Shown here: one piece after another, positions 1 to 64,000 of the stretch
Layout of the letters: each line of letters starts with the position of its first letter
Numbering within the stretch: the stretch's first letter is position 1
IMG/VR virus record: IMGVR_UViG_3300008219_000006
From: an uncultured virus (IMG/VR IMGVR_UViG_3300008219_000006)
Taxonomy: Duplodnaviria; Heunggongvirae; Uroviricota; Caudoviricetes
Length of the DNA: 64,000 bases
Strand: one strand, 5' to 3'
Program-made: the position numbers and the translations under genes
The notes under the pieces: generated by a model
Told to the model about the DNA's origin: nothing
What the model saw: only the letters and a program-made list of their open reading frames with translations
The model's database searches: none

Positions 1-403
1 AGGAGTGTATGGTCGTAGTCTAGACCATAGCGTAGAGCTTAGGCTGTGTACGCTGAAGTGTCCGTTAAAGTGCGGAAAGTTATCGTTTTCGAGGAGGAAC
101 TCCTTCAAAATGATAATAGAACTGCTATTGGGTACTACAGGTAGATTCTAGAGTCCCCCAATAGTGAGAACCACATAGATTTTTTTAAGAAAAGTGGTGT
201 TAACTTAAGACCGTTCACGGGGAGTAGTAGTAAGACTCGAAGGATCCTAAATGGTATGATAAGAACCGTACCGAGGCTACCCTACTACTGCTCCCCAACA
301 AACTACAGGAGAAAATTGTGTATGATATGAATCAAATATACTGGATGAGGATTATCATTATACTATGTATTAATCACACAGTCTATTGTTAGGAGGCACA
401 AAC

Positions 404-589
404 ATGAGTAAGAAGTACGGAGTCTGGGTAACTGGAAAGCATAACGTAAAAGGATGGCTCATAGATGATGATGGCTACTGTACTTATGACACCCTAAGAG
501 AAGCTAACAAGGATGCTAATGAATTTAGCAACGCCTTCAGGGGAAGAGTAACAAAATACGAAGGAAGAAAGTTTAAGAAACCATCTTGA
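404..589 (+). CDS. Small early hypothetical protein
   Basis: AGGAGG RBS upstream of ATG 404; within ORF 386..589. Confidence 0.6.
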   Translation: MSKKYGVWVTGKHNVKGWLIDDDGYCTYDTLREANKDANEFSNAFRGRVTKYEGRKFKKPS

Positions 590-613
590 CATTCTTGAAA
601 TCTATGGTATAAT
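586..613 (+). promoter_or_regulatory. Host sigma70-type promoter (TTGACA-16 bp-TGnTATAAT)
   Basis: ttgaca 586-591, tataat 608-613, extended -10 TG at 605-606. Confidence 0.85.
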
Positions 614-635
614 GATACTATGAAAGGAAAATACC

Positions 636-764
636 ATGTTTGATCCTGACATTGATGAGGATGATGGAGAGATGATTGACTGGGATACTCTGTTACCCGA
701 ATGGCTTTATGATAATCATGGAATTTCTTGGAACATAGAGGAGGATTGTGATGACAACAGTTAA
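636..764 (+). CDS. Very acidic 42-aa early protein (below ORF-track cutoff)
   Basis: MFDPDIDEDDGEMIDWDTLLPEWLYDNHGISWNIEEDCDDNS; AAGGA RBS; first ORF after promoter at 586. Confidence 0.55.
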   Translation: MFDPDIDEDDGEMIDWDTLLPEWLYDNHGISWNIEEDCDDNS

Positions 765-1029
765 AGAGCATATAGAGAATCTTAATAAATACAATCCCGA
801 AGATCATGTGTGTCTAACAATATGGACGCGGGAAGATATAATATGGAGAATAGATCAGCTAGTAGGCAACGTAGAGTTTCATGACGAGGATCTTGACTGG
901 ATACTAGAACAGATGGAACATAATCATGACGCTAACTATGGTATCAGTTGGGATACCATAGACTGGTGGATTGATATAGTAGCTGAAGAGAAAAGGGAAC
1001 TAGAAAAACGGGAGAAAACCAATGCCTAA
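748..1029 (+). CDS. Acidic early hypothetical protein, paralog of 1759..2061
   Basis: MTTVKEHIE...NHDANYGISWDTID aligns with MTTAKEWIE...NHDASSGITWQDIE; GAGGAGG RBS. Confidence 0.8.
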   Translation: MMTTVKEHIENLNKYNPEDHVCLTIWTREDIIWRIDQLVGNVEFHDEDLDWILEQMEHNHDANYGISWDTIDWWIDIVAEEKRELEKREKTNA

Positions 1030-1501
1030 CTGGTGTCAAAACTTTGTGAATATAACTGTCTGGGGAAAAGATGATGAGGAGATTGCGAGAGAAATCTTTG
1101 ACCTTTTCTATGATGATTCCAATGGTGAGGATGAAGTAACTTTTGAAAAGGTATACCCTACGCCAGATGACCTAAGTAGTAAACAAGAATATGACTGGCA
1201 CATAAACCACTGGGGAACCAAGTGGGATGCAGCGTCTTCACACATAGAACTCGACGGTGGCTACGTAGAGATGCGGATTGAAACTGCTTGGAGTCCACCT
1301 GAAGGTGTCTACTGGGCGTTCATGAAGTGGCTAAAGGACAATGGCTATGAAGATAATGTCGATGTCGAATGGTTCTATAAAGAAAGAGGAATGAGATTAT
1401 CTGGCTGGTGTGGAGATAACACAATAGCTGAAGACTATGGTATAGTATATGATGCCCATAATTGGGAAGCTAGTATACCTGAAGAAAACAGGATAAGATA
1501 A
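1022..1501 (+). CDS. DUF1281/YubB ferredoxin-like family protein
   Basis: Characteristic MPNWCxN, WGTKWD and TAWSPP motifs. Confidence 0.75.
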   Translation: MPNWCQNFVNITVWGKDDEEIAREIFDLFYDDSNGEDEVTFEKVYPTPDDLSSKQEYDWHINHWGTKWDAASSHIELDGGYVEMRIETAWSPPEGVYWAFMKWLKDNGYEDNVDVEWFYKERGMRLSGWCGDNTIAEDYGIVYDAHNWEASIPEENRIR

Positions 1502-1552
1502 CTAAAGAAATGTCGCATCAAGACATGGAAAAATAATAAGGAGGTACGGTTC

Positions 1553-1759
1553 GTGTATAATTATAAGATTACATTTGAAGAGTATTATGAAGACTATAAT
1601 AGTTTTGATGATTGTCTCAAAGCCTTTCGGATAATGCTTAATGACTTATCAAATGATAAAGATCAGATTCCACTCTACTTTAATTTTGATGAGTATGATA
1701 AAGAAGAGGAAGCTCTTCATGAGCACGGATATATAAATCGGAAAGGACAGGAACTCTGA
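1553..1759 (+). CDS. Acidic early hypothetical protein
   Basis: AAGGAGG RBS, GTG start; C-terminus shared with next gene. Confidence 0.7.
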   Translation: MYNYKITFEEYYEDYNSFDDCLKAFRIMLNDLSNDKDQIPLYFNFDEYDKEEEALHEHGYINRKGQEL

Positions 1760-2024
1760 TGACTACTGCAAAAGAATGGATCGAGCGTTTAACAAATGAA
1801 TATGATGGTGATGAGACGATTTGTGTGGTAGTGTGGAGTGCTGAGGATGTGGATACATTACTAGGCGATAGGGCTATGGAAGTTTCTCGAATCGAAATAG
1901 ATCATATGCTATCATCTATAGAACAAAACCACGATGCCAGCTCAGGTATTACATGGCAAGATATCGAGTATCGTCTTGATGATATCCTTGAGGAGGAAGA
2001 GGAAGCTCTTCATGAGCACGGATA
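1703..2024 (+). repeat. 29-bp exact direct repeat (1703-1731 and 1996-2024)
   Basis: gaagaggaagctcttcatgagcacggata occurs twice, each copy followed shortly by aaggacagga. Confidence 0.9.
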
Positions 2025-2061
2025 CAATACTAGAAAAGAACAAGAAGGACAGGAGTTATAA
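1759..2061 (+). CDS. Acidic early hypothetical protein, paralog of 748..1029
   Basis: Internal similarity to 748..1029; translationally coupled (TGATG). Confidence 0.8.
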   Translation: MTTAKEWIERLTNEYDGDETICVVVWSAEDVDTLLGDRAMEVSRIEIDHMLSSIEQNHDASSGITWQDIEYRLDDILEEEEEALHEHGYNTRKEQEGQEL

Positions 2062-2237
2062 TGAAACCCGGTGAAACTATCTATGAAGTATGTATTAGTG
2101 GGTTTGAAAATCAAGATTCCGCTACAGAATTTATGTGTTTTATTGCAAATGAATATGGAATAGCACTTAATAATATAGAATTTAAAGCTCGAACCCCTGT
2201 GATTTGGGAGGATTGTGATGTACAATCTAAAGAATGA
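2061..2237 (+). CDS. 58-aa early hypothetical protein (below ORF-track cutoff)
   Basis: MKPGETIYEVCISGFENQDSATEF...; AGGAG RBS; TAATG coupling to the previous gene. Confidence 0.65.
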   Translation: MKPGETIYEVCISGFENQDSATEFMCFIANEYGIALNNIEFKARTPVIWEDCDVQSKE

Positions 2238-2274
2238 TCCTTGGTATAAACTTCATGTTTATTCAGAATTACTG

Positions 2275-2303
2275 TTGACATGTGCCATACGGTGTGGTAT
2301 AAT
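2275..2303 (+). promoter_or_regulatory. Host sigma70-type promoter (TTGACA-17 bp-TGnTATAAT)
   Basis: ttgaca 2275-2280, tataat 2298-2303, preceded by tgtgg. Confidence 0.9.
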
Positions 2304-2338
2304 AGTCAGCATTGGCTATCTTATATGGAGATACTACA

Positions 2339-2509
2339 ATGCAGGTTGAAGAAAACCACGTTCCACATGGATGTTTAGATGATTTTATGTGTTTTAAAAG
2401 TTGCGAGGAAATATATGAAGTGGGCAATATGGAACCACACGACGAAGAAATATTTGAAAATGAATGGTCAAACCGTAACCTATGGATCGAAAGACCTAGC
2501 TGTTTCTGA
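2339..2509 (+). CDS. Small acidic hypothetical protein
   Basis: GGAG RBS before ATG 2339; overlaps 2415..2579, so uncertain. Confidence 0.35.
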   Translation: MQVEENHVPHGCLDDFMCFKSCEEIYEVGNMEPHDEEIFENEWSNRNLWIERPSCF

Positions 2510-2579
2510 GCAAAGGAACTTAGGTCCTACTTTTGAGGTAGAAAAATATAGAAAGAAACGGGATAGAAACAATGAATAA
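2415..2579 (+). CDS. Small early hypothetical protein
   Basis: GAGGA RBS before ATG 2415 (MKWAIWNHTT...); overlaps start of next gene. Confidence 0.5.
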   Translation: MKWAIWNHTTKKYLKMNGQTVTYGSKDLAVSEQRNLGPTFEVEKYRKKRDRNNE

Positions 2580-2811
2580 TTATGAGGTAATATGCTACGA
2601 GTTAGCATCAAATTTAGTGACGGAGGGAGTTGTTGAAGATTGTGCGGTAGGAAATATAGGAAAACACCAATGGTTGCTTGATAGTAACGAATGGTTTCCT
2701 CTTCCTGTAATTGCTGAAAGCCTATATGAATCTCTTCTGGAAGATAGGTGTGTATTTAATTTATCTAGTGAGACAATCCATTTACTTAAGGAGTATTTGA
2801 ATGAGTCATGA
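2572..2811 (+). CDS. Hypothetical protein
   Basis: ORF in tightly packed + strand array. Confidence 0.6.
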   Translation: MNNYEVICYELASNLVTEGVVEDCAVGNIGKHQWLLDSNEWFPLPVIAESLYESLLEDRCVFNLSSETIHLLKEYLNES

Positions 2812-3823
2812 AATGTATAGCACAGATACTGCTATGTACGCTAAGACAAAAGCTTGGCATGGTCTTGGAACTGTTGTCGAAGACTACCCTAATGTTAAAG
2901 AAGCTCTGAAATTAAGTGGACTTGACTGGGAAGTACTACAAAGCGATTATCTATACGCTGAAGTAGAGGGTGATACCTACATTGCTGACGGTTATGTAGC
3001 TAACATCCGAAGCGATACCAATGAAGTACTTGGTGTAGTAAGCAAAGACTACCAGCCAGTACAGAATCGAGAACTGTTTGACATAGCTGAAGCAGCAGCT
3101 GGTCAACACTGCAAGGTTGAAACTGCTGGCTCCCTAAAGGGAGGAAGAAATGTTTACTTACTATTGAAGGCTGACTCGTTCGCCGTAGGCGAAGATGAGA
3201 TCCAACCATACTTCGGTCTGTTCGATGGTAAGGATGGAAGCATGTCCACCTGTGGATTGAACACAGGAGTTCGTGTTGTATGTAGCAACACAATGGAGTA
3301 TGCTATGAGTGGTGCTATACACAAGGTTACTCTTCGTCATCGAGGCAATACAATTGACGATGTATATGACCAAATGTGTGATGCAATCACAAACTTTAAG
3401 GAAACTGGTAAGATATTCCGAGAGAAGGTAGATCATATTGCTACCTATGCTCATTGGAATGAAGACAGGATTCAAAAATTCTTCAAAGAATGCTATGTTA
3501 ATATCATTGACCCTAGCATTAAGAAGGAAAAGGATGAAGTCAAGAAAGAAAAGTATTCTATTAAGATGGGTACTAGTATCATGAAGATGCAGGAAAAGAT
3601 GCAAGAAGAACTAGAACTTAATCTTAATGTTTCAACTGGATGGTTGGCTGCAAACGCTGTGACTAACTACATTCAGAAAAAACAAGGAGAGCGTGGTCGC
3701 AAGACTAGTACAGAATCTCGTATCCAAAGCAACCTTATTGGTGCTGGAGCCACACAAAGTTCCAAGGTTATGAGGACTGCACTTAATTGGAGTAGCATCA
3801 GCGATTCGCTTCCTGCTAACTGA
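2801..3823 (+). CDS. DUF932 family phage/plasmid protein
   Basis: AWHGLG, LxGLDWEV, YxPVQN, ETAGSLKGG and VRVVCSNT motifs. Confidence 0.85.
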   Translation: MSHEMYSTDTAMYAKTKAWHGLGTVVEDYPNVKEALKLSGLDWEVLQSDYLYAEVEGDTYIADGYVANIRSDTNEVLGVVSKDYQPVQNRELFDIAEAAAGQHCKVETAGSLKGGRNVYLLLKADSFAVGEDEIQPYFGLFDGKDGSMSTCGLNTGVRVVCSNTMEYAMSGAIHKVTLRHRGNTIDDVYDQMCDAITNFKETGKIFREKVDHIATYAHWNEDRIQKFFKECYVNIIDPSIKKEKDEVKKEKYSIKMGTSIMKMQEKMQEELELNLNVSTGWLAANAVTNYIQKKQGERGRKTSTESRIQSNLIGAGATQSSKVMRTALNWSSISDSLPAN

Positions 3824-3833
3824 TCCCCTCTTA

Positions 3834-3880
3834 AACTGGAGATCCTAGGTTTAATTATCTAGGATCTCCAGTTATTATTT
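3834..3880 (+). terminator. Perfect 15-bp inverted repeat with AT-rich tail (terminator or RNase III-type hairpin)
   Basis: aactggagatcctag (3834-3848) / ctaggatctccagtt (3859-3873), followed by attattt. Confidence 0.6.
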
Positions 3881-3889
3881 CCATCTCCC

Positions 3890-3918
3890 AATAATTGGGT
3901 AATGGAGTAACACTCCAT
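3890..3918 (+). promoter_or_regulatory. Putative phage RNAP promoter, copy 1
   Basis: aataattgggtaatggagtaacact; 24/25 identical to 7687-7711; core shared with 14968 and 62433. Confidence 0.75.
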
Positions 3919-3936
3919 ATGCCACAAGGAGAATAT

Positions 3937-6384
3937 ATGATAAAATGGAATGAGTTATCTCCTGAGATACAGGAACAAAGGCTATCACTACAGTCTGCTC
4001 TTGAGGAACAGATGCTTTATGATGGTAGTAATAAATACTGGGATGAATATTCCAGAGCCTGTGATGAGGGTATACCTGAACAGCAGTTACTAGACTCTGT
4101 AGTTTTTCAGCTCGCTCCTGTCTATCAAGAATGGATAGATAATATATCTAAAAATAGAAAGACACCTGACTGGGTTCATCCCCTGTTAACTCTAGGTGCT
4201 GCTAAGATGGCTGACCTAACTGTTAGGTGTGTCATTAGAATGTGGCTCAAAGCCAGCATGTTTGGGTTTGGAAGAGATGATATCAAGAGTACGCCCCCTC
4301 TTGCACAGCATGTAGCAAGAACAATATCCAAGGAAGCTATTCATATCATCGCCTACCAGACGGCAAAGGAAACTTTCAAGGACGATTGGAGAAAGCAATC
4401 CAAGTTCATTAAGAACTGGACAGAGAAAAGATGTATTGCTTTCACAAAGAAAATGCTACAGATTCCCCGCATGACCTTGAAACAAAGAGATGACTTCGGA
4501 CACCACATGATTAGGATTGCTGAGCTGTCCTCTGTCATCCATACATTCAGGGATAAGTATCCTCACGGAAAGAACCAATGGAGAAACAAACTATTCGTCA
4601 CACTTGATGACAGTATCCTAAAAGATATACACAATAAGCACAAGTTCCTAGAAAATACGACATTATTGTATAGACCTATGGTATGTCCACCTGTGGATCA
4701 TACACTGGAACGAAGCGGAGGGTATCTCCACCACTGGATCAGGAAAGAAGTGGTCCATAGATACAGCTCAGATTATATTACTGAAGAAAGAAAGATTAAT
4801 CAACAATACTCTGAGCCTAGTCAGAAGGTTCTTGACGCAACCAATGCTATGCAAAGAACAGAGTGGACTATTAACACCAGAGTTTTTGATGTTATGAATA
4901 GCTTGTTCAAGAACAACACAAGACTATGTAATCTTCCTGCCTATTCTTTCGATGCCTTCTCCTTTGGAGATGAGTATCCTAAAGATAGTGGTAAGCAGGA
5001 GCAAGCAATCTGGTGTCAACGCAGAGAAGAAGCGTGGTCTGACTGGTTCAAGGAAGAACAAAAGAGAGGACGGATGTTGGTAAGACTACAGCTTGCTATT
5101 AATCTAACTCTAAATGGATTCTTTTATATGCCCATGACTCTGGACTTCAGAGGCAGGGGATATACTACCTGTGAACTACTTAGTTGTCAAGGTTCTGACT
5201 TTGATAGAGGCTTGATAATGTTTGCGAACGCTGTACCACAGACAGAAAGAGGAAGATACTGGATGAAGATCCATATAGCTAACCTCTTTGATATTGACAA
5301 AGTTAGTTTCAGTGACAGAGTTAAATGGTTTGATGATAATCAAGAAATGTTAAAGAGAATTAATGAAGACCCATACCAGAACAGAGAATGGATAGATGAT
5401 GCGGTCAAGAAAAACAAATCATTCCAAAGAATAGCAGCTGTCTTTGACTACTTCAGAAAAGATGGCATGACTCAGGTTCCTGTCCAAATGGACGGTGCTT
5501 GTAATGGAAGCCAACACTGGGCTGCTATCATGAGAGATCAGGATCTTGCCAAGCTTGTAAATATTATACCGAATGAAGTTCCCCAAGATCTTTATCAGTA
5601 TGTAGCAAACAAAAGCACTGAACATTTAAATGATAACAAAGAAAACCCTTGGTATAAAAAGTTTTTAGAATACTGGAAAGGAAATCTTGACAGAAAAATT
5701 ACGAAACGCAGTACAATGTGTGATGCCTACGGGCTCACGTTCTATGGCATTCAGAAGTACATGAAACTTGAGGGTCATGTGGACTGGGTTCCTCATGAAA
5801 CACAAGCAGGAGCAATCGTAGAGCTTGCAAGAGCTGTTCAAGCTGGTCTTGGTTCTGCTCTTGAGTCTGCCAATCATGGAAAAGAATATCTTAAAGATAT
5901 AACTAATATGATATCTACTATGGGACATCACTTAACATATACTGTACCAAGTGGATTCAAGGTAGTGCATAACTATACCAAGATCCGAAAGAGGAGAAGC
6001 TTAGCTGCTCTCTTTAATAATAAAGAGCTTATATTTTGGGAGGATGCTGGAGATCTTGATGCGAAAAAAGCAGAGCAAGGTATTCCACCAAATTATATTC
6101 ACTCTTTAGATGCAAGTCATTTGGTTTGCACTGTGTTTATACTGTATAATATGGGTATCAATTCTTTCAGTATGATACACGATTCATATGGATGTCACGC
6201 CCCGTTTGTGGATGACATGATAAAAATAACGAAGGAGCAATTTTATGAAATGCATCAAGTCAATCTTCTCGAAGAGCTTAAGAACCAGATCGAAGAAAGA
6301 TACAGAATTAGACTACCCAACCCCCCAGTCACAGGACAGCTTAGAATCAAGTCAGTTCTGGAATCGGATTATTTCTTCTCCTGA
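3937..6384 (+). CDS. T7-like single-subunit DNA-directed RNA polymerase (gp1)
   Basis: DFRGRGY, motif A DGACNGSQH, motif B RKITKRSTMCDAYG, PNYIHSLDASH, motif C IHDSYG, C-terminal YFFS; AAGGAG RBS before ATG 3937. Confidence 0.98.
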   Translation: MIKWNELSPEIQEQRLSLQSALEEQMLYDGSNKYWDEYSRACDEGIPEQQLLDSVVFQLAPVYQEWIDNISKNRKTPDWVHPLLTLGAAKMADLTVRCVIRMWLKASMFGFGRDDIKSTPPLAQHVARTISKEAIHIIAYQTAKETFKDDWRKQSKFIKNWTEKRCIAFTKKMLQIPRMTLKQRDDFGHHMIRIAELSSVIHTFRDKYPHGKNQWRNKLFVTLDDSILKDIHNKHKFLENTTLLYRPMVCPPVDHTLERSGGYLHHWIRKEVVHRYSSDYITEERKINQQYSEPSQKVLDATNAMQRTEWTINTRVFDVMNSLFKNNTRLCNLPAYSFDAFSFGDEYPKDSGKQEQAIWCQRREEAWSDWFKEEQKRGRMLVRLQLAINLTLNGFFYMPMTLDFRGRGYTTCELLSCQGSDFDRGLIMFANAVPQTERGRYWMKIHIANLFDIDKVSFSDRVKWFDDNQEMLKRINEDPYQNREWIDDAVKKNKSFQRIAAVFDYFRKDGMTQVPVQMDGACNGSQHWAAIMRDQDLAKLVNIIPNEVPQDLYQYVANKSTEHLNDNKENPWYKKFLEYWKGNLDRKITKRSTMCDAYGLTFYGIQKYMKLEGHVDWVPHETQAGAIVELARAVQAGLGSALESANHGKEYLKDITNMISTMGHHLTYTVPSGFKVVHNYTKIRKRRSLAALFNNKELIFWEDAGDLDAKKAEQGIPPNYIHSLDASHLVCTVFILYNMGINSFSMIHDSYGCHAPFVDDMIKITKEQFYEMHQVNLLEELKNQIEERYRIRLPNPPVTGQLRIKSVLESDYFFS

Positions 6385-6619
6385 TGTTCGATATATTCTA
6401 TGGAAAGATGCTCAAAGTTTCGGTGGACCTGAATGGGTTGATCATACTGAAGCCTATGAATGGGCGCACCGTACTCCCCCAACAATGAAGACAGTTGGGT
6501 TTGTATTAAAAGAAACAGAAGAGTGGATAAGTATAACAGATTCCGTTGGTCCTAACGAATGTGGTGGCGTAACCACTATTCCAAAGGTCATGATTTTATC
6601 TATGGAGAAAATAAGATGA
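6245..6619 (+). CDS. Conserved-looking small phage protein (WxDA...TVGF...IP); true start uncertain
   Basis: C-terminal ~80 aa look like a real beta-rich phage protein; 5' part overlaps the RNAP gene. Confidence 0.55.
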   Translation: MKCIKSIFSKSLRTRSKKDTELDYPTPQSQDSLESSQFWNRIISSPDVRYILWKDAQSFGGPEWVDHTEAYEWAHRTPPTMKTVGFVLKETEEWISITDSVGPNECGGVTTIPKVMILSMEKIR

Positions 6620-6861
6620 CTCTCATTCCGATCAATTCAGAAGGAGATATGGAGCTGGCTATTAAGGAGACGATTCATATAGCCAGACATAGAGGAAAGG
6701 CAATAGTAGACCTAGCATTTACTACAGAGTTTTTAGCTCAAGTATTTTTATGGAATCTAAATTCTGCTATAGCTCAAACAGGAGTTTCTAGAAATAAAGA
6801 TGTAGAATTAAACATCATAATTGTAGGAGACGGTGATGCTGCCGAAGAAATACACGAATAA
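6616..6861 (+). CDS. Hypothetical protein
   Basis: GGAG RBS, ATGA coupling. Confidence 0.6.
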   Translation: MTLIPINSEGDMELAIKETIHIARHRGKAIVDLAFTTEFLAQVFLWNLNSAIAQTGVSRNKDVELNIIIVGDGDAAEEIHE

Positions 6862-7012
6862 GTATCAAGAGATGCATGATAAAGGTGAGTTCAATGTTTG
6901 GGCTCCTATTCCACAAAAAGATGGCAGCTTCTTGCCTCCACTCGCACAGCAATGGAAAGAAGAGTGGTCACGTAGATGTAAAGCCATGAATAAAGGAAAG
7001 AAAGATGTCTAG
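6836..7012 (+). CDS. 58-aa hypothetical protein (below ORF-track cutoff)
   Basis: MLPKKYTNKYQEMHDKGEFNVWAPIPQKDG...; AGGAG RBS; fills gap before the phosphoesterase. Confidence 0.55.
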   Translation: MLPKKYTNKYQEMHDKGEFNVWAPIPQKDGSFLPPLAQQWKEEWSRRCKAMNKGKKDV

Positions 7013-7691
7013 AGTTCTTATTATAGGTGATACTCATTGCCCTGCTATGAAGAAGGGTTATGTTGATTTCCTTAATGACATGAAGAATCTATGGAACACA
7101 GATAAAACCGTACACATCGGAGATGTGGTTGATTGGGCAAGCATTAGCTTCCACGAAAAGCTCCCAGAGTTTCCTTCACCACATGATGAGTTCCATAAAG
7201 CTATGGAACAAGTACAACTATTATACAAAGCATTCCCGAAAGTTACAGTGTTGACTGGTAATCACGATGACCTACCAAAGAGAAAGATTAGTACTCTGAC
7301 TTTACCAACTCAATGTATTAAAGAATATTCTAACCTTTGGAATACTCCTAAGTGGGAGTGGAAGCCAAGGTTTTCTAGGATTAGTATTGATGGAGTAGCG
7401 TACAGTCATGGTGACAGCGGTAAGGGAGGTAAGTTTTCCTCCTTGAATAATGCACATGATAATTTCTGTTCTTGGGTTCAAGGACACCAGCACTCTATTG
7501 CTGGAGTAAACTATTATGCCAACCTAACCAAAAGAATTTTTGCGCTTTCTACTGGATGTGGGGTTGACCACGAAAATCTTAGTATGTATTATGGTAAGAG
7601 ATTCAACTCCAAGCCCATCGTGGGATGTGGAATTGTGTTGGATGGAGAGCATGGATTCTTTGAGCCTATGCCCTTTGAAGATTACGAATAG
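7005..7691 (+). CDS. Calcineurin-like metallophosphoesterase
   Basis: GDTH, GDxxD, GNHD, HG and GHxH motifs. Confidence 0.9.
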   Translation: MSRVLIIGDTHCPAMKKGYVDFLNDMKNLWNTDKTVHIGDVVDWASISFHEKLPEFPSPHDEFHKAMEQVQLLYKAFPKVTVLTGNHDDLPKRKISTLTLPTQCIKEYSNLWNTPKWEWKPRFSRISIDGVAYSHGDSGKGGKFSSLNNAHDNFCSWVQGHQHSIAGVNYYANLTKRIFALSTGCGVDHENLSMYYGKRFNSKPIVGCGIVLDGEHGFFEPMPFEDYE

Positions 7692-7715
7692 TTGGGTAAT
7701 GGAGTAACACTTCAT
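7687..7715 (+). promoter_or_regulatory. Putative phage RNAP promoter, copy 2
   Basis: aatagttgggtaatggagtaacact upstream of the SSB/replication genes. Confidence 0.75.
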
Positions 7716-7746
7716 ACTCACTAGATAAAAAAGAAAGGAGAAACCG

Positions 7747-7986
7747 TTGGACACAAAAACCCTCAAGAACGAGTACCGAGATAGACTCGAAAAGGAAGAA
7801 GTAATGGCAGAGAAACCAGCTGTTGAAGTTGAAAATGTTGTACGATATCTTAATGATGTTGCCGCAGCCCTAAGCCATGTTGTTAGCGGTGTTCAAAAGA
7901 CAATCAGTCAATTGAATCACCAAGTATACACAATTAAACCAAATAATGAAATCACAGATCAAGAAGGAGAAAATAATGATGACTAA
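7747..7986 (+). CDS. Hypothetical coiled-coil protein
   Basis: GAAAGGAG RBS, TTG start. Confidence 0.65.
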   Translation: MDTKTLKNEYRDRLEKEEVMAEKPAVEVENVVRYLNDVAAALSHVVSGVQKTISQLNHQVYTIKPNNEITDQEGENNDD

Positions 7987-8497
7987 GATTTCCCAACTAT
8001 ACACTGATACTTTAGACGTACAGTGGGCGCACCTACACAAGCCAGACACTAAGTTTGGTAACCCCGGCAATCATAATATTACCGTGGTTGTTGATGAGGT
8101 ACTTCAAACTAACCTTGATAATCTCATGAAAGAGACAGGTGCTAAGAAGATTAATGGTATGCGAGAAGTTGAAGGTGTAACAACCATCAAGATCAAGTCC
8201 ACCATTTATACTAAAGATGGTACAAATACTTTCCCTTGTAAAGATGCAGCTGCTGAAGATACAGAAGCCGTACCTTTTGGCGGTGACAAAGTTCGTCTCC
8301 GTCTCGCCCCGATGGTAATTTCAAGGGACAATTCACTTAGTTTGTTTCTCAATGGTTGTCAGATCATAGAGAAGAACGAACAATCGAACACTGGAGGCTT
8401 CACTCCAACCGATGGATACGATGGCTCAGACTACAAAGCACCTGTAGCTACAACTCCTGAGGTTCCTGAAGTTTCCGATGACGATGTTCCATTCTGA
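7976..8497 (+). CDS. Single-stranded DNA-binding protein (T7 gp2.5-like)
   Basis: WAHLxKPDTKF, GGDKV, LxGCQII, acidic tail ending DDDVPF; position before resolvase and primase. Confidence 0.85.
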   Translation: MMTKISQLYTDTLDVQWAHLHKPDTKFGNPGNHNITVVVDEVLQTNLDNLMKETGAKKINGMREVEGVTTIKIKSTIYTKDGTNTFPCKDAAAEDTEAVPFGGDKVRLRLAPMVISRDNSLSLFLNGCQIIEKNEQSNTGGFTPTDGYDGSDYKAPVATTPEVPEVSDDDVPF

Positions 8498-8877
8498 TGG
8501 AACTTGAATGGACTTTTCCTATTAGTCCAGTCGCTGCAAGTAGGCCCCGTGTCTCAAGATACGGGGCTTACTTCACTGGACCCTATAAAAAATTCAGGGA
8601 AGAAGGTTCACAAGTTATATATGAAGTGTTAGGTGCAGACTTTGATTTAATTGATCAACCTCTCATGGTAGATTTAGAATGCTATATAAAACAACCTAAA
8701 TCTACAAAGCTAGATTGTCCCAAGGGAGACATAGATAATTTTATCAAAGGAATTTTTGACCTATTAAATGGTAAGCTATGGACAGATGATGGTATAATCC
8801 GTTCTGTCCATGCTACCAAAGAATGGGCTCCCAAAGGAGAAGATGGTTATTTCACGCTAGGAATTAGAAATGTATGA
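8497..8877 (+). CDS. rusA: RusA family Holliday junction resolvase
   Basis: PVAASRPR N-terminus and DIDNxxKxxxDxLxGxLWxDD catalytic motif. Confidence 0.85.
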   Translation: MELEWTFPISPVAASRPRVSRYGAYFTGPYKKFREEGSQVIYEVLGADFDLIDQPLMVDLECYIKQPKSTKLDCPKGDIDNFIKGIFDLLNGKLWTDDGIIRSVHATKEWAPKGEDGYFTLGIRNV

Positions 8878-9226
8878 CAATGCTTTTAAAGTTTATATCG
8901 CAGGACCAATGAGCGGTATGCCAATGCTTAATCAAAATGCTTTTCATGAAGCAGAAAAAAATCTTAAGAGATCTAATTTATTTAGAGAAATTATAAACCC
9001 AGCTAAGCTGGACACAAGTCAAGACATAGAAGAGCAAGAGCAACATGCATTAACGGATAAAGAATATAGAAAGAATGCAATCGCCAGAGACTTAAGTCTT
9101 CTTGTAGAATGTGATTCAATCTATATGCTTTCTGGCTGGGAGAATAGTAAGGGTGCTCAAGTAGAACATGCCTTGGCTAACTACTTGGGTCTTACTATTT
9201 TCTACCAAAGTAAGGCTACTATATAA
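8870..9226 (+). CDS. DUF4406 / nucleoside 2-deoxyribosyltransferase-like protein
   Basis: VYIAGPMSG, INPA and CDSIYMLSGWENSKGAQVE motifs. Confidence 0.85.
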   Translation: MYDNAFKVYIAGPMSGMPMLNQNAFHEAEKNLKRSNLFREIINPAKLDTSQDIEEQEQHALTDKEYRKNAIARDLSLLVECDSIYMLSGWENSKGAQVEHALANYLGLTIFYQSKATI

Positions 9227-9247
9227 GGAGAAGGAGAATATTATATA

Positions 9248-9589
9248 ATGGGTGAAATAAGATCTAATGTAAATGAGTGGAGTAGAGAAAAAAAAGTCAA
9301 AGATATAATGAAAAGAAGAGAAAGAGTGGGAGGAGTTAAGAAATGGAAAAAAGAAAACATGCAAGTAAAGAACGACAGCTTCATGACTCCCTCGGAACAG
9401 AAGAATAAAAAATCATGGATGCCTCATATAGAAAAAGGATCACTGGCAGAAAATGGTAAGGGAGATTATAGAAGACCTCCAGCAATTACTAAAGAAGAAT
9501 TAGGTAATAGATATGATTTAGCATTTGGTAAAATAACTGAAAAGGAGTTTAAGAAGCGTGAACGCACAAGAAGAAAGTCAAGTAGTTGA
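9248..9589 (+). CDS. Basic hypothetical protein
   Basis: AAGGAG RBS; GKGDxRRP motif. Confidence 0.6.
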   Translation: MGEIRSNVNEWSREKKVKDIMKRRERVGGVKKWKKENMQVKNDSFMTPSEQKNKKSWMPHIEKGSLAENGKGDYRRPPAITKEELGNRYDLAFGKITEKEFKKRERTRRKSSS

Positions 9590-11285
9590 CAGAGAACCCT
9601 GTCCATCATGTAGGAACAAGGGTAATGATAATTCAGGAGATAATTTAATAAGATACTCAGATGGTCATGGCTATTGCTTTGCCTGTGAGTACTTTGAAAA
9701 AGGAGATGGAATGACATACCAAACTACTATACCTACTAGCTTAAGTCTATCTCCAATCAATGGGGAGTGTGTTGGAAAACCTGATCGTCTTATTGAAATG
9801 AAGACTACCAAGCTGTATGGATATCAAACCGCAAGAGTTAATGGAAAGAATGTTGACATCGCTAATTATTATCTTAGCAGCGGAGAGCTTATTGCTCAGC
9901 ATCTAAGATCTGAAACTAAACAATTCCATTGGCGTGGAGATACAAGCAACCTACCTCTGTGGGGTCAACACCTATGGAGTGGCAGCGGAAAGAAAAATAA
10001 ACGATTGATTATTACAGAGGGCGAAATTGATTGTATGACATGTAATCAATTGCTTCAAGGAAAATGGCCTGTGGTTTCTTTACCAAACGGTGTAGCTTCA
10101 GCGGTGAAATCAATCAAACAAAACCTAGAATTTGTCACAAGCTACAACGAGATCGTACTATGCTTTGATCAAGACGAGGCTGGTCGTGCTGCTATGGCTA
10201 GGGTTGCTGAGATTCTACCTCCGGGCAAGTGCCACATTGCATCCCTACCATATAAGGATGCCAACGAATGCTTGATGAAGAATACTGGCAAAGAAGTTAT
10301 CAATGCGTTGTGGCAAGCACAAGTGTATGCGCCTGATGAAATAATACATGTTAAAGATATTGTTAATAACCTAGAAAATATGGAGCCTAAAGTATATGGA
10401 TTCCCTTTTGATACGCTTACTGAATTCCTTGTCGGTCAACGATCAGGTGAAATTACTTTATGGTGTTCTGGAACAGGATCCGGAAAGACCACAATCCTCA
10501 AAGAAATGGTCATGCACCATCTTGAAGAAGGTCGTAGTGTCGGTGCTATTATGCTTGAAGAATCTCCGCAGGAGATCTTAGATGATATGATTTCTATCAT
10601 GATCAACAGACCAGTTCGTGCGCTTAAGGCAGCAAAGACTATGAATGATCTTCGTATTAAACTAGGAAAACCTCCTATTGATATGAGTATTGTCAGTGAC
10701 TTTACTGATGAAATGTATAACGATGCAAAGGAAAGGCTTAATCAAACCAACCTGTATATATACGATCACCTTGGTCACAGTGGTTTGAATAATCTCTTCG
10801 CTCGTATGGAATACATGGCAGTATCTTTAGGAGTTGAAGTAATTATACTCGATCATATTACCGCAGCTGCTGTTGGTCTGGCTATGGTAGAGGACAAGTT
10901 TGACTCTGAAAGAATGGTCATTGATAATCTTATGAAAGAAATGAGAAACCTTGTCTCCCGTACTGGAGTACGGATTGATGTGGTATCTCAACTTAAGAAG
11001 ACCAACAAAGCATACGAAGAAGGAGATAGAATTACTCTTCAAGATCTTCGAGGCTCTGGATCCTTAGGTTCAGTTCCCAATACCGTGATAGCATTGGAAC
11101 GAGATCGACAGAATTCTGATGATCGTCTTGCTAATACTACAACAGTTAGAGTTCTAAAGAATAGACTGACTGGTAGAGCTGGTGTTGCTTCTGCTCTATA
11201 CTATGACAGAGGCACAGGTAGGCTTCGTGAAATTGTTTTTGCCCTTGACGATACTGGACAGATTATGCTTGGAAATGACGAATGA
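9558..11285 (+). CDS. Primase-helicase (T7 gp4-like)
   Basis: Zn ribbon CPSC...CFAC, TOPRIM ITEGEID and FDQDEAG, Walker A SGTGSGKT, IILDH, LRGSGS, LKNR. Confidence 0.97.
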   Translation: MNAQEESQVVDREPCPSCRNKGNDNSGDNLIRYSDGHGYCFACEYFEKGDGMTYQTTIPTSLSLSPINGECVGKPDRLIEMKTTKLYGYQTARVNGKNVDIANYYLSSGELIAQHLRSETKQFHWRGDTSNLPLWGQHLWSGSGKKNKRLIITEGEIDCMTCNQLLQGKWPVVSLPNGVASAVKSIKQNLEFVTSYNEIVLCFDQDEAGRAAMARVAEILPPGKCHIASLPYKDANECLMKNTGKEVINALWQAQVYAPDEIIHVKDIVNNLENMEPKVYGFPFDTLTEFLVGQRSGEITLWCSGTGSGKTTILKEMVMHHLEEGRSVGAIMLEESPQEILDDMISIMINRPVRALKAAKTMNDLRIKLGKPPIDMSIVSDFTDEMYNDAKERLNQTNLYIYDHLGHSGLNNLFARMEYMAVSLGVEVIILDHITAAAVGLAMVEDKFDSERMVIDNLMKEMRNLVSRTGVRIDVVSQLKKTNKAYEEGDRITLQDLRGSGSLGSVPNTVIALERDRQNSDDRLANTTTVRVLKNRLTGRAGVASALYYDRGTGRLREIVFALDDTGQIMLGNDE

Positions 11286-11288
11286 GTA

Positions 11289-11317
11289 TTGACTGGAAAG
11301 AAGTTGTGTGGTATAAT
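11289..11317 (+). promoter_or_regulatory. Host sigma70-type promoter upstream of DNA polymerase
   Basis: ttgact 11289-11294, 17 bp, tataat 11312-11317, with tgtgg extended -10 as at 2275. Confidence 0.7.
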
Positions 11318-11360
11318 AAGTATTGGAGTAGTCTTCAAGATCAGGACGAAGGAGATGATA

Positions 11361-13046
11361 ATGAAATTAGTATTCGATATAGAAGCGAATGGACTGAACG
11401 AATTGATACTAGACAGGAAGGGGAACGCGATACCCTCTGGAACTAAAGTCTGGTGTCTCGTTGCAAGAGATGTTGAAACAGATAAAACATATACTTATGG
11501 ACCCGATGAAATTTCTAAGGGTATTCAGTTATTACGTGACGCTGAGCTTATTATTGGGCATAATATTATTATGTTTGATAAACCTATGCTTGAGCGTTAT
11601 TATGGTCCCATTAATACCCCTACTTTTGATACTCTGGTTGTAAGTCGTATGATGTATCCAGAGAAATCTAATCACCCACTTGGAGGAAACTCCTTGGAGT
11701 GTTGGGGTCGAGAGGTTGGAGTTGAGAAACTAAACTATCAACATGGATGGGATGTGTTTACTCAAGAGATGATGGATTATTGTATACAAGATGTTAAAGT
11801 AAATGTTAAAGTTTATAAAGCTCAGCAAGAATTTGCTAATAAATATCCCAAGCCTGTTTGGCTTGAGCATAATGTAACTGATATAATTAGCGAACAAACT
11901 ATCAATGGTATTGGTTTTAATCTTGAAGCTGCTGAACAATTGGAGTTTGATTTACTCATTGAGAAATCTTCAGTTGAAGATAGTATGAGAGAGATCTTTC
12001 CAACCAAAGTAGAAGAACGACATTCTGAAAAGACTGGTAAGAGATTAAAGGATAAAATAACTATCTTTAATCCCGGCTCTAGAAAACAAATTGCAGAAAG
12101 ATTGTCTGAGAAATATAATTGGAAACCACCTCAAACTGAAAAGGGAAATCCTAAAGTAGATGAATCAGTACTTAAGAAGTTAAAATATCCTGAAGCTACT
12201 ATGCTTGTAGATTATTTTAATAACACTAAACTTATGGGTCAGGTATCTGACTGGGTTAAGAGATCGGAACATAGCCGAGATGGTAGGATTCATGGTTCTA
12301 TTAATCCACAAGGTACAGTCACAGGTCGGATGACCGCAAGCCAACCCAATCTTCAACAGGTAAGTGGAGACAAGCGAGCGAGAAGATTGTTTGTTCCTAG
12401 AAAAGGATGGGTTATGCTAGGAGCTGATGCTTCTGGACTTGAAGCTAGAATGTTAGCGACTCACATGATGAAGTATGATGATGGAGCATATGCAAATGTT
12501 CTTCTTAATGATGATATACACTCTGTAAATCAAAAAGCTGCGGGTCTTCCTTCGAGAGACACCGCAAAAACTTTCTTCTATGGATTAATATATGGTGCGG
12601 GTGATGCAAAGATTGGTAAGATTGTTAATCAATCATCACACGTAGGAAGAAAACTTAAGGAATCCTACTTTGCTAAGATTCCTGCTATTAAGAAAGTTAT
12701 TGATGATGTTAAGTTTCAAGTAGCCAAGAAGGGTACTATTACTTTATTAGATGGTAGAGAAGTTCCTTGTAGATCAGAGCATAGTTCACTCAATGTTCAG
12801 CTTCAAGGTGACGGTGCAATTGTTATGAAGCTTGCACAAGTTTTACTCCGAAAGAAAATGGGAACCAATCCCGCTAAATTTATGGCAACTGTCCATGATG
12901 AGTGGCAAATGGAATGCTATCCTGACATGGCTGACAAGCTAGGTCAGTGGGCTGTAGATTCTATTCGTGAAGCCGGAGAAAAACTAGGATGTATGCAGCT
13001 TGATGGTGAATATCGTATAGGTAAAGATTGGAGCGAAACACATTGA
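11361..13046 (+). CDS. Family A DNA polymerase with 3'-5' exonuclease (T7 gp5-like)
   Basis: FDIEANG, GHNIIMFD, YCIQD, TGRM, DASGLEAR, AKTFFYGLIYG, VHDE; AAGGAG RBS before ATG 11361. Confidence 0.97.
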   Translation: MKLVFDIEANGLNELILDRKGNAIPSGTKVWCLVARDVETDKTYTYGPDEISKGIQLLRDAELIIGHNIIMFDKPMLERYYGPINTPTFDTLVVSRMMYPEKSNHPLGGNSLECWGREVGVEKLNYQHGWDVFTQEMMDYCIQDVKVNVKVYKAQQEFANKYPKPVWLEHNVTDIISEQTINGIGFNLEAAEQLEFDLLIEKSSVEDSMREIFPTKVEERHSEKTGKRLKDKITIFNPGSRKQIAERLSEKYNWKPPQTEKGNPKVDESVLKKLKYPEATMLVDYFNNTKLMGQVSDWVKRSEHSRDGRIHGSINPQGTVTGRMTASQPNLQQVSGDKRARRLFVPRKGWVMLGADASGLEARMLATHMMKYDDGAYANVLLNDDIHSVNQKAAGLPSRDTAKTFFYGLIYGAGDAKIGKIVNQSSHVGRKLKESYFAKIPAIKKVIDDVKFQVAKKGTITLLDGREVPCRSEHSSLNVQLQGDGAIVMKLAQVLLRKKMGTNPAKFMATVHDEWQMECYPDMADKLGQWAVDSIREAGEKLGCMQLDGEYRIGKDWSETH

Positions 13047-13552
13047 TTGAAATATATATTTTATTTAGTGAACTCAAAGCACCTTGGGGAAAGGTTGTTA
13101 ATATCCTAACAGGCTCTAAAATTAATCACGCTTCTTTAGTTGTTCGTGAAAAAGGTATAGATAATTTAAGAAATATCTTTGCTTTACATTGTGATATAAC
13201 AATAGGATGTCGATGGGTTTCTTTTGAAACTATGAATAAGATTACTAATCCCATAGACATTTTATATTTTGGGGATGTAAATCCCCCTAGTATGCTCTTT
13301 GAAAACATAGAAACATATGATATGAATCCTTGGATAATGACTAGATATTGGTTAACAAAAGGATTTAAGAAACAAGAACTTCCTAATTGTTGTACACAAC
13401 CAATCATTAGTTGGTTAAATTACTTTAGAAATTCAGAAGTCTATTCTAAAGAAGATAATTATAGTCCTATAGAGCTTTGGAAAACACTTAAGACAAGGTG
13501 TCCTAGAAAACAAAGTGTTATGGAGAAGTGGAAATGCAAATCATTACTATAA
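13043..13552 (+). CDS. Hypothetical protein, possible permuted papain-like (NlpC/P60) fold
   Basis: N-terminal TGSKINH, C-terminal NCCT and SPIEL pattern (His before Cys). Confidence 0.4.
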   Translation: MIEIYILFSELKAPWGKVVNILTGSKINHASLVVREKGIDNLRNIFALHCDITIGCRWVSFETMNKITNPIDILYFGDVNPPSMLFENIETYDMNPWIMTRYWLTKGFKKQELPNCCTQPIISWLNYFRNSEVYSKEDNYSPIELWKTLKTRCPRKQSVMEKWKCKSLL

Positions 13553-14250
13553 GTGGTCAGGCTAGGGTTGGAAAAACAACTACGGCTAAGATAATAGCAG
13601 AGCAAGCGTTTAGACTTGGTTTTATACCAATGTTTCTACCGTTTGCTAAGCCAATCAAAGACCTAGCAGAATCTGAGGGAATTAACAAAGACGATTCTCC
13701 TGAAGAATATAGGGAGTACTGTCAAAATATTGGTAAGGCAATGAGAGATAAGGATATAAATCATTGGATTAAATCTTGGGCAAAAGACCTACAAAAAATA
13801 AAACAATCTGAGTTTAAGGATTTAGAAAATGAGAAAAAATATTGGGAAAGAGTTATCATCTCAGATGATTGTAGATATCTTAATGAATTATCCAGAACTA
13901 GGAAACTCGGTGCATCCCAAATATTTATTACTGCGGGAAAGAGGTCGTTACCTGAGGCAAATGCAACATGGCGTAGCCACGAATCCGAACAGCTGTCAAT
14001 ATCAAAAGATATGGGTCATCCTGATTATCAAGACTTATTTACAACTATTATTGTTAATGAGAATACAAAAGAAAATCTGGAATCTATAGTATCAAGACGT
14101 ATTAGGATGTGGCTTGGTCTTGAGATACATGATAAAGTATGTCTATGTGAGCTATGTAAAGCTCGTAGAGAAGATAGATTACCTGATATTGATGTTGTTA
14201 TTGATGACTTAATAGATAGATTGTTTGGAGATTTTAATGAAGAAACCTAA
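13534..14250 (+). CDS. Deoxynucleoside monophosphate kinase-like P-loop protein
   Basis: ISGQARVGKTT, FAKPIK, IISDDCRYLNE, HESE. Confidence 0.8.
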   Translation: MQIITISGQARVGKTTTAKIIAEQAFRLGFIPMFLPFAKPIKDLAESEGINKDDSPEEYREYCQNIGKAMRDKDINHWIKSWAKDLQKIKQSEFKDLENEKKYWERVIISDDCRYLNELSRTRKLGASQIFITAGKRSLPEANATWRSHESEQLSISKDMGHPDYQDLFTTIIVNENTKENLESIVSRRIRMWLGLEIHDKVCLCELCKARREDRLPDIDVVIDDLIDRLFGDFNEET

Positions 14251-14998
14251 ACTTGCTGTTATTGATGGCGATATACTTGCCTACAAAGCCTCGTTCTGGG
14301 CTGATGTAGAGGGGATAGATTGTTTAGAAGACAGACTGGCTGTTGATTTAGAGAACTGGACTCCAGAAGGAGTCACAAAAACAATCGTTGCTTTATCTTG
14401 TCCTCGAAGTAAAAACTTTAGACGGGATATTTGGCCTCGATATAAGGCTCATAGAGACGGAACTGCCCAACCAGATAGTCTTGACTATGCTATTGAGATT
14501 TTATATGACAATGCTGATACAAGGTGTATTGATAAGTTGGAAGCCGATGATCTTATGGGACTAGCCTCCAGTAAGGGGGCTGCTATCTCCGTAACTATTG
14601 ATAAGGACTTGAGATCTGTACCCGGATGGCACTGGAATCCTGATAAGGAGGAGGATAGTGTGTTCATTACAGAGGAAGAGGCAGATAAATTCTTCTTCAA
14701 GCAATGGATTATGGGAGATTCTACTGATGGAATTCCCGGTCTATGGAGGGTAGGTCCTAAGAAAGCTGAGAAGTTTCTGAATAGCTGGGCTAAGGAGTCT
14801 TGGGTTGATGAGATCTTTAATTTATATGAGAATGAAGATAGACCTAATCAATCTGACTATGGAGATATGACAAGAAAAGAGTTTGCTTTATCAATGGCTA
14901 GGTGTGTACGAATCTTAAGGGAGGGTGAATATACTAAGTCTACAAGGAGCATTAATTTATGGGAACCGAATAATTGGGTAAAGGAGATACAGCCTTGA
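14237..14998 (+). CDS. 5'-3' exonuclease (T7 gp6-like)
   Basis: IDGDILAY, YKAHR, LEADD, IDKD, GDSTDGIPG, GPKKA. Confidence 0.95.
   Translation: MKKPKLAVIDGDILAYKASFWADVEGIDCLEDRLAVDLENWTPEGVTKTIVALSCPRSKNFRRDIWPRYKAHRDGTAQPDSLDYAIEILYDNADTRCIDKLEADDLMGLASSKGAAISVTIDKDLRSVPGWHWNPDKEEDSVFITEEEADKFFFKQWIMGDSTDGIPGLWRVGPKKAEKFLNSWAKESWVDEIFNLYENEDRPNQSDYGDMTRKEFALSMARCVRILREGEYTKSTRSINLWEPNNWVKEIQP
14968..14987 (+). promoter_or_regulatory. Putative phage RNAP promoter, copy 3
   Basis: gaataattgggtaaaggaga, identical to 62433-62452. Confidence 0.75.
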
Positions 14999-16905
14999 GC
15001 AAGTTATTTGAAGATTTTATAGCAACAAGTAAATACTGCCGCTGGATTGAAGAGTCTGGGCGTAGGGAAACTTGGGACGAGTGTGTTTATAGATACTTTG
15101 ATTATTTTATTGATAGATTTGATCTAGAATTCGATGATCCAGAGCTGTCTACAGCACGAAATCACTTGTTAAACCGTGAAGTATTTCCTAGTATGAGAGC
15201 TTTGATGACCGCTGGTCCAGCCGCAGACGTAGACGATACCTGTCTATATAACTGTAGCTATGTGGCTGTCAATGATACCTCTGTTTTTGCTCAAATATTG
15301 TACATTCTCTGCTGTGGGACAGGCGTTGGCTTCTCCTGTGAGCAGAAGAATGTTAATGAATTACCCAAAATACCTGATGATATTATTCGCAGAGAAGATA
15401 TCAGCCTCGTAGTAGCCGACTCACGAAGGGGTTGGGCTGAGGCTCTTGATCAATTAATCTGGCATCTATATAAAGGTATTCATCCCACATGGGAAACACA
15501 ACTCATTCGTCCAGCTGGTGCTAGACTTAAGACCTTTGGAGGAAGAGCCTCAGGTCCAGAGCCATTAGTCAGACTGTTTAAGTTTGTTGTGAATACCTTC
15601 ATGAAAGCCAAGGGTCGCCAGCTCTCTAGTCTTGAAGTCCACGATATAGTTTGTATGATCGGTGAGATTGTTATTGCTGGTGCAGTTCGTAGATCTGCCC
15701 TCATTTCACTCAGCGATCTTAACGACAAGAGCATGGCAAAGGCTAAGAGTGGTCCTTGGTGGGAATCCTCAGGCTATAGATCTCTCGCAAACAACTCCGC
15801 AGTCTATGAAACCAAGCCGTCCTTTGCTGTCTTCTTAGATGAATGGCAGGAAATGTACAACTCAAGGTCTGGTGAGCGTGGTATTTGTAATAGAGAATCT
15901 ATGAAGATGATCGCAAACATGGCTGGAAGGGATTCAGATTATGATTTTGGTACAAACCCATGTTCTGAAATTATTCTTAGGCATAAACAATTTTGTAATC
16001 TATCAGAGATTGTAATTAAATCATCAGATAATCCGTCTACAATAAGAGAAAAGATACGTTCAGCTGTTATCTTTGGAACTATTCAATCGGCTTGTACTAA
16101 CTTCACCTACTTGGATCATCAATGGAAACTTAATTGCGATGAGGAAAGACTTCTTGGTGTTTCCTTTACTGGAATTTTTGACAACGAATTCTTTAGTGGT
16201 CGAGAAGACATGGACAAACTTGCCCTTCATCTTGGTCGCCTTAAGGATTATGCTAGAGAACAAAATATTATATGGGCTAGTAAGCTTAAGGTAAGTCCCA
16301 GCAAGGCTGTGACCTGCGTTAAACCAAGTGGTACTACCAGTTGTGTTGCTGGCTCATCTTCTGGTATGCATCCACGATTTAGTGAAATATATATTCGTAG
16401 AGTTCGTATGGACAAACAAGATCCAATGACAAAGTTTATGATGGATAAAAATATTCCACACGAAGATTGTAGTATGCGACCTCATAGTACTGTTGTGTTT
16501 TCCTTTCCTATTAAATCTCCTATTGATTCTATTACCCAAAAAGAACTTACAGCAATTGATCATTTAGAACTATGGAAGACATATCAACAATGCTGGTGTG
16601 ACCATAAACCAAGTGTTACTATTTCTTATTCGGATGATGAGTTTCTTGCTATTGGTGATTGGGTTTGGAAACACTGGGAATGGGTTAGTGGAATTTCATT
16701 CCTTCCAAAAGAAAACCATGTCTATGATCAAGCACCGTTTGAAAAAGTAAGTCCTGAAGAATGGTTTGACCTATCTAATGGAATGCCTACGGAAATTGAG
16801 TGGTCTGAATTAATAGGCTATGAAAAAGAAGATACTACAAACAACTCTAGAGAGTTGGCATGTACTGCCAATGGATGTGAGGTTGTTGATTTAACAGGAG
16901 AATGA
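14995..16905 (+). CDS. nrdJ: Class II (adenosylcobalamin-dependent) ribonucleotide reductase
   Basis: PSMRAL, YNCSY, GTGVGFS, GGRASGP, RRSALISL, TNPCSEI, CNLSE, TCVKPSGT, C-terminal CTANGC; TTG start after AAGGAG. Confidence 0.93.
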   Translation: MSKLFEDFIATSKYCRWIEESGRRETWDECVYRYFDYFIDRFDLEFDDPELSTARNHLLNREVFPSMRALMTAGPAADVDDTCLYNCSYVAVNDTSVFAQILYILCCGTGVGFSCEQKNVNELPKIPDDIIRREDISLVVADSRRGWAEALDQLIWHLYKGIHPTWETQLIRPAGARLKTFGGRASGPEPLVRLFKFVVNTFMKAKGRQLSSLEVHDIVCMIGEIVIAGAVRRSALISLSDLNDKSMAKAKSGPWWESSGYRSLANNSAVYETKPSFAVFLDEWQEMYNSRSGERGICNRESMKMIANMAGRDSDYDFGTNPCSEIILRHKQFCNLSEIVIKSSDNPSTIREKIRSAVIFGTIQSACTNFTYLDHQWKLNCDEERLLGVSFTGIFDNEFFSGREDMDKLALHLGRLKDYAREQNIIWASKLKVSPSKAVTCVKPSGTTSCVAGSSSGMHPRFSEIYIRRVRMDKQDPMTKFMMDKNIPHEDCSMRPHSTVVFSFPIKSPIDSITQKELTAIDHLELWKTYQQCWCDHKPSVTISYSDDEFLAIGDWVWKHWEWVSGISFLPKENHVYDQAPFEKVSPEEWFDLSNGMPTEIEWSELIGYEKEDTTNNSRELACTANGCEVVDLTGE

Positions 16906-17114
16906 TAATGAGTTTTATTGATGGAACTCCCTTTGGGAATTTGGTAGATTTAGTCTTTGATAGACTAGAAGAAAGATTGGGATACTCTGGTAACAAACGA
17001 ACCAGATCAAAGAAGGGTACTTACATATCTGACGATCCTAGTACTCCTGAGAACGAAGCTTGGACTTGTGGCAAGGCTCCAAAGAAAAAGATTCGTAGGA
17101 GAAAAAATAAATGA
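16902..17114 (+). CDS. Small hypothetical protein with DDPSTPENEAW motif
   Basis: AGGAG RBS; coupled to RNR stop. Confidence 0.6.
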   Translation: MIMSFIDGTPFGNLVDLVFDRLEERLGYSGNKRTRSKKGTYISDDPSTPENEAWTCGKAPKKKIRRRKNK

Positions 17115-17237
17115 CTGATTATTCAAACAGATTTATAAGAAGTATGTATGGAGCTGGAAGATCTTTATCTCAAACAGAACGGCACTTGATGAGTATTGTT
17201 ACAGATTTGGAAAGTAGAGTAGAAAGGTTAGAACACA

Positions 17238-17447
17238 ATGTCTCAAAAACCTCTGAAGGAAAGACTTCCTCTGATAGACGAGGAAGTGATAAAGGAACTG
17301 GACAAACTATATCCTCCGATGGAGTACAGCAACATGTCAACACGGGAGGAGTGGGCGTTTCGGGGGGGACAAAGGGACGTAATAAACAAACTAAAGTCCG
17401 TAAGAAGACAACAGATAGGAAGACAACCAATAAGAAAGAAGGGATAG
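17238..17447 (+). CDS. Small conserved T7-like protein upstream of the virion genes
   Basis: LPxIDEEVIKELDKLYP...GGQRDVI pattern resembles small pre-portal genes of T7-like podoviruses. Confidence 0.6.
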   Translation: MSQKPLKERLPLIDEEVIKELDKLYPPMEYSNMSTREEWAFRGGQRDVINKLKSVRRQQIGRQPIRKKG

Positions 17448-17451
17448 TATA

Positions 17452-17766
17452 ATGGGTGGAAAAGGAGGAGGAGGACCTGACTATGCTCAAATGGAGCAGA
17501 TGCAGCAAAGACAGTTTGCAAGAATGCAATCGCAAACACAAGAACAGATGGCAAGAGCTGAAGCTAAGGAAGCAGAACGAGAATCTTCCAGATTAGCTAG
17601 AGAAAAAGCTGCAAAAGAAGCTGAAGAACGTAAGAAAGCTGAGATCGAAACAGAAGAGACAAGAACTCAAGAAGAGATCGAAGCACAAGAAGATGTTGGA
17701 ACAAGAGCAGCTGAGTCTATCTATAGAGATCGACCTGATGTTGTTCAAATTCCAAGACCGGAGTAA
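17452..17766 (+). CDS. Virion protein in T7 gp6.7/7.3 position
   Basis: MGGKGGGGP start, charged coiled coil, directly before the portal. Confidence 0.6.
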   Translation: MGGKGGGGPDYAQMEQMQQRQFARMQSQTQEQMARAEAKEAERESSRLAREKAAKEAEERKKAEIETEETRTQEEIEAQEDVGTRAAESIYRDRPDVVQIPRPE

Positions 17767-17770
17767 TTAA

Positions 17771-19363
17771 ATGCAAGAGAAAACAATAGCAGAAAGATTT
17801 AAAAAATTAGATAGTTTTCGTCATGCTAAGTTGGAAAGAGCTAGGTTTTGTTCTTCTTTAACTATTCCTTCAATCTTTCCTCCTCATGGTTTCAATGATG
17901 ACAGTGATCTCAATAAACCATATTCATCGGTAGCCGCTCGCGGTGTTACTGCTATGTCTTCTCGTATTCTTCATGCTCTACTTCCTCTAGATGACTCTCC
18001 CTTTTTTAGATTCAATCTTAAAGGAGGACAAGAACCATCAACAGAGACTCAAGTTTATCTTAATAATTTAGCTTACCAAGTTTATACAAAACTAACAAGC
18101 CAAAACCTTAGGGAAACATTATTCCAAGCACTTCAACATTGTATTGTAGTTGGAGATGTAATGGTTGTTCAAGAAGATGATTATACATTTAGGAACATAA
18201 GGCTTGATCACTATGTTATAAGACGAGATGTGAATGGTGATTTACTTGAGATTATTTATTTAGAGTTTATTTCTAAGTCAGAAGATGAACAATTAAATGA
18301 TTCTGGATATGCTGTTGGTGCTGATTATTCAAAACAAGGATATGATGTCGAATTTAATAGGATATTTAAGGGAGAACAAGGAGAGTGGGTTGCTCAAAAA
18401 GAAATGAATGGCGATCTTATAGAAGTTGGTATGTATAATGTTATACCTTTTGCCGTTCTTCGTTGGAACTCAATTGCTGGTGAACCTTATTCAAGATCTC
18501 ATTGTGAAGACTTGATTGGTGATATTGAAACACTTGAGAATTATACTAGAGCAATGATCGAGGGTATGGCAGCAAGTTCTACTTTCTGGATGGCTGTAGA
18601 TCCAGCAGGTATCACAGATATTGATGATGTCGGTGTTGCTCCTAATGGTCAATGGATTGCTGCGAGACGGGAAGACATTGAAGCTATTAGTCCAGCTTCT
18701 ACAATGAGCCCTCAAGTTCAAGCTGTCTCAGCAGCTGTTCAAGTTATGCGAAGAGAAATTGGACAAGCTTTTCTTTTAGATTCTGCCTCCATTCCTTCGG
18801 GAGATCGTGTTACTGCTACAGCTGTAAGACGTATTGGTCAAGAACTTGAGAATGTTTTAGGCGGTGCTTTTAGTGCCATTGCTAGAGATTTATTTGTACC
18901 AATTCTTAACAGAACTGTCTTTCTTATGGTAGATGATGGGTCAATTGATCCTAGATTGTTTGAACAATTCTTTAATACCCAAGGTAATTTAGATGTAGAG
19001 ATTGTTACTGGACTTCAGGCTCTTAATAGAGAGTCTGATCTTACTAAGTTAATGCAGCTTGGAGAAATGGTTAGAAACCTACCACCAGAATCAATTGCTA
19101 CTTTTAGGTGGGACGAATTTGGAAGAGCTTTAGTTAGTACACTAGGATTTGATCCTGAGAATTGGATTAAGTCAGAAGAAGAAGTACAACAGATGCAACA
19201 ACAAATGCAACAGCAGCAAATGCAACAGCAAATGCAGCAACAACTTCTCCAGCAAGGCGGGGCAGCGGTTGCTAATGTGGCTCAGCAAGCTGCTGGTCAA
19301 GATTTAGAAGAGCAAACTGGTGGATCTAACATAGCTCAGGTTGCTCAGCAACTAGGGGTTTAA
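17771..19363 (+). CDS. Head-tail connector / portal protein (gp8)
   Basis: LTIPSIFP, SVAARGV, PFFR, YVIRRD, GEPYSRS, RVTAT, ELENVLGG, IVTGLQAL; Q-rich tail. Confidence 0.95.
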   Translation: MQEKTIAERFKKLDSFRHAKLERARFCSSLTIPSIFPPHGFNDDSDLNKPYSSVAARGVTAMSSRILHALLPLDDSPFFRFNLKGGQEPSTETQVYLNNLAYQVYTKLTSQNLRETLFQALQHCIVVGDVMVVQEDDYTFRNIRLDHYVIRRDVNGDLLEIIYLEFISKSEDEQLNDSGYAVGADYSKQGYDVEFNRIFKGEQGEWVAQKEMNGDLIEVGMYNVIPFAVLRWNSIAGEPYSRSHCEDLIGDIETLENYTRAMIEGMAASSTFWMAVDPAGITDIDDVGVAPNGQWIAARREDIEAISPASTMSPQVQAVSAAVQVMRREIGQAFLLDSASIPSGDRVTATAVRRIGQELENVLGGAFSAIARDLFVPILNRTVFLMVDDGSIDPRLFEQFFNTQGNLDVEIVTGLQALNRESDLTKLMQLGEMVRNLPPESIATFRWDEFGRALVSTLGFDPENWIKSEEEVQQMQQQMQQQQMQQQMQQQLLQQGGAAVANVAQQAAGQDLEEQTGGSNIAQVAQQLGV

Positions 19364-19378
19364 GAAAGGGGGTTCGTT

Positions 19379-19486
19379 ATGCCAACTGTAGGTAAAAAGA
19401 AGTTTCCGTATTCTAAAAAAGGTAAGGCTGCTGCTAAAAAACATGCCAAGAAAACAGGAAAGAAGATTAAAAAGAAGGATTATTAA
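19379..19486 (+). CDS. 35-aa Lys-rich protein (MPTVGKKKFPYSKKGKAAAKK...)
   Basis: GAAAGGGGG RBS; below ORF-track cutoff. Confidence 0.65.
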   Translation: MPTVGKKKFPYSKKGKAAAKKHAKKTGKKIKKKDY

Positions 19487-19488
19487 AC

Positions 19489-19602
19489 ATGGGTTGTACA
19501 AAGTGTAAAAAAAATAAGAAAAAATCTGAGCCTTTATTTAAAAAGGTTACTAAGATTATTTCTACAAGTACTAAAAAAATATTAGAGGGGGCTGTTAAAT
19601 GA
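19489..19602 (+). CDS. 37-aa basic protein with CxxC
   Basis: MGCTKCKKNKKK...; fills gap, ATGA-coupled to next gene. Confidence 0.45.
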   Translation: MGCTKCKKNKKKSEPLFKKVTKIISTSTKKILEGAVK

Positions 19603-19811
19603 CTAAGAGAAGTATTGTTTCTTTTCTAGCGGGGTTTTTCTTTGGAAGTATCTTTTCTGCGTTAATATGCATAACTGCTGAGGGCTATTATGTGAATAAA
19701 GTAGATGAAGATCTTCAAGTACCTGTTAATACAAAGATATATACTTCTTCTGATACTCATAATCCAAGAGATAACCTTCCTAATAAACCTGATTTGGATG
19801 AAGGACAATAA
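19599..19811 (+). CDS. Small membrane-anchored protein
   Basis: N-terminal hydrophobic helix; GAGGGG RBS. Confidence 0.55.
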   Translation: MTKRSIVSFLAGFFFGSIFSALICITAEGYYVNKVDEDLQVPVNTKIYTSSDTHNPRDNLPNKPDLDEGQ

Positions 19812-19823
19812 AGGAGATTATGT

Positions 19824-20258
19824 ATGGATTTTTTAACACCCGATGTAGTTACAATGCTAGGTGGTTCTCTTGCTGGGTTTATTTTTAAACAACAAGCAGA
19901 GAAAAGAAAGAATGAGCAAGAGAGAATGAAGCTTATGCTTCAGGCTCAGAAAGCTTCAGATGATACTGCAAATAGTGCTGTTAAAAGGGTCGGCATTGAT
20001 GCTGGCAGAATAACAAGAAGGATCATTGTCCTTTCTGTTTTGTTTGCGTGTATGTATGCTCCTTTTATTGCTCCAATTTTTAACATACCTATCGTTGTAG
20101 AGGTTACCCAAAAGACACAAGAATTTTTCTTTGGTCTTTTTGGTGGCAAAGAAGAAACAGTTTTTAAAGAGATTAATGGTTATCTCTTTGCAGAAGAAAA
20201 CAGGCAAGCGTTGCTTGCTATTATAGGATTTTATTTTGGCAGCGCATCTGCCAAATAA
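19824..20258 (+). CDS. Holin-like membrane protein
   Basis: Hydrophobic segments and C-terminal AIIGFYFGS motif; AAGGAG RBS. Confidence 0.55.
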   Translation: MDFLTPDVVTMLGGSLAGFIFKQQAEKRKNEQERMKLMLQAQKASDDTANSAVKRVGIDAGRITRRIIVLSVLFACMYAPFIAPIFNIPIVVEVTQKTQEFFFGLFGGKEETVFKEINGYLFAEENRQALLAIIGFYFGSASAK

Positions 20259-20272
20259 CATAGGAGAAATAG

Positions 20273-21253
20273 ATGACTGATCAACAAGTAAATGAGACTC
20301 CACAGACTCCAGAGCCAACTCCAACGGAACAATTGGCTACGGAACAATCTACACCGGAACTATCTCAAGGTGGAATTCCTGAAAACATTGCTCAAGAAGA
20401 TATTGCACAATATACTCATGAGAAACAGGCGTTCCTAAGTCATGTCAGAGATCAAGGGAAGGAAATCCCTGCAAACTTTAAGAATGCAGATGGTTGGTTT
20501 GATAGTTTGTTTGAAGCCCAAAAGAATTATACTCAAGCTCGTCAAGAAATTTCTGAGCTTAAGACTCAATATAATGAAAATGGAATTACAAATCCAAACT
20601 ATGATCCCAACGCAGGACAACCTGCCGTTGAAGCACCTATTGCTGATCCTCAAAAAGGGGAGCAGCTTCAGATTGATACTCCTCCTGAACCCACTACGAA
20701 AGAAAGTGCCTTAGATCAGGTTACTGTGAACGAGTGGAATAAATGGGGAGAAGAAATCGAGGCTAATGGAGAACTTACTCCTGAGTCTAGAGATCAAATC
20801 AGAACAAAGATGGGTGTTACTGATGAAGTGATTGATCATTTTGTTTATGGAAGACAAGCAGCTAATAAGGAAGCTTTCCGTACTGCTGCTGGTCATGTTG
20901 GGGGAGAAGAAAACCTCAATAATATTTTGGGTTGGGCGAGAGATAATCTCGAAGGTGGCGAACGGGATGCTATTAATGCACAGCTTCGTTCACCTAGTTA
21001 TGCTACAACTCTTCTGGGGTTGCAACAACGCTACAATCAGGCTGCTTCTAGTATAAGGCGACAAGAGCCTACACCTACTCCAAACAGGAGACAAGCGGGT
21101 GAAGCTATGTCTAAACAAGTTGTAGGGTATGCAAGTCAACAAGAGATGATGGCAGATATGAGAAACCCAAGATACAAAGTTGATCCTCGATTCCGAGAAG
21201 CTGTACAACAAAGAGTTAATGCTTCTCAAGGAATTATACAGGGTCACTTTTAA
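20273..21253 (+). CDS. Capsid assembly scaffolding protein (gp9)
   Basis: VGGEENL..IL.WA and GYASQQEMMADMRNPRYKVDPRFREAV; position between portal and capsid. Confidence 0.9.
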   Translation: MTDQQVNETPQTPEPTPTEQLATEQSTPELSQGGIPENIAQEDIAQYTHEKQAFLSHVRDQGKEIPANFKNADGWFDSLFEAQKNYTQARQEISELKTQYNENGITNPNYDPNAGQPAVEAPIADPQKGEQLQIDTPPEPTTKESALDQVTVNEWNKWGEEIEANGELTPESRDQIRTKMGVTDEVIDHFVYGRQAANKEAFRTAAGHVGGEENLNNILGWARDNLEGGERDAINAQLRSPSYATTLLGLQQRYNQAASSIRRQEPTPTPNRRQAGEAMSKQVVGYASQQEMMADMRNPRYKVDPRFREAVQQRVNASQGIIQGHF

Positions 21254-21397
21254 TTAATGCGTTTGAAACAATAAATATTCTTAGGGGATATTGAATGGTT
21301 TCCTTTTACCAAAGAACTCGAAAGAATAATTCTAAGGTAGCTGTCGTATATTGTATTTTTATTTTAAATTCATAATATATGATAAAGGAGATTTATC

Positions 21398-22924
21398 ATG
21401 GCATTTAGTGGAGATCAAATTCTACTTCATGGAGATATCGGGTATCGAGCAGATACTTCGCTCCATACTGCTACAACTCCGGGTGCTCCGGGTCGTTTGT
21501 GGCTCCCGATATGGTCGGGTGAAGTCATCAATGCGTATGACGAATATAATATGTTTGAAAATTTAGTTACTAGCAGACAAATTGCTAGTGGTATGCAAAT
21601 GGAGTTCCCAATCACTGGTACAGTAGGTCTTAACGCTGTCTGGGCTGCGGGTGAAGAGCTTGGTGGTGGTAACGATAAAGACGGTAACTCACCAATTTCA
21701 GATTCATTTGTTGTTACTTTGGACAAGCGTCCAATGGCTGCTCACTTCGAGCTAGACAACATTGACCAAATGGTATCACAGTGGGAATACAGAGCAGAGC
21801 TTGCACGTCAAGCTGGTTTGCGTCTTGCTTCTACTCGTGATAAACAACTTGCGTCTTTCGTATCTCGTGCTATATGCAACAGTATTGAGCTTGAAAAGAC
21901 TGCTATAGATACAGTTTGTTTATCTTTTGACGAAGTTGGTGCTCCGGGCAACGATTCCACTTTGTGGGGAACTGTTACCGCAGGTATAGCTAGTACACGA
22001 GGTATGCAACCTAGACACCAGTTTGGATTTGCAAGAACTCGTGATAACTTCCAATACTTAGGAAGTGGCACTGCATCTGCTGCAAATAGAACTACAGCTG
22101 CTTTAGAACTTCTTCAATATGTGGAAGACTTCTTAGTACGTCAACAAGAAGCTGACATTCCTGAAGAACCATACTTCTTAGTAGTTGAACCAAGAACTTT
22201 CCAAGATATCCGTGCTCTTGGTGTTGCTCGTGCAACCGGCGATCTTGATGATGGCGGTCGTAGACCTTTATTCGGTGCAACTGAAGACATGGGTGGCTTA
22301 GGTGCTGGTTTATCTCAAGGTATGTTTGGACTAGGTGATACTCTAGTTTACATGGGTGTTACTATTGTTAAGAGCAATCACCTACCTGTTGCAAACTATG
22401 CAACTGTTGCCACAAGTAATCCTGATGCATCACCTGACACTAATCTTGTACCAGTTATTGGTGAAGATAAGTATAATGTTCAAGGTCTTGAAGCTGGTAT
22501 TAAAGCACTTATGTTTACAGCTTCAGCTATTGCATCAATTAGACTACAAGGTCTTAAAGTTGATACAGTAGATGATGTTCGTAGAAATACAGTATTTACT
22601 GTTGCTTCTATGATGGGTGGTACTGGTATTCTTAAACCAGAATGCACAGGTGTTGTCCTTGATGGTATCAAGTACAAAGGTTCTGTAACTGCTGAGGTGG
22701 ATGACATCGCAGGAGGTGCTTTAGAAATGAACGAAACTGATACTGATGATATTACGTTAGCAGAAATTAACGCTTCTGGTTCTGTAGATGCAGCTAAAGG
22801 TTCCATTCTTATTGACCTGTATGGAAATGCACTATTCAATGGTAAACCTGCACTTGATTCTGCACTATCAAATAATATTCCTACTGGTCTTGGTGCAATA
22901 CCGGGAGCATTTGTTAAGTCATAA
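21398..22924 (+). CDS. Major capsid protein (gp10-like) with insertions and C-terminal extension
   Basis: WSGEVINAY, RQIASGMQMEFP, ELARQAG..LA...D, VKSNHLP, GILKPE match the T7-type capsid pattern. Confidence 0.92.
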   Translation: MAFSGDQILLHGDIGYRADTSLHTATTPGAPGRLWLPIWSGEVINAYDEYNMFENLVTSRQIASGMQMEFPITGTVGLNAVWAAGEELGGGNDKDGNSPISDSFVVTLDKRPMAAHFELDNIDQMVSQWEYRAELARQAGLRLASTRDKQLASFVSRAICNSIELEKTAIDTVCLSFDEVGAPGNDSTLWGTVTAGIASTRGMQPRHQFGFARTRDNFQYLGSGTASAANRTTAALELLQYVEDFLVRQQEADIPEEPYFLVVEPRTFQDIRALGVARATGDLDDGGRRPLFGATEDMGGLGAGLSQGMFGLGDTLVYMGVTIVKSNHLPVANYATVATSNPDASPDTNLVPVIGEDKYNVQGLEAGIKALMFTASAIASIRLQGLKVDTVDDVRRNTVFTVASMMGGTGILKPECTGVVLDGIKYKGSVTAEVDDIAGGALEMNETDTDDITLAEINASGSVDAAKGSILIDLYGNALFNGKPALDSALSNNIPTGLGAIPGAFVKS

Positions 22925-22960
22925 TAATTATATTATTTTTATTTATAATATTATATTGAC

Positions 22961-23006
22961 ATTCGCCCTCTCTTCTCGAAAGGGGAGAGTGGGTTTTTAG
23001 TTTTTT
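22961..23006 (+). terminator. Intrinsic terminator after the capsid gene (T-phi analogue)
   Basis: ctctcttct-cgaa-aggggagag stem with G-U pairs, followed by tttttagtttttt. Confidence 0.75.
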
Positions 23007-23021
23007 ATAAGGAGCACTATA

Positions 23022-26000
23022 ATGGGAATGATTTCTAAGTTAGAAGCTATTAATCGTATGCTCCTCAATAGTGGGGAGCAAATAGTAACATCTCTTGATG
23101 ATGACCAATCTGTTGATCTAACGATAGCTAAATATGTTTTCAATGAAACTGTTAGAGACTATCAGTTAAGAGGTACACTACACAACAAAGATATCAAGAA
23201 GTATTTTCTTGGTTCTGTTGTAAACATGGGTCTACCCACTACTACTACTGCAAATACTGTGCTGTTGGATTCTGGTACACTGAAGACGTTTACGTTTGAT
23301 ACTGGATTATCTATTAGTGTTGTTTTTACAGCCAATACTATTCCATCTGATGGATTAACATTGGCTTCTTATGGTAAGAATTGGATTAAACAAATAGAAG
23401 AAGGCGACTCAGGACATGATGCTATTTCTAATATGTTCGGGACTACCACGACATCCGATGCTGTTAAGTTAAGAACTATAGATGGTACGGATACTAGTGT
23501 AACTGTTGATGTTTCCTACCTTATGGGTGTCTGTGAAAGCTTTACCGTATCTCCTAACTATAATGGGTCTGGATTTGCTGATGGGGATGAGGTAAGAATT
23601 AAACCAGTAGCTTCTGGCTTTGGTGCTCATATTAATCATGGCGGTACTCATGCCTTTGAAGATCCTCTCATTGGAGATCTAGAAACAACTAGATGGATCT
23701 GGGATTCAGTAAGTGCTGCTAATACTACTAGTAATACTAGTTGTTGGGGAGCTGAAGAATATAATGCTGGTGGTGTCGTATGTACCGTAACTGCAAGTAC
23801 TGGTGCTCTTCGATATTTTGAAGATGGTTCTGGATCTACTGCTCCACAAAAGACTTCTTCTAGTGTTCTTCTGGATACTAGTACGTCTGTAACCAATGCA
23901 ACAAACAACTTCTGGAACCTATCAACATCGACTACCAAATCCTATCCGGGATATAACTATAGTTCTAGTAAAACCAAGAGTCAAGAGATTCAATACTTAA
24001 GTGGTACTGGTACTGGTAAAAGAGCTAGGGCTAATATAACACTGGCTGATGGTGTTGTCAAAACATTAGGTGACTTTAAGGATAGAGGAAAACTAAACAC
24101 AGCAGGAACCTATGTCCTTTTCCCTCCTTATCAAGGCAGCTACCAAGATCTTAGTGGATCTAGTAGATCTAGTGTAACTACAACTATTAAAAATAATGTG
24201 CTTCCTCCCGATGTTGAATCGGATAGTAATGCAAGTTTGTGTCTTGAAGATGCTGGTGAACTTAACTCATCTAACTTTACTGCGGCAACGTGGTATACGT
24301 TTGATAGTAGAATAGCAGGGTTGGATGGAACATCTAAACTTTATACTCATCCCACCTCCTATACAGGAGACGATGGAGAATCATATACCTGTCAAATTAA
24401 AGGATATGTTAATAATAAAGTATTAAACCCTATTACGTTTAATCATTATTTACTACGAGAGCTAACTACTATTGGAACAGCGGCATATACGGCTACTGGA
24501 TTTCAAGAACAAATTCTAACCTCTACTACTAAGAGTTCTGGGGGTGTTAACTGTAAAGCATTATTTAGAGAATCATCAGACAAACTCATTGATGTTCAGT
24601 TGGTAGATGGAGGATATGGATGGGAAGTAGGAGATGTCATTACATTTGTTTTTGCAGATAGCTCTAGTGTTCCAGCAGATACAAGCGTTGCTCTTAAACA
24701 GAAGAAAGTAAGTATAACAATCCCTGCCTCAAATACATATCATCCGTCTGGAAGATCTCTTGTTTCTACTCTTGGAATTCAGAAAATTAAAACTATGCCA
24801 GCATCTTCTAACTATAGAGGAGAAGCTCTTTGGCATGGTGGTACTACAGACGATGATACAGGATCAGTTGGTTGTCTTCATATGCTTGGTATGAATAATA
24901 TATACGGAGCAACTGGAGGTACTGCTGGCTTTGATTTTGCTTCTGGAAGTACAGGTAGACAATTATATTATCTTGTTTGGGATACTGGAACAGATGTAGA
25001 GAATTGTATTATTCAAGGAAATGAGTCTGCAAGCGGAAATGTAGATCTTGAAGCTATTGTCGATAGCGGTAGAGGATATGAGGTTGAGGTTGGAAGGGCT
25101 AGTTCTTTGAAACTTAAGAGAGTTTCTGATGATGTAGAATCTGTAGCTTTGGATATTAAGTTAGGGTTTCCAGATGCGGGTCTTGGTTCTGTTCTTAGTG
25201 CTATAGCCAGCAAGAGAGGTATTACTGGTCCTCTAATAAAGATGAAGAGAGAAGTAACCAGTACAAATCAGAAGACAGTAGCCGATGTTAGTTATCCATC
25301 GTCAGGTGCTCTTAGTGCAGAGTCATACTTTGCTCCATCGTTCTACTTTTATACAGAAGATGCAGCCTCTACCTATAATTCAGCTGATGATCAGAATCTA
25401 TATACTGGTGTGGTTGATGCTGCTACTCTTGTTCATAATGGTGCAGACTATACTGCATCTACGACCCAAGAATATGAGATTAATGATACTGGAGCAGGTG
25501 CAGCTGCTAGTTTGACCGCATTTGTATTTGCTGGAGCGATTGATCTTGGAGAAACCATACAATTTATTTCTACTGATGGTACAGATAAGACTTATGAGTA
25601 TAGTACTTCATCTAATGGTACTGTTCTTACCAACGGTAATATTGCTGTTAATAGAGATACTTCCCCTCTTGCTGCTGAAGCAGCTGCTAACTTAAAAACA
25701 GCTATGGAGGGTTCTAATGGACATGGTGGTTCTAGATTTAATGTAGCAATAGCTACTAATGAATTAACTATTACTCAAATGATAAAAGGAACGGCAGGAA
25801 ATACAACAGTTACTGTAAGTAGTTCATTTAATGATGGTATTTCTGGTACTGTAGCAACCGCCTTTACTGGTGGTACTGATGCTAGAGCAAGTCTATATAT
25901 CAGTGATGTATTAAATGGTGTTATTACTGACTTTACTATTATGAATCCCGGTAGTGGGTATGTTGTAGGAGATGTTCTCACGATCAAGTCTCCTTCAACC

Positions 26001-27113
26001 AGTACATCTTCGGTTGTATTTAGAGCAGGAGAAGTTACAAGCGGATCTATATCTGGATTAACTTTGAAGTATACTGATAAGACTGATATTGTCGGACCCG
26101 ATGCCTTTACAAGTTATGGTTGGGGATATAGTAATGAAATGGTAGATGATAATACTAATTATCCAGATGTTACTTCTAATGTAACCGAGTTTGCTGTTTG
26201 TGAGGTAGTTAGTGGTTCAGGTGTTATTCATGATGCCGTAGCTTCGGTATTTAATGTAAGAGGTACAGTAGGAGGAACAAATACTATTACAAGTGGTGTA
26301 GTTTATGCTGTTGATGACCAAGCCGATGACACTTCAAGTGCCTTAGTAAGAGGTATGCAACTGACTGTTGATGGAGATAGTACTGTTATTTCTAATAGTT
26401 ATGTTTCGTCTATCTTCAATCTTACAAAAGTTAAAAATGTTCAGCCAGCTTCGGTATCTATTCTGTCTTCTGGACATAAGTATTCAGATGGAGATACTGT
26501 TTCCATTAGCTATACCGATACCGCAGGAACAAGTGCAACATATTCCCTTCCTGTTAATGCTATATCAAAGAAGATAGTCTTACAAGAAAACGCAGAGATA
26601 TTTGACCTTACCGAAGGTCCTGTTAATAAAACAATCTTATCTGCAAGATATGCAAATGGTCATTTAGAAGGCGACTTTGAATATGATAGTGATGATATTC
26701 TAATAAATGGTGCAGACTATTTTAGACAACAAGATGGAAAGATATATCTAAAGAATCTTACAAACGATACTCTTGAATGGGATGATACTAAAGTTACTGA
26801 TGGTAGAAATGTTGAAGTTATTTATTTCATTCCTTGGGAAGAAGTTGAAACTTCTATGCAAAGTTCTATAATAGATAGTGCTGTTCGAGAATATCAAAGA
26901 ATAGTTGTTGGAGACTTGAATGTAGATCAGATTCTATTAAGACGAGAGACAGAATCCAAATGGCTGTCTAAGTCTAAAGATATTACCAGTCGTGGAAGAA
27001 ATATTTTAGTTACTGGTGATCCTAATGTTTATAAAGCTGTTCACAGAAATAGGACTGTAGGATCTAATGATGCTTGGCCTAGAAGAAAATGGAGAGGACT
27101 ACCTAATGGCTAA
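23022..27113 (+). CDS. Tail tubular protein A (gp11-like) with ~1100-aa internal insertion
   Basis: N-terminal LEAINRMLLNSGEQIVTSL...YQLRG and C-terminal VEVIYFIPWEEV...SAVREYQ..VGD resemble gp11 ends; position after the capsid. Confidence 0.8.
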   Translation: MGMISKLEAINRMLLNSGEQIVTSLDDDQSVDLTIAKYVFNETVRDYQLRGTLHNKDIKKYFLGSVVNMGLPTTTTANTVLLDSGTLKTFTFDTGLSISVVFTANTIPSDGLTLASYGKNWIKQIEEGDSGHDAISNMFGTTTTSDAVKLRTIDGTDTSVTVDVSYLMGVCESFTVSPNYNGSGFADGDEVRIKPVASGFGAHINHGGTHAFEDPLIGDLETTRWIWDSVSAANTTSNTSCWGAEEYNAGGVVCTVTASTGALRYFEDGSGSTAPQKTSSSVLLDTSTSVTNATNNFWNLSTSTTKSYPGYNYSSSKTKSQEIQYLSGTGTGKRARANITLADGVVKTLGDFKDRGKLNTAGTYVLFPPYQGSYQDLSGSSRSSVTTTIKNNVLPPDVESDSNASLCLEDAGELNSSNFTAATWYTFDSRIAGLDGTSKLYTHPTSYTGDDGESYTCQIKGYVNNKVLNPITFNHYLLRELTTIGTAAYTATGFQEQILTSTTKSSGGVNCKALFRESSDKLIDVQLVDGGYGWEVGDVITFVFADSSSVPADTSVALKQKKVSITIPASNTYHPSGRSLVSTLGIQKIKTMPASSNYRGEALWHGGTTDDDTGSVGCLHMLGMNNIYGATGGTAGFDFASGSTGRQLYYLVWDTGTDVENCIIQGNESASGNVDLEAIVDSGRGYEVEVGRASSLKLKRVSDDVESVALDIKLGFPDAGLGSVLSAIASKRGITGPLIKMKREVTSTNQKTVADVSYPSSGALSAESYFAPSFYFYTEDAASTYNSADDQNLYTGVVDAATLVHNGADYTASTTQEYEINDTGAGAAASLTAFVFAGAIDLGETIQFISTDGTDKTYEYSTSSNGTVLTNGNIAVNRDTSPLAAEAAANLKTAMEGSNGHGGSRFNVAIATNELTITQMIKGTAGNTTVTVSSSFNDGISGTVATAFTGGTDARASLYISDVLNGVITDFTIMNPGSGYVVGDVLTIKSPSTSTSSVVFRAGEVTSGSISGLTLKYTDKTDIVGPDAFTSYGWGYSNEMVDDNTNYPDVTSNVTEFAVCEVVSGSGVIHDAVASVFNVRGTVGGTNTITSGVVYAVDDQADDTSSALVRGMQLTVDGDSTVISNSYVSSIFNLTKVKNVQPASVSILSSGHKYSDGDTVSISYTDTAGTSATYSLPVNAISKKIVLQENAEIFDLTEGPVNKTILSARYANGHLEGDFEYDSDDILINGADYFRQQDGKIYLKNLTNDTLEWDDTKVTDGRNVEVIYFIPWEEVETSMQSSIIDSAVREYQRIVVGDLNVDQILLRRETESKWLSKSKDITSRGRNILVTGDPNVYKAVHRNRTVGSNDAWPRRKWRGLPNG

Positions 27114-30100
27114 AAGAAGTAGTAAAGTTGTAATACCTATTAACTCTCTTAGTGGTGGAGTTGGGAGAACTCCTCCAAGCAAACGGCAACTAAACGAGGC
27201 ACAAGAACTAGATAACTGTATTGTTACTATAGAAAAATCTTTAGAGAAAAGAAATGGATTCAAGTTTATTGATGGTACTGTTGATGAGGATAGTGATAGA
27301 GACGGAGCTTTGAACATTCCTTTGCTTAGTGCAAACGATGACGTACACTTTGATTGGCTGGATTTAGATGGTTCCAATAGGTTTCTTATTGCTATTAACT
27401 CTTCTTCTACTAGTTTTGAAAATCTTATTTCTGTATTTAAAATAGATGATAATGGTATTGTTACAGAAGAAACTGTAGATACTACTGTTGAAAATGCTTC
27501 AGATTTTTATGACTATGTTACCTATGCCAAAGAAGCTTTCTCTACAAGTGAAAGATTAAAGACAATTCCCTTTGGTTCTTCTTTGTTTATTCTCAATAAT
27601 CAGGTAGAAGCAGGATATGAACAAGGATTTCCGGGAGAAGATATTACCTACCTAACCTCCAGATATGCTGAGGGTGGGGAGATTGCTGAGTTTAAGACAA
27701 CTATTAATGTAGGAACTATCGGTAATATTAATAACTTTAGATCTTTAATTGTTACTTGGGATTGGGTAAACGAGACTCTTTCAGATATTGAATCAACTCC
27801 AGACGAACTAAAGACAGGTAGTTTTAGTGCGTCTCTTGAAGCTATAACTTTTACAGATACAGCCGCAGATCCAGATGTTATCAGTGTTAACTATCCTCGA
27901 ACAACCAATGATATTGTTCGTTCTTTGCTTAAAGATCTTTTGTTAAATCCACCCGGAGGTAATAATTTTCCGTTTGAGCCTGTGTCTATTGAGATAGAAG
28001 GAACAACTGCCGAAGCGAAGATAGTTTTTAAGTCTACTACAGAATATAAATACTCTATGGTCGTTACTGCTGTAGAAGGTGTTGAGGATTCAACAACTGG
28101 ACCCGGTTTTACTGCTGCATTAGATGTTAGTGAATCAGGTTCTGCTCATACTTCTCAGATTAATGTTGATAAAGACATCAGAACTGATGATGTTCTGGGT
28201 CAATCAGTTCAAAACTTTTCTAAAATTCCTTTGCCGCCAGCAAGCGATGATAATGTAAATCTTAATGGTGCAGAAACAGTCTTAGCTGAGATTGCAGGAG
28301 AGACAGGAAGTACTGCGGGGTATGGTAAGGTTTTCTTTACAAGAGAATCCTTTGGTACTACTCCTTCTGCATACTATAGAACTATTAGTACCGATAAACA
28401 ACCTTTCTTTGAGAGAATTAGATCTCAAGATGGAAATTGTTTATTCGATAAAAAGAAAATGCCTATTATTCTTGACTATGTTACTGCTGAGAACAAGTGG
28501 GTTGTTAAATATCCTACTTGGAAAACAAGAACAAGCGGAAATAAAATAAGTAATAAAGGACCATTGGTATTTGAGGATGGTGCTAAAGCTAAGATTACGG
28601 ATATGTGTATATGGAGGAACAGACTTTGGTTTGCTTCTGATGATACTGTATTTTCGTCTGCAAGTAATGACTACTTTAATCTTTGGCTTGATGACCCTGA
28701 TAATATAGTTGATACCGATCCTATTGATATACGAGCTGGTGCAGAGAAGTCGAGTACTATAGCTAGTATGGTTCCATTTAAAGATTATATTTTTGTTAAT
28801 ACTCTAGGAGATACACAATACGAAGTGGTGGGCTCTGAGAATCAAATCAGTCCCTTTACTGCAAAGCTTGCTCCCTCTTCTTTTTATTCTACTGAACCTT
28901 TGATTGATCCTGTTCCTATGGGATCTCAGATATATTTCTTTTCTCCTTATAAGTTATTCCTATATTTTTCTAGCTCATCTGCTACAGTTAATCAGGCTAT
29001 TGAAGTAAGCAAACATGCTGAAGGTTATCTACCAAAAGAAATATCTTTAATGGAAGCTTTACCTAATAAAGATATGATTATTATGGTTGATAAAGTATTC
29101 TATAATACAATGTATGTATATATAAATAGATGGGAGGGAGATAGAGTAGCTCAGAATGCTTTCTTTAAATGGACTCTTCCCTCTAATTCTAAGGTTCTCA
29201 GTGTAAGAGAATTTGATAATGAAATATTTATTACGGTAGCACGTACTTGGTATACGGCTTTTGGTACAAATCCACGAACAAGTATATTTCTACAACGAAT
29301 GAACATGAATACAGATCCAGAAACAGTACCAAGAATGGATCGAAGATCTGTTAGTAGCGATTATCTATTTAGTCCTGAGGGTAACATTGCTATTATTCCT
29401 GAGTTATACGTTACCTATGCTACTATTACTGAACTTGGAGAGATCTATACTGGACAGGCTGACTTCTTTGAGTGGGAAGTGGTAAACGAAGGAGCTATAT
29501 CCAGAAGATTTAATGCGTCTATATCTTCTTATAATTCTGATGATAATTTTATAGAATGGGAAGGTGGAGAAGCACAAGAATATCTTTACAATCCAGAAGG
29601 TACTGGATATGAATTACTAAACTCAGGTAGCTTGGCTCCAGATGGAACTCTTTTAGATAGAACAACTGTATTTCATAAGATTAATGAAGAAAAATTAAAA
29701 GCTAGATATAATGAGTTATGTAATTCCTGTGATGAAACGATTATGTTTGAGAATGAGATTGTTTTTGAGGATATTACAGATCCTGATAATATAATTGAAT
29801 ATAGAAGGAAGCATAGGTTCTTTGTAAACCAGCTTACACCACTTGATACATGTCCATATGGCAATACTCCGGGATCGGCTTGTTGTCCTGAAGGAACGTA
29901 TCTTGCTGGCTTTGAGTGTACAACTTGTGACAGTAGTGAATGCGATCCTTATGGTGTATGTGAGGATGGTCCTTCTGGTCCTGAGGGATGTTGTGATGAT
30001 GGCTTATCTGGTCCCTGTTGTTGTGGAGGTAGTGAAGTACAGTGTCCAAACGGAGATTGTAGTCTTTGTGATTGCCCAGAACCATGTAATTGTACTGGTC

Positions 30101-33100
30101 AATGCGGTTGTGAATGCGATCCTGATACGGTTGAATGTTGTCCTAATGGTGGTGGAGAACCCCCTTGTTGTCCTAATGGTTCGGCAGCACAAGGAGAATC
30201 TTGTGCAAAGTTTAACGGATGTGATAATTGTCCATGTGCTGATGGTTCTTTGCCTCTAGAAACAGGAGTTCCTTGTTGTGTAGGAAAGAATGGAGACATT
30301 CTTGGTCCTTCACCTTGTTGTCTGAATCCTAGCGATACATATTATTTAGAATCTTGTGCTAGTCTTGGTTGTCCTGATGATTGTTGTTGTTGTGATTCTG
30401 TAGATGATTGCTATGAGTGTGACAATCAACAAGATCCTTGTTCAGGTGGGGATCAACAGGGTAAGTGTCCCGATCCAAAGTGTGGGTGTGAGGGTGTTTG
30501 TCCTGATGGAACTTGTATGCAAGATGGTGATTGTTCTTGTCCTAGTAATTGTGGCTGTGACTACGGCCCTTGTAATCCTTGTAACTGTGATTTAGGATGT
30601 CTTGACCATAATGGACATTGTATAGGTGGTGTTCAATGTGGAGATAATGAAGATTGTCCTGAAGGTTTTTATTGTTGTTTCAATAGCTATTGCTGGCCTG
30701 ATGGTCGAGCTTGTCTTCCTTGGACACTACAAGGAGGACCCCACTTAGAATGTTCTACTGCATCGGATTTCTTTGACTATGATAGTGGACCCCATTTTGC
30801 TGTTTTAGATGTGTATTCTATGCTGGTTGGTGGAACATCTTCAGTTGCGTGTAGTCAAACTATTGCAGGAGTTCCTACTTGTCATACTGATGATTGTATA
30901 TCAGACTCAGGAGAAGATCTTCCTCAAGGTGGTATTTGTCATACTAATTATTTAGGAGGATTATTCTGTAATGACGATTGTTCTCCTTATTCTTTAACAG
31001 GAGACGATTCATCTGAATATTATCGAAAGGTTTCTCATTGGTTAGATGACGATAATACTAGCCTATCAATGACTTGTAGTGGTTTAAGAGTAGGAAGCAT
31101 AGGTTCTCTAGCAAGCGGTTCTTGTTGGGTAGATGTTCATATACCGTCTGGATTTGGTCCTCCATTTGTTAGTTATCCAAACGATGATTGTTTTACTAAT
31201 TATATAGATTTTCCTTATGAAATACCAGCAAGCAATCGTAAGATTGTTCTTAATGCTTTCCCCGGTACTGATACAGATTCGGCAAACAAGGTAATTATAG
31301 ATTGGAAAGATCCTGCGTTTGAGAATTTTTGTGAAGATGCGGCTAGCCAAGGAGAGGGTTTGTTGGCTTGTGGAGCAACTTTGTCAGTTTGTGGTACTAC
31401 GCTTTCTAATAGAAATAAAGGTCCTTCTCAGGTTTTTGCTGGTCCTATTAAACTACTTAGGTTTGCCAATGGATCTTGTCAAGTTACCATTCCCTCAACT
31501 GGTGAACCGTATTTGGTAGATACTACTGGTGATGGTGAAGGTGATACACCAATGTATTATTCTATGATTAAGTTTCTAGGAGTTAGTTATCATCACATGG
31601 TTGCTAAGAATATTAGACCTTGTGTAGAAATATGTGCTTTGGCTGGTTGTATTAATACTGCTCCCTGTAATAGTATTTCTGCCTGTTGTACCGAGGATCC
31701 TCCTTCTAATAATGAAATTTCATTTGATCCAAGTGATTGTGAGTGTGGGAAGGCAGATTCTGCTGACGCAAATCCTGCTGCGAGTGTATACAATCCTTTG
31801 TTTGATATGGTTAGTTCTTTGTATGGTCAATCAGACTCTAGTAAGGGAAGAAAATCAAAGACTATAGATGATTTACATAACAAGTATAGAATATCTCATG
31901 ATAGAAAGACTGAACAAAATACAAGAGCACCTTTGTCTCCCGGTTCTTCTTATCAAACCGTTCAATCACAGACTACTTATACAGAGAATGTGATCCTTGG
32001 AGAAATTCCTTCAACTAAGGATACTTTCTTAAGAGCTGTTTTAGAAGATTCAATGAAAGATAGAAACGGTCCCTTTAAATCGTTTGGTGCTGCTAATTAT
32101 CTAGGTAGATTGTATTCTGGTCCTCAGTTGTTTGCGAATTCTGTGAGACATAAAAGGTCTGGAAACGATAAGAACGTAGCATGGAGAGATTCTTTGAATA
32201 TTCCTCCCGAAGTAGAAAAAATGAGGGGTATGACTATTGGTAAATACCCAGATGGAACAGTAAAGGGATCAAACTTCGTTGGATACTCTTTTACTATTCA
32301 GTATTCTAGTATTTATATGGGATCAGGTAGTGGGTCTACTCCAGTACCGAGCTTTCCCGGTCCTATAGATAACAACTCAAATTATGATACTCTATCTTCA
32401 GCCGATGGTCGTAGCTTTATACAACTTCCCTATCACAATCCCAATATTTTTGAGGTTGTGTTAGGAAATGAATGGGAAGGTGTTGGTGACTATCGACCGG
32501 GACAGGTTTTTAAATGTTATAACTATAGTTATGGTGCTGGATATGCTAGATATGAAATTGATGAGTCTACTATGGGTGTTAAAGTTGTTGGAACTGTTGG
32601 TGATATCGAAGGAGATGGTTCTCCTAAGCGTACTGTACTAGAATTAATTGGTATCAATGATTTCCTACTACCTCCTTATGCCAAGGAGTTTATTGATTAT
32701 GGTTCTATTACAGATAGTAGTACAGATACAAACACTTCATTACTTCCTAGTGATCTGGCATATGATAGTAATTATGTAGCTGATATTGTACAATACAACC
32801 AATTAGATTGTGGTACACTTGAAGAATCTCTTGATAATATTGGAGAGAATCTTTACTTTGTCTATGATTTTGGGATTATTACTAATAATGCTACTTTCTT
32901 GAAACAAGATTTTATTATTGGAGAAAACTTTAGGATGAGAGCAATGCTATCGCCTCCAACTTATAGAGATCAGAATAACAATACTATTGAAGGTGTCTTT
33001 AAAGTTTTGACAATGAATACAAGGCACTTTAATACTGGAAAATATAGGCTTAATGTATATAAAGACAATGCTATAGTATCTTCAGTATTAAATAGTCCAC

Positions 33101-33309
33101 CAAAAAGATCAAAGATTTTTGGAATAGATCCTTTTTATGAAGCGTCTATTGCTACAGAATATCAAGGTGAGTTTACTCAGAAGGTATTTTTAAATGCCAA
33201 CGATTGTTTTATTACTATTACTAGTAATACTCCCGATCCAGTAAACATTACTAATATTGAATTGAATGGTACTTTTGTACCTAGAAAAAGATCTAGTGCA
33301 GAATCATAG
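27106..33309 (+). CDS. Tail tubular protein B / nozzle (gp12-like) with large, partly Cys-rich insertion
   Basis: INSLSGGVGRTPPSKR...LEKRNG, WRNRLWFASDDTV.SS..DYFNLW...DTDPIDI, QNAFFKW, C-terminal SNTPDPVNITNIELNG. Confidence 0.85.
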   Translation: MAKRSSKVVIPINSLSGGVGRTPPSKRQLNEAQELDNCIVTIEKSLEKRNGFKFIDGTVDEDSDRDGALNIPLLSANDDVHFDWLDLDGSNRFLIAINSSSTSFENLISVFKIDDNGIVTEETVDTTVENASDFYDYVTYAKEAFSTSERLKTIPFGSSLFILNNQVEAGYEQGFPGEDITYLTSRYAEGGEIAEFKTTINVGTIGNINNFRSLIVTWDWVNETLSDIESTPDELKTGSFSASLEAITFTDTAADPDVISVNYPRTTNDIVRSLLKDLLLNPPGGNNFPFEPVSIEIEGTTAEAKIVFKSTTEYKYSMVVTAVEGVEDSTTGPGFTAALDVSESGSAHTSQINVDKDIRTDDVLGQSVQNFSKIPLPPASDDNVNLNGAETVLAEIAGETGSTAGYGKVFFTRESFGTTPSAYYRTISTDKQPFFERIRSQDGNCLFDKKKMPIILDYVTAENKWVVKYPTWKTRTSGNKISNKGPLVFEDGAKAKITDMCIWRNRLWFASDDTVFSSASNDYFNLWLDDPDNIVDTDPIDIRAGAEKSSTIASMVPFKDYIFVNTLGDTQYEVVGSENQISPFTAKLAPSSFYSTEPLIDPVPMGSQIYFFSPYKLFLYFSSSSATVNQAIEVSKHAEGYLPKEISLMEALPNKDMIIMVDKVFYNTMYVYINRWEGDRVAQNAFFKWTLPSNSKVLSVREFDNEIFITVARTWYTAFGTNPRTSIFLQRMNMNTDPETVPRMDRRSVSSDYLFSPEGNIAIIPELYVTYATITELGEIYTGQADFFEWEVVNEGAISRRFNASISSYNSDDNFIEWEGGEAQEYLYNPEGTGYELLNSGSLAPDGTLLDRTTVFHKINEEKLKARYNELCNSCDETIMFENEIVFEDITDPDNIIEYRRKHRFFVNQLTPLDTCPYGNTPGSACCPEGTYLAGFECTTCDSSECDPYGVCEDGPSGPEGCCDDGLSGPCCCGGSEVQCPNGDCSLCDCPEPCNCTGQCGCECDPDTVECCPNGGGEPPCCPNGSAAQGESCAKFNGCDNCPCADGSLPLETGVPCCVGKNGDILGPSPCCLNPSDTYYLESCASLGCPDDCCCCDSVDDCYECDNQQDPCSGGDQQGKCPDPKCGCEGVCPDGTCMQDGDCSCPSNCGCDYGPCNPCNCDLGCLDHNGHCIGGVQCGDNEDCPEGFYCCFNSYCWPDGRACLPWTLQGGPHLECSTASDFFDYDSGPHFAVLDVYSMLVGGTSSVACSQTIAGVPTCHTDDCISDSGEDLPQGGICHTNYLGGLFCNDDCSPYSLTGDDSSEYYRKVSHWLDDDNTSLSMTCSGLRVGSIGSLASGSCWVDVHIPSGFGPPFVSYPNDDCFTNYIDFPYEIPASNRKIVLNAFPGTDTDSANKVIIDWKDPAFENFCEDAASQGEGLLACGATLSVCGTTLSNRNKGPSQVFAGPIKLLRFANGSCQVTIPSTGEPYLVDTTGDGEGDTPMYYSMIKFLGVSYHHMVAKNIRPCVEICALAGCINTAPCNSISACCTEDPPSNNEISFDPSDCECGKADSADANPAASVYNPLFDMVSSLYGQSDSSKGRKSKTIDDLHNKYRISHDRKTEQNTRAPLSPGSSYQTVQSQTTYTENVILGEIPSTKDTFLRAVLEDSMKDRNGPFKSFGAANYLGRLYSGPQLFANSVRHKRSGNDKNVAWRDSLNIPPEVEKMRGMTIGKYPDGTVKGSNFVGYSFTIQYSSIYMGSGSGSTPVPSFPGPIDNNSNYDTLSSADGRSFIQLPYHNPNIFEVVLGNEWEGVGDYRPGQVFKCYNYSYGAGYARYEIDESTMGVKVVGTVGDIEGDGSPKRTVLELIGINDFLLPPYAKEFIDYGSITDSSTDTNTSLLPSDLAYDSNYVADIVQYNQLDCGTLEESLDNIGENLYFVYDFGIITNNATFLKQDFIIGENFRMRAMLSPPTYRDQNNNTIEGVFKVLTMNTRHFNTGKYRLNVYKDNAIVSSVLNSPPKRSKIFGIDPFYEASIATEYQGEFTQKVFLNANDCFITITSNTPDPVNITNIELNGTFVPRKRSSAES

Positions 33310-33318
33310 GAGATAAAA

Positions 33319-33519
33319 ATGGGTTTAGGAGATATTGTATCTTGGTTAATTAGGGTTGTTACCTTTGGATTTATCAAGGAATGTGATGACTGTCGTAAGA
33401 AAAAGGAATGGTTAAACAAAATTCGACTATGGAAGAAGTGTGACTGTGAAAAGAAACGTCCTTGTGATTGTGAAAAGAAAAAGGAAGACTGTGATTGTGA
33501 GAAAGCGAGTCAGGTATGA
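33319..33519 (+). CDS. Small Cys-rich protein (GLGD...CxxC..K..LN; three CDCEK units)
   Basis: AGGAG RBS; repeated CDCEK. Confidence 0.65.
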   Translation: MGLGDIVSWLIRVVTFGFIKECDDCRKKKEWLNKIRLWKKCDCEKKRPCDCEKKKEDCDCEKASQV

Positions 33520-33728
33520 CTACTAAAGTAGAAGCATTACAAGAATCATTGTTTAATCGTTTAATTGAGGATCTTGATGATCCTATTAAGTGTACACCCG
33601 GACTATATCAGGTAGTTCGGGGTGTTATTAATGACAACAAGAGAGATTTAGATAGTCTTCCAAGTAATATAATGGAAGAACTTCAAGAGAAGCTGTCTGA
33701 ATCTGTCCCATTCAAGTTTGGAGGATAA
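33516..33728 (+). CDS. Terminase small subunit (T7 gp18-like)
   Basis: RLIEDLDDPIKCTPGLYQVV resembles T7 gp18 RMLADLSDDERRSPQLYNAI. Confidence 0.65.
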   Translation: MTTKVEALQESLFNRLIEDLDDPIKCTPGLYQVVRGVINDNKRDLDSLPSNIMEELQEKLSESVPFKFGG

Positions 33729-33730
33729 TA

Positions 33731-34393
33731 ATGGGAGCTAAACAAGTACAGTTTAGGAGAGGAAGTACTGAACAGCATGATGGAACCGATGGTACTTCTG
33801 GTTTTGCGGGAGCAGCGGGTGAAATTACGGTTGATACAGGATCTGATACTGATTCAACCTATACTGCAAGAGTACATGATGGTACAACAACTGGTGGATA
33901 TAAGCTTGCTAAACAATCTACTGTAGATGCTTTGAATGATCTTGATTCTACCGATGGAACTGCTGTAAGATCTGATTCAGATAATACAAATATAAATGGT
34001 GGGATTAGATATACAAATTCTTCTTCTGAATGGAAATATAATACTGTTAAAGAAGCTATTACTGCTGAAGGATCGGGCAGCGGTTTTTTTCAAGTTTTGT
34101 TTAATGCATACGGTACGGGTACGTTTGATACACCTTTAAATACTATTGTTGCTGTTGGAACTGAGACTAGTCCTACGTCTGGTAAAATCCAGACCAATGG
34201 TAGTACTACTATTGACATAAGTGGTGGTGGAACTAGCGAAACATGGCAAGTGTTAGCTGCTAAAACTACTGATGGAAACCATATCGAATTACATGGTACT
34301 CCAACAATTAAGTATGATGAGTTATCATCCACAAATACTACTATTACACACGGTTTAACTAACTGTGTCTGGATAGCGATAAGGACGGCATAG
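33731..34393 (+). CDS. Short fibre-like protein with Mtd-N-type N-terminal domain
   Basis: VQFRRGST...FAGAAGEITVDT...VHDGTTTGG..LA motif. Confidence 0.7.
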   Translation: MGAKQVQFRRGSTEQHDGTDGTSGFAGAAGEITVDTGSDTDSTYTARVHDGTTTGGYKLAKQSTVDALNDLDSTDGTAVRSDSDNTNINGGIRYTNSSSEWKYNTVKEAITAEGSGSGFFQVLFNAYGTGTFDTPLNTIVAVGTETSPTSGKIQTNGSTTIDISGGGTSETWQVLAAKTTDGNHIELHGTPTIKYDELSSTNTTITHGLTNCVWIAIRTA

Positions 34394-34394
34394 T

Positions 34395-34553
34395 ATGGAG
34401 ATACTACCAGAACTTATCGTAGGTTTGGGCATCATGGGAATGCTTTGGAAAATTCAAAGAGAGCTGGGACATATTACTACAGCTATTGATTCTATTAAGG
34501 AGATTGTTCACGATCATGAGGATCGAATAAGAGCTATAGAAAAAGACAATTAA
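34395..34553 (+). CDS. 52-aa membrane plus coiled-coil protein
   Basis: MEILPELIVGLGIMGMLW...HDHEDRIRAIE; below ORF-track cutoff. Confidence 0.6.
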   Translation: MEILPELIVGLGIMGMLWKIQRELGHITTAIDSIKEIVHDHEDRIRAIEKDN

Positions 34554-34566
34554 ATAAAGAGGAGAC

Positions 34567-35322
34567 TTGTTTATGTGGGCAAGAATATTATTAGCTATTG
34601 AGATCGCTTTTGCAACCTGTGTATATGGTTCTGTTAATGAAGAACTAAAGTGTCATGATTCATTTATTTATGTAGATACAAACAACATGGACGAGTTTAA
34701 CGACTGGCATTTTTGGGGGTATATAGATTATACTGTTCCCAAATATTTTAATAAGCTTTGTAAAGAAGCTAAAGAAAAAGAACTTGTTATTAGAATTATT
34801 ATAGATTCTCCCGGTGGAAGTGCTTTATCGGGCTACAAACTATGTAGAATAACTAAAGAATATAAGGCTGTTGCTGTTGCTGGTTCCTTTTTAGGAGCCC
34901 ATAGTGCTGCTGCTATATGGTGGGCAGGATCTTCTGAAAGAGAGTTTAAAGAAATGGGTTCTGAGGTTTCTTTTCATAGAACCTATATTCAAACAGGCGA
35001 TAATGAGTGGAGTTATAATCATCCACTAATATCTTTGTTTCATTTAAAAGAAGATAATATTATTACAGAAAATTTTAATGTTACCTTAGCAACTTTAATT
35101 AAAATGTATATGGATATAGGAATGGAACATGGACCAATTTCTGTTGTAGAGTTTAGATTAACAGGGGGTGGTGTCTTTATATCTTACTTTGATGGTAATG
35201 ATAGAAAGGTTTTAGTTCCCGCAAACCATAATTGTATGTCAAAGTGGCATCATTATATAGAAAAAGATTTAAGAATTAATAAACCTAATTCTCCTATCTT
35301 AATAAAGAAAGAGGTGAGATAG
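34567..35322 (+). CDS. ClpP/crotonase-fold serine peptidase-like protein with signal-peptide-like N-terminus
   Basis: IIIDSPGGS, AHSAAAIWWAG and VSFH motifs. Confidence 0.65.
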   Translation: MFMWARILLAIEIAFATCVYGSVNEELKCHDSFIYVDTNNMDEFNDWHFWGYIDYTVPKYFNKLCKEAKEKELVIRIIIDSPGGSALSGYKLCRITKEYKAVAVAGSFLGAHSAAAIWWAGSSEREFKEMGSEVSFHRTYIQTGDNEWSYNHPLISLFHLKEDNIITENFNVTLATLIKMYMDIGMEHGPISVVEFRLTGGGVFISYFDGNDRKVLVPANHNCMSKWHHYIEKDLRINKPNSPILIKKEVR

Positions 35323-35323
35323 A

Positions 35324-36145
35324 ATGGCTAAGAAGAGACGAGGAGCTAGAGCTAATAAAACAAGAAGAGCTAGAAAACCTGCGTTTAGTGCTACCGCTGG
35401 AGTACCTCAACAGAGGGGTAGCAATCCAGATTATCCTGAAGGTCCTTGGCCTTATGATCCTGTGCCTGATATTCTACCAATAAGACCTGAAAGAATGCCT
35501 CCGGGAACAGATCCAACAAATCCTATACCAAAACTTCCGGGAGGAGAACCTCCTATGTTTACGCCGGGAGGCCCACAACAGCCTTGGATAGATCCAGCTG
35601 TAAAACCCTTACCCTTTCGTCCTGTTCCTTTAGATCCTATTCGACCCGACAAAACAAATCCTTTTGATATTGGAACTCCTACTAATCCTAATTTTGAAGG
35701 CCCAAATATTCCACCTATGGTTACACCAACACAATTGGAAAAGATAAAGGCAAAGCACGCTAAGGAAGGACTTTACGATCTAGATCGGTACGGTCCTAAG
35801 CCCGGTTTTGGATCATTTGATTGGCTTCCCGGAAGTCCCCTACCGTGGCTTCCTCCTATCTTTAAGAAAAAATTCTGGAATCCCCCAGACTACCATCAAC
35901 CTACTTACCCAGATCTTCCAGATCCGACATACGGAGATCCTCCAATGATTCCTGAAGGACCTCCAACGCGCATTACTCCCGAAGAGCCTCCCTTCCCACC
36001 GTGGCGAAGTAGTAGTCCTTCGCTTCCTCCTTTTACTAGTAGTAGTCCTTCGCTTCCTCCTTTTACTAGTAGTAGTCCTTCGCTTCCTCCTTTTACTAAA
36101 CAAAAGATGACTCCAAATCCTTCGGGACTTACTAGAAGAAAGTAG
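35324..36145 (+). CDS. Proline-rich protein with basic N-terminus
   Basis: GAGGTG RBS; very high Pro content; contains a tandem repeat. Confidence 0.65.
   Translation: MAKKRRGARANKTRRARKPAFSATAGVPQQRGSNPDYPEGPWPYDPVPDILPIRPERMPPGTDPTNPIPKLPGGEPPMFTPGGPQQPWIDPAVKPLPFRPVPLDPIRPDKTNPFDIGTPTNPNFEGPNIPPMVTPTQLEKIKAKHAKEGLYDLDRYGPKPGFGSFDWLPGSPLPWLPPIFKKKFWNPPDYHQPTYPDLPDPTYGDPPMIPEGPPTRITPEEPPFPPWRSSSPSLPPFTSSSPSLPPFTSSSPSLPPFTKQKMTPNPSGLTRRK
36008..36097 (+). repeat. 3 x 30-bp perfect tandem repeat (SSSPSLPPFT)
   Basis: agtagtagtccttcgcttcctccttttact at 36008, 36038 and 36068. Confidence 0.95.
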
Positions 36146-36151
36146 GTATAA

Positions 36152-36328
36152 TTGGCAAAAAAATGGATTCAAAAAGCAATTAAACGTCCGGGTGCTTTAA
36201 CCAAGAAGGCTAAGGCTGCTGGCAAAACCGTTTCACAATTCTGTGTTAGTACAAAGGGTAAGAACACAGTAACAAAAAGACAATGTGCTTTAGCTAAAAC
36301 GCTAAAGGGATTAAAAAGGAGAACATGA
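36152..36328 (+). CDS. 58-aa basic protein (WIQKAIKRPGAL family)
   Basis: TTG start; MAKKWIQKAIKRPGAL...ALAKTLKGL; below ORF-track cutoff. Confidence 0.7.
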   Translation: MAKKWIQKAIKRPGALTKKAKAAGKTVSQFCVSTKGKNTVTKRQCALAKTLKGLKRRT

Positions 36329-36723
36329 CTATGGCAGTCGGAAAAGGAATTGGACCTTTGGGATCAGTGTATCATCCTGTAATGGAAGTGGTACAATTAT
36401 ATAAAGCAGCTTATTCAGGAACATCAGATGCCAATGGTGATGGTGTTGAAATTGATATTAAAAGATTTCGTACTGGATTATGCTGGGTAGATTTTGATGA
36501 AACTGCAACTAATGCAGATGAAGTTGCTATTAATATTCAAGGGGCATTAACAGATACAGCAGCAGAGTATGTAACTTTACATACTTTTGCAGCTACAACT
36601 GATGGTGGAGCTTTTCCAGCAGCAGCAGTTGTAACCTTGTTTCCTTTTATGCGAATACAAGTAGATAATACAGATGGATCAACCGTTGCCTCGATTACAG
36701 TAGATGTTCGTTTAGGTAATTAA
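36325..36723 (+). CDS. Putative small beta-sandwich virion protein
   Basis: AAGGAG RBS; Ala/Thr/Asp-rich composition. Confidence 0.6.
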   Translation: MTMAVGKGIGPLGSVYHPVMEVVQLYKAAYSGTSDANGDGVEIDIKRFRTGLCWVDFDETATNADEVAINIQGALTDTAAEYVTLHTFAATTDGGAFPAAAVVTLFPFMRIQVDNTDGSTVASITVDVRLGN

Positions 36724-36735
36724 AGGAGATCTAAT

Positions 36736-37746
36736 ATGCCATTATGGAAACCAACTAATATTGAAGCGATGGGAGATGTCCCCGATACTAAACTTGTTTG
36801 CTGGTATAGCTCTAAAGATAGCCGTACCATTAAGCTTGCTCATAGTGGTGAACTTACTTATTGGCAAGATAGATCAAAAAATAATAATGTATTAATAGGA
36901 GATTCTGGCAAAAAACCCACTCTTACGTTTACTACTACAGGAAAACCTCAGTTTACATTTGATGGATCTAATGATACTTTAACTACTGCTGCTGATCCTA
37001 GTGGATGGGCTATAGGAACTAATAATACTTGGTGGATGATAGGTATGTCTTTTCCTGTTGCCAATGATCCCAAAGGTGATGGTAGTAGTGCTTATTATAC
37101 TTTGTTAGGAAAAGATACAAATGACGCTAATGAACCTTTAAATCAAATGTTTAATGCCTCTGGCAGTAGAGAAGCAGATCAATGGAGGGGTAAATTCGAT
37201 TTAAATCAAGATAGTGCTGAGCAATTTACTACTGCGGGAGATATTGTTCCAGTAGATAATAAACCTTTTGTTTTTGAAAGTGGGAGAGTAAAAGATAATG
37301 CTGCTGGAGATACATCTGCGGATAATGGAGAATGTTTTATATATTTTAATGGAGCAGATTATTCAGCTGGAGCTGACCATTCTACTGGTTCTTTAACTAA
37401 TACAAACGAATTGAGGGTGGGTAGTTTAGATGGAGGAGCAGTATCTAAAATATCTACTTTAGAAATTGTTGTGTATACTAGAGGAGCAAGTACTGCTCAA
37501 TATGATACATGGTTAAGAGAAGAACTTGAGGGGTATATTGCACATAGTATGGGAATACAAACTGATTTAAGAACTAAAGAGTTTCATACTGGATCTGATA
37601 CTAATAATCATCCCTATAGATTTGGGGCTCCAACTTGTGGTCATTCAGTATCAGGACAAAATCTAGGAACTAAATTCTTATCGCACTCTTTAACTAATCA
37701 ATATGAATTAAATGATGGATTAAATACTTATTGTTCAGGAAGGTAA
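36736..37746 (+). CDS. Concanavalin/LamG-like virion protein
   Basis: LVCWY, WQDRSKNNN, FDGSNDTL, LEGYIAH and HPYR..AP motifs. Confidence 0.65.
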   Translation: MPLWKPTNIEAMGDVPDTKLVCWYSSKDSRTIKLAHSGELTYWQDRSKNNNVLIGDSGKKPTLTFTTTGKPQFTFDGSNDTLTTAADPSGWAIGTNNTWWMIGMSFPVANDPKGDGSSAYYTLLGKDTNDANEPLNQMFNASGSREADQWRGKFDLNQDSAEQFTTAGDIVPVDNKPFVFESGRVKDNAAGDTSADNGECFIYFNGADYSAGADHSTGSLTNTNELRVGSLDGGAVSKISTLEIVVYTRGASTAQYDTWLREELEGYIAHSMGIQTDLRTKEFHTGSDTNNHPYRFGAPTCGHSVSGQNLGTKFLSHSLTNQYELNDGLNTYCSGR

Positions 37747-37748
37747 AT

Positions 37749-39461
37749 ATGAATCCAACACAAGAAGTACTAAACGACTTTCGTAACCATTTATGGGCTT
37801 GCTTTAAATACTTGGGATTGGGAGAACCTACTCCTGCCCAGTATGCAATGGCTGATGCATTGCAAGAAGGTCCTAAAGATATGCAGCTTCAGGCTGGTAG
37901 GGGTTTCGGAAAGTCGGTTATTACTTCTTGTCTGGCTAGTTGGTTCCTTCTTAAGGATCCAAATACCACCATTCTAGTTATTTCAGCTACAGGTAGCAAG
38001 GCTACAGAGTTTATTAGTATGACAAGAAGGATCTTAGACCTTGTTCCATACTGTAGATCTCTAAAACCGGGAGATAGTACCGTTGATAATGCATTTGCTT
38101 TTAATGTTGAGTCCCGTACTAAGACTGGTCAAGACAAATCTTGCTTTGCCCGTGGAATAACGAGTCAGATAACAGGTTCTCACTCAGAATTTATTATCTT
38201 TGATGATGTAGAGATAGAAGGAAATTGTGAAACTCCCGCAGCTAGGCAAAAATTACTTAATAAGTGTCTAGAAGCCGAACAAATCCGAAATCCGGGTGGA
38301 AGAATCATCTTCTTAGGTACTCCTCAGATCAAAGATTCTATATATCTTCAACTTGCTGAGCATTATCCTGTTACTAAGTTCCCTGCTATTATGCCAGACC
38401 GAGGAAATCCAGCTGAATGTGAAAATATTAATGATTATATCTGGGAATTAGGTATAGAATCCGGAGAACCTACCCAACCAGAGCGATTCTCCAAGGATTT
38501 GCTCCTTGAACGCATGGCAAAGATTGGTCCTACCCTCTTTAGCTTGCATTATAAGCTGGATACTAGCTTAGCTGATGCTCAGAAATATCCTCTTCGATTG
38601 GGGGACCTTTTGGTGATAGACCTAGATCCCTTTGTAGGGCCTGAGAAGCTTGTCTGGGCGAGTTCTGACCCTAATAGGTCCATCCCTACCTTTGGAATCG
38701 CTGGAGACGGCATATTCAATCCTATGTGGGTTTCTGATGTCTTCTTACCATACGAACAAACCATTATGAGCATTGACCCAGCGGGTCGGGGTAAGGATGA
38801 AACTGCAATAATTATAGGATCTACATTAAATGGATATGTTTTTATCCATGAGCTGATAGGTGTTGAGGGAAATGGATATGACCAATCTGTTCTTCAGAAA
38901 ATAGCTGGATTAATTAATCAATATAAAATTAATCTGGTTAGGGTTGAGGCAAACTTTGGAGATGCTATGTATATCCAGCTTCTTCGACCTGTAGTTTCTC
39001 AGTTATGTGGACCTGTGGCAATAGAAGAATACAAGGTAGGGGGTCAAAAGGAATCTAGAATCCTTAAAACTTTAGAACCTGTTTTTGGAAATCATCGCTT
39101 AGTCTTTAACAAGAAGGCTATTAGAGAAGAGAAAACGCAACGACAAATTACTAGACTTAGTTATAGTAGAGGAGCCTTGGCTCACGATGACCGTATTGAT
39201 GTTCTCTCTTCGGTTGTGTCTTACTTTCAAGACAGGTTACAGTTTGATGTTGATGAGCAAATCAAAAGAAGAGAAGAATGGAATCAACAAAGAGTTGTCG
39301 ATGGTTGGCTTAGTGATTCAAGAGGTTATCATTTGTTAGGTAATAAAGTTAGTGGTGCTGTTGTAGTTAACGGCAAGCCTCTAGGAGAACAAAAAAAGAA
39401 AAGACATAGCGTACTTAAAAATACATATAAACAAAATATGTGGAATAGGAGAAGGAAATAA
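37749..39461 (+). CDS. Terminase large subunit (T7 gp19-like)
   Basis: QAGRGFGKS, ITSQITGS, IIFDDVE, LGTPQ, SIDPAGRGKDET, EANFGD, HDDRID. Confidence 0.96.
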   Translation: MNPTQEVLNDFRNHLWACFKYLGLGEPTPAQYAMADALQEGPKDMQLQAGRGFGKSVITSCLASWFLLKDPNTTILVISATGSKATEFISMTRRILDLVPYCRSLKPGDSTVDNAFAFNVESRTKTGQDKSCFARGITSQITGSHSEFIIFDDVEIEGNCETPAARQKLLNKCLEAEQIRNPGGRIIFLGTPQIKDSIYLQLAEHYPVTKFPAIMPDRGNPAECENINDYIWELGIESGEPTQPERFSKDLLLERMAKIGPTLFSLHYKLDTSLADAQKYPLRLGDLLVIDLDPFVGPEKLVWASSDPNRSIPTFGIAGDGIFNPMWVSDVFLPYEQTIMSIDPAGRGKDETAIIIGSTLNGYVFIHELIGVEGNGYDQSVLQKIAGLINQYKINLVRVEANFGDAMYIQLLRPVVSQLCGPVAIEEYKVGGQKESRILKTLEPVFGNHRLVFNKKAIREEKTQRQITRLSYSRGALAHDDRIDVLSSVVSYFQDRLQFDVDEQIKRREEWNQQRVVDGWLSDSRGYHLLGNKVSGAVVVNGKPLGEQKKKRHSVLKNTYKQNMWNRRRK

Positions 39462-40198
39462 TGGGACCAATGATGTTGATGGCAGGTGTGCAAGTTGCAC
39501 AAGGGGTTATGTCAGCCTTTGGAGCTAGAGCTGAGGCTAAGAGAAAACAAAATGAATTTCTTCATAATGAATATATTCGTCAGACTAATTTTAATAAGCA
39601 ATCTTTTAATGAAATGATGGCTAATGTTAATAGGTCTATTATGAACGATAGAATTAGTTCAGCAGCTGCTACACAGTTTGGAACCAATCAAGCTATTATC
39701 AACATGATTCAAGATAAACAGGGCGAAGATGTGATGAGAAATTACAAAGCTTCAAAGGCTATGTTAACTAATGGATTACAAGGTAAAGGAATAGATCCTA
39801 GTTCAGGAACTGGAAAGGCACTAAGTCGTATGAATTTAAATAATACATTTGAAAGCATAAAAGCTCTTGAATGGAATCGTGCTCAATCCTTAAGAAAGAA
39901 TAGAGAAGAGTATGGAGCTGCTGTATCTAGAATGGATCTATCTTCTAAATTACCTGATGCATATATTCCGGGTGTCTATAGCGGTCCTACACCGGGCCAA
40001 GCCTTTACTTCAGGAATGATTAGTGCAGGTTTACAGGGTGTAGGAGCTTATGCAGGGGCAGCGCATCAAATGGGATCATCAAGCGTGGCAGGTGGTGGAA
40101 CATATCAACAAGGACTTCAAGGTACTATGTTTGGTGATTCTGGTACTCAGGGTGCTGGTATTCATCACTCACTAGGAGGCCGCTCATGGAGAGGATAG
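39461..40198 (+). CDS. Internal virion protein (gp14-like)
   Basis: Hydrophobic Ala/Gly-rich ends, helical core, G..G motif; precedes large internal proteins. Confidence 0.65.
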   Translation: MGPMMLMAGVQVAQGVMSAFGARAEAKRKQNEFLHNEYIRQTNFNKQSFNEMMANVNRSIMNDRISSAAATQFGTNQAIINMIQDKQGEDVMRNYKASKAMLTNGLQGKGIDPSSGTGKALSRMNLNNTFESIKALEWNRAQSLRKNREEYGAAVSRMDLSSKLPDAYIPGVYSGPTPGQAFTSGMISAGLQGVGAYAGAAHQMGSSSVAGGGTYQQGLQGTMFGDSGTQGAGIHHSLGGRSWRG

Positions 40199-40210
40199 GA
40201 GAAATAGATT

Positions 40211-43200
40211 ATGCCAAAAACTGATACAACCAGAAGGGCAGAGAATCAAGCTAGAATACAGATACAACAACAAGCTGTACAACCACAAGCACAATTCTCA
40301 CAGGTAACTCCTCAGCCTATCCCTCAGTTTGAAATGGGAAGGTTAGAAGCAGGTCCTCAGTTAAGAGGACCCGGTGATGCGGAAATTCTTTTCAAAACCT
40401 TAGGTAGTGAACTTACCAGAGCCGTGAAAACCTATCAGAGTGTTAAGGATGAAACTGAGAGGGAAGATGCTGATAAACTAAAAAAAGAAATTGATGAAAT
40501 TAGAAAAGAAGTAGGCGTAACTTTAGATGAACATGTAGCTTTAAGTAAAATAGAAGAACTGAAATCCAAATATGAGTGGGAAAAAGGTACACCTGTAGAC
40601 AATCTTTGGTGGGATGAAATGCATAGATTCTCTGCTGCCGCAAACAAAGATTTATTGGGCGATAAGATGGATGAGTTTCGTCTTCAGGCTTCTAAGATAC
40701 CAGAAGTAGAAGATCGTAGAAACTTTTGGAGAGATACTATTAATAATGGAAATTCTCCTCCCGGTCTTGAAGATCTTATTAGGGCTGAGCTTATCAGAGA
40801 AGAAACGGGACTGGCTCAGGAAACCTATGCAATGCTAAGAGATAAAGCTGAGCTAGATATGATGGCTAAATATGATGAGATAATAAACGATCCAGATACA
40901 CTTTTTGAACTGCCTCCTAGAGCTGATGCTATTATTAATATGAGCAAAGCAATAGATCTTATTGGAGATCCTGTAACAATTTCAGAATTTATTGATCCTA
41001 CTAGTGGTCTGGTAGATATTGACAGCATGACTAGATATGCTGAAGAAAATGGGATTGAGTTAAATCATGTTACTAAGGAATCTCATTTAAAAAATGTAGA
41101 TCTTGCTAGAAAAATATATAGTAATATGGAAACGTCTGTGAGGAACGCAAAGCCTAGTAAAGGTCGAGCAAGAACAACACTATCTACCGATGAATCCAAT
41201 GTATCAGAATATAAAGCTGCTGGTAAGACTGGATATTATGGACATCATTTATCACAGATAAATGAGGTGAGAGAAAATACTGATAGATCTTTAGATGGTA
41301 TATTAGTTGAAATGGGAGGAAACTTATTTATTAATCCCATAGCAGTTAATACTCCTCCTACTTTACAAATAAGATCTGATATGGAAGTACCCCTAGACCA
41401 AGCAACACCAGAGTCTTTAAAAAAGCAGGGAGGTTTTTGGGGAGCATTCTTAAATAAATTTGATAGTGCAGAAGATCAAAAATCTATTGTAAGAGCATAT
41501 AAATTAACTAAAAAACAATGGGATGAAAAAGTATTACAAACAGATCGTGTAAGAAGATTTCAAGATTGGGATCGGGTTACTAAGAACGAACTAATAAGGG
41601 CAATGGAAAGAGAATCTGTTTTAGAATTTAATGAGAAGGGTCTTGCTGTTTCTTATAGAGAAGGAGAGGAAAGAGAAATAGATATGGTTACAGAGGTTTT
41701 TATCGAGGCGAATGCTGCGTCTGGAAATAAAGACGAGAATCTTCACAGGGCAAGAGGGATGTGGATTGGTCATTTAAAAGAAATGGGTATTGATCCTAAG
41801 ATTATAGACGGTTTCTCAAAACCTTCTTCTAATTCAAATAATGATAAGTTTGTTTGGTTTTTAGATGAGTTAAAAAGCGATCCTAGGTTTCATCATGTTG
41901 TTGCTATTAATGGTCGTACAACATTAAGAGATCCCTTAGATGCTCTTGAGGGATTAGTAGGTCGAACAGAAGAAAACTTAAGTGTGGCTGGATATGATGA
42001 AGAAATACAAAAAACACATGCAATTAATAACAGTATTTTAGAAACATTAGTAAAATTGGGAGTTCCTTTAACAGATTTTTATAAAAAGGTTGAAGAGGAG
42101 TACAAACTTAAGGAGGATGTGTTTTCAAGTAAGGGACAGTTTCAGCAATTTATTGCAGGTGATATATTTTTTACGACTGAAGAAGGAAATGAGGTATATA
42201 TAAGCGATCTCTTTGATGTTGAAAAACATGAGGATCAAATAAAAACACTTAATCAACTCTGGCAACGAAATCTTTTTAGGGATTCAAACTGGGAAACTGT
42301 TGATTTAATAGATTTAAGGGGAGAATCTTTGAAGAGAGGACAACGTGATGGAGCAATACTTAATGATTTACGCAAGTTAACCGATGAAGAAAGAGAGGAA
42401 GCAATAGCTGTCCACGCAGGAGTAAGAGGATGGGGTCTTTTTGCTAACGATCTTAGCGATGTGATTGATGCTGCCGGAACAACAGATTCTACTTTAAGAG
42501 TAAAGGGTATGATGGCATATGATAACGATGGGAATAAAAGATTTATTCCAGAAGGAGCAGATCTTAACAAGGTTCGTTATGAAGGATTAACTTTAGTCAA
42601 CAATGAAGTTGAAACATTTTATAATCCTATAGCTTTTTATGATTGGGGTAGAACTTTTGCAGACAGAATGAGAAAAAATCCAAATGCTGAGCCTGATAAT
42701 GAATCATCTTCTGAGTTATGGAGATCTTTACAAGAAGCTTGGCTAGAGTATTCTCCTATATTTGAAAGCTCTGTCACTACATTTGATGAGAAATCTCAAT
42801 CTGCATTTAATTCCATGCTTTTGTTTCACAAAGGATTGAGTGCAGGAAGTGCTGGAGAAATAGATATGGTTGAAGCAATTAGGATTTTGTCTACCTTAAC
42901 AGGTAGTGAATCAAGAGATCAAGTAGATTCTAGGAGTGCTTTTGAGAATTATGGTGTAGCACAGGCTGGACTAGTAACTCAATTGGCTAATCATCTTGAT
43001 GCAAAAACAAACATAGCATTCTTTAACTCTACGCCTGATAAATATAGAGATCTTATTAGAGGGCTAGATCCTAATGGAGGCGTTATAATTGAAGCATTAG
43101 TAGAAATGAATAAAAGACGTTTTCAACAAGATATATCCAATCGTGAAGACAATAGAAATTATAATAATAGCGAAAATATGGTGTTTAATCTTTTTGGAGT

Positions 43201-44947
43201 AGATACGACAACGCCGATATCTGAAACCGACGCAGTAAAGTATATAGCATCATTTCTTAGGAATCGTCTTATTGTACAGGCAATGGATCCTACTGCTTTT
43301 GAAAAAAGACATGCAGGTGGAACATTAAGTGATTATGATTTACTTAATAATATACTTAGCAGTATAGAAACACAAATTAACGAAAGTAGGGGAAAAGAGT
43401 CTTGGGAAGAGTTAGATATGAAAGATTTTCTAAGATTGCTTTGGAAAGGAGAAGCTTTAGGTGGTGCTCTTGCTATAGGAGGAATCTCAGTTGGAGATCC
43501 TTTACCTGATGATCATTTCTTAAGAGATTTTATATACTTAGACGAACCTAGCTGGACATTATGGGGAGGACTTGAATCATTATTTGGTATGACAGAAACA
43601 ACTGGAGAAGACTATGAAGGTTTGTGGGTTAGTGGAGATATTCCAACTAATTGGGGAAGAGATAGATCGGGACTGACTTGGGGCTGGGACCGGCTGATGG
43701 ATACAGACGAAGAGACGAGGCTGAAGTTTCAAACAATTATTGATGAGGTCGGTTTATCTCCTTATCCGCTTCTTCAGCAAGAACTAAGACCAGTAGGAAA
43801 TAGTTGGAGTGGTAATGATTTTGCTGCTCAGGGTTTGCAATCTCTGTATATGTTGGCACGATCAGTATATGCAGGACAAAGACAACGAGCGATGCATGAA
43901 TTATTAAAAAATAATCGAATATCTCAAACGATGGTGGGGTTGATGAATATAGGAACAGCAGCGGTTCAATTTCAGTCCGGTAGTACAATATCCCATATCT
44001 CTCCTCCAAACCGTGCTCCTCAGATGAATTCAGTAACACAAGGAACATGGGCATCATTTGCGAGGAATCCCGAAAGAACATTTATTAAGGATCCTAAGGA
44101 TGTGATAAGAGAACGTACATATATAAACCTAGGACCAAAAGCATACAGTGTTTGGATGGATGCAAGTAGGATAAGAAGTGAGCATATTACAAATAGAGAA
44201 AGTAATTATCATAAAAACGTAATATTAGATACGCTCTTTCAGCCAGCTGTAAGAGATGATGAAAAAGATGGTTTTCTGCCAGTAGGAACATTTCTAAGAA
44301 CTCCTGATATTGAAACGATACTTGGGGGTCGAATGGTAAATGTTCTTACTTCTGTTAGAACAAAGGGTAAATTAGTATCCATGGCTATGGAAATAATAAA
44401 ATCCTCTGCTAATCTTCCTAAGGATTTTAAAAGACAAGAAGCTAGTGAAAAAATTCTAGATAAATATAAAAAAACGATTGAGACTTATGCTCCTGAGGAA
44501 GGTACTTTGTTATCGTTTCTTGAAGCCATTTCTCAACATGATCCTGCTACATCTAGAGATAATCCATCAGGAAATCTAGGTACTATATTAGGAAGGCAAT
44601 CTCTTGGAGAAATAAGTGAAATGGTAAAGTTAAATAGTAAGCGACTGAATGGTGGTAACTTAGGGCAGCGTTCTTATTTTACTCATCCAGATGTGTTTGC
44701 TTTATATAGACCAGCAGAGGTAGAAACAAGGGAGGATAGAATTCCTTTATCCGGTGGTCCTCAGACTAGCTACCATATACCACGGGCGATTGTTAATCCA
44801 GATGGTACATTTAGTTTAAATTTCATGACTAGGAATAAAGATGGCGATAAGTATTATTCTCATGATGAGAGTTCACCTATGGGTTGGAGGAGTGCTGCGG
44901 GAACTAATATTGTTATTCCGGCTGCATGGTTAAAGCTCGAAGAATAA
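40211..44947 (+). CDS. Large internal virion/ejection protein (gp15-like position), 1578 aa
   Basis: Position after gp14-like gene; Q/P-rich N-terminus and helical composition; no catalytic motif recognised. Confidence 0.55.
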   Translation: MPKTDTTRRAENQARIQIQQQAVQPQAQFSQVTPQPIPQFEMGRLEAGPQLRGPGDAEILFKTLGSELTRAVKTYQSVKDETEREDADKLKKEIDEIRKEVGVTLDEHVALSKIEELKSKYEWEKGTPVDNLWWDEMHRFSAAANKDLLGDKMDEFRLQASKIPEVEDRRNFWRDTINNGNSPPGLEDLIRAELIREETGLAQETYAMLRDKAELDMMAKYDEIINDPDTLFELPPRADAIINMSKAIDLIGDPVTISEFIDPTSGLVDIDSMTRYAEENGIELNHVTKESHLKNVDLARKIYSNMETSVRNAKPSKGRARTTLSTDESNVSEYKAAGKTGYYGHHLSQINEVRENTDRSLDGILVEMGGNLFINPIAVNTPPTLQIRSDMEVPLDQATPESLKKQGGFWGAFLNKFDSAEDQKSIVRAYKLTKKQWDEKVLQTDRVRRFQDWDRVTKNELIRAMERESVLEFNEKGLAVSYREGEEREIDMVTEVFIEANAASGNKDENLHRARGMWIGHLKEMGIDPKIIDGFSKPSSNSNNDKFVWFLDELKSDPRFHHVVAINGRTTLRDPLDALEGLVGRTEENLSVAGYDEEIQKTHAINNSILETLVKLGVPLTDFYKKVEEEYKLKEDVFSSKGQFQQFIAGDIFFTTEEGNEVYISDLFDVEKHEDQIKTLNQLWQRNLFRDSNWETVDLIDLRGESLKRGQRDGAILNDLRKLTDEEREEAIAVHAGVRGWGLFANDLSDVIDAAGTTDSTLRVKGMMAYDNDGNKRFIPEGADLNKVRYEGLTLVNNEVETFYNPIAFYDWGRTFADRMRKNPNAEPDNESSSELWRSLQEAWLEYSPIFESSVTTFDEKSQSAFNSMLLFHKGLSAGSAGEIDMVEAIRILSTLTGSESRDQVDSRSAFENYGVAQAGLVTQLANHLDAKTNIAFFNSTPDKYRDLIRGLDPNGGVIIEALVEMNKRRFQQDISNREDNRNYNNSENMVFNLFGVDTTTPISETDAVKYIASFLRNRLIVQAMDPTAFEKRHAGGTLSDYDLLNNILSSIETQINESRGKESWEELDMKDFLRLLWKGEALGGALAIGGISVGDPLPDDHFLRDFIYLDEPSWTLWGGLESLFGMTETTGEDYEGLWVSGDIPTNWGRDRSGLTWGWDRLMDTDEETRLKFQTIIDEVGLSPYPLLQQELRPVGNSWSGNDFAAQGLQSLYMLARSVYAGQRQRAMHELLKNNRISQTMVGLMNIGTAAVQFQSGSTISHISPPNRAPQMNSVTQGTWASFARNPERTFIKDPKDVIRERTYINLGPKAYSVWMDASRIRSEHITNRESNYHKNVILDTLFQPAVRDDEKDGFLPVGTFLRTPDIETILGGRMVNVLTSVRTKGKLVSMAMEIIKSSANLPKDFKRQEASEKILDKYKKTIETYAPEEGTLLSFLEAISQHDPATSRDNPSGNLGTILGRQSLGEISEMVKLNSKRLNGGNLGQRSYFTHPDVFALYRPAEVETREDRIPLSGGPQTSYHIPRAIVNPDGTFSLNFMTRNKDGDKYYSHDESSPMGWRSAAGTNIVIPAAWLKLEE

Positions 44948-44961
44948 AAAAGGGGAGAACA

Positions 44962-45246
44962 ATGGATAGTGCGGATCTAATTGAACTAATTGAAACATTG
45001 GGATTTCCTGTATTTATGGCTATTGTTCTCATTGGTGGGATTTACTTTATGATGAAGTGGATGATGAATACTCTTATGGGAAAATTGTCTGGGTTGTGGG
45101 ATATGACTGTCAAACTGATAGATCGAATACGAGCACTTGACAATAGTATTATTCGTCTTGAGACTATGATTAGGATTCTCAAGGATATTGACCCAGATTG
45201 GGAACGAATTGGAAAACTAGATAACGAAGATAAAAGGACAGATTAA
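44962..45246 (+). CDS. Holin-like membrane protein
   Basis: LIETLGFPV..TM helix followed by coiled coil; close to the lysozyme gene. Confidence 0.6.
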   Translation: MDSADLIELIETLGFPVFMAIVLIGGIYFMMKWMMNTLMGKLSGLWDMTVKLIDRIRALDNSIIRLETMIRILKDIDPDWERIGKLDNEDKRTD

Positions 45247-45392
45247 TGAGAAGAAGGTTATTGCTAAAAGTTGCCTCGGTTATGTTATTGTTTCAGGGTT
45301 ATTGTGCAGTCTCAGCAGGTAATTCTGCTATGGGAACTTGCTTTATCATCTTATCTACTTATTTTTGGTTTCATAGAAACTGGATAAAATAA
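45246..45392 (+). CDS. 48-aa two-helix membrane protein
   Basis: MRRRLLLKVASVMLLFQGY...; TAATG coupling. Confidence 0.4.
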   Translation: MRRRLLLKVASVMLLFQGYCAVSAGNSAMGTCFIILSTYFWFHRNWIK

Positions 45393-45424
45393 TTATTAGT
45401 ATATTTATACTGCTTATAGGAGTA

Positions 45425-46477
45425 ATGTTAATGGGTGAAGATAATATCGGTTATATTATAAATAGAGGAGATAGCTTATATCGAATTGCTAAAGAACACC
45501 AAACTACTATAGATGAGCTGATGAAACTAAACAGAGATATTATTGAAAATCCTGATCAAATTAGAGCAGGTGAAAAGATAAATGTTCCACAGATAGGTAC
45601 TAGACTTAATCCTGAATACGATAGCCTCAGAAAAGATTATATGTCTAATATACAGCTTAAAGAAGGATTTAAAGGATACATCTATAAAGATCCGTATGGA
45701 ATACCAACAATAGGATTTGGAACAAAATGGACTCCAGAAGCTGCTATAAGATTAGGAAAGATTATAGGCGGTAAAAAAGTAATGAATATTAAAAACGGAT
45801 CAGACAAGCTTAGTAGACCCGAAGCTATGCTTTTAGCTGGACAAAGTTTGGCTCATTACGAGAAAACATCAAGATCAATGGTTGGAGATAATATTTTTAA
45901 ACCTCTTCCTTTACCACTAAGACAACATATGGTTAGGGAAACAAGACGGGGATGTTGGACTAAGAATGTAGATAGAGGAAGTCCTAAGGCTATTAAGGCT
46001 TTCATTAATAGAGATTTTAAAGAGTTTAAATTTCAAATGACAGAGGGTAGGAAAGAATGGAGAGATGCCCTTGATAGAAATGCAAGAGGAATTAGAAATA
46101 ATATAAATGATTTTATTCAAGAAGCCAAAGAAGGATGGTTTGATCCAGAAGAGAAAAGATTTCAAGAAGGATATTCAGAACTTGTAAAACAAGCTGGTTT
46201 AGCTAAAGATCCGGATGATCCATTGCATCAGTATGATTATAGAGCTTTATTTTATAATGAAGGATTTGACTTGAGTCCGGGTGCTCATCAGATTAGTAAA
46301 CACAAAAAACTAGGTCATCCTCATTTAATACTCCCCGCTTCTCAGGTATTTAAAGATGGGCTACCCGAAGGAATAAAATCTACGGATCTTATTGATACTA
46401 GAGACGGTACTCTAGCAGATGACAAACTTATTGAAAGAAACAGATATTTAACAAGAGGACTATTAAAAAAACCATAA
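45425..46477 (+). CDS. LysM-domain lysozyme (GH24/T4-type catalytic motif)
   Basis: LysM YIINRGDSLYRIA...LMKLN...I.AGEKINVP; EGFKGYIYKDPYGIPTIGFG (E-8x-D-5x-T). Confidence 0.85.
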   Translation: MLMGEDNIGYIINRGDSLYRIAKEHQTTIDELMKLNRDIIENPDQIRAGEKINVPQIGTRLNPEYDSLRKDYMSNIQLKEGFKGYIYKDPYGIPTIGFGTKWTPEAAIRLGKIIGGKKVMNIKNGSDKLSRPEAMLLAGQSLAHYEKTSRSMVGDNIFKPLPLPLRQHMVRETRRGCWTKNVDRGSPKAIKAFINRDFKEFKFQMTEGRKEWRDALDRNARGIRNNINDFIQEAKEGWFDPEEKRFQEGYSELVKQAGLAKDPDDPLHQYDYRALFYNEGFDLSPGAHQISKHKKLGHPHLILPASQVFKDGLPEGIKSTDLIDTRDGTLADDKLIERNRYLTRGLLKKP

Positions 46478-46517
46478 GACGATATTAAAAATCGGTAACA
46501 TACTTTCTTAAGGAGAA

Positions 46518-49500
46518 ATGATTGTGCCAGAAGAAATTCAGCAACCTAAACACTTTAAGTCATTATTTGATTTACAATACGAAGAAGCTATGGATAGACA
46601 CGAAAACTTTTTCGGTCCATCTGATGCTCTTGATGCTCATAAAAACTTACGATGGTTAGAAGTTAAAGCTGGTAATATTTCTGAAGATGATTATATGGAA
46701 GAGTTTGGTTATTTCGATAGAAAAAAATCTATAGATGAAAGATCTAATCATTGGTATAATATGATTGATAATTATATTATTGAAGATCCTTTTACTATTG
46801 AACAACTAGAACAAGATCCAAGCCAAGCACAATATCTGGCAGTAATGAAAAAGAATCATGACCGTGGAGAATACAGTCTTGGTATTATGAGTCGAGAAGA
46901 AAGACTATCACTACCACAGCAAGGTGTTGGTATGTATCAAAGAAGTGGCTGGTATGAATCCCACCTAAAAGAACTTATGACAACCCATAGACAAAAGAAA
47001 GATGGTTCTTTTCTTCTTCAGTCAGATACTGGTCAAATATTAAATCCCGAAGAAATCGCTAAGTTTATTGATGAAGGAAGTATTGATCACACAAAAATTC
47101 TTCAGTGGAAAACACTTTCATTGGACGATCCTCTTTGGTGGGTAATTGGACAAGAGGGTACAGCTGCGGTACTAGATAAGAAAGCACATTCTGATTATTC
47201 TGGTAAAGATATGGTAATGGAACTTCAAGAGGTTGAACCATCTCTTTGGTCTGCATATATAGTAGCAGGAGGAACTGGACAAAGATTAGAACAAGCTAAG
47301 AATTCTTATGATTGGTGGTATAAGTTTAACTCTACATTGACTGATCATGCTATGGCATTATCTACTATGAAATATATGGTGGAAGACGAAAACTTTTTTG
47401 ATTGGATAATACCAGCTGGTATCTCTTTCTTTAAAGAATCTTTTATTAAAGATCCAGATATGACAGGAGATTTTACTGTTTGGGGTTCGATGACGGCAGC
47501 AGGGGCTGCAACAGGCGCAATAACTGGTCTAGGAGCAGGTACAATACCGGGCGCAATAGTAGGTGGTATTGGTGGGGGTATATATTGGTTAGGAAAAAGA
47601 GTTAAAAGAGTTCAAAGTGTTATGGACAGTATGATAAGTATGTCTCAGAAAGCAAAGAGACTCAATAGAAAACAACGCAGTCTTCTCTATTTGGAGACTG
47701 GGGTTAAGACAACAGAACAAATCTTAGATGTAATTATGCCAACACGGTGGGCTTCTTTTGTTGGAACGAAACTTGGTTATGTAGACAATCTAACCTTCTC
47801 GGAAAAAATGTCTGATGCTCTACACTTTAGAAAAGCGGCTTTTACAAGAAGGTTAAAGTTAGCTCCGTTTGATGCGCTTGAAGGATTTATTGAAGGAAGT
47901 ATTGTTCATATAGCAGATGCTAATGAAAGAGGAGCTAATTGGACTTTAGGTTCTATGATACAAGAGGGTGGTATAGAAGCGGTTGTTAGTATTGGATTGA
48001 ATCCGACTATGAGAGCAGCTATGCAGGGAGGCTCTGGTTTACTAGGAGCTGGAGCACAACTAACTAATAAATTTGTTTCAAAAAATAATGATCCTGTTAT
48101 TACAGATCTTATGAATAGAGCTTCAAGAATTGTATTTAGACCAAGAAGTTTGGAAGAACAAATGGAAGCTGTTGATAAGTACGATAAATTTATTGAGTTT
48201 GGTAGTAGATATAAAAATATATTTGGAGAATATTCTCATGCTGAAAGAATTGAAGCTGGAGAGGCCAAGTACTTGTTTCCTACAGATCCAAAGAGAGCTA
48301 ATAGAGAACGAAACTTTTTAGATTCTTTGTTTGATACGGTACAACTTTTGGCGCAAGCTCAGAATGTAGAAAACCAAACTTCATGGACCCTTAATAAGAT
48401 GGACGAAATCTTGTCGATGCTTGAAAAAAAAGTCAAGGATGAGAAGCGACCTAGTATGGGTATTAAGGAAGCAGCTGAATTATCTATAAAATCTTTAATT
48501 GGATCTATTGATGCGGTTGTTAAAGCAGATCCAGATTTTGATATTAATCTTGCGAACAACTTAAAAAATATGATAGCTAGTGAGTATAAAACATTTCTTC
48601 TTTTAGATATAGCTAGAAATCATGTAGATCCTATTACTGGCGAAAAGAAAGAACTAACTATAGAAGAAGTAATAGAAAAAATTGATCCTACTAAAGATGA
48701 GTTCGATGTCAATCTTTGGTTTAAGACTTTTACAGAAGCAGAAAGAGAATTATTAAACGATGAAATGGATCGAAGGGGACTAAAGCTAGAAGATATTACT
48801 GATGATCCAAAGCTAACCCAAGAGATAGTAGAAAAGGTTACTGAAGATTGGATGGGTAGAACAGAAGATACTCGAAGGTTAGAAGATGACGCTCAAAAAA
48901 AGAGAATAGAACACGCTTCGGCTCTTAGTGATTTCCTTGAACAACCTATAACTATTCAAGATATAAGAACTGGGGAAACTATTGTTGTAGGAGGAGATAG
49001 ATATACTGGTACTCCTCTAACTATAGATGAAGCTATTAAGAAGAAAAACGATACAGCAGACGAAGTAGAAAGTGAACCTGAGATAGATGAAGAGGAAGTT
49101 GAAATAACTGAATTAACTCCAAGAGAACAAAGGATTATAAGAAATTCACAAGAGAGGTTACAAAAAGGATTAGAAGCTTATAAAAAAGCAAAGACACCTA
49201 AAGAAAAGAAAAGTGCTTTAAAACAAATAGCTAATGCTGTTTGGAAAACTGAAGGAAGACTTAACAAAATAACAAAAGAACGAGCTGGAAAAGAAATAAT
49301 AGATTTGCAAAATGAAAGTCAAGGTATTTTAACTAAAGAAAATATTGAAATAGGACCAGATAAAGCTGGAGATCCTATGGATTTTAATAGAGTTGATACT
49401 GAAGTATCTGACATAAAAGGTGAAACAGCTGATACAAGTGAAAATTTTGTTATTTTACAAGTTAAACAACCAGTTATTAGACAAGGAAATGAAAGGTTAC

Positions 49501-52500
49501 AATATGCTAAAGTTGTATTAACACCAGCTGAAAAATTTACACCGGAACCTATAGATGCTCCTCAAACTATCGTACCTACTGAACCTCCTGCTGAACCTAA
49601 GAAGAAAACAAAGAGTCAAAGAAGAAAGTTACTTGAAAAAGCAAATGATGCAGAAGCCGTAGCTGAAGGATCTTTTGAAAAGATTAGCGAAGATCGAAAA
49701 GAAATGTTGATAGATGTTAATAATATTGATATTGAACTAGCTCAATTAAAAGCCCAACTTGATCAAATGAGCGATGAGTTTTATGAGACTGAAGAAGGTA
49801 AGAAAATAAAAGAAATAGCCGATAAACAAGCAAAGCTTAACGAAAAACGAAATGAATTACTTCGTGAAATGGGTTTTGAATCTAGAACTCATAGTGTAGA
49901 TGGTTCTAGTCTTAAGTCTGTTAAAGAAGCTATTATATCTTTTGCTAAAGAGGATATCGAATCCGAAAAGAATCGGCTTAAAGAGATTGAGAAAGATACA
50001 AATATTCTTGAAAATACCAAAAGAGTCTTGGCTAAAAAACTTGGAAAAGACGCTACAGATAATGATAAACAAGAGCTATTAAAACAAAAAAGATCAATCC
50101 TTCTCAAGTTCTTGACTAATAAAAGAAACAACGATACTGTTGCTGGAATAGCAAAAGCAGCAGAAATACCTGTAGAATTTATTAAGGCTTTAAAAAATAA
50201 CGAGGTTGTATCTCTAGAAGAGTTTGATAGAATTTTATCTAATACCAAAATACAGAGTTATTTGACTGGGATTATTAAAGACGTTAAAAAATATGGAACA
50301 CTAGAAGCTGATGTTGTAAAGAATAATATAGAGAAAGCAAACGAAAGAATAACAAATGCTGGAACATTAGCATCTAAATGGATGGAGAATGTTAAGAGTG
50401 GAAGAAAGAATTTACATGAATTAGGAAAAGCTCAAAGGGCTGCATCTAAGGTTCATAAATATCAAGAAATGACAGAACTAAGAGCAAAGATAGCTAATGT
50501 ATCGTTAGCAAAAGGAACCTCTGTTGCTAGACTTGCAGATATTCAGCCTGATTTTGATAACTTAGTAGAACTGGCTTATATAAAGCAAGTTATTTCGGAT
50601 ACAAAAGCAAGTAAGAGAGATCTAAAACAAAGGATGAAGGGTAAGCGTACTATTACCAAAGCAGATCTTAAGATTGTAATGTTAGGAAATTACCATACCC
50701 ATGAATATATAGATGGATTCTTTGTAACCTCTGAAGATTATTCAGGTCTTGATGAAGATTCCGAAATTGATATTGATAAAGCAAGAGATATAATTAGTAG
50801 CTTTGGTGAATGGCGAAAGAATACTTTAGGTAAGCATGTTGGTATTCAATTACAAAACGCTACTTTGGCAAATAGAAGACCAGAAGCGTTAAATAATTTA
50901 TCAGATGGGCTGAAAACAGCAGTTAATATTGAAGAGTTTGGTCCTAATGATAAGCCATTAATAAACATAACACCAGAACAAGCTAAGACAAATGCAAAAT
51001 CAAGAAGGGTAGAAGTTAAAGATACTGCTGAAAGTATAGGACAACTAGGTCTTGATCTGTTAAAAGCAACCAAATTACTATCTAATCTGAAGAGATTAAA
51101 TGGTAGGTATAGTAATATCGGTCTTGTTGTAGCTCAACTAAAGCAAGCTGGTTTGGAAAACCTTAATTTTGATCATCCTATTTTCCATACAGAACTTAGT
51201 CCGGTCATTCTAAAACATGCAGGAGATATAATGTATGATGCTAAGAATGAATTAGATCTTACAGAACTGTATCCTCTTGATATTACAATTGATGGTATTA
51301 AATCTGATGATTACTTGAATGTTATTGTAGATATTAATGAACTAGAGAATATTCTTACTGCTCTAGCTAGTCAAATAAATAACAAACTTCAGATTATGGT
51401 TAACGAGGGAATTAGGGGAGCCGATACACAGATCACTAATATGGATGAAGCTAGTCTTAATTTATATAAGCAATATGAACTTGTTACTAGGCTTCATGAA
51501 GGACTGTTAGAACACATCTCAACAATGACTAATCCCTTGAGAAGGGGATGGGATAGAGATCTTGATAGTCAATTCTTACAGCTTGGTGATACAACTTATG
51601 AAACAACTCCTCATGAATATCGTCAAACAGTTGAAAACTATTTTGCGAGAGGTCTTGGAGATATACAAAACAAAAGACTATGGGATGGATATAGAGATCT
51701 TTTTGAACAATATCTAATAACTAGAAAACCAGATCCCAAGAGTATAGACTTAGATATAAAAGAACTATATGAACAAATTTTAAGGGATGAAGTAACCTTT
51801 GATCATAATAGTCAAATAACTCTTATGTACAAACTTGTTCAAGAAGTTTTAGGTATTGAGGATATAACTCAACTAGGAGGACTTTCAGAAGGAAGTCGTT
51901 TGGCACTAGATTGGGTTTCGGCAGAAGAAGCTGGATTTGCTTTGGCTGATTTTATTTTCCGAAGAGAAGAAGTTTCCTTATATAGAAGAGTCGTTAAGAG
52001 AAAGAGTTCTTCAAAAACTGGCGAGGGTGAAATAACTAGTGAGCAGCAAATTACTGATAGCGAACAGGGAACAGAAACTGAATTACAAGCTAAATCAGTT
52101 AGAAGTGATATACCTTTGTCTGCTAGAAACCTAGCAAGAAATTGGGAAGAGTCTGTATATAGACATAGGATGAGAAAAAGTTTAGAGTATTTGACTACAG
52201 CAAGCGATGAGGAAGTTGAATTAGTTATTGCTAGTATTCGAGAAAGTGTTCCAAGTAAGGCAGAAGCTTATAAGAAGTATGCAGATGAAACAGGTAAGGA
52301 TGTTAAAACTCTAACTGCTGAAGAAAAAACTAAAGCAATTAAAACTTTTTATCTTCCTGAGAAAGAGAAGGTAGCCAAGATGGCTACAACCTATTCATTC
52401 CTACCTCAGATGACAAATAGATCTCCCGGTGAAACAATTACTAACTTTGAACGATGGGAATCTTTTGTGTTTGAGGTTATGATGGATTGGCCTGTATTGG

Positions 52501-55500
52501 GAATGAATCTTATACATGATGGTAGATATTATACAGATGGTACTGTTGTTGAGTTTCTAGGAAAAGACGAATCACATCAAAGGTATGCAGATGATAATGA
52601 TCTTGATGTTGAAACTCTTACTGAAGATCAAATTAAAGAAGCCGAAAGAGTTTATCCTCCTGAGATGTTGCACATGAAACCTTCTACTGCTGCTAGAGGA
52701 ACTAGAGCTCAGCGAAGTGAAGATAAAGTTCGTAAGGCAGCACATGCTGGTATGCCTATCGGTAAACTTACTTTAGCTGGATTCTTTACACAATGGGCTC
52801 ATGGAAGACTTAATATTAACTTTGAAGAGTTTGCTAAATCTGCCTTAACTCTTGGCAATGAAACAGTAAAAAGTTTGGGAATCAATAATCTATTTAATTT
52901 TACATCAAGTAAAAACTATGCCGATCTTAATGCTGCTGGTATTCATTCACACTTTAGCGTATTAATGATGACACCAAAAAACAGAGAGGCTGCTGAAGCT
53001 TTGTTGGATAAACTAGTAAACCAAAGAAACAAAGTTTTAGGAACTACTCCTGAAGATCAGTATCTTGAGGCTAGTGAGTTTGTATTAGAAACAGCTTTAC
53101 ATACATTAGAAATATCTGGATTGCATACAGATATTTTTCCGGGTATACAATCTTTAGAGAAGATTGCTGCTGAGTTTGATTTTGAAGGGGTTTTAAAAGA
53201 TATTAAAGCTGGTAGAAAAAAAACTGCAAGAGTCGAAAAATTCAGAAAACTTATAAAGCACCCTATTATGGTTAAACTTTATTGGGCTGGACAAGAAGGT
53301 ATTAAAAGTTCTTTTAGTGATGCAAAGGATGCGGGACTGCTTGAAGGATTTACTGAACAGGACTTAGATTGGTTTGCTCTCTTCTTAGCTCAAGGTGGTG
53401 CAGTTTTGCGACACAATCTACTTAACCATGCTCTTCAAAATAAAGACGGTAAGCCTACTAGCGATGTTCTTGGAGAATCTATGGGCGTTGATATGGGCGA
53501 TAGACAAGAGGCTCTCAGGATATTAAAAGACTTAGCCAATCAAGAAACAGATGTTGTTAAAAATTATATGGACCTGTATGGCAAACAAATTGAAGGCAGA
53601 GATACAAAAGCAAGAACTCTTGAAAAATCCTTAGAAGATTTTGTGAGTGCTAAAGCTTTATATCTTGCACAAGGAGATCTTGCTAGAGCAGAAGAACTTA
53701 AGCCTAAGATTAGAGCAGAACATAAAAAGAGAATTGAAAACCTACAAGAATATCTAAGAGAGAACGGACTAAAGGAAGAATCCTTAAATGATCCTGTAGT
53801 TATGAATCAACACAGAGGAGAAATTGAAAGAATAATGATGGGTTGGGAGGGAGATGCATGGAAAGAAATGCCAATGCTTCGTGCTATTAATGAAAAGAAT
53901 GCTCAACCTGTTACTCTAGCAATAGATGAAAAAACCAAAGCTGCTGGAAAACCAGCTGGTATTGATATGGATCATGTTGGAGAACATTGGTTAATGGGTA
54001 GCCTATTAGATAAGTTTACCCTGTTCATAGAATATGGAATTGATACCTCATCGGGTCGATACAATCCTATGGATCCAAGTCCTTTGACACCATATAACTC
54101 AACTCTTGGATCTTTCCGTAGTGATGAAAAACCATACTCTATCTGGAAAACAGAAAACAATAGATTTGCTAAGATGGCTACTGATGAAGAGGGTAATTTA
54201 GATCCTAAAAAGATGAGGGCTTATATAAATAGATTGATTGCTATTGACTTATCTATAAGAATGATACAAGACTATGATCCTCCAATTCCAAATTTTGAAC
54301 CATATACAGAAAAAGATTTCTGGGCAGATTGGCAAACAGAGTCAGATCATACAGTAGCTTCTAGAGAAAGAGAAATCAATTTTTGGGAAGATCCAGAAAA
54401 CAATGATTATGAAATATCTAAAGAAGAATTCAATAAGAATACATATGGTGGGACAAGAGATCATAGGTCTAGACCATTGTTTGCTAGGCGTAATATAGAT
54501 TATAAGAGTAATCAAGAAATGAGTACTAAAGATCCTGCTGGTATCGCGGCTTTACGTCCTAGAACAGGAAAGCCCGGAAACCTAATGCATGACAGAGGAT
54601 CTATGTTTCTTAGGAAAGAATCTTTAAATAGAAAGCTGAGAGAGAAAGAACAAAGATTAGAACATCTTCGTAATACAATAAATACTACTGAAATTGATAC
54701 TAATATTATGTCTGATATTATTAGTGGAGCACATCCTTTCCAATCTGATACATTACCTGTAGGACCAACACCAGATACTACAACCCTTTCTCATGTCTTT
54801 GGAGATACTATAGATGAACAAGTATACAGAGCTATACGAAACATTGAAAATAAGATTCGTCCTTGGGCTATGGAACGTGGTTACTATAAAGAAGTAAAAG
54901 ATAATAAATGGGGACGATTGTGGATTATGTGGGAGATGGATCGTCTTCATAAGAATACTATTAGAGAAACAAGACAAATCCTAAAAAGTTTTCGTGGAGC
55001 TGATGTTTGGGATCAGAACGATATAGAAATAGGAATGCGACAGATAAGACTTTCTTATTACGATAAGCTTTACAAACTTCGATCAGTTGTACATGAACTA
55101 AGAAGTAAAGGCTTTGATTCTAGAGAAGCTGATATTATGGAAAATCAACTTAGTGCTCATATCAATATGGATGATATGACCTATATCGAACTAGCAAGAA
55201 CTCTAGCAGATAGCGGATTTGCTCAGGATTCAAGAGTCTTTACTCCAGCTCCTCATCATTTAATGGCTATTGATCCAGAAACAGCAGCAGATCCTGTAGA
55301 ATTTACAAGAACTGTTGAAGGTCCCATTGCTATGCATCACTTAGAGCAAGCATTAGCTGAGCATGAAATAGTATTTATAAGTTATGTAAACGAAGAATTA
55401 AATATATTGTCTAAAGAAGATACTGAATTAGGGAAATATCTAAGGGATAAAAGAGATACTTTTGAAAGCGGTCGCCATCTTAATTGGAAAGACCTTCAAA

Positions 55501-58500
55501 ATATGATGTGGTCTGAAAACGAAACTGTTAATCAATGGGCAATGGATATTCTAGATAAGGCTGAAAAGAAAGCTATTAATGCAGAGCATAAGAATTTTTA
55601 TATCTACTTAGATCCTGACAGTGAAACTAGATCTACGATGACTTATGATAGAAAAGAAGAAGGAAATGTAAAAAGACTTTGGGGTGGATGGAGTCCGTTG
55701 ATTTCACAAAAACCTATTGGTAGTGCAAGGTATCATCTGACTCCAGAAGGATTGCAACAACTATTTGTTAATATTCGGTCTACCTTATTCAAGAAATTAG
55801 AAGATAGACAAATTACTGGCATTAGTACTCTGCACTCTGAACCATCTTTGGCTCAACGATTAGACTCTGGTTATCAAGCAGATACTAGAAGATCTCACGA
55901 AGCGTTGTTAAAGGCGTTTGAACTTATGGGTGATACTGAAGTCGGAGACTATACTCTTGTTGATAAATCAAGAAGAAGTTCTTTTGATGATAGAGAACCT
56001 CAAAGAGTTCTTGATATAGATAAACTTTCAGGTATGAAGATAGTAACTGGTAATAGATTTGATCATGCTTGGGATAGAGCTTACTACTCTCAGTGGGAAG
56101 CAACTAAAGAAGCTGCTAGAAGGCAAGGTAAAACAAGGCTACTAGATTATTTAATAAATCAAGAAGAGCTAAATCCTGAACTTGTAAAAATACATGCTAT
56201 ATCATTACATGCTGAAAACTTTATGGGACTTGGTACTGAAGAAGCAAGAATATATGCAGCTGCTATAACAAACAAAGATGTTGATTGGGTTGATAAAAAT
56301 ACTTTGTTACTAGATAATCTACAACAAGAGATTAACAAGTGGGAATTTTCAGGTCCTTTAGAAAAAGCTATTATGGAATTAGAACGGCATCATAGAAATA
56401 CATCTACAGAAAATACTTTAGATAGAACTAATGTAGATAATTTAAGAAAGGTATTAAAAGTATTTGGTATGGAAGATTCTGCTATAGATGCTATGCCTGA
56501 ATTCAAGGATTATAATAAATGGATGAATAACGGTTTATCGGTAGTTATTGATATTGAAACTGATATTGCTGAGGATGGTGTTCCAACAAAAATATATCGA
56601 GTAGTTAAACATTATTCTAGGAAAAATACAAAAGCTGGTTTTATTTCTGAAGTTGTAACAGGAGAAGATTTAAACAGTATTCTCGTAGAAATAGAAAGAG
56701 CTCAGCAAGCTGGATATAAGGTTGTTACTTATAACGGCAATACTTTTGACTTTAAGCATCTAGTTAGGTTAGGAGCAGATCCTAAGATAGCTGCAAGAAT
56801 TGCTACTAGAAGCATTGATTTGTATAGTCTCTTAAGAAGAATGAAAGCTAATCAAGATAGTCGTAAGGGAAGCTTAGGACGAATATCTGAACTACTTAAT
56901 CTTGGTAAGAAAAAAGAAATTGGTGGATATATGGTTCACCTTTTGGAATTAAGGAAAAGTGGAAAGACTTTAGATAAAACAGATTTACCTATAGCCTATA
57001 GAAATGATGAAATAGCTATTGATGAATTAAATAAAATTAATGATATGGATTCATCTGATCCATCTTTAGAAACTCGTATTGTAAACTATACTCTTGAAGA
57101 CGGTGTATTAACAAATAAACTATTTGCGGAGTTGTTAAAACGTCAAGGAGAAACTAATATTAGTCTTGGAGAAATTGGAACTCTTGATTTAGTTACAGAA
57201 CTGTATCCAAACTGGGCATTAGATATAGATGGAACTAGAGCTGTAACTAATAAAGATGCCTTTAAATGGATAGATGATGTAGTTATTCCTAAGCTTATTG
57301 GTAAGGAAGAAGATACTTCTGACTTTGGATTGCATAACAAAGGGTTTGTGACTGAAACTGGGAGTAGATTTAGAGATCGAGCAGAGAGAGAAGCAAAAGA
57401 ATTCTTTAGAAGAGGAAGGCTTTGGGCTGATAAGAGAGAATTCAATGAACAACGAGATAAACTAAACGGTAAGAACTACGATGCAATCGAGGTCTTGTCG
57501 TATCAAGACTTTATTAATGAGGTTTTAGGAGAATCAGTTACACTAACAGAAAATGATGGAAGACTAATGGCAGCTAAATATGCTATGGAAGCTATTATGG
57601 CTGAGCGTAAACCTACAGAACTTAATCTATTAGATTTAACTAGAGGTATAGATGAAGATGTAGATTTATCCGATCTTGGGGATTCTAAAAAATTCGATCT
57701 TGTCTTTATACACAATGATGCTGCTCTTAAAATGAATAAAACATTATCTAGAGCAGAGAGAGATGGTACTCTTAAACCAGAAGTAGTAGTTGGGTTGAGA
57801 ATAATGTTTGCTCATTTAGCTAGAATGAATCCAGACTTCTTTAGAACAGTCGAGTTTGAGATAGATCCTAGTGATATATTCGATACTCAAGGAAGAAGGC
57901 AACGGGGTAGATTTGGTATTAAAGATAATAAATTCCATATGATTATAGATCCAAGAGAATCTACCGATGTTCAGATTGTTGAAATTGCTCTTCATGAAAT
58001 CATAGGACATATGGGCGTTGAGAAGTTTGTTAGAAAGAATGAAGCTGATTGGGTAAGTATGGTTGAATGGCTAAGAACTGCTTCTGGTAGAAACGTAGTT
58101 GCAGACTTTGTAAAATCAAATCCAAAATATAGTCACTTAACTGAAGCAGAAAAGAATAAGAAAGTTGAATATTACCAAACAAATCCTGAAGAATGGGCTG
58201 CTCTTTATATTTCTTATCAGCTTATGAAGGATGTTACTCATGATTCTATGATTGATATCAATAATCCTAAAATTAATAGATCTCTAAGAGGCATGATTAA
58301 TAAGATTGTGTCTTCAATAAGAAACCATCTTCAAACAATTACCGATGCTTTGTTTAGGTTTAGAAAGACATATCCTCAAGCATATGAGATGATGGAACGA
58401 ATTACAGAAAATGCTTATGGTTATCAAACAAAAGGTAATATAAGATATAGAAGAGAAGCACAAACTCCAAATCGAGTAGCAAACGATTATGAATCTACCC

Positions 58501-61500
58501 ATGAAGGATCTGATACAGAAAACATGTATTCTTTTCTTAATCCCTTAGCCGGAGAACAGGGAGATAATGCTCTTACTCTTCATGCATTTGATAAAAATAG
58601 TGGGGTTAAGATGGGAACTCCTTTGAAGAAGGGAGAGCTTTCTGGACTAGCTAAGACAGAAGAAATTGAAACATGGGTAAGAGAAGAAGAAAACGCTAGA
58701 AGAACTCGTATTGATTTAAGAAATGAATTAAATAATCTTACTATAGGTTCTGCTGAACACATCGCTAAACAAATAGAGTTTGATAATGCTGCTAAAAAAG
58801 AAGGAGAAATATCTCAAAGAATAAGTGATAATGAATATAATAATCTTTTTGGACAATCAAGAAGAGAAGTAGCAGATAATAAAGTTGAATTAGCTAGAAG
58901 GTTTGGTGACGAACAAGTAGTTGATTATATGTTGGGTGATGAAGCTAATGGGTTTGTTATGAAACAACAACAATACAACGCAGGTAAGCTAAGAGAGATA
59001 ATGACTTCTAGTAAACAAGAAGATATTACATTAGCTAAAACATTCCTAGCTTTGTCTTTTGAAAATATGATTAAAAAGCGTGGAGACTATGTAAGAGAAA
59101 ACGCAGAACGATGGTTATCTATGTTTCCTCATATATACATGAGATTAAACAGATTGGCAACAGGTGGTCTTGCTGGTCTTAATACTACTCAATCAGATCA
59201 AACATATTTAAATACCATTATTCCTATTGTTATCTTAAGTAATCTAGTTGTACCCGGACTTGAAAATGTTTCTGGTAATGTACAAAATACAAAGGGATGG
59301 GATAGTTTGGATGATAGGCGAAACGAGTTGTTTGATATAGAAGAAGCAGCTAGAGAGTATGATAAAGAATTTGTTAAGAATACTGTTGATGGTAAGACTA
59401 TGACAGAAGTACAATTTGATCAAATAAAAGAACTATCTCTTTCTTTAATCAATGATCCATCTAGTGTCTCTTCCAGCCATCCTTTTTATGATTTAGCTAG
59501 AGAATATTCTAAGACATCTGAACAACTCATACAAAGAGCTACTGATTATCTTGTTAATGCCCGTGTATTACAAGAAAGACATTTAGAAAAACCAGAGCAT
59601 AGACTTATGCTATCTTTAAACAAAACAAAAATAGGAGATCTTATATCTAAGAATCCAGATGTTATTACTCAAGCTAAGGATGAAATAAGAAGACAAGTTT
59701 TAGAAAATCTGTCTTTAACAGATACTTCATCTATTGTAGATCCTGTTTCTCTATATGCTTCTGGTATTCTACCTGACATAACATCAAGTGAAGTTAATCT
59801 TACTTTTATTAGAGGTTGGGATGATATGCCTTTGGTTATCAGAAATAAGATTGATCAAGAAATTAAAAACGATCCTTCATTAATGACAATAACTGAATGG
59901 GATAGTGACATGCTTATGCTTGATACTAATCCTAGCTCTGAAGCTAAAGCTAGATTAAAGATATATAAAATTCGGAAACAAAAGGTTGAAGCATTATATA
60001 AGAAAGCAGATTACGGTGCTACTACTTTATCAGATATTATAGGATCTGGTACTTCTGCTGGAGAAGCAGCTTCTATCATATCACAATATAATTCTTCATT
60101 AGAAGCACACAATACTTCTTTAGTAGATAAGTTTAGAGCACATTCTGGAAGTTATCTGGCAACTATGATTCTTAGTGGAAATGGTTTAGCGAGAGATTCT
60201 GGTACTCATATGTTATTTACAAGTAAGGAAGCCAATAGTGTTGTTGGATTTAAATCATATCTTCTTATGAATAGAATTGGTTCTACTGCTTTTATTCCCC
60301 ATTCAATTGTTGGAATACCTAAGTCTTATGAATTAATGACAAACGATAAAACAAAGATGTTGTTTAATACCGATGTAGGTAGTATATCACGGGCTCTTAC
60401 AAGAGGACCGGGATGGAATGCTGGAACAATTCTAGTAATGAAGGAATTTACTAATTCAAATATAAACTTTTCTGACTTTCTGGATATGTTTAGAAATGTT
60501 ATTGATAACTCGCCTGATTTAGATAGTATTAATGTTATAGATCAGTCTGTTCTAAACCTTAGTACAAAAATGAGAACTGATCTTAAAAGCAAGATATTAG
60601 ATGATATTGAAACTCTAAGAAGAAAGATGCAGATTACTGGTGGTATTGCACTTAGACAATATAATAGATGGAATAGTGCAATTGATACTGCAAATGATTT
60701 TACTTCTACTTTGTTAGGACCAAACCTAACAGTAGCTACGCTAACTGTTGAAGGTATGATGAATACTACCTCTCTTATGTTTGGCGGTCCTCAAGGATTA
60801 AAGAACTTTGCAACTGCTGTGATTGATTCTATAGCATTTGCTTCTTCTGGTAGTACTAAAAAAGGACGTAGCCAAATGCGTCAGCTTGCTAGAGAAATGG
60901 GATGGTATGCAAAACATAAGAGACATAGTATGTTTGAAGTACACCGTTCTGTTCTTTATGGCGATGAACTCCATGATGATGAAGTAGGTGGGCTTAAAAG
61001 ATATCTTAGAAGAACTAAAACTTATTCTAATAGTGTAAACGGTGGTATTAATATTGCTCTTAGAAGTCAATCTACTATGTCCTATAGAAAATGGTTTGCA
61101 GAAATTCTTGGAAATGATAAGCTTAAAGAATTAATTATTAAAGTAAATGATGCTAAAGAAAAAGGTGAGTTTAAAACTAGAGCAGATATTAAGAGGGTAG
61201 TAAAAGAAGTACTAGGTTCTTCTCATGGAAGAACTGAAGCTGTTTATCAAATGGCTAAAGCTGGTCTTTTAGATCTTGATATTCTACCTGATATTAAAAC
61301 TCTTATTGATGAATCTGATGTTGTATATGGTGTACATACTTATGGTGGTAGAATGAGAAACTACATAAGCGAAAAGACAGATACAGCAGAAAGAACAAGA
61401 CTTAATGAGGTATTGCGGAAAATGAAGAATTGGGAAAATATCGTAGTACATATGAATATTGTTGATCCTAATGCTATGGATATTGATACAACGGATGTTC

Positions 61501-62438
61501 CTTTGTTTAGATGGTTAAGGCATTATAAGTCTTATCCAAATATCTTTGCTGCTCAAAGAGTTTTTAGAGATTCGTCTAAATATAGTTTACCAGCCTTTGT
61601 AGCTCGTATGTTCCGTTTCATGCTTCAGGAAATGATATATGCTATTATCACTATGCTAGCCGCCGGAATGTCAGCAGCTGTCTTAAAAGAAAGGTTTGAG
61701 AAAAACCCAATTAGTGAGATGACTGCACTCTTGCAAAGAAGTCCTATGTTAGGATACTGGGGAGAATTCATTGCTTCTACAGTAAGAACTATGCTATCAG
61801 CAGCCTCTGGAAAACTAGACGCTACTCCTTTGGCTAGAACTTTACTACCTGTAGGTGGTTCTCTTATGAGATCTCAATCTCAATCTTTGGTCAATGCTAT
61901 TAGAGGTAATACTGATGGAGGAGACTGGGCAAACTATGCTCGTATGTTAACTCTAGCTCCTGTCCCAGTCCTTGGACAAATTGCAGGTAATCCATTTACT
62001 AGGATAGCTGTAAGTAGAACAATGGGTAAAGAGAAGTCAGCCAATAGTATGAGACAGAAGATGGGGGACAGACTTGGGAAACCTAATGGTCGAGACAGCT
62101 TAAGAAATGGATTAGGTACGACCGTGGAACCCTCGGACTCAAGTCTATCCTCAAGAAATGTCTTCTTTACACCTGAGGAAAAGAACCTAAGTAATATCAT
62201 GAAAGAACTATATCCAGATGCTATGAATTCACCATATGTTACAGATGTTGGTGTTTCTATAGATCCTGATGATATTAAAACTCCAGAAGCATCTCAAGTT
62301 ATTCCTCAGTTACCTCCAAGAGATACTCCAGAGCCTAAGAGCAGTCGTGTCGATATTGCTAGTAAGAAACCTGACCCGATCCAAGCTATTTCAGAGTCTT
62401 CAAAACCTATGGAGATACCTCCAGAATTAATTGAATAA
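46518..62438 (+). CDS. 5306-aa giant polyvalent virion/ejection protein (gp16 position) with RNAP-like, DEDDy exonuclease and metallopeptidase domains
   Basis: Uninterrupted ORF with AAGGAG RBS; Gly-rich hydrophobic segment; motifs DLNAAG, RKLIKHPIMVKLY, DIET/YNGNTFD/YTLED, HEIIGH. Confidence 0.8.
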   Translation: MIVPEEIQQPKHFKSLFDLQYEEAMDRHENFFGPSDALDAHKNLRWLEVKAGNISEDDYMEEFGYFDRKKSIDERSNHWYNMIDNYIIEDPFTIEQLEQDPSQAQYLAVMKKNHDRGEYSLGIMSREERLSLPQQGVGMYQRSGWYESHLKELMTTHRQKKDGSFLLQSDTGQILNPEEIAKFIDEGSIDHTKILQWKTLSLDDPLWWVIGQEGTAAVLDKKAHSDYSGKDMVMELQEVEPSLWSAYIVAGGTGQRLEQAKNSYDWWYKFNSTLTDHAMALSTMKYMVEDENFFDWIIPAGISFFKESFIKDPDMTGDFTVWGSMTAAGAATGAITGLGAGTIPGAIVGGIGGGIYWLGKRVKRVQSVMDSMISMSQKAKRLNRKQRSLLYLETGVKTTEQILDVIMPTRWASFVGTKLGYVDNLTFSEKMSDALHFRKAAFTRRLKLAPFDALEGFIEGSIVHIADANERGANWTLGSMIQEGGIEAVVSIGLNPTMRAAMQGGSGLLGAGAQLTNKFVSKNNDPVITDLMNRASRIVFRPRSLEEQMEAVDKYDKFIEFGSRYKNIFGEYSHAERIEAGEAKYLFPTDPKRANRERNFLDSLFDTVQLLAQAQNVENQTSWTLNKMDEILSMLEKKVKDEKRPSMGIKEAAELSIKSLIGSIDAVVKADPDFDINLANNLKNMIASEYKTFLLLDIARNHVDPITGEKKELTIEEVIEKIDPTKDEFDVNLWFKTFTEAERELLNDEMDRRGLKLEDITDDPKLTQEIVEKVTEDWMGRTEDTRRLEDDAQKKRIEHASALSDFLEQPITIQDIRTGETIVVGGDRYTGTPLTIDEAIKKKNDTADEVESEPEIDEEEVEITELTPREQRIIRNSQERLQKGLEAYKKAKTPKEKKSALKQIANAVWKTEGRLNKITKERAGKEIIDLQNESQGILTKENIEIGPDKAGDPMDFNRVDTEVSDIKGETADTSENFVILQVKQPVIRQGNERLQYAKVVLTPAEKFTPEPIDAPQTIVPTEPPAEPKKKTKSQRRKLLEKANDAEAVAEGSFEKISEDRKEMLIDVNNIDIELAQLKAQLDQMSDEFYETEEGKKIKEIADKQAKLNEKRNELLREMGFESRTHSVDGSSLKSVKEAIISFAKEDIESEKNRLKEIEKDTNILENTKRVLAKKLGKDATDNDKQELLKQKRSILLKFLTNKRNNDTVAGIAKAAEIPVEFIKALKNNEVVSLEEFDRILSNTKIQSYLTGIIKDVKKYGTLEADVVKNNIEKANERITNAGTLASKWMENVKSGRKNLHELGKAQRAASKVHKYQEMTELRAKIANVSLAKGTSVARLADIQPDFDNLVELAYIKQVISDTKASKRDLKQRMKGKRTITKADLKIVMLGNYHTHEYIDGFFVTSEDYSGLDEDSEIDIDKARDIISSFGEWRKNTLGKHVGIQLQNATLANRRPEALNNLSDGLKTAVNIEEFGPNDKPLINITPEQAKTNAKSRRVEVKDTAESIGQLGLDLLKATKLLSNLKRLNGRYSNIGLVVAQLKQAGLENLNFDHPIFHTELSPVILKHAGDIMYDAKNELDLTELYPLDITIDGIKSDDYLNVIVDINELENILTALASQINNKLQIMVNEGIRGADTQITNMDEASLNLYKQYELVTRLHEGLLEHISTMTNPLRRGWDRDLDSQFLQLGDTTYETTPHEYRQTVENYFARGLGDIQNKRLWDGYRDLFEQYLITRKPDPKSIDLDIKELYEQILRDEVTFDHNSQITLMYKLVQEVLGIEDITQLGGLSEGSRLALDWVSAEEAGFALADFIFRREEVSLYRRVVKRKSSSKTGEGEITSEQQITDSEQGTETELQAKSVRSDIPLSARNLARNWEESVYRHRMRKSLEYLTTASDEEVELVIASIRESVPSKAEAYKKYADETGKDVKTLTAEEKTKAIKTFYLPEKEKVAKMATTYSFLPQMTNRSPGETITNFERWESFVFEVMMDWPVLGMNLIHDGRYYTDGTVVEFLGKDESHQRYADDNDLDVETLTEDQIKEAERVYPPEMLHMKPSTAARGTRAQRSEDKVRKAAHAGMPIGKLTLAGFFTQWAHGRLNINFEEFAKSALTLGNETVKSLGINNLFNFTSSKNYADLNAAGIHSHFSVLMMTPKNREAAEALLDKLVNQRNKVLGTTPEDQYLEASEFVLETALHTLEISGLHTDIFPGIQSLEKIAAEFDFEGVLKDIKAGRKKTARVEKFRKLIKHPIMVKLYWAGQEGIKSSFSDAKDAGLLEGFTEQDLDWFALFLAQGGAVLRHNLLNHALQNKDGKPTSDVLGESMGVDMGDRQEALRILKDLANQETDVVKNYMDLYGKQIEGRDTKARTLEKSLEDFVSAKALYLAQGDLARAEELKPKIRAEHKKRIENLQEYLRENGLKEESLNDPVVMNQHRGEIERIMMGWEGDAWKEMPMLRAINEKNAQPVTLAIDEKTKAAGKPAGIDMDHVGEHWLMGSLLDKFTLFIEYGIDTSSGRYNPMDPSPLTPYNSTLGSFRSDEKPYSIWKTENNRFAKMATDEEGNLDPKKMRAYINRLIAIDLSIRMIQDYDPPIPNFEPYTEKDFWADWQTESDHTVASREREINFWEDPENNDYEISKEEFNKNTYGGTRDHRSRPLFARRNIDYKSNQEMSTKDPAGIAALRPRTGKPGNLMHDRGSMFLRKESLNRKLREKEQRLEHLRNTINTTEIDTNIMSDIISGAHPFQSDTLPVGPTPDTTTLSHVFGDTIDEQVYRAIRNIENKIRPWAMERGYYKEVKDNKWGRLWIMWEMDRLHKNTIRETRQILKSFRGADVWDQNDIEIGMRQIRLSYYDKLYKLRSVVHELRSKGFDSREADIMENQLSAHINMDDMTYIELARTLADSGFAQDSRVFTPAPHHLMAIDPETAADPVEFTRTVEGPIAMHHLEQALAEHEIVFISYVNEELNILSKEDTELGKYLRDKRDTFESGRHLNWKDLQNMMWSENETVNQWAMDILDKAEKKAINAEHKNFYIYLDPDSETRSTMTYDRKEEGNVKRLWGGWSPLISQKPIGSARYHLTPEGLQQLFVNIRSTLFKKLEDRQITGISTLHSEPSLAQRLDSGYQADTRRSHEALLKAFELMGDTEVGDYTLVDKSRRSSFDDREPQRVLDIDKLSGMKIVTGNRFDHAWDRAYYSQWEATKEAARRQGKTRLLDYLINQEELNPELVKIHAISLHAENFMGLGTEEARIYAAAITNKDVDWVDKNTLLLDNLQQEINKWEFSGPLEKAIMELERHHRNTSTENTLDRTNVDNLRKVLKVFGMEDSAIDAMPEFKDYNKWMNNGLSVVIDIETDIAEDGVPTKIYRVVKHYSRKNTKAGFISEVVTGEDLNSILVEIERAQQAGYKVVTYNGNTFDFKHLVRLGADPKIAARIATRSIDLYSLLRRMKANQDSRKGSLGRISELLNLGKKKEIGGYMVHLLELRKSGKTLDKTDLPIAYRNDEIAIDELNKINDMDSSDPSLETRIVNYTLEDGVLTNKLFAELLKRQGETNISLGEIGTLDLVTELYPNWALDIDGTRAVTNKDAFKWIDDVVIPKLIGKEEDTSDFGLHNKGFVTETGSRFRDRAEREAKEFFRRGRLWADKREFNEQRDKLNGKNYDAIEVLSYQDFINEVLGESVTLTENDGRLMAAKYAMEAIMAERKPTELNLLDLTRGIDEDVDLSDLGDSKKFDLVFIHNDAALKMNKTLSRAERDGTLKPEVVVGLRIMFAHLARMNPDFFRTVEFEIDPSDIFDTQGRRQRGRFGIKDNKFHMIIDPRESTDVQIVEIALHEIIGHMGVEKFVRKNEADWVSMVEWLRTASGRNVVADFVKSNPKYSHLTEAEKNKKVEYYQTNPEEWAALYISYQLMKDVTHDSMIDINNPKINRSLRGMINKIVSSIRNHLQTITDALFRFRKTYPQAYEMMERITENAYGYQTKGNIRYRREAQTPNRVANDYESTHEGSDTENMYSFLNPLAGEQGDNALTLHAFDKNSGVKMGTPLKKGELSGLAKTEEIETWVREEENARRTRIDLRNELNNLTIGSAEHIAKQIEFDNAAKKEGEISQRISDNEYNNLFGQSRREVADNKVELARRFGDEQVVDYMLGDEANGFVMKQQQYNAGKLREIMTSSKQEDITLAKTFLALSFENMIKKRGDYVRENAERWLSMFPHIYMRLNRLATGGLAGLNTTQSDQTYLNTIIPIVILSNLVVPGLENVSGNVQNTKGWDSLDDRRNELFDIEEAAREYDKEFVKNTVDGKTMTEVQFDQIKELSLSLINDPSSVSSSHPFYDLAREYSKTSEQLIQRATDYLVNARVLQERHLEKPEHRLMLSLNKTKIGDLISKNPDVITQAKDEIRRQVLENLSLTDTSSIVDPVSLYASGILPDITSSEVNLTFIRGWDDMPLVIRNKIDQEIKNDPSLMTITEWDSDMLMLDTNPSSEAKARLKIYKIRKQKVEALYKKADYGATTLSDIIGSGTSAGEAASIISQYNSSLEAHNTSLVDKFRAHSGSYLATMILSGNGLARDSGTHMLFTSKEANSVVGFKSYLLMNRIGSTAFIPHSIVGIPKSYELMTNDKTKMLFNTDVGSISRALTRGPGWNAGTILVMKEFTNSNINFSDFLDMFRNVIDNSPDLDSINVIDQSVLNLSTKMRTDLKSKILDDIETLRRKMQITGGIALRQYNRWNSAIDTANDFTSTLLGPNLTVATLTVEGMMNTTSLMFGGPQGLKNFATAVIDSIAFASSGSTKKGRSQMRQLAREMGWYAKHKRHSMFEVHRSVLYGDELHDDEVGGLKRYLRRTKTYSNSVNGGINIALRSQSTMSYRKWFAEILGNDKLKELIIKVNDAKEKGEFKTRADIKRVVKEVLGSSHGRTEAVYQMAKAGLLDLDILPDIKTLIDESDVVYGVHTYGGRMRNYISEKTDTAERTRLNEVLRKMKNWENIVVHMNIVDPNAMDIDTTDVPLFRWLRHYKSYPNIFAAQRVFRDSSKYSLPAFVARMFRFMLQEMIYAIITMLAAGMSAAVLKERFEKNPISEMTALLQRSPMLGYWGEFIASTVRTMLSAASGKLDATPLARTLLPVGGSLMRSQSQSLVNAIRGNTDGGDWANYARMLTLAPVPVLGQIAGNPFTRIAVSRTMGKEKSANSMRQKMGDRLGKPNGRDSLRNGLGTTVEPSDSSLSSRNVFFTPEEKNLSNIMKELYPDAMNSPYVTDVGVSIDPDDIKTPEASQVIPQLPPRDTPEPKSSRVDIASKKPDPIQAISESSKPMEIPPELIE

Positions 62439-62452
62439 TTGGGTAAAGGAGA
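62433..62452 (+). promoter_or_regulatory. Putative phage RNAP promoter, copy 4 (phiOR-like position)
   Basis: gaataattgggtaaaggaga overlapping the stop of the giant gene. Confidence 0.75.
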
Positions 62453-62630
62453 GGGGGGACCTAGGGACCTAGGTTTATATTATATATATAATATATAACT
62501 AGGGTAAACTAAGGACCTAGGAAATCGACTAGGGGTCACGAATACACAGCTAGGGAGAGATTATAAGAGGACTTTCTTTTCCCCCCGTACCCCCCTTAAT
62601 TCTTTCGCTATAAAAAGCGATGGGGTACCG
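62453..62630. repeat. Candidate genome end / terminal-repeat region
   Basis: ggacctagg three times plus further ctagg units, 20-bp AT palindrome 62476-62495, ccccccgtacccccc at 62581. Confidence 0.55.
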
Positions 62631-62638
62631 AGTGCTAA

Positions 62639-62953
62639 TTGAAACTAGCCTACTGCCCGTGGAAGGGCTTGCAGGTGGCTGGTGCTCATTATATCCTACC
62701 GGATATGGTGGGCATTATGGATAATCCTATTATCCAGACCTTGCGAGGCATGGTCAAGATAGGAGCATCGTTGTTCCTAATTTGGCTCATGCTTCAAGCA
62801 GCTTATGAAAGTATGTCTATGCTTTCACAAGCGGTGGATAGTTATGGTGTGGACTTCGCTTACAACGATCACCTCCTTTGGGCGGCGATTTCGTTTGGCG
62901 CAGCTTCAATCATAATCTCCATCATGTTTGTTCGCTCCCTTTATAGGGACTGA
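62639..62953 (+). CDS. Hypothetical membrane protein (start uncertain)
   Basis: Two hydrophobic helices. Confidence 0.4.
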   Translation: MKLAYCPWKGLQVAGAHYILPDMVGIMDNPIIQTLRGMVKIGASLFLIWLMLQAAYESMSMLSQAVDSYGVDFAYNDHLLWAAISFGAASIIISIMFVRSLYRD

Positions 62954-63211
62954 ACAGCATCTGCTGCATGATCCATTGGAGGTTGGTCTGCCAATGGCGG
63001 GGTTGTTGAACCCGATACCTTGTCACTCAAGGGGTTCACTGTGGCTCATTCACATCTGATGAGGAGTGTCGTTGCTCTCCAGCGACAATCTCTAGGACAC
63101 TTAGATCCTAAGCATCTACCTGATGATCATTTCGATAAGAGATAATTCTTATACCCTGAGCTAGCTAGGGTTGTACAGCTAGCAATCATGTTTCCTTTGA
63201 AAGGACATGCC

Positions 63212-63556
63212 ATGTCAAATCCAAATCTGTTCAAGCGTTTGCTTGGGCGCGTTTGGAAAAGTACTGTTGCCGAGCAACAGCCTCATAATGAGTCAGAGGT
63301 GAAAGACTCTAGTTTCGACCAACTAAAAGATACTCGTGACGTTTGTAGGTTTGATACCTATGACCCAGATCGATCTATTCTTGTTAGTCGGCTTAAGAAT
63401 TCTATCTTCATCTGGGAAATGCGCAACGGAGCAATCAACCGTAGACGCATAAGTTCCAGACTTACATTAGAATTAGATCTATTTGCTAGATCTCCTAAAA
63501 ATTCTATTAGTAAGGAAGAGCTCGTTGACATGGTTCGTAAAGAACTTGTTGACTAA
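63212..63556 (+). CDS. Hypothetical protein
   Basis: AAAGGA RBS before ATG 63212. Confidence 0.55.
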   Translation: MSNPNLFKRLLGRVWKSTVAEQQPHNESEVKDSSFDQLKDTRDVCRFDTYDPDRSILVSRLKNSIFIWEMRNGAINRRRISSRLTLELDLFARSPKNSISKEELVDMVRKELVD

Positions 63557-63660
63557 GAGTGAACCTATGGCACTACAGGCTACCGCTTGTAGTGTCATTT
63601 GCCCTAGGTTAGTCGGGGCTGCAAAGTGACTAACTGAGTTCTTCCATAGGAGGCACTGCG

Positions 63661-63864
63661 ATAGCAGAACCTACTAAGAAGTCCGAAGCTATTGAGCGTT
63701 TGTTTCGTGAACTCAATGGTGGCGTGGACAGGCGTACTATGATCGACTCCGATCTGTGTGCGGTCTGTGCTCAGCCAGCTACTGAGTTCAGCGACGCGCT
63801 CAGCCGCAAGGAATACACCATCTCTGGTATGTGTCAAGCATGCCAAGATAGTGTGTTCCGCTAG
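63661..63864 (+). CDS. Small Zn-finger protein (CxxC...KEYTISGMCQACQD), apparent ATA start
   Basis: AGGAGG 63648-63653, 7 nt before ATA 63661; open to TAG 63862; two CxxC pairs. Confidence 0.7.
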   Translation: MAEPTKKSEAIERLFRELNGGVDRRTMIDSDLCAVCAQPATEFSDALSRKEYTISGMCQACQDSVFR

Positions 63865-64000
63865 CGGTTAGCGTCGGAACAACGTCCCTCCGCCTGAGGT
63901 TTCGCCCTAGGGAGGGGCTTCATACCTGTGCTCTTCTCTATGGAGAGCACGGGTATGAGGTACACGTTGTATCTCGTTCGACCTAAGCATGTCGTTAAAG

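What the first reader, a model, noticed from the sequence alone, without database searches (positions are those of the whole stretch)
29340..32400. Tail nozzle gp12 carries a ~1000-aa insertion including an extremely Cys-rich domain
Seen: between gp12-like segments lies an insert. Positions 29851-30714 (~288 aa) contain about 62 Cys by hand count (~21%, with CC, CCC, CCCC and CxCxC runs) amid Asp/Gly/Pro. Cys enrichment continues to ~31750, and there is a Ca-loop-like DTTGDGEGD. Established: T7 gp12 is ~800 aa, and phage proteins fold in a reducing cytoplasm. Inference: a metal-binding (metallothionein-like) or post-lysis disulphide-locked stalk on the tail tip, possibly for receptor or mineral binding or metal scavenging.
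Basis: partly seen in the sequence, partly recalled or inferred. Interest (0 to 1): 0.75.

Follow-up and report, generated by a model that had tools for sequence, protein, structure and literature searches.

The report
Phage tail with built-in cysteine arms
An uncultured marine T7-like phage appears to have lost its normal tail-fibre gene and instead carries more than 1,100 extra amino acids at the fibre-attachment site of each of its two tail proteins; one of these extras is packed with conserved cysteines, and it is probably a built-in, disulfide-stiffened arm used to reach the host.

Summary
In detail: 62 Cys in 288 aa, inside one 2,080-aa T7-like nozzle gene. Other assemblies bridge both junctions, and orthologues at 53% and 42% identity share the insert. 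The position was misread. The ~1,100-aa insert lies in the nozzle's fibre dock on the side of the tail, not at the tip, and runs to ~32,850. The adaptor gp11 carries a second ~1,100-aa insert. The T7 gp17-type fibre gene follows the nozzle in 38 of 41 nozzle loci of this clade; this phage is one of the three without it. Best reading: six built-in side arms replace the fibres and are locked by disulfides late in assembly or after lysis. Metallothionein-like metal binding is disfavoured: the domain is acidic and has fewer CxxC than chance. A 66-aa GLGD-CxxC gene follows the nozzle and sits directly behind unrelated Cys-rich genes in several lineages, but it also occurs without them. The insert has no family hit and no usable fold. 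Closest precedent: the nozzle-rope of phage A1002. The scan has noted other Cys-rich tails with small Cys helper genes on other DNA, but not this one.

The parts
23022..27113 (+). Tail adaptor gp11 homologue, 1,363 aa (clade relatives ~210-270 aa, T7 196 aa)
   Evidence: PF17212, phrog_446; relatives' lengths
23253..26552 (+). ~1,100-aa Ser/Thr/Gly-rich insert in gp11 (aa ~78-1177), placed after helix 2 where the beta region begins (inferred adaptor fibre dock). Holds four G-x-G-Y-like repeats and a mobile domain shared with other clade virion proteins; only 0.8% Cys
   Evidence: HMM of short gp11s splits at aa 78/1178; motifs; 71% identical 1,368-aa copy in L005
27067..33309 (+). Tail nozzle gp12 homologue, 2,080 aa (probable start 27106)
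   Evidence: PF25675 197.6 bits vs cut-off 27; PDB nozzles incl. T7 gp12 E 9e-13
27106..29388 (+). Nozzle core: N-terminal platform strands, beta-propeller, tip region, start of fibre dock; no large insert here
   Evidence: clade HMM positions 12-700 match aa 18-771
29389..29841 (+). Insert, N-flank (aa 775-925), 2 Cys, well conserved; inferred base of the arm
   Evidence: non-Cys identity 89/149 and 55/145; no family
29842..30741 (+). Insert, Cys-rich core (aa 926-1225): 62 Cys, Gly/Pro/Asp-rich, degenerate (C)CP[DEN]G..G..C modules
30742..31776 (+). Insert, middle part (aa 1226-1570): 22 Cys, the most variable part; candidate distal, host-facing region
   Evidence: Cys 18/22 and 17/22 conserved vs 7-9 in shuffles; most within-cluster changes
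31519..31545 (+). Dx(D/N)xDG-like acidic loop DTTGDGEGD, possible Ca2+ site, not conserved in all orthologues
31777..32856 (+). Insert, C-flank (aa 1571-1930), 2 Cys, well conserved; inferred return path and base of the arm
   Evidence: non-Cys identity 187/335 and 137/339
32857..33309 (+). End of fibre dock and C-terminal platform of the nozzle
   Evidence: PF25675 positions 657-792; clade HMM 737-878
33319..33519 (+). 66-aa GLGD-CxxC protein (amphipathic N-part, CxxC, basic helix, three C-terminal CxC), in the slot where relatives have the fibre gene
   Evidence: relatives weakly hit phrog_32048, unknown function
33516..33728 (+). Terminase small subunit
   Evidence: PF11123
33731..34393 (+). 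220-aa protein with an Mtd_N first domain; candidate adhesin on the arms
   Evidence: PF18454 E 5e-7; found only in the three gp17-less genomes among 11 records
36325..37746 (+). 132-aa small beta-rich protein plus a 336-aa protein (lectin/LamG-like by recalled resemblance only); probable virion accessories, not tied to the insert
   Evidence: a similar pair lies in an ordinary 36-kb T7-like phage with a 795-aa nozzle and a gp17 fibre

Best explanation
The insert is a built-in side arm of the nozzle that stands in for the lost T7-type tail fibre. Shown: it interrupts the nozzle's fibre dock; the adaptor has a second insert of similar size; and no gp17-type fibre anchor is encoded. Inferred: because both ends stay tethered to the fibre dock, the ~1,140 aa loop out and return. 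The conserved Cys-poor flanks form the base and the Cys-rich and variable middle parts lie outermost, on each of six nozzle subunits. The 88 Cys per insert stay reduced in the cytoplasm and oxidise late or after lysis into many small disulfide-knotted modules, giving a stiff, protease-resistant arm. The arm contacts the host itself or carries the Mtd_N adhesin. The 66-aa GLGD-CxxC protein is probably an accessory for folding or oxidising such Cys-rich virion proteins; this is the weakest step.
For: Position: clade HMM and Pfam put the break between T7 gp12 ~610 and ~650, the fibre dock 'at the outer surface' (PMC6702177 passages). The fibre-dock segment is 84-146 aa in 28 of 32 parsed nozzles, 403 in P0031 and 1,183-1,206 in the three Cys-rich ones. 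Fibre loss: gp17-N lies beside 38 of 41 distinct nozzles; the exceptions are this phage, L005 and L051. It is absent from whole records G002 (95%) and G006 (100%) and present in G004, G005, G007-G010. Controls: T7 gp17 left out of the model, E 1.5e-4; a distant T7-like phage, E 3e-5. The three gp17-less phages group on the terminase tree (97/91) and alone carry Mtd_N; Mtd sits at fibre ends in Bordetella phage (PMC2408619 passages). Cys selection: 42/49, 39/53, 18/22 and 17/22 aligned Cys kept, above all 60 shuffles in each test; Cys counts are unchanged in 7 and 6 full-length cluster members. The acidic, CxxC-poor, CPxG-rich pattern fits disulfide modules (likeness to extracellular Cys modules is recalled). 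Precedents: the A1002 fibre dock extended into a 300-A rope (PMC13730344 sections 9, 11, 12); Cys-rich regions docking fibres by disulfides in Pam3 (PMC9942802 passages).
Against: No structure: AlphaFold on 3 sequences gave mean pLDDT 26.5, so arm shape and disulfides are untested. No part of the gp12 insert hits any fibre, lectin or adhesin family. L051 lost gp17-N yet has a 249-aa gp11 and a 146-aa fibre dock, so fibre loss did not require these inserts, and its branch is flagged as long. P0031 has a 403-aa fibre dock and its fibre status is unknown. The genes beside P0003 could not be seen. About 1-2 kb of the genome is probably outside the window (my estimate from collinearity). A first, noisier fibre HMM gave E 0.0078 to an 85-codon early frame at 1502 (E 0.22-1.6 with the cleaned model). 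GLGD also occurs without a Cys-rich neighbour in 24 of 28 loci that held neither nozzle nor terminase of this clade and in 5 of 5 other phage records.
Confidence: 0.55

Rival explanations
1. The nozzle insert is armour or a spacer: a disulfide-hardened shell or particle-adhesion domain. Host recognition is done by the gp11 arm, the Mtd_N protein or the tip domain.
For: The clade inserts a mobile ~90-aa domain into nozzles, fibres and small virion proteins alike (56 proteins), so decoration by insertion is routine here. L051 manages without gp17-N and without this insert. Disulfides raise tail stability in other phages (PMC13576161 passages; Jabs passage).
Against: The insert sits at the fibre dock and coincides with loss of the fibre gene. 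The middle part shows the most within-cluster variation (8/380 and 9/370 sites vs 1/260 and 3/270 in the Cys core; small numbers), as host-facing parts often do.
Confidence: 0.22
2. The cysteines bind metals as thiolate clusters (metallothionein-like, Zn/Cu/Cd or Fe-S), for structure in the cytoplasm or for scavenging.
For: 21% Cys with CC and CxC runs. The protein folds in a reducing cytoplasm, and no thioredoxin-, Erv- or Dsb-like family was hit by the window ORFs scanned.
Against: CxxC 6 vs 12.6 expected; CC and CxC at chance; D+E 49 vs K+R 5 gives no counter-charge for thiolate clusters; His 2. No metallothionein or zinc-finger hit at E<=1. Cys number differs between orthologue cores (62, 46, 44).
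Confidence: 0.12
3. The insert is translated but cut away during maturation (a processed chaperone or pro-domain), leaving a normal nozzle.
For: It sits in a surface loop. A nearby ORF (34567-35322) has a weak ClpP-related hit (E 0.0056, 16.6 bits vs cut-off 120).
Against: No intein or peptidase family in the insert. Removal would leave a tail with no gp17-type fibre. Conserved flanks and Cys argue for a lasting structure.
Confidence: 0.08
4. Frame or assembly artefact.
For: The sequence is uncultured and low in complexity.
Against: A single frame, gap-free independent contigs across both junctions, and orthologues at 53% and 42% with the same layout.
Confidence: 0.01

Closest known systems
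T7 nozzle gp12 / adaptor gp11 / fibre gp17 (PF25675, PF17212, PF03906; PMC6702177, passages read)
   Same: Same gene order and homologous platform, propeller and fibre-dock sequence; the fibre normally fits between the nozzle and adaptor fibre docks.
   Different: Both docks carry ~1,100-aa inserts and no gp17 N-domain is encoded. The nozzle is 2,080 aa rather than 794.
Pseudomonas podophage A1002 nozzle-rope gp39 (PMC13730344; abstract and sections 9, 11, 12 read)
   Same: A nozzle fibre-dock domain extended into a long appendage that takes over the fibre's scaffold role.
   Different: A1002's nozzle is split into two genes, the rope protein is 620 aa and carries 11 dimers of 147-171-aa fibre proteins, and the paper has no occurrence of 'disulfide'. 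Here the nozzle is one gene, the insert is Cys-rich, the adaptor is also extended, and no rope-binding dimer was identified.
Disulfide-linked virions: cyanophage Pam3 (PMC9942802, passages), mycobacteriophage Jabs (bioRxiv 10.64898/2026.07.24.740622, abstract and one passage), siphovirus tail tubes (PMC13576161, passages)
   Same: Phage structural proteins with functional disulfides; Pam3 docks fibres on Cys-rich wedge regions.
   Different: The Pam3 and tail-tube cases use a few Cys per subunit, and Jabs spreads ~1,700 bonds over the whole virion. Here 62 Cys sit in 300 aa of one domain of a podovirus nozzle.
Bordetella phage Mtd (PF18454; PMC2408619, passages)
   Same: An Mtd_N-headed protein that could sit at the end of an appendage.
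   Different: Only the 37-position N-domain matches. The window protein is 220 aa, and no diversity-generating retroelement was seen among the ORFs scanned.
Marine Autographiviridae group AG-10.1 (PMC12361551; section 18, passages, supplement rows)
   Same: Large genome, giant RNase_H-bearing ORF; relatives L024, L052 and L064 are listed as AG-10.1.
   Different: The parts read do not mention tail inserts, fibre loss or Cys-rich proteins, and hosts are unresolved (scores 0.14-0.21).

Membership tests
T7-like nozzle (PF25675) | Profile score above the curated cut-off, N- and C-terminal parts present | tested here: met
   197.6 bits vs 27; C-terminal part 657-792
T7-like nozzle (PF25675) | Gene order portal, scaffold, capsid, adaptor, nozzle | tested here: met
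T7-like nozzle (PF25675) | Compact fibre dock (~90-140 aa) between propeller and platform | tested here: not met
   1,206 aa vs 84-146 in 28 of 32 parsed nozzles
T7-like tail | gp17-type fibre with N-terminal anchor (PF03906) | tested here: not met
   none in window, G002 or G006; controls positive
T7-like nozzle (PF25675) | Hexamer with seven-bladed propeller | not tested
   the core was not folded; inferred from homology
Nozzle-rope (A1002 gp39) | Extension arises from the fibre dock | tested here: met
Nozzle-rope (A1002 gp39) | Nozzle split into base and rope genes | tested here: not met
   one ORF holds propeller and platform
Nozzle-rope (A1002 gp39) | Small fibre-dimer subunits (140-170 aa) threaded on the rope | tested here: inconclusive
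   132-aa candidate: pLDDT 38, no PDB match; a homologue also lies in a normal phage
Metallothionein-like metal-thiolate protein | About 20-30% Cys (recalled) | tested here: met
   20.7% over aa 926-1225
Metallothionein-like metal-thiolate protein | CxC/CxxC enrichment with Lys or His counter-residues (recalled) | tested here: not met
Metallothionein-like metal-thiolate protein | Family profile hit | tested here: not met
   Pfam and NCBIfam, none at E<=1
Metallothionein-like metal-thiolate protein | Stoichiometric metal binding | not testable with these tools
   needs ICP-MS
Thiol-disulfide oxidoreductase (for the GLGD protein) | Conserved CxxC | tested here: met
   second Cys invariant in 12 of 12 rows; first Cys shifted in 2
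Thiol-disulfide oxidoreductase (for the GLGD protein) | Thioredoxin, Erv or DsbB family hit | tested here: not met
   (only Spx at E 0.12, 12 bits vs 152)
Thiol-disulfide oxidoreductase (for the GLGD protein) | Catalysis of disulfide formation | not testable with these tools
   needs an oxidative refolding assay
Autographiviridae AG-10.1 | Giant 3,274-5,566-aa ORF, often with PF13482 | tested here: met
   5,306 aa with PF13482
Autographiviridae AG-10.1 | Groups with listed members | tested here: met
   3 of 6 relatives' ids found in the supplement, all AG-10.1, including L052, whose copy L051 is the sister branch
Autographiviridae AG-10.1 | No SSB gene | tested here: not met
   7946-8497 hits gp2.5-like phrog_112 at E 3.8e-7

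The most novel reading that the evidence does not exclude
This is a fibre-less podovirus whose adaptor (12 copies) and nozzle (6 copies) grow their own arms, and the small GLGD-CxxC protein is a mobile, phage-encoded catalyst or chaperone of disulfide formation. It would travel as a cassette behind unrelated Cys-rich virion genes: inside-nozzle, after-fibre, after-Mtd_N and replication-module placements within this clade, plus siphovirus-like contigs and a Planctomycetes prophage-like region. Two 2026 papers call phage-encoded disulfide machinery undescribed or an open question.
Probability: 0.2. Interest if true: 0.85.

Novelty: new variant of a known kind. Interest (0 to 1): 0.63.

Why it matters
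Podovirus host range is set by fibres that plug into the adaptor and nozzle docks. This lineage seems to have replaced that interface with arms fused into both docks, a tail design seen so far only in part (A1002). It belongs to a widespread marine phage group with no known host. The Cys-rich arm is a defined probe for finding that host. The GLGD-CxxC gene is a small, easily expressed candidate for the open question of how phage virion disulfides form (PMC13576161; Jabs preprint).

Tried and rejected
Family scans of the four insert segments: nothing below E 0.1 in Pfam or NCBIfam, nothing in PHROGs. ESM Atlas on aa 925-1565: no usable hit; on the GLGD protein: hypothetical viral clusters at 0.82-0.84, a lead only. 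Profile search of aa 1225-1938 against 1.84 billion representatives: 0 hits, not even the query's own relatives, so the blank is weak. Shorter standalone homologues of the insert: 0 of 3,505 candidates. AlphaFold of the insert (pLDDT 26.5) and of the 132-aa ORF (38.4; Foldseek no match): uninformative. Complex prediction of the Cys core with the GLGD protein was not available, so there is no result. Homology of the insert to the clade's standalone Cys-rich proteins: only compositional similarity, lost with composition adjustment, so 'fibre gene fused into gp12' is not shown. The 132-aa ORF as a member of the clade's small beta-sandwich family: hhalign probability 0.15%, rejected. Host: no cultured relative above ~40% terminase identity among the top 15 rows. 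A Planctomycetota host was considered from L115, but GLGD was found in only 2 of 401 genomes of that phylum, with at most 14 candidates scored each, so it is not supported. No RNA holder listed. Literature: 'tail tubular protein'+'cysteine-rich'+'phage' gave 0 papers; searches listed no report of this insert. Subscription journals and bioRxiv supplements were not searched, and one supplement of PMC12361551 was unreadable.
Full report
OBSERVATION. ORF 27067-33309 is a single frame of 2,080 aa, and 29851-30714 holds 62 Cys in 288 aa (21.5%). The other 10 ORFs counted have 0-1.4% Cys. Codon use inside the Cys core matches the rest of the gene and no long DNA repeat underlies it. IMG/VR contig L001 covers 17067-35950 at 99.93% with no gaps. 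Contigs from runs X5, X6 and X7, not marked as possible sources, bridge both insert junctions without indels; they may come from one campaign. Two orthologue clusters share the layout: P0002 (2,042 aa, 53%, 74 Cys) and P0003 (2,214 aa, 42%, 83 Cys). Their Cys counts are identical in 7 and 6 full-length members. The artefact reading is refuted.

CONTEXT. The window is most of a T7-like genome: RNA polymerase, primase-helicase, DNA polymerase A, portal, scaffold, capsid, adaptor, nozzle and terminase. It is collinear with the 64-kb record G002; from the offsets I estimate 1-2 kb of early region is missing. Three of six relatives' ids looked up in the supplement of PMC12361551 are listed, all as group AG-10.1, with host scores of 0.14-0.21. 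The window's 5,306-aa PF13482 ORF fits that group's description. One mismatch: the group is said to lack SSB, and 7946-8497 hits a gp2.5-like PHROG at E 3.8e-7. The host is unknown.

WHERE THE INSERT SITS. An HMM of 19 short clade nozzles aligns aa 18-771 to model positions 12-700 and aa 1925-2075 to 737-878. T7 gp12 aligns through the same model, which places the break between T7 ~aa 610 and ~650. Pfam PF25675 resumes at position 657. [quoted passage not shown] The insert is therefore lateral, in the fibre dock, not at the tip. The segment between two flanking motifs is 84-146 aa in 28 of the 32 nozzles that parsed (of 49 tried), 403 aa in P0031, and 1,183-1,206 aa in the three Cys-rich nozzles. 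P0031 has a different, Cys-free insert at the same site, so this site accepts insertions.

ANATOMY. N-flank aa 775-925 (2 Cys), Cys core 926-1225 (62), middle 1226-1570 (22) and C-flank 1571-1930 (2). The flanks are better conserved (non-Cys identity 60%/38% and 56%/40%) than the core (43%/29%) and middle (31%/21%). Aligned Cys are kept at 42/49 and 39/53 in the core, against 31.9+-2.2 and 30.5+-2.2 in shuffles. In the middle they are kept at 18/22 and 17/22, against 7.2+-2.0 and 9.0+-2.1. Each value exceeds the maximum of 60 shuffles. CC and CxC are at chance and CxxC is below chance (6 vs 12.6). CP[DEN]G is enriched (6 vs 0.2) and opens degenerate modules of the form (C)CPxG...G..C in all three proteins. 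The core is acidic (D+E 49, K+R 5, His 2). From general knowledge, this resembles extracellular disulfide modules more than thiolate clusters; no call names a family. The acidic loop DTTGDGEGD has a counterpart in P0003 and is deleted in P0002. Within clusters, changes are densest in the middle part (8/380 and 9/370 sites), on small numbers. Folding failed.

(1) The adaptor gp11 is 1,363 aa against ~210-270 in relatives. The extra ~1,100 aa (aa ~78-1177) start just after helix 2, which I infer is the adaptor's fibre dock. This insert is Ser/Thr/Gly-rich, nearly Cys-free, and contains a domain found in 56 clade virion proteins. (2) The fibre gene is missing. In relatives the gene after the nozzle is a fibre: 6 of 10 such genes tested hit PF03906, 4 above cut-off, several with beta-helix or fibre repeats. 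An HMM of their N-domains finds it at 38 of 41 distinct nozzles with at least 1.5 kb downstream; most positives built the model. It also finds left-out cases, including T7 gp17. The three negatives are this phage, L005 and L051. Whole records agree: absent in G002 (95% complete) and G006 (100%), present in G004, G005, G007, G008, G009 and G010. (3) The three negatives form one branch of the terminase tree (97/91; L051 flagged as long; 27 distinct sequences). They are the only ones of 11 records with an Mtd_N gene (model built from these three). L051 has ordinary fibre docks but a 1,420-aa nozzle extended upstream of the conserved propeller match and a separate 954-aa, 29-Cys protein, so fibre loss may predate the dock inserts.

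THE GLGD-CxxC GENE. 33319-33519 encodes 66 aa with a GLGD start, CxxC and a basic helix. Homologues lie directly behind Cys-rich genes in this phage and L005; behind 2,220-2,380-aa, 91-102-Cys genes in the L011 group; behind the 954-aa gene of L051; behind 57-Cys genes in siphovirus-like L108/L109; and behind a 162-aa, 11-Cys gene in a prophage-like region of a Planctomycetes chromosome. In G009 I had scored both as absent from the tail locus; the whole record then showed an 849-aa, 60-Cys gene followed by a divergent GLGD gene, between DNA polymerase and kinase. Near-complete records G004 and G007 have neither. The Cys-rich partners are not detectably homologous to one another. Against a strict link: 24 of 28 GLGD loci that held neither nozzle nor terminase of this clade have no Cys-rich ORF in the fetched flanks (one is cut just upstream), and 5 of 5 other phage records (64-100% complete) have no ORF above 8 Cys per 100 aa. 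L155 has none within 1.3 kb upstream, and in L086 the gene follows the small terminase. So every strongly Cys-rich clade gene whose downstream neighbour I could see has GLGD behind it, but not the reverse.

MECHANISM. Shown: insert position, the second insert, fibre-anchor loss, Cys selection and gene neighbourhood. Inferred: an out-and-back arm on each of six nozzle subunits, with a conserved base and a Cys-rich, variable outer part. Up to ~44 disulfides per arm would form late or after lysis, the timing proposed for Jabs (passage). The arm, alone or with the Mtd_N protein, would take over host contact. I put this at 0.55, armour or spacer at 0.22, metal-thiolate at 0.12, processed pro-domain at 0.08 and artefact at 0.01.

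COMPARISON. It is a T7-like nozzle by membership, with an abnormal fibre dock. It works most like the A1002 nozzle-rope (PMC13730344, sections 9, 11, 12) but is not a member of that design: the nozzle is not split and no threaded dimers were identified. Disulfide-docked fibres (Pam3) and heavily cross-linked virions (Jabs) are known. [quoted passage not shown] My searches listed no description of this insert, within the library's limits.

VERDICT. A real, conserved, unannotated feature; a new variant of the podovirus tail rather than a new kind of system. Interest 0.63. The boldest reading, that GLGD is phage disulfide machinery, has probability 0.2.

Noticed in passing
window 46518-62438, 40211-44947, 39461-40198: The 5,306-, 1,578- and 245-aa ORFs after the terminase contain no cysteine at all. 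This fits ejected core proteins; the largest has an RNase_H_2 domain.
   Followed up: partly
window 35324-36145: 273-aa Pro-rich ORF ending in a 30-nt tandem repeat (about 36008-36098), with no homologue in the closest relative L005.
   Followed up: no
window 34567-35322: 251-aa ORF with a hydrophobic, signal-like N-terminus and a weak ClpP-related hit (E 0.0056); conserved in L005.
   Followed up: no
window 23022-27113 aa 861-965; L039, L041, L060, L011, L047, L063 and others: A ~90-aa mobile domain occurs in 56 distinct clade proteins: nozzles, fibres and small virion proteins. A weak PF22639 hit lies just beyond it.
   Followed up: partly
L011:17765-24436, L015:13937-20830, L026:9500-16165, L085:726-7871: Standalone 2,220-2,380-aa proteins with 91-102 Cys and no family hit where tested, between the fibre gene and a GLGD gene.
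   Followed up: partly
L139:3090-5791 (record G009): An 849-aa, 60-Cys gene plus a GLGD gene inserted between DNA polymerase and nucleotide kinase, far from the tail genes.
   Followed up: partly
L115:6311-7123: Prophage-like head-tail region in a Planctomycetes chromosome with a small Cys-rich gene followed by GLGD.
   Followed up: partly
P0031 aa ~1415-1680: A different, Cys-free insert with G-x-G-Y repeats at the same nozzle site, related to repeats in this phage's gp11 insert.
   Followed up: partly
L051:15494-18358: Sister lineage without gp17-N: an Mtd_N protein, a 954-aa 29-Cys protein (30 cluster members) and GLGD follow the nozzle.
   Followed up: partly
window 14974-16905, 45425-46477: Adenosylcobalamin-type ribonucleotide reductase, and a LysM plus lysozyme-like protein.
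   Followed up: no
window 33319-33634: Loose contig ends in runs X5-X7 suggest other phages in the same samples share the GLGD or small-terminase stretch with different flanks.
   Followed up: no

What the first reader, a model, noticed from the sequence alone, without database searches (positions are those of the whole stretch)
46518..62438. 5306-aa polyvalent ejection protein: a T7-like phage that may inject an RNA polymerase, nuclease and protease
Seen: one ORF occupies a quarter of the window in the gp16 position. It has a Gly-rich membrane-type segment (WGSMTAAGAATGAITGLGAGTIPGAIVGGIGGGIYWLG, ~47480-47590), long coiled coils, then RNAP-like, DEDDy exonuclease and metallopeptidase motifs in series. 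Established: T7 gp16 is ~1300 aa; N4-like phages inject a ~3500-aa virion RNAP; T7-like phages are not classically known to do so. Inference: a two-polymerase transcription system in an Autographiviridae-type backbone, with enzymes delivered through the ejectosome. This is the best candidate for an undescribed system here.
Basis: partly seen in the sequence, partly recalled or inferred. Interest (0 to 1): 0.92.

Follow-up and report, generated by a model that had tools for sequence, protein, structure and literature searches.

The report
Giant ejected RNA-polymerase-like phage protein
A 68-kb relative of phage T7 encodes a 5306-residue, cysteine-free protein built like the injected RNA polymerase of phage N4, so this phage may bring its own polymerase into the cell, something so far tied to N4-like phages only.

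Summary
The ORF is real: 46518-62438 (+), 5306 aa. It sits in a circularly assembled ~67.8-kb podovirus with T7-type replication, portal, scaffold, capsid, tail tube A, nozzle and terminase genes. It is almost an orphan. Large sequence searches found two other lineages only (about 4990 aa and 4715 aa, 21-24% identical). No Pfam, PHROG or PDB sequence match explains it, except a DEDDy exonuclease domain (PF13482) that only this lineage has. Profile-profile comparison gives weak but reproducible similarity to T7-like and N4 virion RNA polymerases. The match falls on catalytic motifs A and B, which are invariant in all three lineages. An HExx(x)H region aligns with the zincin-like domain that follows the polymerase in N4 gp50. 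Protein-language-model neighbours of two lineages are RNA_pol/N4 vRNAP clusters. The giant and three upstream proteins have no cysteine, like N4 gp50 and T7 gp16; other genes average 1.55%. AlphaFold failed, motif C is unresolved, and virion location is untested. Best reading: an N4-gp50-type polyvalent ejection protein in a T7-type backbone. Each of the three phages also has at least one standalone T7-like polymerase. This is a new variant of a known kind.

The parts
46518..62438 (+). Giant ORF, 5306 aa, 0 cysteines
47202..48230 (+). Conserved N-terminal block (residues ~229-571), including the Gly-zipper/hydrophobic segment 322-359 (nt 47481-47594)
   Evidence: BLASTP to the relative's N part, 303-571 vs 305-523, E 4e-12; to the third lineage, 229-538, E 1.5e-8; weak glycine-zipper hits
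48315..51767 (+). K/E-rich, poorly conserved region (residues ~600-1750), probably long helices
   Evidence: composition; no BLASTP similarity between lineages here
51822..55139 (+). Single-subunit-RNAP-like module (residues 1769-2874)
   Evidence: conserved block with the relative, E 5e-33; hhalign to T7-like and N4 vRNAP profiles; ESM Atlas neighbours
52917..52967 (+). Motif A-like YADLNAAGIHSHFSVLM (D2136 aligned with T7 D537 and N4 D559)
53244..53291 (+). Motif B-like RKLIKHPIMVKLYWAG (R2243, K2247, Y2255 aligned with T7 R627/K631/Y639 and N4 R666/K670/Y678)
56541..57107 (+). DEDDy 3'-5' exonuclease-type domain (residues ~3342-3530); an insert absent from the two other lineages
   Evidence: PF13482 E 2.9e-6; alignment gap in the relative; no Pfam hit in the relatives
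57735..58397 (+). Zincin-like (MPTase-type) region with HEIIGH at 3826 and conserved NPEEW at 3889
   Evidence: hhalign to N4 gp50 aa 2130-2448, score 26.3, P 0.007, 0 of 100 shuffles; passages in PMC5512222
58398..62435 (+). Conserved C-terminal region with hydrophobic segments at residues 4230-4252 and 5038-5057
   Evidence: BLASTP 3736-5305 vs the relative, E 4e-44; hydropathy
39461..46477 (+). Upstream module after the terminase: 245-aa, 1578-aa and 106-aa proteins (all 0 Cys) and a 350-aa LysM + lysozyme protein (1 Cys); candidate co-ejected proteins
62531..62594 (+). Conserved two-tier G/C-rich hairpin element downstream of the giant's stop, present in all three lineages
3895..6384 (+). 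Standalone T7-like RNA polymerase 1 (829 aa by the listed TTG start)
   Evidence: PF00940 E 9e-84; motifs intact

Best explanation
The ORF encodes a giant internal-virion (ejection) protein of a ~68-kb T7-supergroup podovirus, laid out like N4 gp50. From the N terminus it has: a region with a glycine-zipper/hydrophobic segment and long charged helices; a very diverged T7/N4-type single-subunit RNA polymerase module; a lineage-specific DEDDy exonuclease insert; a zincin-like HExxxH domain; and a ~1350-aa conserved C-terminal domain. Inferred mechanism: it is packed in the capsid with the cysteine-free proteins encoded just upstream and with the LysM-lysozyme. It is ejected through the enlarged nozzle at infection. 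Its polymerase module then transcribes the first genes to enter the cell, among them a standalone T7-like RNAP gene that lies shortly downstream of the giant gene in all three lineages. The exonuclease is extra cargo. Shown here: the ORF, its conservation, the exonuclease family match, the motif-level RNAP and zincin similarity, and the lack of cysteine. Inferred: packaging, ejection, catalytic activity and order of transcription.
For: Backbone genes are T7-type: primase-helicase, DNAP, portal PF12236, scaffold PF05396, tube A PF17212, nozzle PF25675 (E 4e-58) and T7-type TerL. The giant follows TerL and a set of unassignable proteins plus a LysM-lysozyme. RNAP module: giant+relative profile vs a 10-sequence N4-type vRNAP profile scores 34.5-35.6 (P 0.006-0.008), aligned on motif B. 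Against a 10-sequence T7-like RNAP profile it scores 35.0 (P 0.006), with a Viterbi path from T7 D537 (motif A) to beyond motif B. In both cases 0 of 26 column shuffles reach these scores (max 23.3 and 24.7). With the third lineage added the scores are 45.7 (P 4e-4) vs vRNAP and 36.2 vs T7, and 0 of 24 shuffles reach them. Controls: four other 1160-1190-aa pieces of the giant score 15-21.5; a family-A DNA polymerase profile scores 17.5-19.9; the vRNAP profile vs the T7 profile scores 71.6. D2136, R2243, K2247 and Y2255 are invariant in the three lineages. ESM Atlas: for the giant's residues 1950-2760 the listed neighbours are PF00940 and N4 vRNAP clusters at 0.87-0.88. For the relative's homologous 1100 aa, 23 of 30 hits are PF00940 sets at 0.91 with 173 shared features. 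Zincin-like region: score 26.3, P 0.007, 0 of 100 shuffles, with HEIIGH on N4 HELVH 2228. The order RNAP then zincin then long C-domain matches N4 gp50 as described in PMC5512222 and PMC13434306. Cysteine: 0 of 5306 residues in the giant and 0 in the 245-, 1578- and 106-aa upstream proteins, against 192 of 12,382 (1.55%) in the 22 other ORFs counted (which include those three and the lysozyme protein). N4 gp50 has 0 of 3500 and T7 gp16 has 0 of 1318.
Against: No Pfam, PHROG or PDB sequence match to any polymerase or peptidase, with limits up to E 1-10 for Pfam, 0.1 for PHROGs and 1-10 for PDB. BLASTP to N4 gp50 finds nothing. hhalign probabilities are low (5-34%), and I chose the segment knowing the motif. 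The alignments cover only motif A to the fingers. The GR of the T/DxxGR-like site is not conserved (SQ in the other lineages). Motif C is not identified: two invariant Asp candidates, D2577 and D2692. AlphaFold gave pLDDT 32 and 41, so there is no fold evidence. ESM recognition values (1791, 1781) are below those typical of known families, and scores of 0.88 count as leads only. No similarity to T7 gp16 or to the N- and C-terminal domains of N4 gp50 outside the zincin region (P 0.04-0.5). A 12-of-12 sigma-70 promoter at window 586-613 leaves room for host-RNAP early transcription. No virion proteomics exist.
Confidence: 0.6

Rival explanations
1. It is an ejected IVP-D-type giant protein, but the polymerase-like region is degenerate or structural. 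Early transcription is done by the host RNA polymerase, as in T7, and the two standalone T7-like RNAPs do the rest.
For: A perfect sigma-70 consensus promoter with extended -10 lies at window 586-613 upstream of early-region ORFs. No motif C could be assigned and the GR of T/DxxGR is not conserved. All family-level searches are blank.
Against: The motif A Asp and the motif B Arg, Lys and Tyr are invariant in three lineages that are only 21-37% identical, and motif B is among the best-conserved blocks of the alignment. Sigma-70-like sites are not enriched in that region: 11 found, 9.6 expected.
Confidence: 0.25
2. It is not a virion component. It is a giant intracellular multi-enzyme protein (polymerase, nuclease, peptidase) made during infection, for example as a scaffold for transcription or replication, or as an anti-defence factor.
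For: No direct evidence of packaging. No detectable similarity to T7 gp16. The gene module lies after the terminase rather than between the nozzle and fibre genes as in T7.
Against: Zero cysteines in 5306 residues, as in N4 gp50 and T7 gp16, while the cytoplasmic enzymes of the same genome carry 1.1-3.1%. It neighbours a LysM-lysozyme and other cysteine-free proteins. The N4 gp50-like domain order.
Confidence: 0.08
3. The RNAP and zincin similarities are chance matches. The protein is a fast-evolving structural giant of unknown fold that merely picked up an exonuclease domain.
For: P-values of 4e-4 to 8e-3 are modest. hhalign probabilities are 34% or less. AlphaFold and the fold search gave nothing usable.
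Against: Two largely independent family profiles, three lineages and two language-model queries all point to the same family and the same catalytic residues. Adding a lineage raised the score. Negative-control segments and a DNA polymerase profile stay at background.
Confidence: 0.05

Closest known systems
Phage N4 gp50 virion RNA polymerase (Schitoviridae), a 'polyvalent protein'
   Same: Both are giant single polypeptides with no cysteine. Both have a central T7-type single-subunit RNAP module with aligned motifs A and B. In both the module is followed by a zincin-like HExxH domain and a long helical C-terminal domain (passages in PMC5512222 and PMC13434306). Both genes lie next to genes for smaller ejection-type proteins. 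The genome also encodes T7-like RNAP(s) for later transcription.
   Different: There is no BLASTP, Pfam (at E <= 1) or PHROG match to gp50 or to any vRNAP-annotated family. The protein is 1800 aa longer. It has an extra DEDDy exonuclease. Its zincin motif is HExxxH. The phage has a T7-type nozzle, tube A, portal and primase-helicase, whereas PMC4819975 reports no tubular tail B homologue in N4-like phages (passage). The standalone RNAPs are full-length single genes rather than the two adjacent genes annotated RNAP1 and RNAP2 in N4.
[quoted passage not shown]
   Same: Both are large, cysteine-free, apparently helical proteins encoded after two other candidate internal proteins, with a cell-wall hydrolase function nearby. 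[quoted passage not shown]
   Different: No sequence similarity was detected to a single T7 gp16 sequence (hhalign P 0.33-0.49) or to any PHROG. The lysozyme is a separate gene. The module lies after the terminase. The protein is four times the size of gp16.
T7-like single-subunit RNA polymerases (PF00940)
   Same: Motif A (D..G..HF.A/V) and motif B (Rx3Kx7Y with M at +8) are collinear with T7 536-712. The language-model neighbours are PF00940 clusters.
   Different: It is below every Pfam reporting threshold. The B-to-C region is much longer. It is embedded in a 5306-aa protein.
Polyvalent proteins of phages and conjugative elements (Iyer et al. 2017, PMC5512222)
   Same: Several enzymatic domains sit in one polypeptide presumed to enter the host with the DNA. 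A zincin-like peptidase is the recurring partner. HEXXXH variants are described in that paper (passage).
   Different: That paper states that N4-like virion RNAPs occur only in N4-like phages or prophages (passage). 'Exonuclease' occurs once in its main text, and I did not see that passage, so I cannot say whether a DEDD exonuclease partner is listed there.

Membership tests
N4 gp50-type virion RNA polymerase | Sequence membership in the vRNAP Pfam families carried by N4-like proteins (PF21769, PF21894, PF21624, PF21867) | tested here: not met
   These accessions annotate all 120 listed N4-like hits. None matched the giant at E <= 1, or the two relatives at E <= 10 and E <= 0.01 respectively.
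N4 gp50-type virion RNA polymerase | Central single-subunit RNAP module with motifs T/DxxGR, A, B and C | tested here: inconclusive
   A and B are aligned and invariant. T/DxxGR is not conserved. C is unassigned. The AlphaFold model is unusable.
N4 gp50-type virion RNA polymerase | Zincin-like HExxH domain directly C-terminal of the polymerase module | tested here: met
   hhalign to N4 aa 2130-2448: score 26.3, P 0.007, 0 of 100 shuffles, HExx(x)H aligned on HELVH. In the giant a ~230-aa exonuclease insert lies in between. The support is weak in absolute terms.
N4 gp50-type virion RNA polymerase | Packaged in the virion and ejected into the host | not testable with these tools
   Only indirect evidence: 0 Cys, as in N4 gp50 and T7 gp16, and the gene neighbourhood.
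T7 gp16 / IVP-D | Detectable homology to T7 gp16 or an IVP-D profile | tested here: inconclusive
   hhalign of the N- and C-terminal two-lineage profiles vs a single T7 gp16 sequence: P 0.33-0.49. No PHROG hit. The profiles were shallow and no IVP-D family alignment was built.
T7 gp16 / IVP-D | Encoded in an internal-virion-protein operon with smaller partners | tested here: inconclusive
   245-aa and 1578-aa cysteine-free proteins lie upstream, but they match no family, and the module follows the terminase.
T7-like single-subunit RNAP (PF00940) | Pfam gathering threshold | tested here: not met
   No PF00940 hit at E <= 1 or E <= 10. The same model scores 282 bits on the phage's standalone RNAP.
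DEDD 3'-5' exonuclease, RNase H-like superfamily (PF13482) | Pfam gathering threshold | tested here: met
   27.8 bits vs cut-off 22, E 2.9e-6, residues 3344-3473.
DEDD 3'-5' exonuclease, RNase H-like superfamily (PF13482) | Acidic DEDD residues plus Tyr (DEDDy) | tested here: inconclusive
   Read from the sequence: D3345, E3347 (VVIDIETD), D3411 (NTFDF), Y3524 and D3528 (YTLEDG). The motif names and assignment are recalled and were not aligned to a solved exonuclease. The model has low confidence here.
Zincin-like metallopeptidase (MPTase of polyvalent proteins) | HExxH helix, a downstream Glu ligand, and a three-stranded sheet before the helix | tested here: inconclusive
   The giant has HExxxH and both relatives have HELAH. 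NPEE is conserved 60 residues downstream in the giant and the relative. The low-confidence model shows three strands and then the HEIIGH helix. In the fold search zincin-type chains (lethal factor Z 5.5, YbeY Z 5.5, SprT-type Z 4.7) sit within the noise.

The most novel reading that the evidence does not exclude
A T7-supergroup phage lineage runs a cascade of three single-subunit-type RNA polymerases and needs no host RNA polymerase. An ejected 5306-aa polymerase transcribes the leading end of the genome, possibly from the conserved G/C-rich hairpin element just past its own gene. That region encodes standalone RNAP-2, which hands over to RNAP-1. The same ejected protein also delivers an exonuclease into the cell. 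This would imply that embedding an RNAP in the ejection protein is ancestral to, or was exchanged between, the T7-like and N4-like podoviruses.
Probability: 0.2. Interest if true: 0.85.

Novelty: new variant of a known kind. Interest (0 to 1): 0.72.

Why it matters
Virion-delivered single-subunit RNA polymerases are treated as the hallmark of N4-like phages; PMC5512222 states they occur only there (passage read). If confirmed, this protein shows the same solution in phages that build T7-type tails and replication machinery. It would link the two groups through the internal-virion-protein D lineage, as proposed on other grounds in PMC4819975. It would also be the largest such protein, with an added nuclease. 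That makes it a test case for how a ~600-kDa (estimated from its length) cysteine-free chain passes through a tail channel. It is also a source of very diverged single-subunit RNAPs, possibly with a new promoter type.

Tried and rejected
phmmer of both halves and of the exonuclease piece against PDB sequences gave nothing relevant, as did a three-sequence profile against PDB.

tblastn of both halves against 50,697 GenBank phage records gave no match.

The word-indexed protein search returned only the protein itself at 'near' lengths and nothing for the exonuclease region at 'shorter' lengths. The full HMMER scan of 1.84 billion representatives with residues 1550-2749 returned one fragment, P0002.

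Record G001, the nearest record held, is a 27-kb fragment without a match to residues 3301-4300.

AlphaFold2 on residues 1761-2940 (3-row alignment) gave mean pLDDT 32.1. On residues 3300-3990 (2-row alignment) it gave 40.8. Neither model is usable.

The VIA-align wide search with the second model gave a best Z of 6.8, on helical bundles. Zincin-type chains were among the rows but within noise, so this is neither support nor rejection.

hhalign of the N- and C-terminal profiles against the N4 gp50 N-domain, C-domain and T7 gp16 gave P 0.04-0.49 outside the zincin region.

A motif C search restricted to the C-terminal third of the module against T7 713-883 gave score 12, P 0.7. 'SDTLP' was dropped as a motif C candidate because the third lineage lacks the Asp. 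The 'IHDGR' site was dropped as a firm T/DxxGR equivalent because the other lineages read IHDSQ.

Rfam found nothing in 62300-64000.

I considered a schitovirus identity for the whole phage and rejected it, because nozzle, tube A and T7-type portal families match strongly.

The StenR_269 paper (PMC10747016, passages) proposes a vRNAP from size, helicity and lack of cysteine only. It was not used as support.
Full report
OBSERVATION.
The ORF is exactly as reported: 46518..62438 on the + strand, 5306 aa, no internal stop. The Gly-rich segment starts at residue 322, nt 47481. The gene is not an assembly artefact. An IMG/VR contig is identical over the 5261 nt it shares with the window, and a metagenome contig encodes 659 residues of the protein at 100% identity. 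The cluster holds six member sequences, with a longest contig of 67,988 bp. Two other lineages carry uninterrupted giant ORFs in the same place. The IMG/VR contig runs from inside the giant gene across the window's end and into the window's start. This gives a unit genome of 67,841 bp.

GENOME CONTEXT.
All sizeable genes lie on the + strand. Pfam and PHROGs identify the following:
- DUF932
- a T7-like RNA polymerase (3895-6384, PF00940 E 9e-84)
- a metallophosphoesterase, a gp2.5-type SSB and RusA
- a T7-type primase-helicase, a family-A DNA polymerase, a dNMP kinase, a 5'-3' exonuclease and a ribonucleotide reductase
- a T7-type portal (PF12236), scaffold (PF05396) and capsid
- a 1363-aa tail tube A and a 2080-aa nozzle (PF25675, E 4e-58)
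- a fibre with an Mtd_N domain
- a T7-type large terminase

After the terminase come a 245-aa and a 1578-aa protein of no family, a 106-aa protein, a 350-aa LysM plus lysozyme protein, and then the giant.

The nearest cultured phages by terminase are 37-46-kb marine and soil T7-like phages at 35-40% identity. So this is a deep, enlarged branch of the T7 supergroup and not a schitovirus. PMC4819975 (passages read) reports that N4-like phages have no identifiable tubular tail B.

HOW ISOLATED THE PROTEIN IS.
Several searches found no relative:
- Pfam at E <= 1 on four overlapping pieces gave one family above its cut-off, PF13482.
- PHROGs gave only a glycine-zipper-type hit.
- PDB sequences gave nothing.
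- 50,697 phage records gave no tblastn match.
- The 5.8-billion-protein index returned only the protein itself.
- A full HMMER pass over 1.84 billion representatives with residues 1550-2749 returned one 771-aa fragment.

Pattern scans of IMG/VR then found two related phages:
- Lineage 2 is a 66.7-kb contig rated 99% complete. Its giant is cut by the contig ends into a 1732-aa part and a 3257-aa part.
- Lineage 3 is a 51-kb contig with a complete 4715-aa ORF.

The window's giant is 21-24% identical to both, in four blocks: about 229-571, 1769-2874, about 3736-3998, and on to the C terminus. Lineages 2 and 3 are 36.6% identical to each other over 3270 aa.

RNA-POLYMERASE-LIKE MODULE (residues ~1770-2870).
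I built three profiles:
- 10 N4-type vRNAP polymerase domains
- 10 T7-like RNAPs
- a small family-A DNA polymerase profile

Results for the giant+lineage-2 profile of residues 1761-2940:

| Query profile | Template | Score | P | Aligned on | Shuffles reaching it |
|---|---|---|---|---|---|
| giant + lineage 2 | vRNAP | 34.5-35.6 | 0.006-0.008 | R2243/K2247/Y2255 on N4 R666/K670/Y678 | 0 of 26 (max 24.7) |
| giant + lineage 2 | T7-like RNAP | 35.0 | 0.006 | giant 2135-2349 on T7 536-712 (motif A D537 through motif B) | 0 of 26 (max 23.3) |
| three lineages | vRNAP | 45.7 | 4e-4 | 228 columns | 0 of 24 |
| three lineages | T7-like RNAP | 36.2 | 0.005 | motif A to B | 0 of 24 |

Controls:
- Four other 1160-1190-aa pieces of the giant scored 15-21.5.
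- The DNA polymerase profile scored 17.5-19.9.
- The known remote pair, vRNAP profile vs T7 profile, scored 71.6.

Invariant in all three lineages are the motif A Asp with ..G..HF.., and motif B R...K.PIM..LY.AG.

The ESM Atlas gave an independent result. For giant residues 1950-2760 the listed neighbours are PF00940 and N4 vRNAP-domain clusters at 0.87-0.88. For the homologous 1100 aa of lineage 2, 23 of 30 hits are PF00940 sets at 0.91 with 173 shared features. The tool warns that recognition values this low make such scores weak evidence.

Points against the RNAP reading:
- No family-level hit anywhere.
- The GR of the T/DxxGR-like site is SQ in the other lineages.
- Motif C is not assigned; D2577 and D2692 are both invariant.
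- AlphaFold2 with three rows gave pLDDT 32.

I put the homology of this module to single-subunit RNAPs at about 0.8. I put its activity at about 0.5.

EXONUCLEASE.
PF13482 matches residues 3344-3473 above the gathering score. The sequence shows the DEDDy residues (motif names recalled). The alignment with lineage 2 has a ~230-residue gap here. Neither relative has the Pfam hit. So the domain is a lineage-specific insert between the polymerase-like and zincin-like parts.

ZINCIN-LIKE DOMAIN.
The giant has HEIIGH (HExxxH); both relatives have HELAH. A 260-residue two-lineage profile against N4 gp50 aa 2130-2448 scores 26.3, P 0.007, with 0 of 100 shuffles reaching it (max 19.0). HEIIGH is aligned on N4 HELVH at 2228 and NPEEW on N4 ..NEF... 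In N4, PMC5512222 calls this region a zincin-like MPTase that is always fused to N4-type RNAPs, and it also describes HEXXXH variants (passages). PMC13434306 calls it subdomain C1 (passage). The second AlphaFold model is poor (mean 40.8; 50-74 over this region). It shows three strands followed by the motif helix. The fold search was uninformative.

ENDS OF THE PROTEIN.
Residues ~229-571, with the Gly-zipper segment, are conserved in all lineages. Residues 600-1750 are charged and unconserved. The C-terminal 1350 aa are conserved and hold two hydrophobic stretches. None of these regions shows similarity to T7 gp16 or to the N4 gp50 terminal domains.

CYSTEINE.
| Protein(s) | Cys / residues |
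|---|---|
| Giant | 0 / 5306 |
| 245-, 1578-, 106-aa upstream proteins | 0 in each |
| Lysozyme protein (350 aa) | 1 |
| The 22 other ORFs counted (these include the four rows above) | 192 / 12,382 (1.55%) |
| Lineage 2 giant | 2 / 4989 |
| Lineage 3 giant | 2 / 4715 |
| N4 gp50 | 0 / 3500 |
| T7 gp16 | 0 / 1318 |

 At 1.55% about 82 cysteines would be expected in the giant. This is the best indirect sign that the giant and its upstream neighbours belong with the proteins that leave the capsid through the tail.

TRANSCRIPTION CONTEXT.
A second T7-like RNAP (639 aa, PF00940 E 1.8e-10, phrog_414 E 2.7e-26) lies 1.6 kb past the giant's stop, just outside the window (L001:5320-7239). Lineage 2 also has two standalone RNAPs. 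Lineage 3 has one 3.4 kb past its giant, within the 24 kb examined.

Directly after the giant's stop lies a CCTAGG-rich palindrome cluster around an AT core. Lineage 2 has a similar cluster. After that comes a ~65-nt two-tier G/C hairpin conserved in all three lineages. Four of its 19 predicted pairs keep pairing through changes on both sides. Its role is open; it could be a terminator, a promoter or some other signal.

MECHANISM AND COMPARISON.
The most economical reading is an N4-gp50-type polyvalent ejection protein in a T7-type virion. It would be ejected with smaller partners and a lysozyme. Its polymerase module would start transcription on the entering DNA. The standalone polymerases would take over. 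The exonuclease would be accessory cargo.

The idea that IVP-D-type proteins host cytoplasmic enzymes, including the N4 vRNAP, is published (PMC4819975). So is the RNAP plus zincin pairing (PMC5512222). Neither the passages I read nor five full-text searches turned up such a protein in a phage with a T7-type nozzle, or one with a DEDD exonuclease. Supplements were not consulted.

VERDICT.
This is a new variant of a known kind. Interest 0.72.

Noticed in passing
L001:5320-7239 (about 1.6 kb past the giant's stop, just beyond window end): A second standalone T7-like RNA polymerase gene (639 aa; PF00940 E 1.8e-10). A counterpart lies downstream of the giant gene in both other lineages. In this phage its motif B region aligns poorly with the T7 family, while DxRGR, the motif A Asp and HDS are present.
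   Followed up: partly
window 62531-62594; L004 ~10257-10322; L035 ~14968-15040: A conserved ~65-nt two-tier G/C-rich hairpin in the non-coding DNA after the giant gene of all three lineages. There are 19 predicted pairs, and 4 keep pairing through changes on both sides. There is no Rfam match. It could be a terminator, a promoter for a phage polymerase, or another signal.
   Followed up: partly
window 62452-62545: A cluster of GGACCTAGG / CTAGGG repeats flanks a 36-nt AT-rich palindrome immediately after the giant's stop codon. Lineage 2 has the same layout with CTTAGG/CCTAGG repeats (L004 9775-9890). This may be a genome end or an origin.
   Followed up: partly
window 3890, 7687, 14969, 62434 (+ strand): The 18-nt motif AATARTTGGGTAAWGGAG occurs four times exactly, each at a gene boundary: before RNAP-1, after the phosphoesterase gene, before the reductase gene, and at the giant's stop. 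With up to 3 mismatches it gives 5 matches against 0.43 expected. It is a candidate phage promoter or processing site.
   Followed up: partly
window 586-613 (+): A 12-of-12 sigma-70 consensus promoter (TTGACA, 16 nt, TATAAT, with TG) lies upstream of the ORFs starting at 1022. It overlaps a 107-aa minus-strand ORF.
   Followed up: no
window 23022-27113 and 27067-33309: The tail tube A (1363 aa) and nozzle (2080 aa) are several times larger than I recall for their T7 counterparts. The nozzle protein carries 92 cysteines (4.4%), the opposite of the cysteine-free giant.
   Followed up: no
window 36008-36098: Three perfect tandem copies of a 30-nt unit (AGTAGTAGTCCTTCGCTTCCTCCTTTTACT) lie inside the 273-aa ORF 35324-36145.
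   Followed up: no
window 39461-46477 versus L006 8887-14807: The proteins between the terminase and the giant (245, 1578, 106 and 350 aa) have no tblastn match at E 1e-3 in lineage 2. That lineage has a 206-aa and a 1761-aa protein there and no separate lysozyme gene, although TerL is 64% and DNAP 60% identical. This module evolves very fast.
   Followed up: partly

Follow-up and report, generated by a model that had tools for sequence, protein, structure and literature searches.

We wondered whether a giant open reading frame (ORF) in a 64,000-nucleotide stretch of DNA from an uncultured member of the Caudoviricetes (hereafter the window) carries a single-subunit RNA polymerase (ssRNAP) inside a virion protein. 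A preliminary description had proposed a second ssRNAP-like domain there, with the motif spacing of the N4 virion RNA polymerase (vRNAP). The window is from a marine T7-like podophage: it encodes T7-type genes (RNAP, primase-helicase, PolA, portal, scaffold, capsid, tubular proteins and terminase) instead of the other hallmark genes of an N4-like genome, and its closest terminases are those of marine T7-like phages (35–40% identity). Its T7-like RNAP (829 aa; 3895-6384; PF00940 at 9.3e-84, phrog_414 at 2.3e-156), on the + strand like every feature given below, served as the comparison sequence in our motif analysis. Because a further, small ssRNAP gene (~600 aa) lies just beyond the window, the domain in the giant ORF is the second within the window, as described, and would be the third for the phage. 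With two complete ssRNAP genes already present, the phage has no obvious need of a third polymerase.

The giant ORF (46518-62438, 5306 aa) closes a set of ejection-protein genes. None of its 5306 residues is a cysteine, and the same is true of two neighbours of 245 and 1578 aa that lie 5' of it (39461..44947); the replication enzymes, in contrast, contain 1.1–3.5% cysteine. A family search of the two smaller genes returned no match, and we read them as gp14-like and gp15-like from their position and size and by analogy with what the available part of one source describes (PMC13434306). The giant gene is separated from the 1578-aa gene by one encoding LysM and phage lysozyme domains (45425..46477; PF01476, 9.7e-11; PF00959, 4.7e-4). 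The giant protein contains hydrophobic and glycine-zipper stretches. In its N- and C-terminal parts, PHROG and Pfam matched nothing except a weak endolysin PHROG (aa 322–378, E 6.2e-4), and its assignment to gp16/IVP-D is made from position only. The protein is probably an ejected 'polyvalent' internal virion protein. Its family is rare: searches of IMG/VR, JGI metagenomes and protein collections yielded four homologous lineages (22–40% identity), with P0002 (5199 aa, 38–40% identical), P0005 and P0006 as homologues. It also evolves fast, since giant proteins only 38–40% identical occur in phages whose RNAPs are 79% identical.

The three motif strings proposed for this protein all lie where they had been placed, in the one ORF: IHDGRYY (aa 1999–2005; 52512..52532, with R2003 at nt 52524), YADLNAAGIHSHFSVLM from aa 2134 (D2136 at nt 52923) and RKLIKHPIMVKLYWAG from aa 2243 (nt 53244), which provides R2243, K2247 and Y2255. 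The claimed spacings of 133/107/4/8 are correct, and so is the N4 numbering given for comparison (R424, D559, R666, K670 and Y678, hence 135/107/4/8), which we checked on the N4 record EF056009; that record also gives D951. The window's own T7-like RNAP, at 112/67/4/8, is further from the giant protein than N4 vRNAP is. The traceable RNAP-like region covers aa 1985–2700 (52470..54617), keeps constant spacing in all four homologues, and runs in order through the IHD site, a motif A-like stretch, a DxY, motif B and a candidate motif C. Invariant across the four lineages are D2136, G2141, H2143, R2243, K2247, P2249, M2251, L2254, Y2255, A2257 and G2258; D2180, Y2182, D2692 and G2694 are likewise kept, at near-constant spacing, in these lineages of 22–40% identity. 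Conservation of the proposed motifs, which the preliminary description had named as one test of its proposal, is found for D2136 and for R2243/K2247/Y2255; R2003 is kept in two of the four.

Profile and fold support come together only in the fingers segment, aa 2180–2298 (53055..53411), which begins at the invariant D2180-x-Y2182, includes motif B and continues into the helices that follow it. Motif B itself (aa 2243–2258; 53244..53291) consists of R2243, K2247, M2251 and Y2255, then W-A-G replacing G. Against a profile of 45 N4-like vRNAPs its block ranked first among ~925 gapless positions (score 32.0, z 7.6, runner-up -2.7), and it also ranked first against a profile of seven T7-like RNAPs (z 5.5). 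The R-x3-K-x7-Y pattern is invariant in all four lineages, and the Met at K+4 is the same as in the window's own RNAP. The co-linear four-block chain against the N4 profile was matched by none of 300 column shuffles, a result carried by motif B. The YG after the motif B tyrosine is absent, as had been cautioned: two lineages have YW and two YS, with A-G one residue further on.

Could this be a coincidence? The giant protein might be an alpha-helical internal virion protein without homology to polymerases, in which an R-x3-K-x7-Y helix and further motifs arose by chance, and that one helix might lie behind all the weak matches. The best Pfam match of P0002 was PF21894 N4_RNAP_helical (E 0.01, 16.2 bits where the cut-off is 27; P0002 aa 2169–2245) and its best PHROG match was phrog_414 RNA polymerase (E 0.024, profile 539–615). 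These two separate libraries point to one shared P0002 segment, with all library matches lying under the curated cut-offs and coming from this one of the four homologues scanned. An HMM of the 45 N4-like vRNAPs gave P0002 12.2 bits over model positions 610–694; on the window protein its sole domain fell at motif B with -3.6 bits, compared with -3.0 bits for the best reversed-sequence control. The top hhalign alignment consisted of the DxY and motif B, at marginal P values (0.054 and 0.057). We also searched in reverse, with the family HMM against 642 ORFs from fetched loci, 81 of them N4-like vRNAPs. E values of 1 or below were reached by 24 ORFs, every one an N4-like vRNAP and every match inside HMM positions 320–435, while the 33 other ORFs of at least 700 aa gave E values of at least 6.9 or no match, and the window's own PolA gave no match.

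Structure comparison superposed aa 2180–2298 on T7 RNAP 569–689, with POLRMT 954–1044 also a best match, and placed ssRNAPs first and second among 48,161 chains. In the ESM Atlas, every one of the listed nearest clusters to which a family is assigned has PF00940 or N4 vRNAP domains (score 0.79). A control stretch, aa 4000–4950, gave no RNAP signal there; one of its nearest clusters has LPD39 in 34% of members. The fold and language-model results may both draw on one motif B signal. Several of these observations nonetheless speak against a chance helix: the match extends over ~90–120 residues, from D2180-x-Y to past motif B, with HMM, hhalign and structure agreeing on its register; the top two chains by structure are ssRNAPs; an RNAP family came first for P0002 in two independent libraries; and the reverse search found vRNAPs in 24 of 24 cases, with the control region silent. 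We consider a chance resemblance improbable. Profile comparison shows a relationship between the stretch spanning D2180-x-Y2182 to motif B and its counterpart in N4-like vRNAPs, and modelling predicts that this stretch folds like T7 RNAP 569–689.

The palm motifs were assessed in the same way. IHDGRYY stands where T/DxxGR is expected, and it is also the region's best match to the T7-like RNAP motif C profile: against T7-family blocks it ranked first as motif C (z 4.9) and 18th as T/DxxGR (z 2.4), and the R2003 block ranked second as T/DxxGR against the N4-like profile (z 3.2). The reading of R2003 as the T/DxxGR arginine is not supported by comparison across the family, in which the residue is R in two lineages and Q in the other two (L003 and L008); what is invariant at this site is I1999-H2000-D2001, with G-R kept in two of the four. 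A second invariant D-x4-R (D2509, R2514) occurs out of order, downstream of motif B. The motif A-like stretch (aa 2134–2150; 52917..52967), with D2136, G2141 and H2143 invariant, ranked second against the T7-family motif A core (z 3.7) and gave the top hhalign match to the T7-like family (P 0.22); against the N4-like profile it lay outside the top three, and the strand preceding D2136 is polar. In L003 and L008 it takes the form D-x-x-x-N-G-x-x-H, as in the window's T7-like RNAP. D2136 would be the motif A aspartate.

For the second metal-binding aspartate, which the preliminary description had failed to locate convincingly, we found two invariant candidates, neither of them significant against shuffles: D2692 and D2001 (of I-H-D, upstream of motif A), one of which we infer to be the residue concerned. 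D2692 belongs to a candidate motif C, NLMHDRGSMFLRK (aa 2688–2700; 54579..54617), that lies beyond the coordinates considered earlier. Its pattern is h-h-h-[HQF]-D-[RK]-G-x-h-h-L-R-K, with D2692, G2694, L2698, R2699 and K2700 invariant; it ranked fifth against the T7-family block (z 2.9) and is block C in the best T7-family chain. From motif B Y2255 it is separated by 437 aa, against 273 in N4. When the T/DxxGR-A-C chain was scored without motif B, shuffles did equally well in 57 of 300 cases (N4) and 113 of 300 (T7-like), and an HMM of the seven T7-like sequences returned only noise.

These results raise the possibility that the module derives from an ssRNAP and no longer polymerises; instead, this part of the ejected protein would bind nucleic acid, hold or pull DNA, or act as a scaffold, and transcription early in infection would fall to the host's RNAP together with the two ordinary ssRNAPs of the phage. 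Such a loss of activity would fit the disappearance of the T/DxxGR arginine from two of four homologues and of YG from all four, the lack of significant palm motifs, the 437 aa that separate the candidate motif C from motif B, the two complete ssRNAPs of the phage, and evolution faster than that of the RNAPs (38–40% against 79% identity). It is harder to square with the invariance of D2136 and of the motif B R, K and Y across lineages only 22% identical, or with the two invariant aspartates available for a second metal site. Because the R, K and Y contact the incoming nucleotide in known enzymes, their invariance together with that of D2136 favours substrate binding and would otherwise be hard to explain. 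We regard an inactive module as rather unlikely, if a serious contender.

The window protein matched no RNAP model in searches of Pfam, PHROG, NCBIfam and PDB sequences, PF00940 found nothing at E ≤ 10 in any of the four homologues, and a six-frame PF00940 search of the records of three relatives returned the ordinary RNAP genes only. AlphaFold2 produced two models of low confidence (pLDDT 43.0, pTM 0.25; pLDDT 54.5, pTM 0.45) and Foldseek gave no match. A complete palm/fingers fold was thus not recovered, both models being poor and the T7 RNAP superposition being limited to aa 2180–2298. What stands of the initial proposal is a real and conserved ssRNAP likeness with N4-like spacing, in the DxY-to-motif B segment; for the role of R2003, the full fold and, with no Pfam, PHROG or NCBIfam match for the window protein, membership of the N4 vRNAP family, we obtained no such support. 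Residues ~1985–2700 are probably a very diverged ssRNAP-derived module.

Further downstream, the giant protein contains an RNase H-fold domain starting with DIETD (aa 3344–3473; 56547..56936; PF13482 RNase_H_2, E 1.4e-6, 28.8 bits where the cut-off is 22), which is also present in P0002. The module could in principle be a DNA polymerase of the family A type, or a domain for repair synthesis, with this exonuclease-like domain as its partner. DNA polymerases typically have an aromatic residue at motif B K+4. The giant protein has Met at that position, as does the window's RNAP, its motif A has the RNAP form D-x4-G-x-H, its top fold and profile matches are RNAPs, and the reverse search left the window's PolA without a match; we find a DNA polymerase very hard to credit. 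Beyond the RNase H-fold domain lies a probable zincin-type metallopeptidase site (57993..58196), recognised from HEIIGH (HEXXXH, aa 3826–3831) and NPEEW (aa 3889–3893). The homologues carry HEXXXH or HEXXH, without variation in either His, in the Glu of HE or in N-P-E-E; profile and hhalign searches with the site gave no match.

Returning to the polymerase reading, the 5306-aa protein would occupy the place of T7 gp16 with the build of N4 gp50, a long 'polyvalent' carrier of cargo domains that is housed in the capsid and leaves it for the host cell alongside the DNA. On entry, the module would transcribe the first-arriving DNA, which would be the region after the giant gene; there the small ssRNAP gene is followed by that of the 829-aa RNAP. 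Such entry transcription would set off a polymerase cascade like that of N4 and assist in pulling in the genome, and the downstream HEXXXH peptidase may release cargo domains by cutting. The virion may in this way carry the phage's own start-up polymerase, of which only part is recognisable. The full reading (third ejection protein, gp50-like build, diverged T7/N4-type RNAP module, entry transcription) seems to us about evenly balanced between right and wrong. The stronger statement, that a marine T7-like lineage packs an active N4-style vRNAP in its gp16-position protein and runs a cascade from virion module to ~600-aa ssRNAP to 829-aa ssRNAP, is tentative and on balance doubtful. If true, the three-polymerase cascade would make the phage independent of host RNA polymerase, and T7 gp16 and N4 gp50 would have a living intermediate in this protein, suggesting that podophages have long carried a polymerase in the third ejection protein and that this cargo was not invented by N4. 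A diverged relative in a T7-like gp16-position protein would connect two classic podophage infection strategies, offer a testable case of how ejection proteins gain cytoplasmic cargo, and add a polymerase with odd active-site residues (Y-W/S for Y-G, and the T/DxxGR Arg missing in half of the family). Since the module escapes standard annotation, similar ones may hide in other giant phage proteins.

How does this protein compare with known systems? The giant protein is four times as long as T7 gp16. Like gp16/IVP-D, it comes from a run of three adjacent genes by the structural genes, all cysteine-free, of which its own is last and largest; the hydrophobic and glycine-zipper stretches are a further likeness, and a lysozyme function is nearby, but as a separate gene. 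Unlike gp16, with which we found no sequence likeness, it carries cargo domains. T7 RNAP and mitochondrial RNAP (PF00940) are the best structural matches of aa 2180–2298 and share the Met at motif B K+4. The giant protein differs from them in having no PF00940 match, in its motif A–B spacing (107, against 67 in the window's T7-like RNAP) and in bearing its module inside a 5306-aa structural protein.

The comparison with N4 is closer in architecture. N4 gp50 (the Schitoviridae vRNAP, with mini-vRNAP at residues 998–2103) is likewise huge and cysteine-free (0/3500, against 0/5306) and is encoded by the third gene of its ejection-protein set, a position equal to that of the giant ORF; in the parts of the literature available to us, N4 vRNAP is described as the third ejection protein, in the place of gp16 (PMC13434306), and as embedded in an IVP-D homologue (PMC4819975). 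The motif spacings are 135/107/4/8 in N4 and 133/107/4/8 here, the DxY-to-motif B segments are related at profile level, and both proteins have a downstream His-Glu motif of the zinc-site type, here a probable one (PMC5512222, in the text available). The giant protein differs from N4 vRNAP in its lack of a conserved T/DxxGR Arg and of YG and in its ambiguous motif C, with no Pfam vRNAP model reaching its cut-off. It is also 1800 aa longer than gp50, has an extra RNase H-fold domain and is encoded in a T7-like genome, and we looked for but did not find likeness to the N- or C-terminal parts of gp50. As far as the accessible text of these sources goes, virion-delivered ssRNAPs are treated as a hallmark of N4-like phages only (PMC5512222, PMC13434306), and N4-like virion RNAP modules are confined to such phages and prophages and in nearly all cases joined to a zincin peptidase, of which HEXXXH variants exist (PMC5512222). 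Compared with those modules, the one described here is far more diverged and occurs in a T7-like phage. What the giant protein shares with the polyvalent proteins of Iyer et al. 2017, as portrayed in the available part of that paper (PMC5512222), is the delivery of many unrelated domains as a single polypeptide, with a zincin peptidase (here a probable one) as hub.

Between about residues 1985 and 2700, the 5306-aa giant protein encoded at 46518-62438 (+) contains a module that resembles single-subunit RNA polymerases (ssRNAPs). The preliminary description had read it as a second ssRNAP-like domain whose motifs are spaced as in gp50, the virion RNA polymerase (vRNAP) of phage N4. The strings it cited are all in place: IHDGRYY from residue 1999, YADLNAAGIHSHFSVLM from residue 2134 and RKLIKHPIMVKLYWAG from residue 2243. 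The N4 residues it gave, R424, D559, R666, K670 and Y678, are correct; we located them, and also D951, on gp50 translated from EF056009 (mini-vRNAP numbering), so the N4 spacing of 135/107/4/8 is right. Because the window's own T7-like RNAP has a spacing of 112/67/4/8, that of the giant protein is indeed of the N4 kind.

The giant family is small: four lineages in the protein collections, IMG/VR and JGI metagenomes, with relatives of the gene coming from IMG/VR and ocean metagenome contigs. The first is the window protein, with identical copies on further contigs, and the second a 5199-aa homologue, P0002, 38-40% identical to it. The other two, each about 22% identical to the window protein, are P0005 on locus L003, a lineage cut by the contig start that includes the fragment P0004, and P0006 on locus L008. 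A word-index search with the giant protein returned itself and P0002, and an exhaustive representative search returned one fragment, P0004. No further member came from profile searches at "near" and "longer" lengths, IMG/VR and metagenome scans for a deeper alignment gave nothing new, and tblastn of the module region against 50,697 phage records had no match. Between the window and the phage of locus L002, the RNAP is 79% identical and the giant protein only 38-40%; the ejection protein evolves much faster.

Residues invariant in all four lineages are I1999-H2000-D2001 at the IHD site; D2136, G2141 and H2143 in the motif A stretch; D2180-x-Y2182 (DxY); R2243, K2247, P2249, M2251, L2254, Y2255, A2257 and G2258 in motif B; and D2509 and R2514 after it. 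Spacing between the conserved sites varies little (125-140, 108-125 and 429-442 aa). The window's T7-like RNAP shares the form D-x-x-x-N-G-x-x-H with the motif A stretches of L003 and L008. Of the motif residues first proposed, D2136, R2243, K2247 and Y2255 are thus retained, and R2003 is not, being Q in L003 and L008. The missing YG of motif B, already remarked upon, is a family trait: Y2255 is followed by W or S in every lineage, and in none by G. Two defining residues, the T/DxxGR arginine and YG, fail in the module. It is conceivable, and in our judgement rather less than probable, that the module is an inactive ssRNAP derivative that holds or pulls DNA. A candidate motif C (D2692, G2694 and L2698-R2699-K2700) is likewise invariant in the four lineages. 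"SDHTV" (D2610) was rejected as motif C: it ranked 135, and L003 has the Asp either substituted or displaced.

We compared the module with two profiles, one from 45 N4-like mini-vRNAP sequences, which came from 61 loci and share 27-100% identity with N4, and one from seven T7-like RNAPs of the window and its relatives. In gapless block scans, motif B was an outlier at the position first proposed, ranking first against both the N4-like profile (z 7.6, with the runner-up at 3.1) and the T7-like profile (z 5.5). Motif A ranked second against the T7-like core (z 3.7) and lay outside the top three against the N4-like profile. The IHD site ranked second when scored as T/DxxGR against the N4-like profile, and first (z 4.9) when scored as motif C against the T7-like profile. 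In an unbiased co-linear chain test with the N4-like profile, the observed chain was equalled by none of 300 column shuffles, and by 57 of 300 once motif B was removed; with the T7-like profile the counts were 21/300 and 113/300. The motif B neighbourhood alone stands statistically.

We consider a chance resemblance to ssRNAPs unlikely. The window's module region had no relevant match in Pfam, PHROGs or NCBIfam; against PDB sequences, phmmer gave one chance match (E 0.042) and a profile search none, and a BLASTP comparison of the giant protein with N4 vRNAP reached no E below 0.58. The seven-sequence T7-like HMM scored the giant proteins at noise, about as it did reversed controls. For P0002, the best Pfam match was PF21894 "N4_RNAP_helical" (E 0.01; 16.2 bits against a cut-off of 27; aa 2169-2245) and the best PHROG match phrog_414 "RNA polymerase" (E 0.024; profile 539-615), a stretch that corresponds, by comparison with the window's RNAP, to the DxY-to-motif-B part. 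The other three of the four homologues, including the window protein, had no RNAP family match in these scans. An N4-family HMM gave P0002 12.2 bits over model positions 610-694 (best reversed control, -3.0 bits); its sole domain in the window protein lay at motif B, at noise level (-3.6 bits). In the reverse direction, we searched a giant-family HMM against the 642 ORFs of all fetched loci, 81 of them N4-like vRNAPs. All 24 ORFs with E<=1 were N4-like vRNAPs, always inside HMM positions 320-435; the best E (0.0046) was that of the most diverged vRNAP, and the other 33 long ORFs, among them T7-like RNAPs, had E>=6.9 or no match. Since these vRNAPs are kin of each other, the 24 matches are one observation, not 24. 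The top hhalign alignment with the N4-like family comprised DxY and motif B (P 0.054 and 0.057), and that with the T7-like family motif A (P 0.22); run globally on the core, hhalign produced nothing usable. The supported neighbourhood around motif B extends beyond one helix.

The preliminary description had proposed structure prediction as a check. The AlphaFold2 input alignments stayed at 4 sequences, as deeper searches all gave the same lineages; the models of aa 1850-2800 (pLDDT 43.0, pTM 0.25) and aa 1985-2320 (pLDDT 54.5, pTM 0.45) were poor, and neither had a PDB match at E<=0.001 in Foldseek. In the ESM Atlas, the family-bearing clusters nearest to aa 1850-2800 all carried PF00940 or N4 vRNAP domains, at a score of only 0.79. 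A control segment, aa 4000-4950 (58515-61367), had nearest clusters scoring 0.94-0.95 that comprised viral hypotheticals and a bacterial LPD39 cluster (34% of members), with no RNAP, so the RNAP-type signal is a property of the module region and not of the whole protein. We conclude that the module is quite probably a real, very diverged, ssRNAP-derived unit, in its fingers at least (aa 2180-2298). The best explanation is that it may well still polymerise RNA, starting early transcription from the virion like N4 gp50. A function of DNA-polymerase type for the module seems to us very improbable.

The gene set of the window is T7-type in PHROG and Pfam scans, and all 25 ORFs of >=150 aa lie on the + strand. 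It includes the 829-aa RNAP (3895-6384; PF00940, E 9.3e-84), primase-helicase, PolA, 5'-3' exonuclease, ribonucleotide reductase, portal, scaffold, capsid, a tubular protein A homologue (1363 aa, 23022-27113), a nozzle protein (2080 aa, 27067-33309) and the large terminase. The tubular and nozzle proteins greatly exceed those of T7 in size, and 92 residues of the nozzle protein (4.4%) are cysteines. Identity of the terminase to its counterparts in marine T7-like phages is only 35-40%; these phages include uncultured Mediterranean phages, Roseobacter phage CRP-114, Synechococcus S-CBP4, P-SSP7 and Pelagibacter HTVC025P. It is followed by genes for a 245-aa protein (39461-40198, +), a 1578-aa protein (40211-44947, +) and a LysM-lysozyme, and then by the giant ORF.

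The records of three relatives each hold two PF00940 genes (820-846 and 665-722 aa). A 24-kb contig encodes an RNAP 100% identical to that of the window, and on it the second RNAP gene lies about 2 kb before window base 1. This small ssRNAP gene, outside the window (L101 1-1815; G005:C1 at about 5.4-7.2 kb; also L094, L095 and L096), spans about 600-648 aa on the contig and about 600-720 aa overall, and its T/DxxGR, A, B and C motifs are complete. In the phage and in all three relatives searched it separates the giant gene from the 829-aa RNAP gene. Two T7-type RNAPs are unusual for a T7-like phage, and with both ordinary genes present the giant protein's module would be the third ssRNAP-type unit.

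A search of 62400-64000 and 1-3900 for N4-type promoters (repeated short hairpins) found none recurring. A 30-nt repeat starting AATAATTGGGTAATGGAG occurs at gene junctions (3890-3919, 7687-7716 and 14969-14998; also 62432-62443), in copies 93% and 73% identical; it may act as a phage promoter or mark stop-start junctions. An AT-rich palindrome (62468-62503; perfect centre, 18-nt arms, 89% complementary, no spacer) lies 30 nt past the stop of the giant gene, at the likely border of the late and early regions. The early region has a 58-nt direct repeat, 81% identical (1696-1753 and 1989-2046), and within a 273-aa ORF (35324-36145) a 30/31-nt unit is repeated perfectly in tandem, three times in all (36008-36098).

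Elsewhere in the giant protein, an RNase H-fold domain (RNase_H_2, PF13482; aa 3344-3473, 56547-56936, +), starting DIETD, is shared with P0002; P0005 and P0006 have no such Pfam match. An invariant site, HEIIGH (HEXXXH) with N-P-E-E 58 residues on (57993-58196, +), takes the form HELAH (HEXXH) in L003 and L008 and probably belongs to a zincin peptidase, a type often met in polyvalent proteins. According to PMC5512222, N4-like RNAP modules are nearly always joined to a zincin peptidase, and variants with HEXXXH occur. Hydrophobic stretches lie at aa 4230-4251 and 5038-5056. Between the C-terminal third and the C-terminal part of the N4 family, the HEXXH site included, hhalign found nothing (P>=0.3).

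The literature searched, with most subscription journals outside its scope, did not describe any T7-like phage whose internal virion proteins include an RNAP-like module. Because the giant protein does not reach the PF00940 and Pfam vRNAP thresholds, and the T/DxxGR arginine and YG fail, we do not class the module as a member of the N4 vRNAP family but as a variant that would either function in the N4 manner or derive from the N4 arrangement. All 5306 residues of the giant protein are free of cysteine, like the 3500 of N4 vRNAP, and P0002, P0005 and P0006 have 0/5199, 1/3257 and 2/4627. The 245-aa and 1578-aa proteins also have none, and the phage's replication enzymes have 1.1-3.5%. For N4 vRNAP, PMC3821669 describes the lack of cysteine as a requirement for entry into the cell. 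A homologue of T7 IVP-D harbours an embedded N4 polymerase, according to PMC4819975, and the N4-like ejection operon, as outlined in PMC13434306, encodes gp14-like and gp15-like proteins with vRNAP at the gp16 position.
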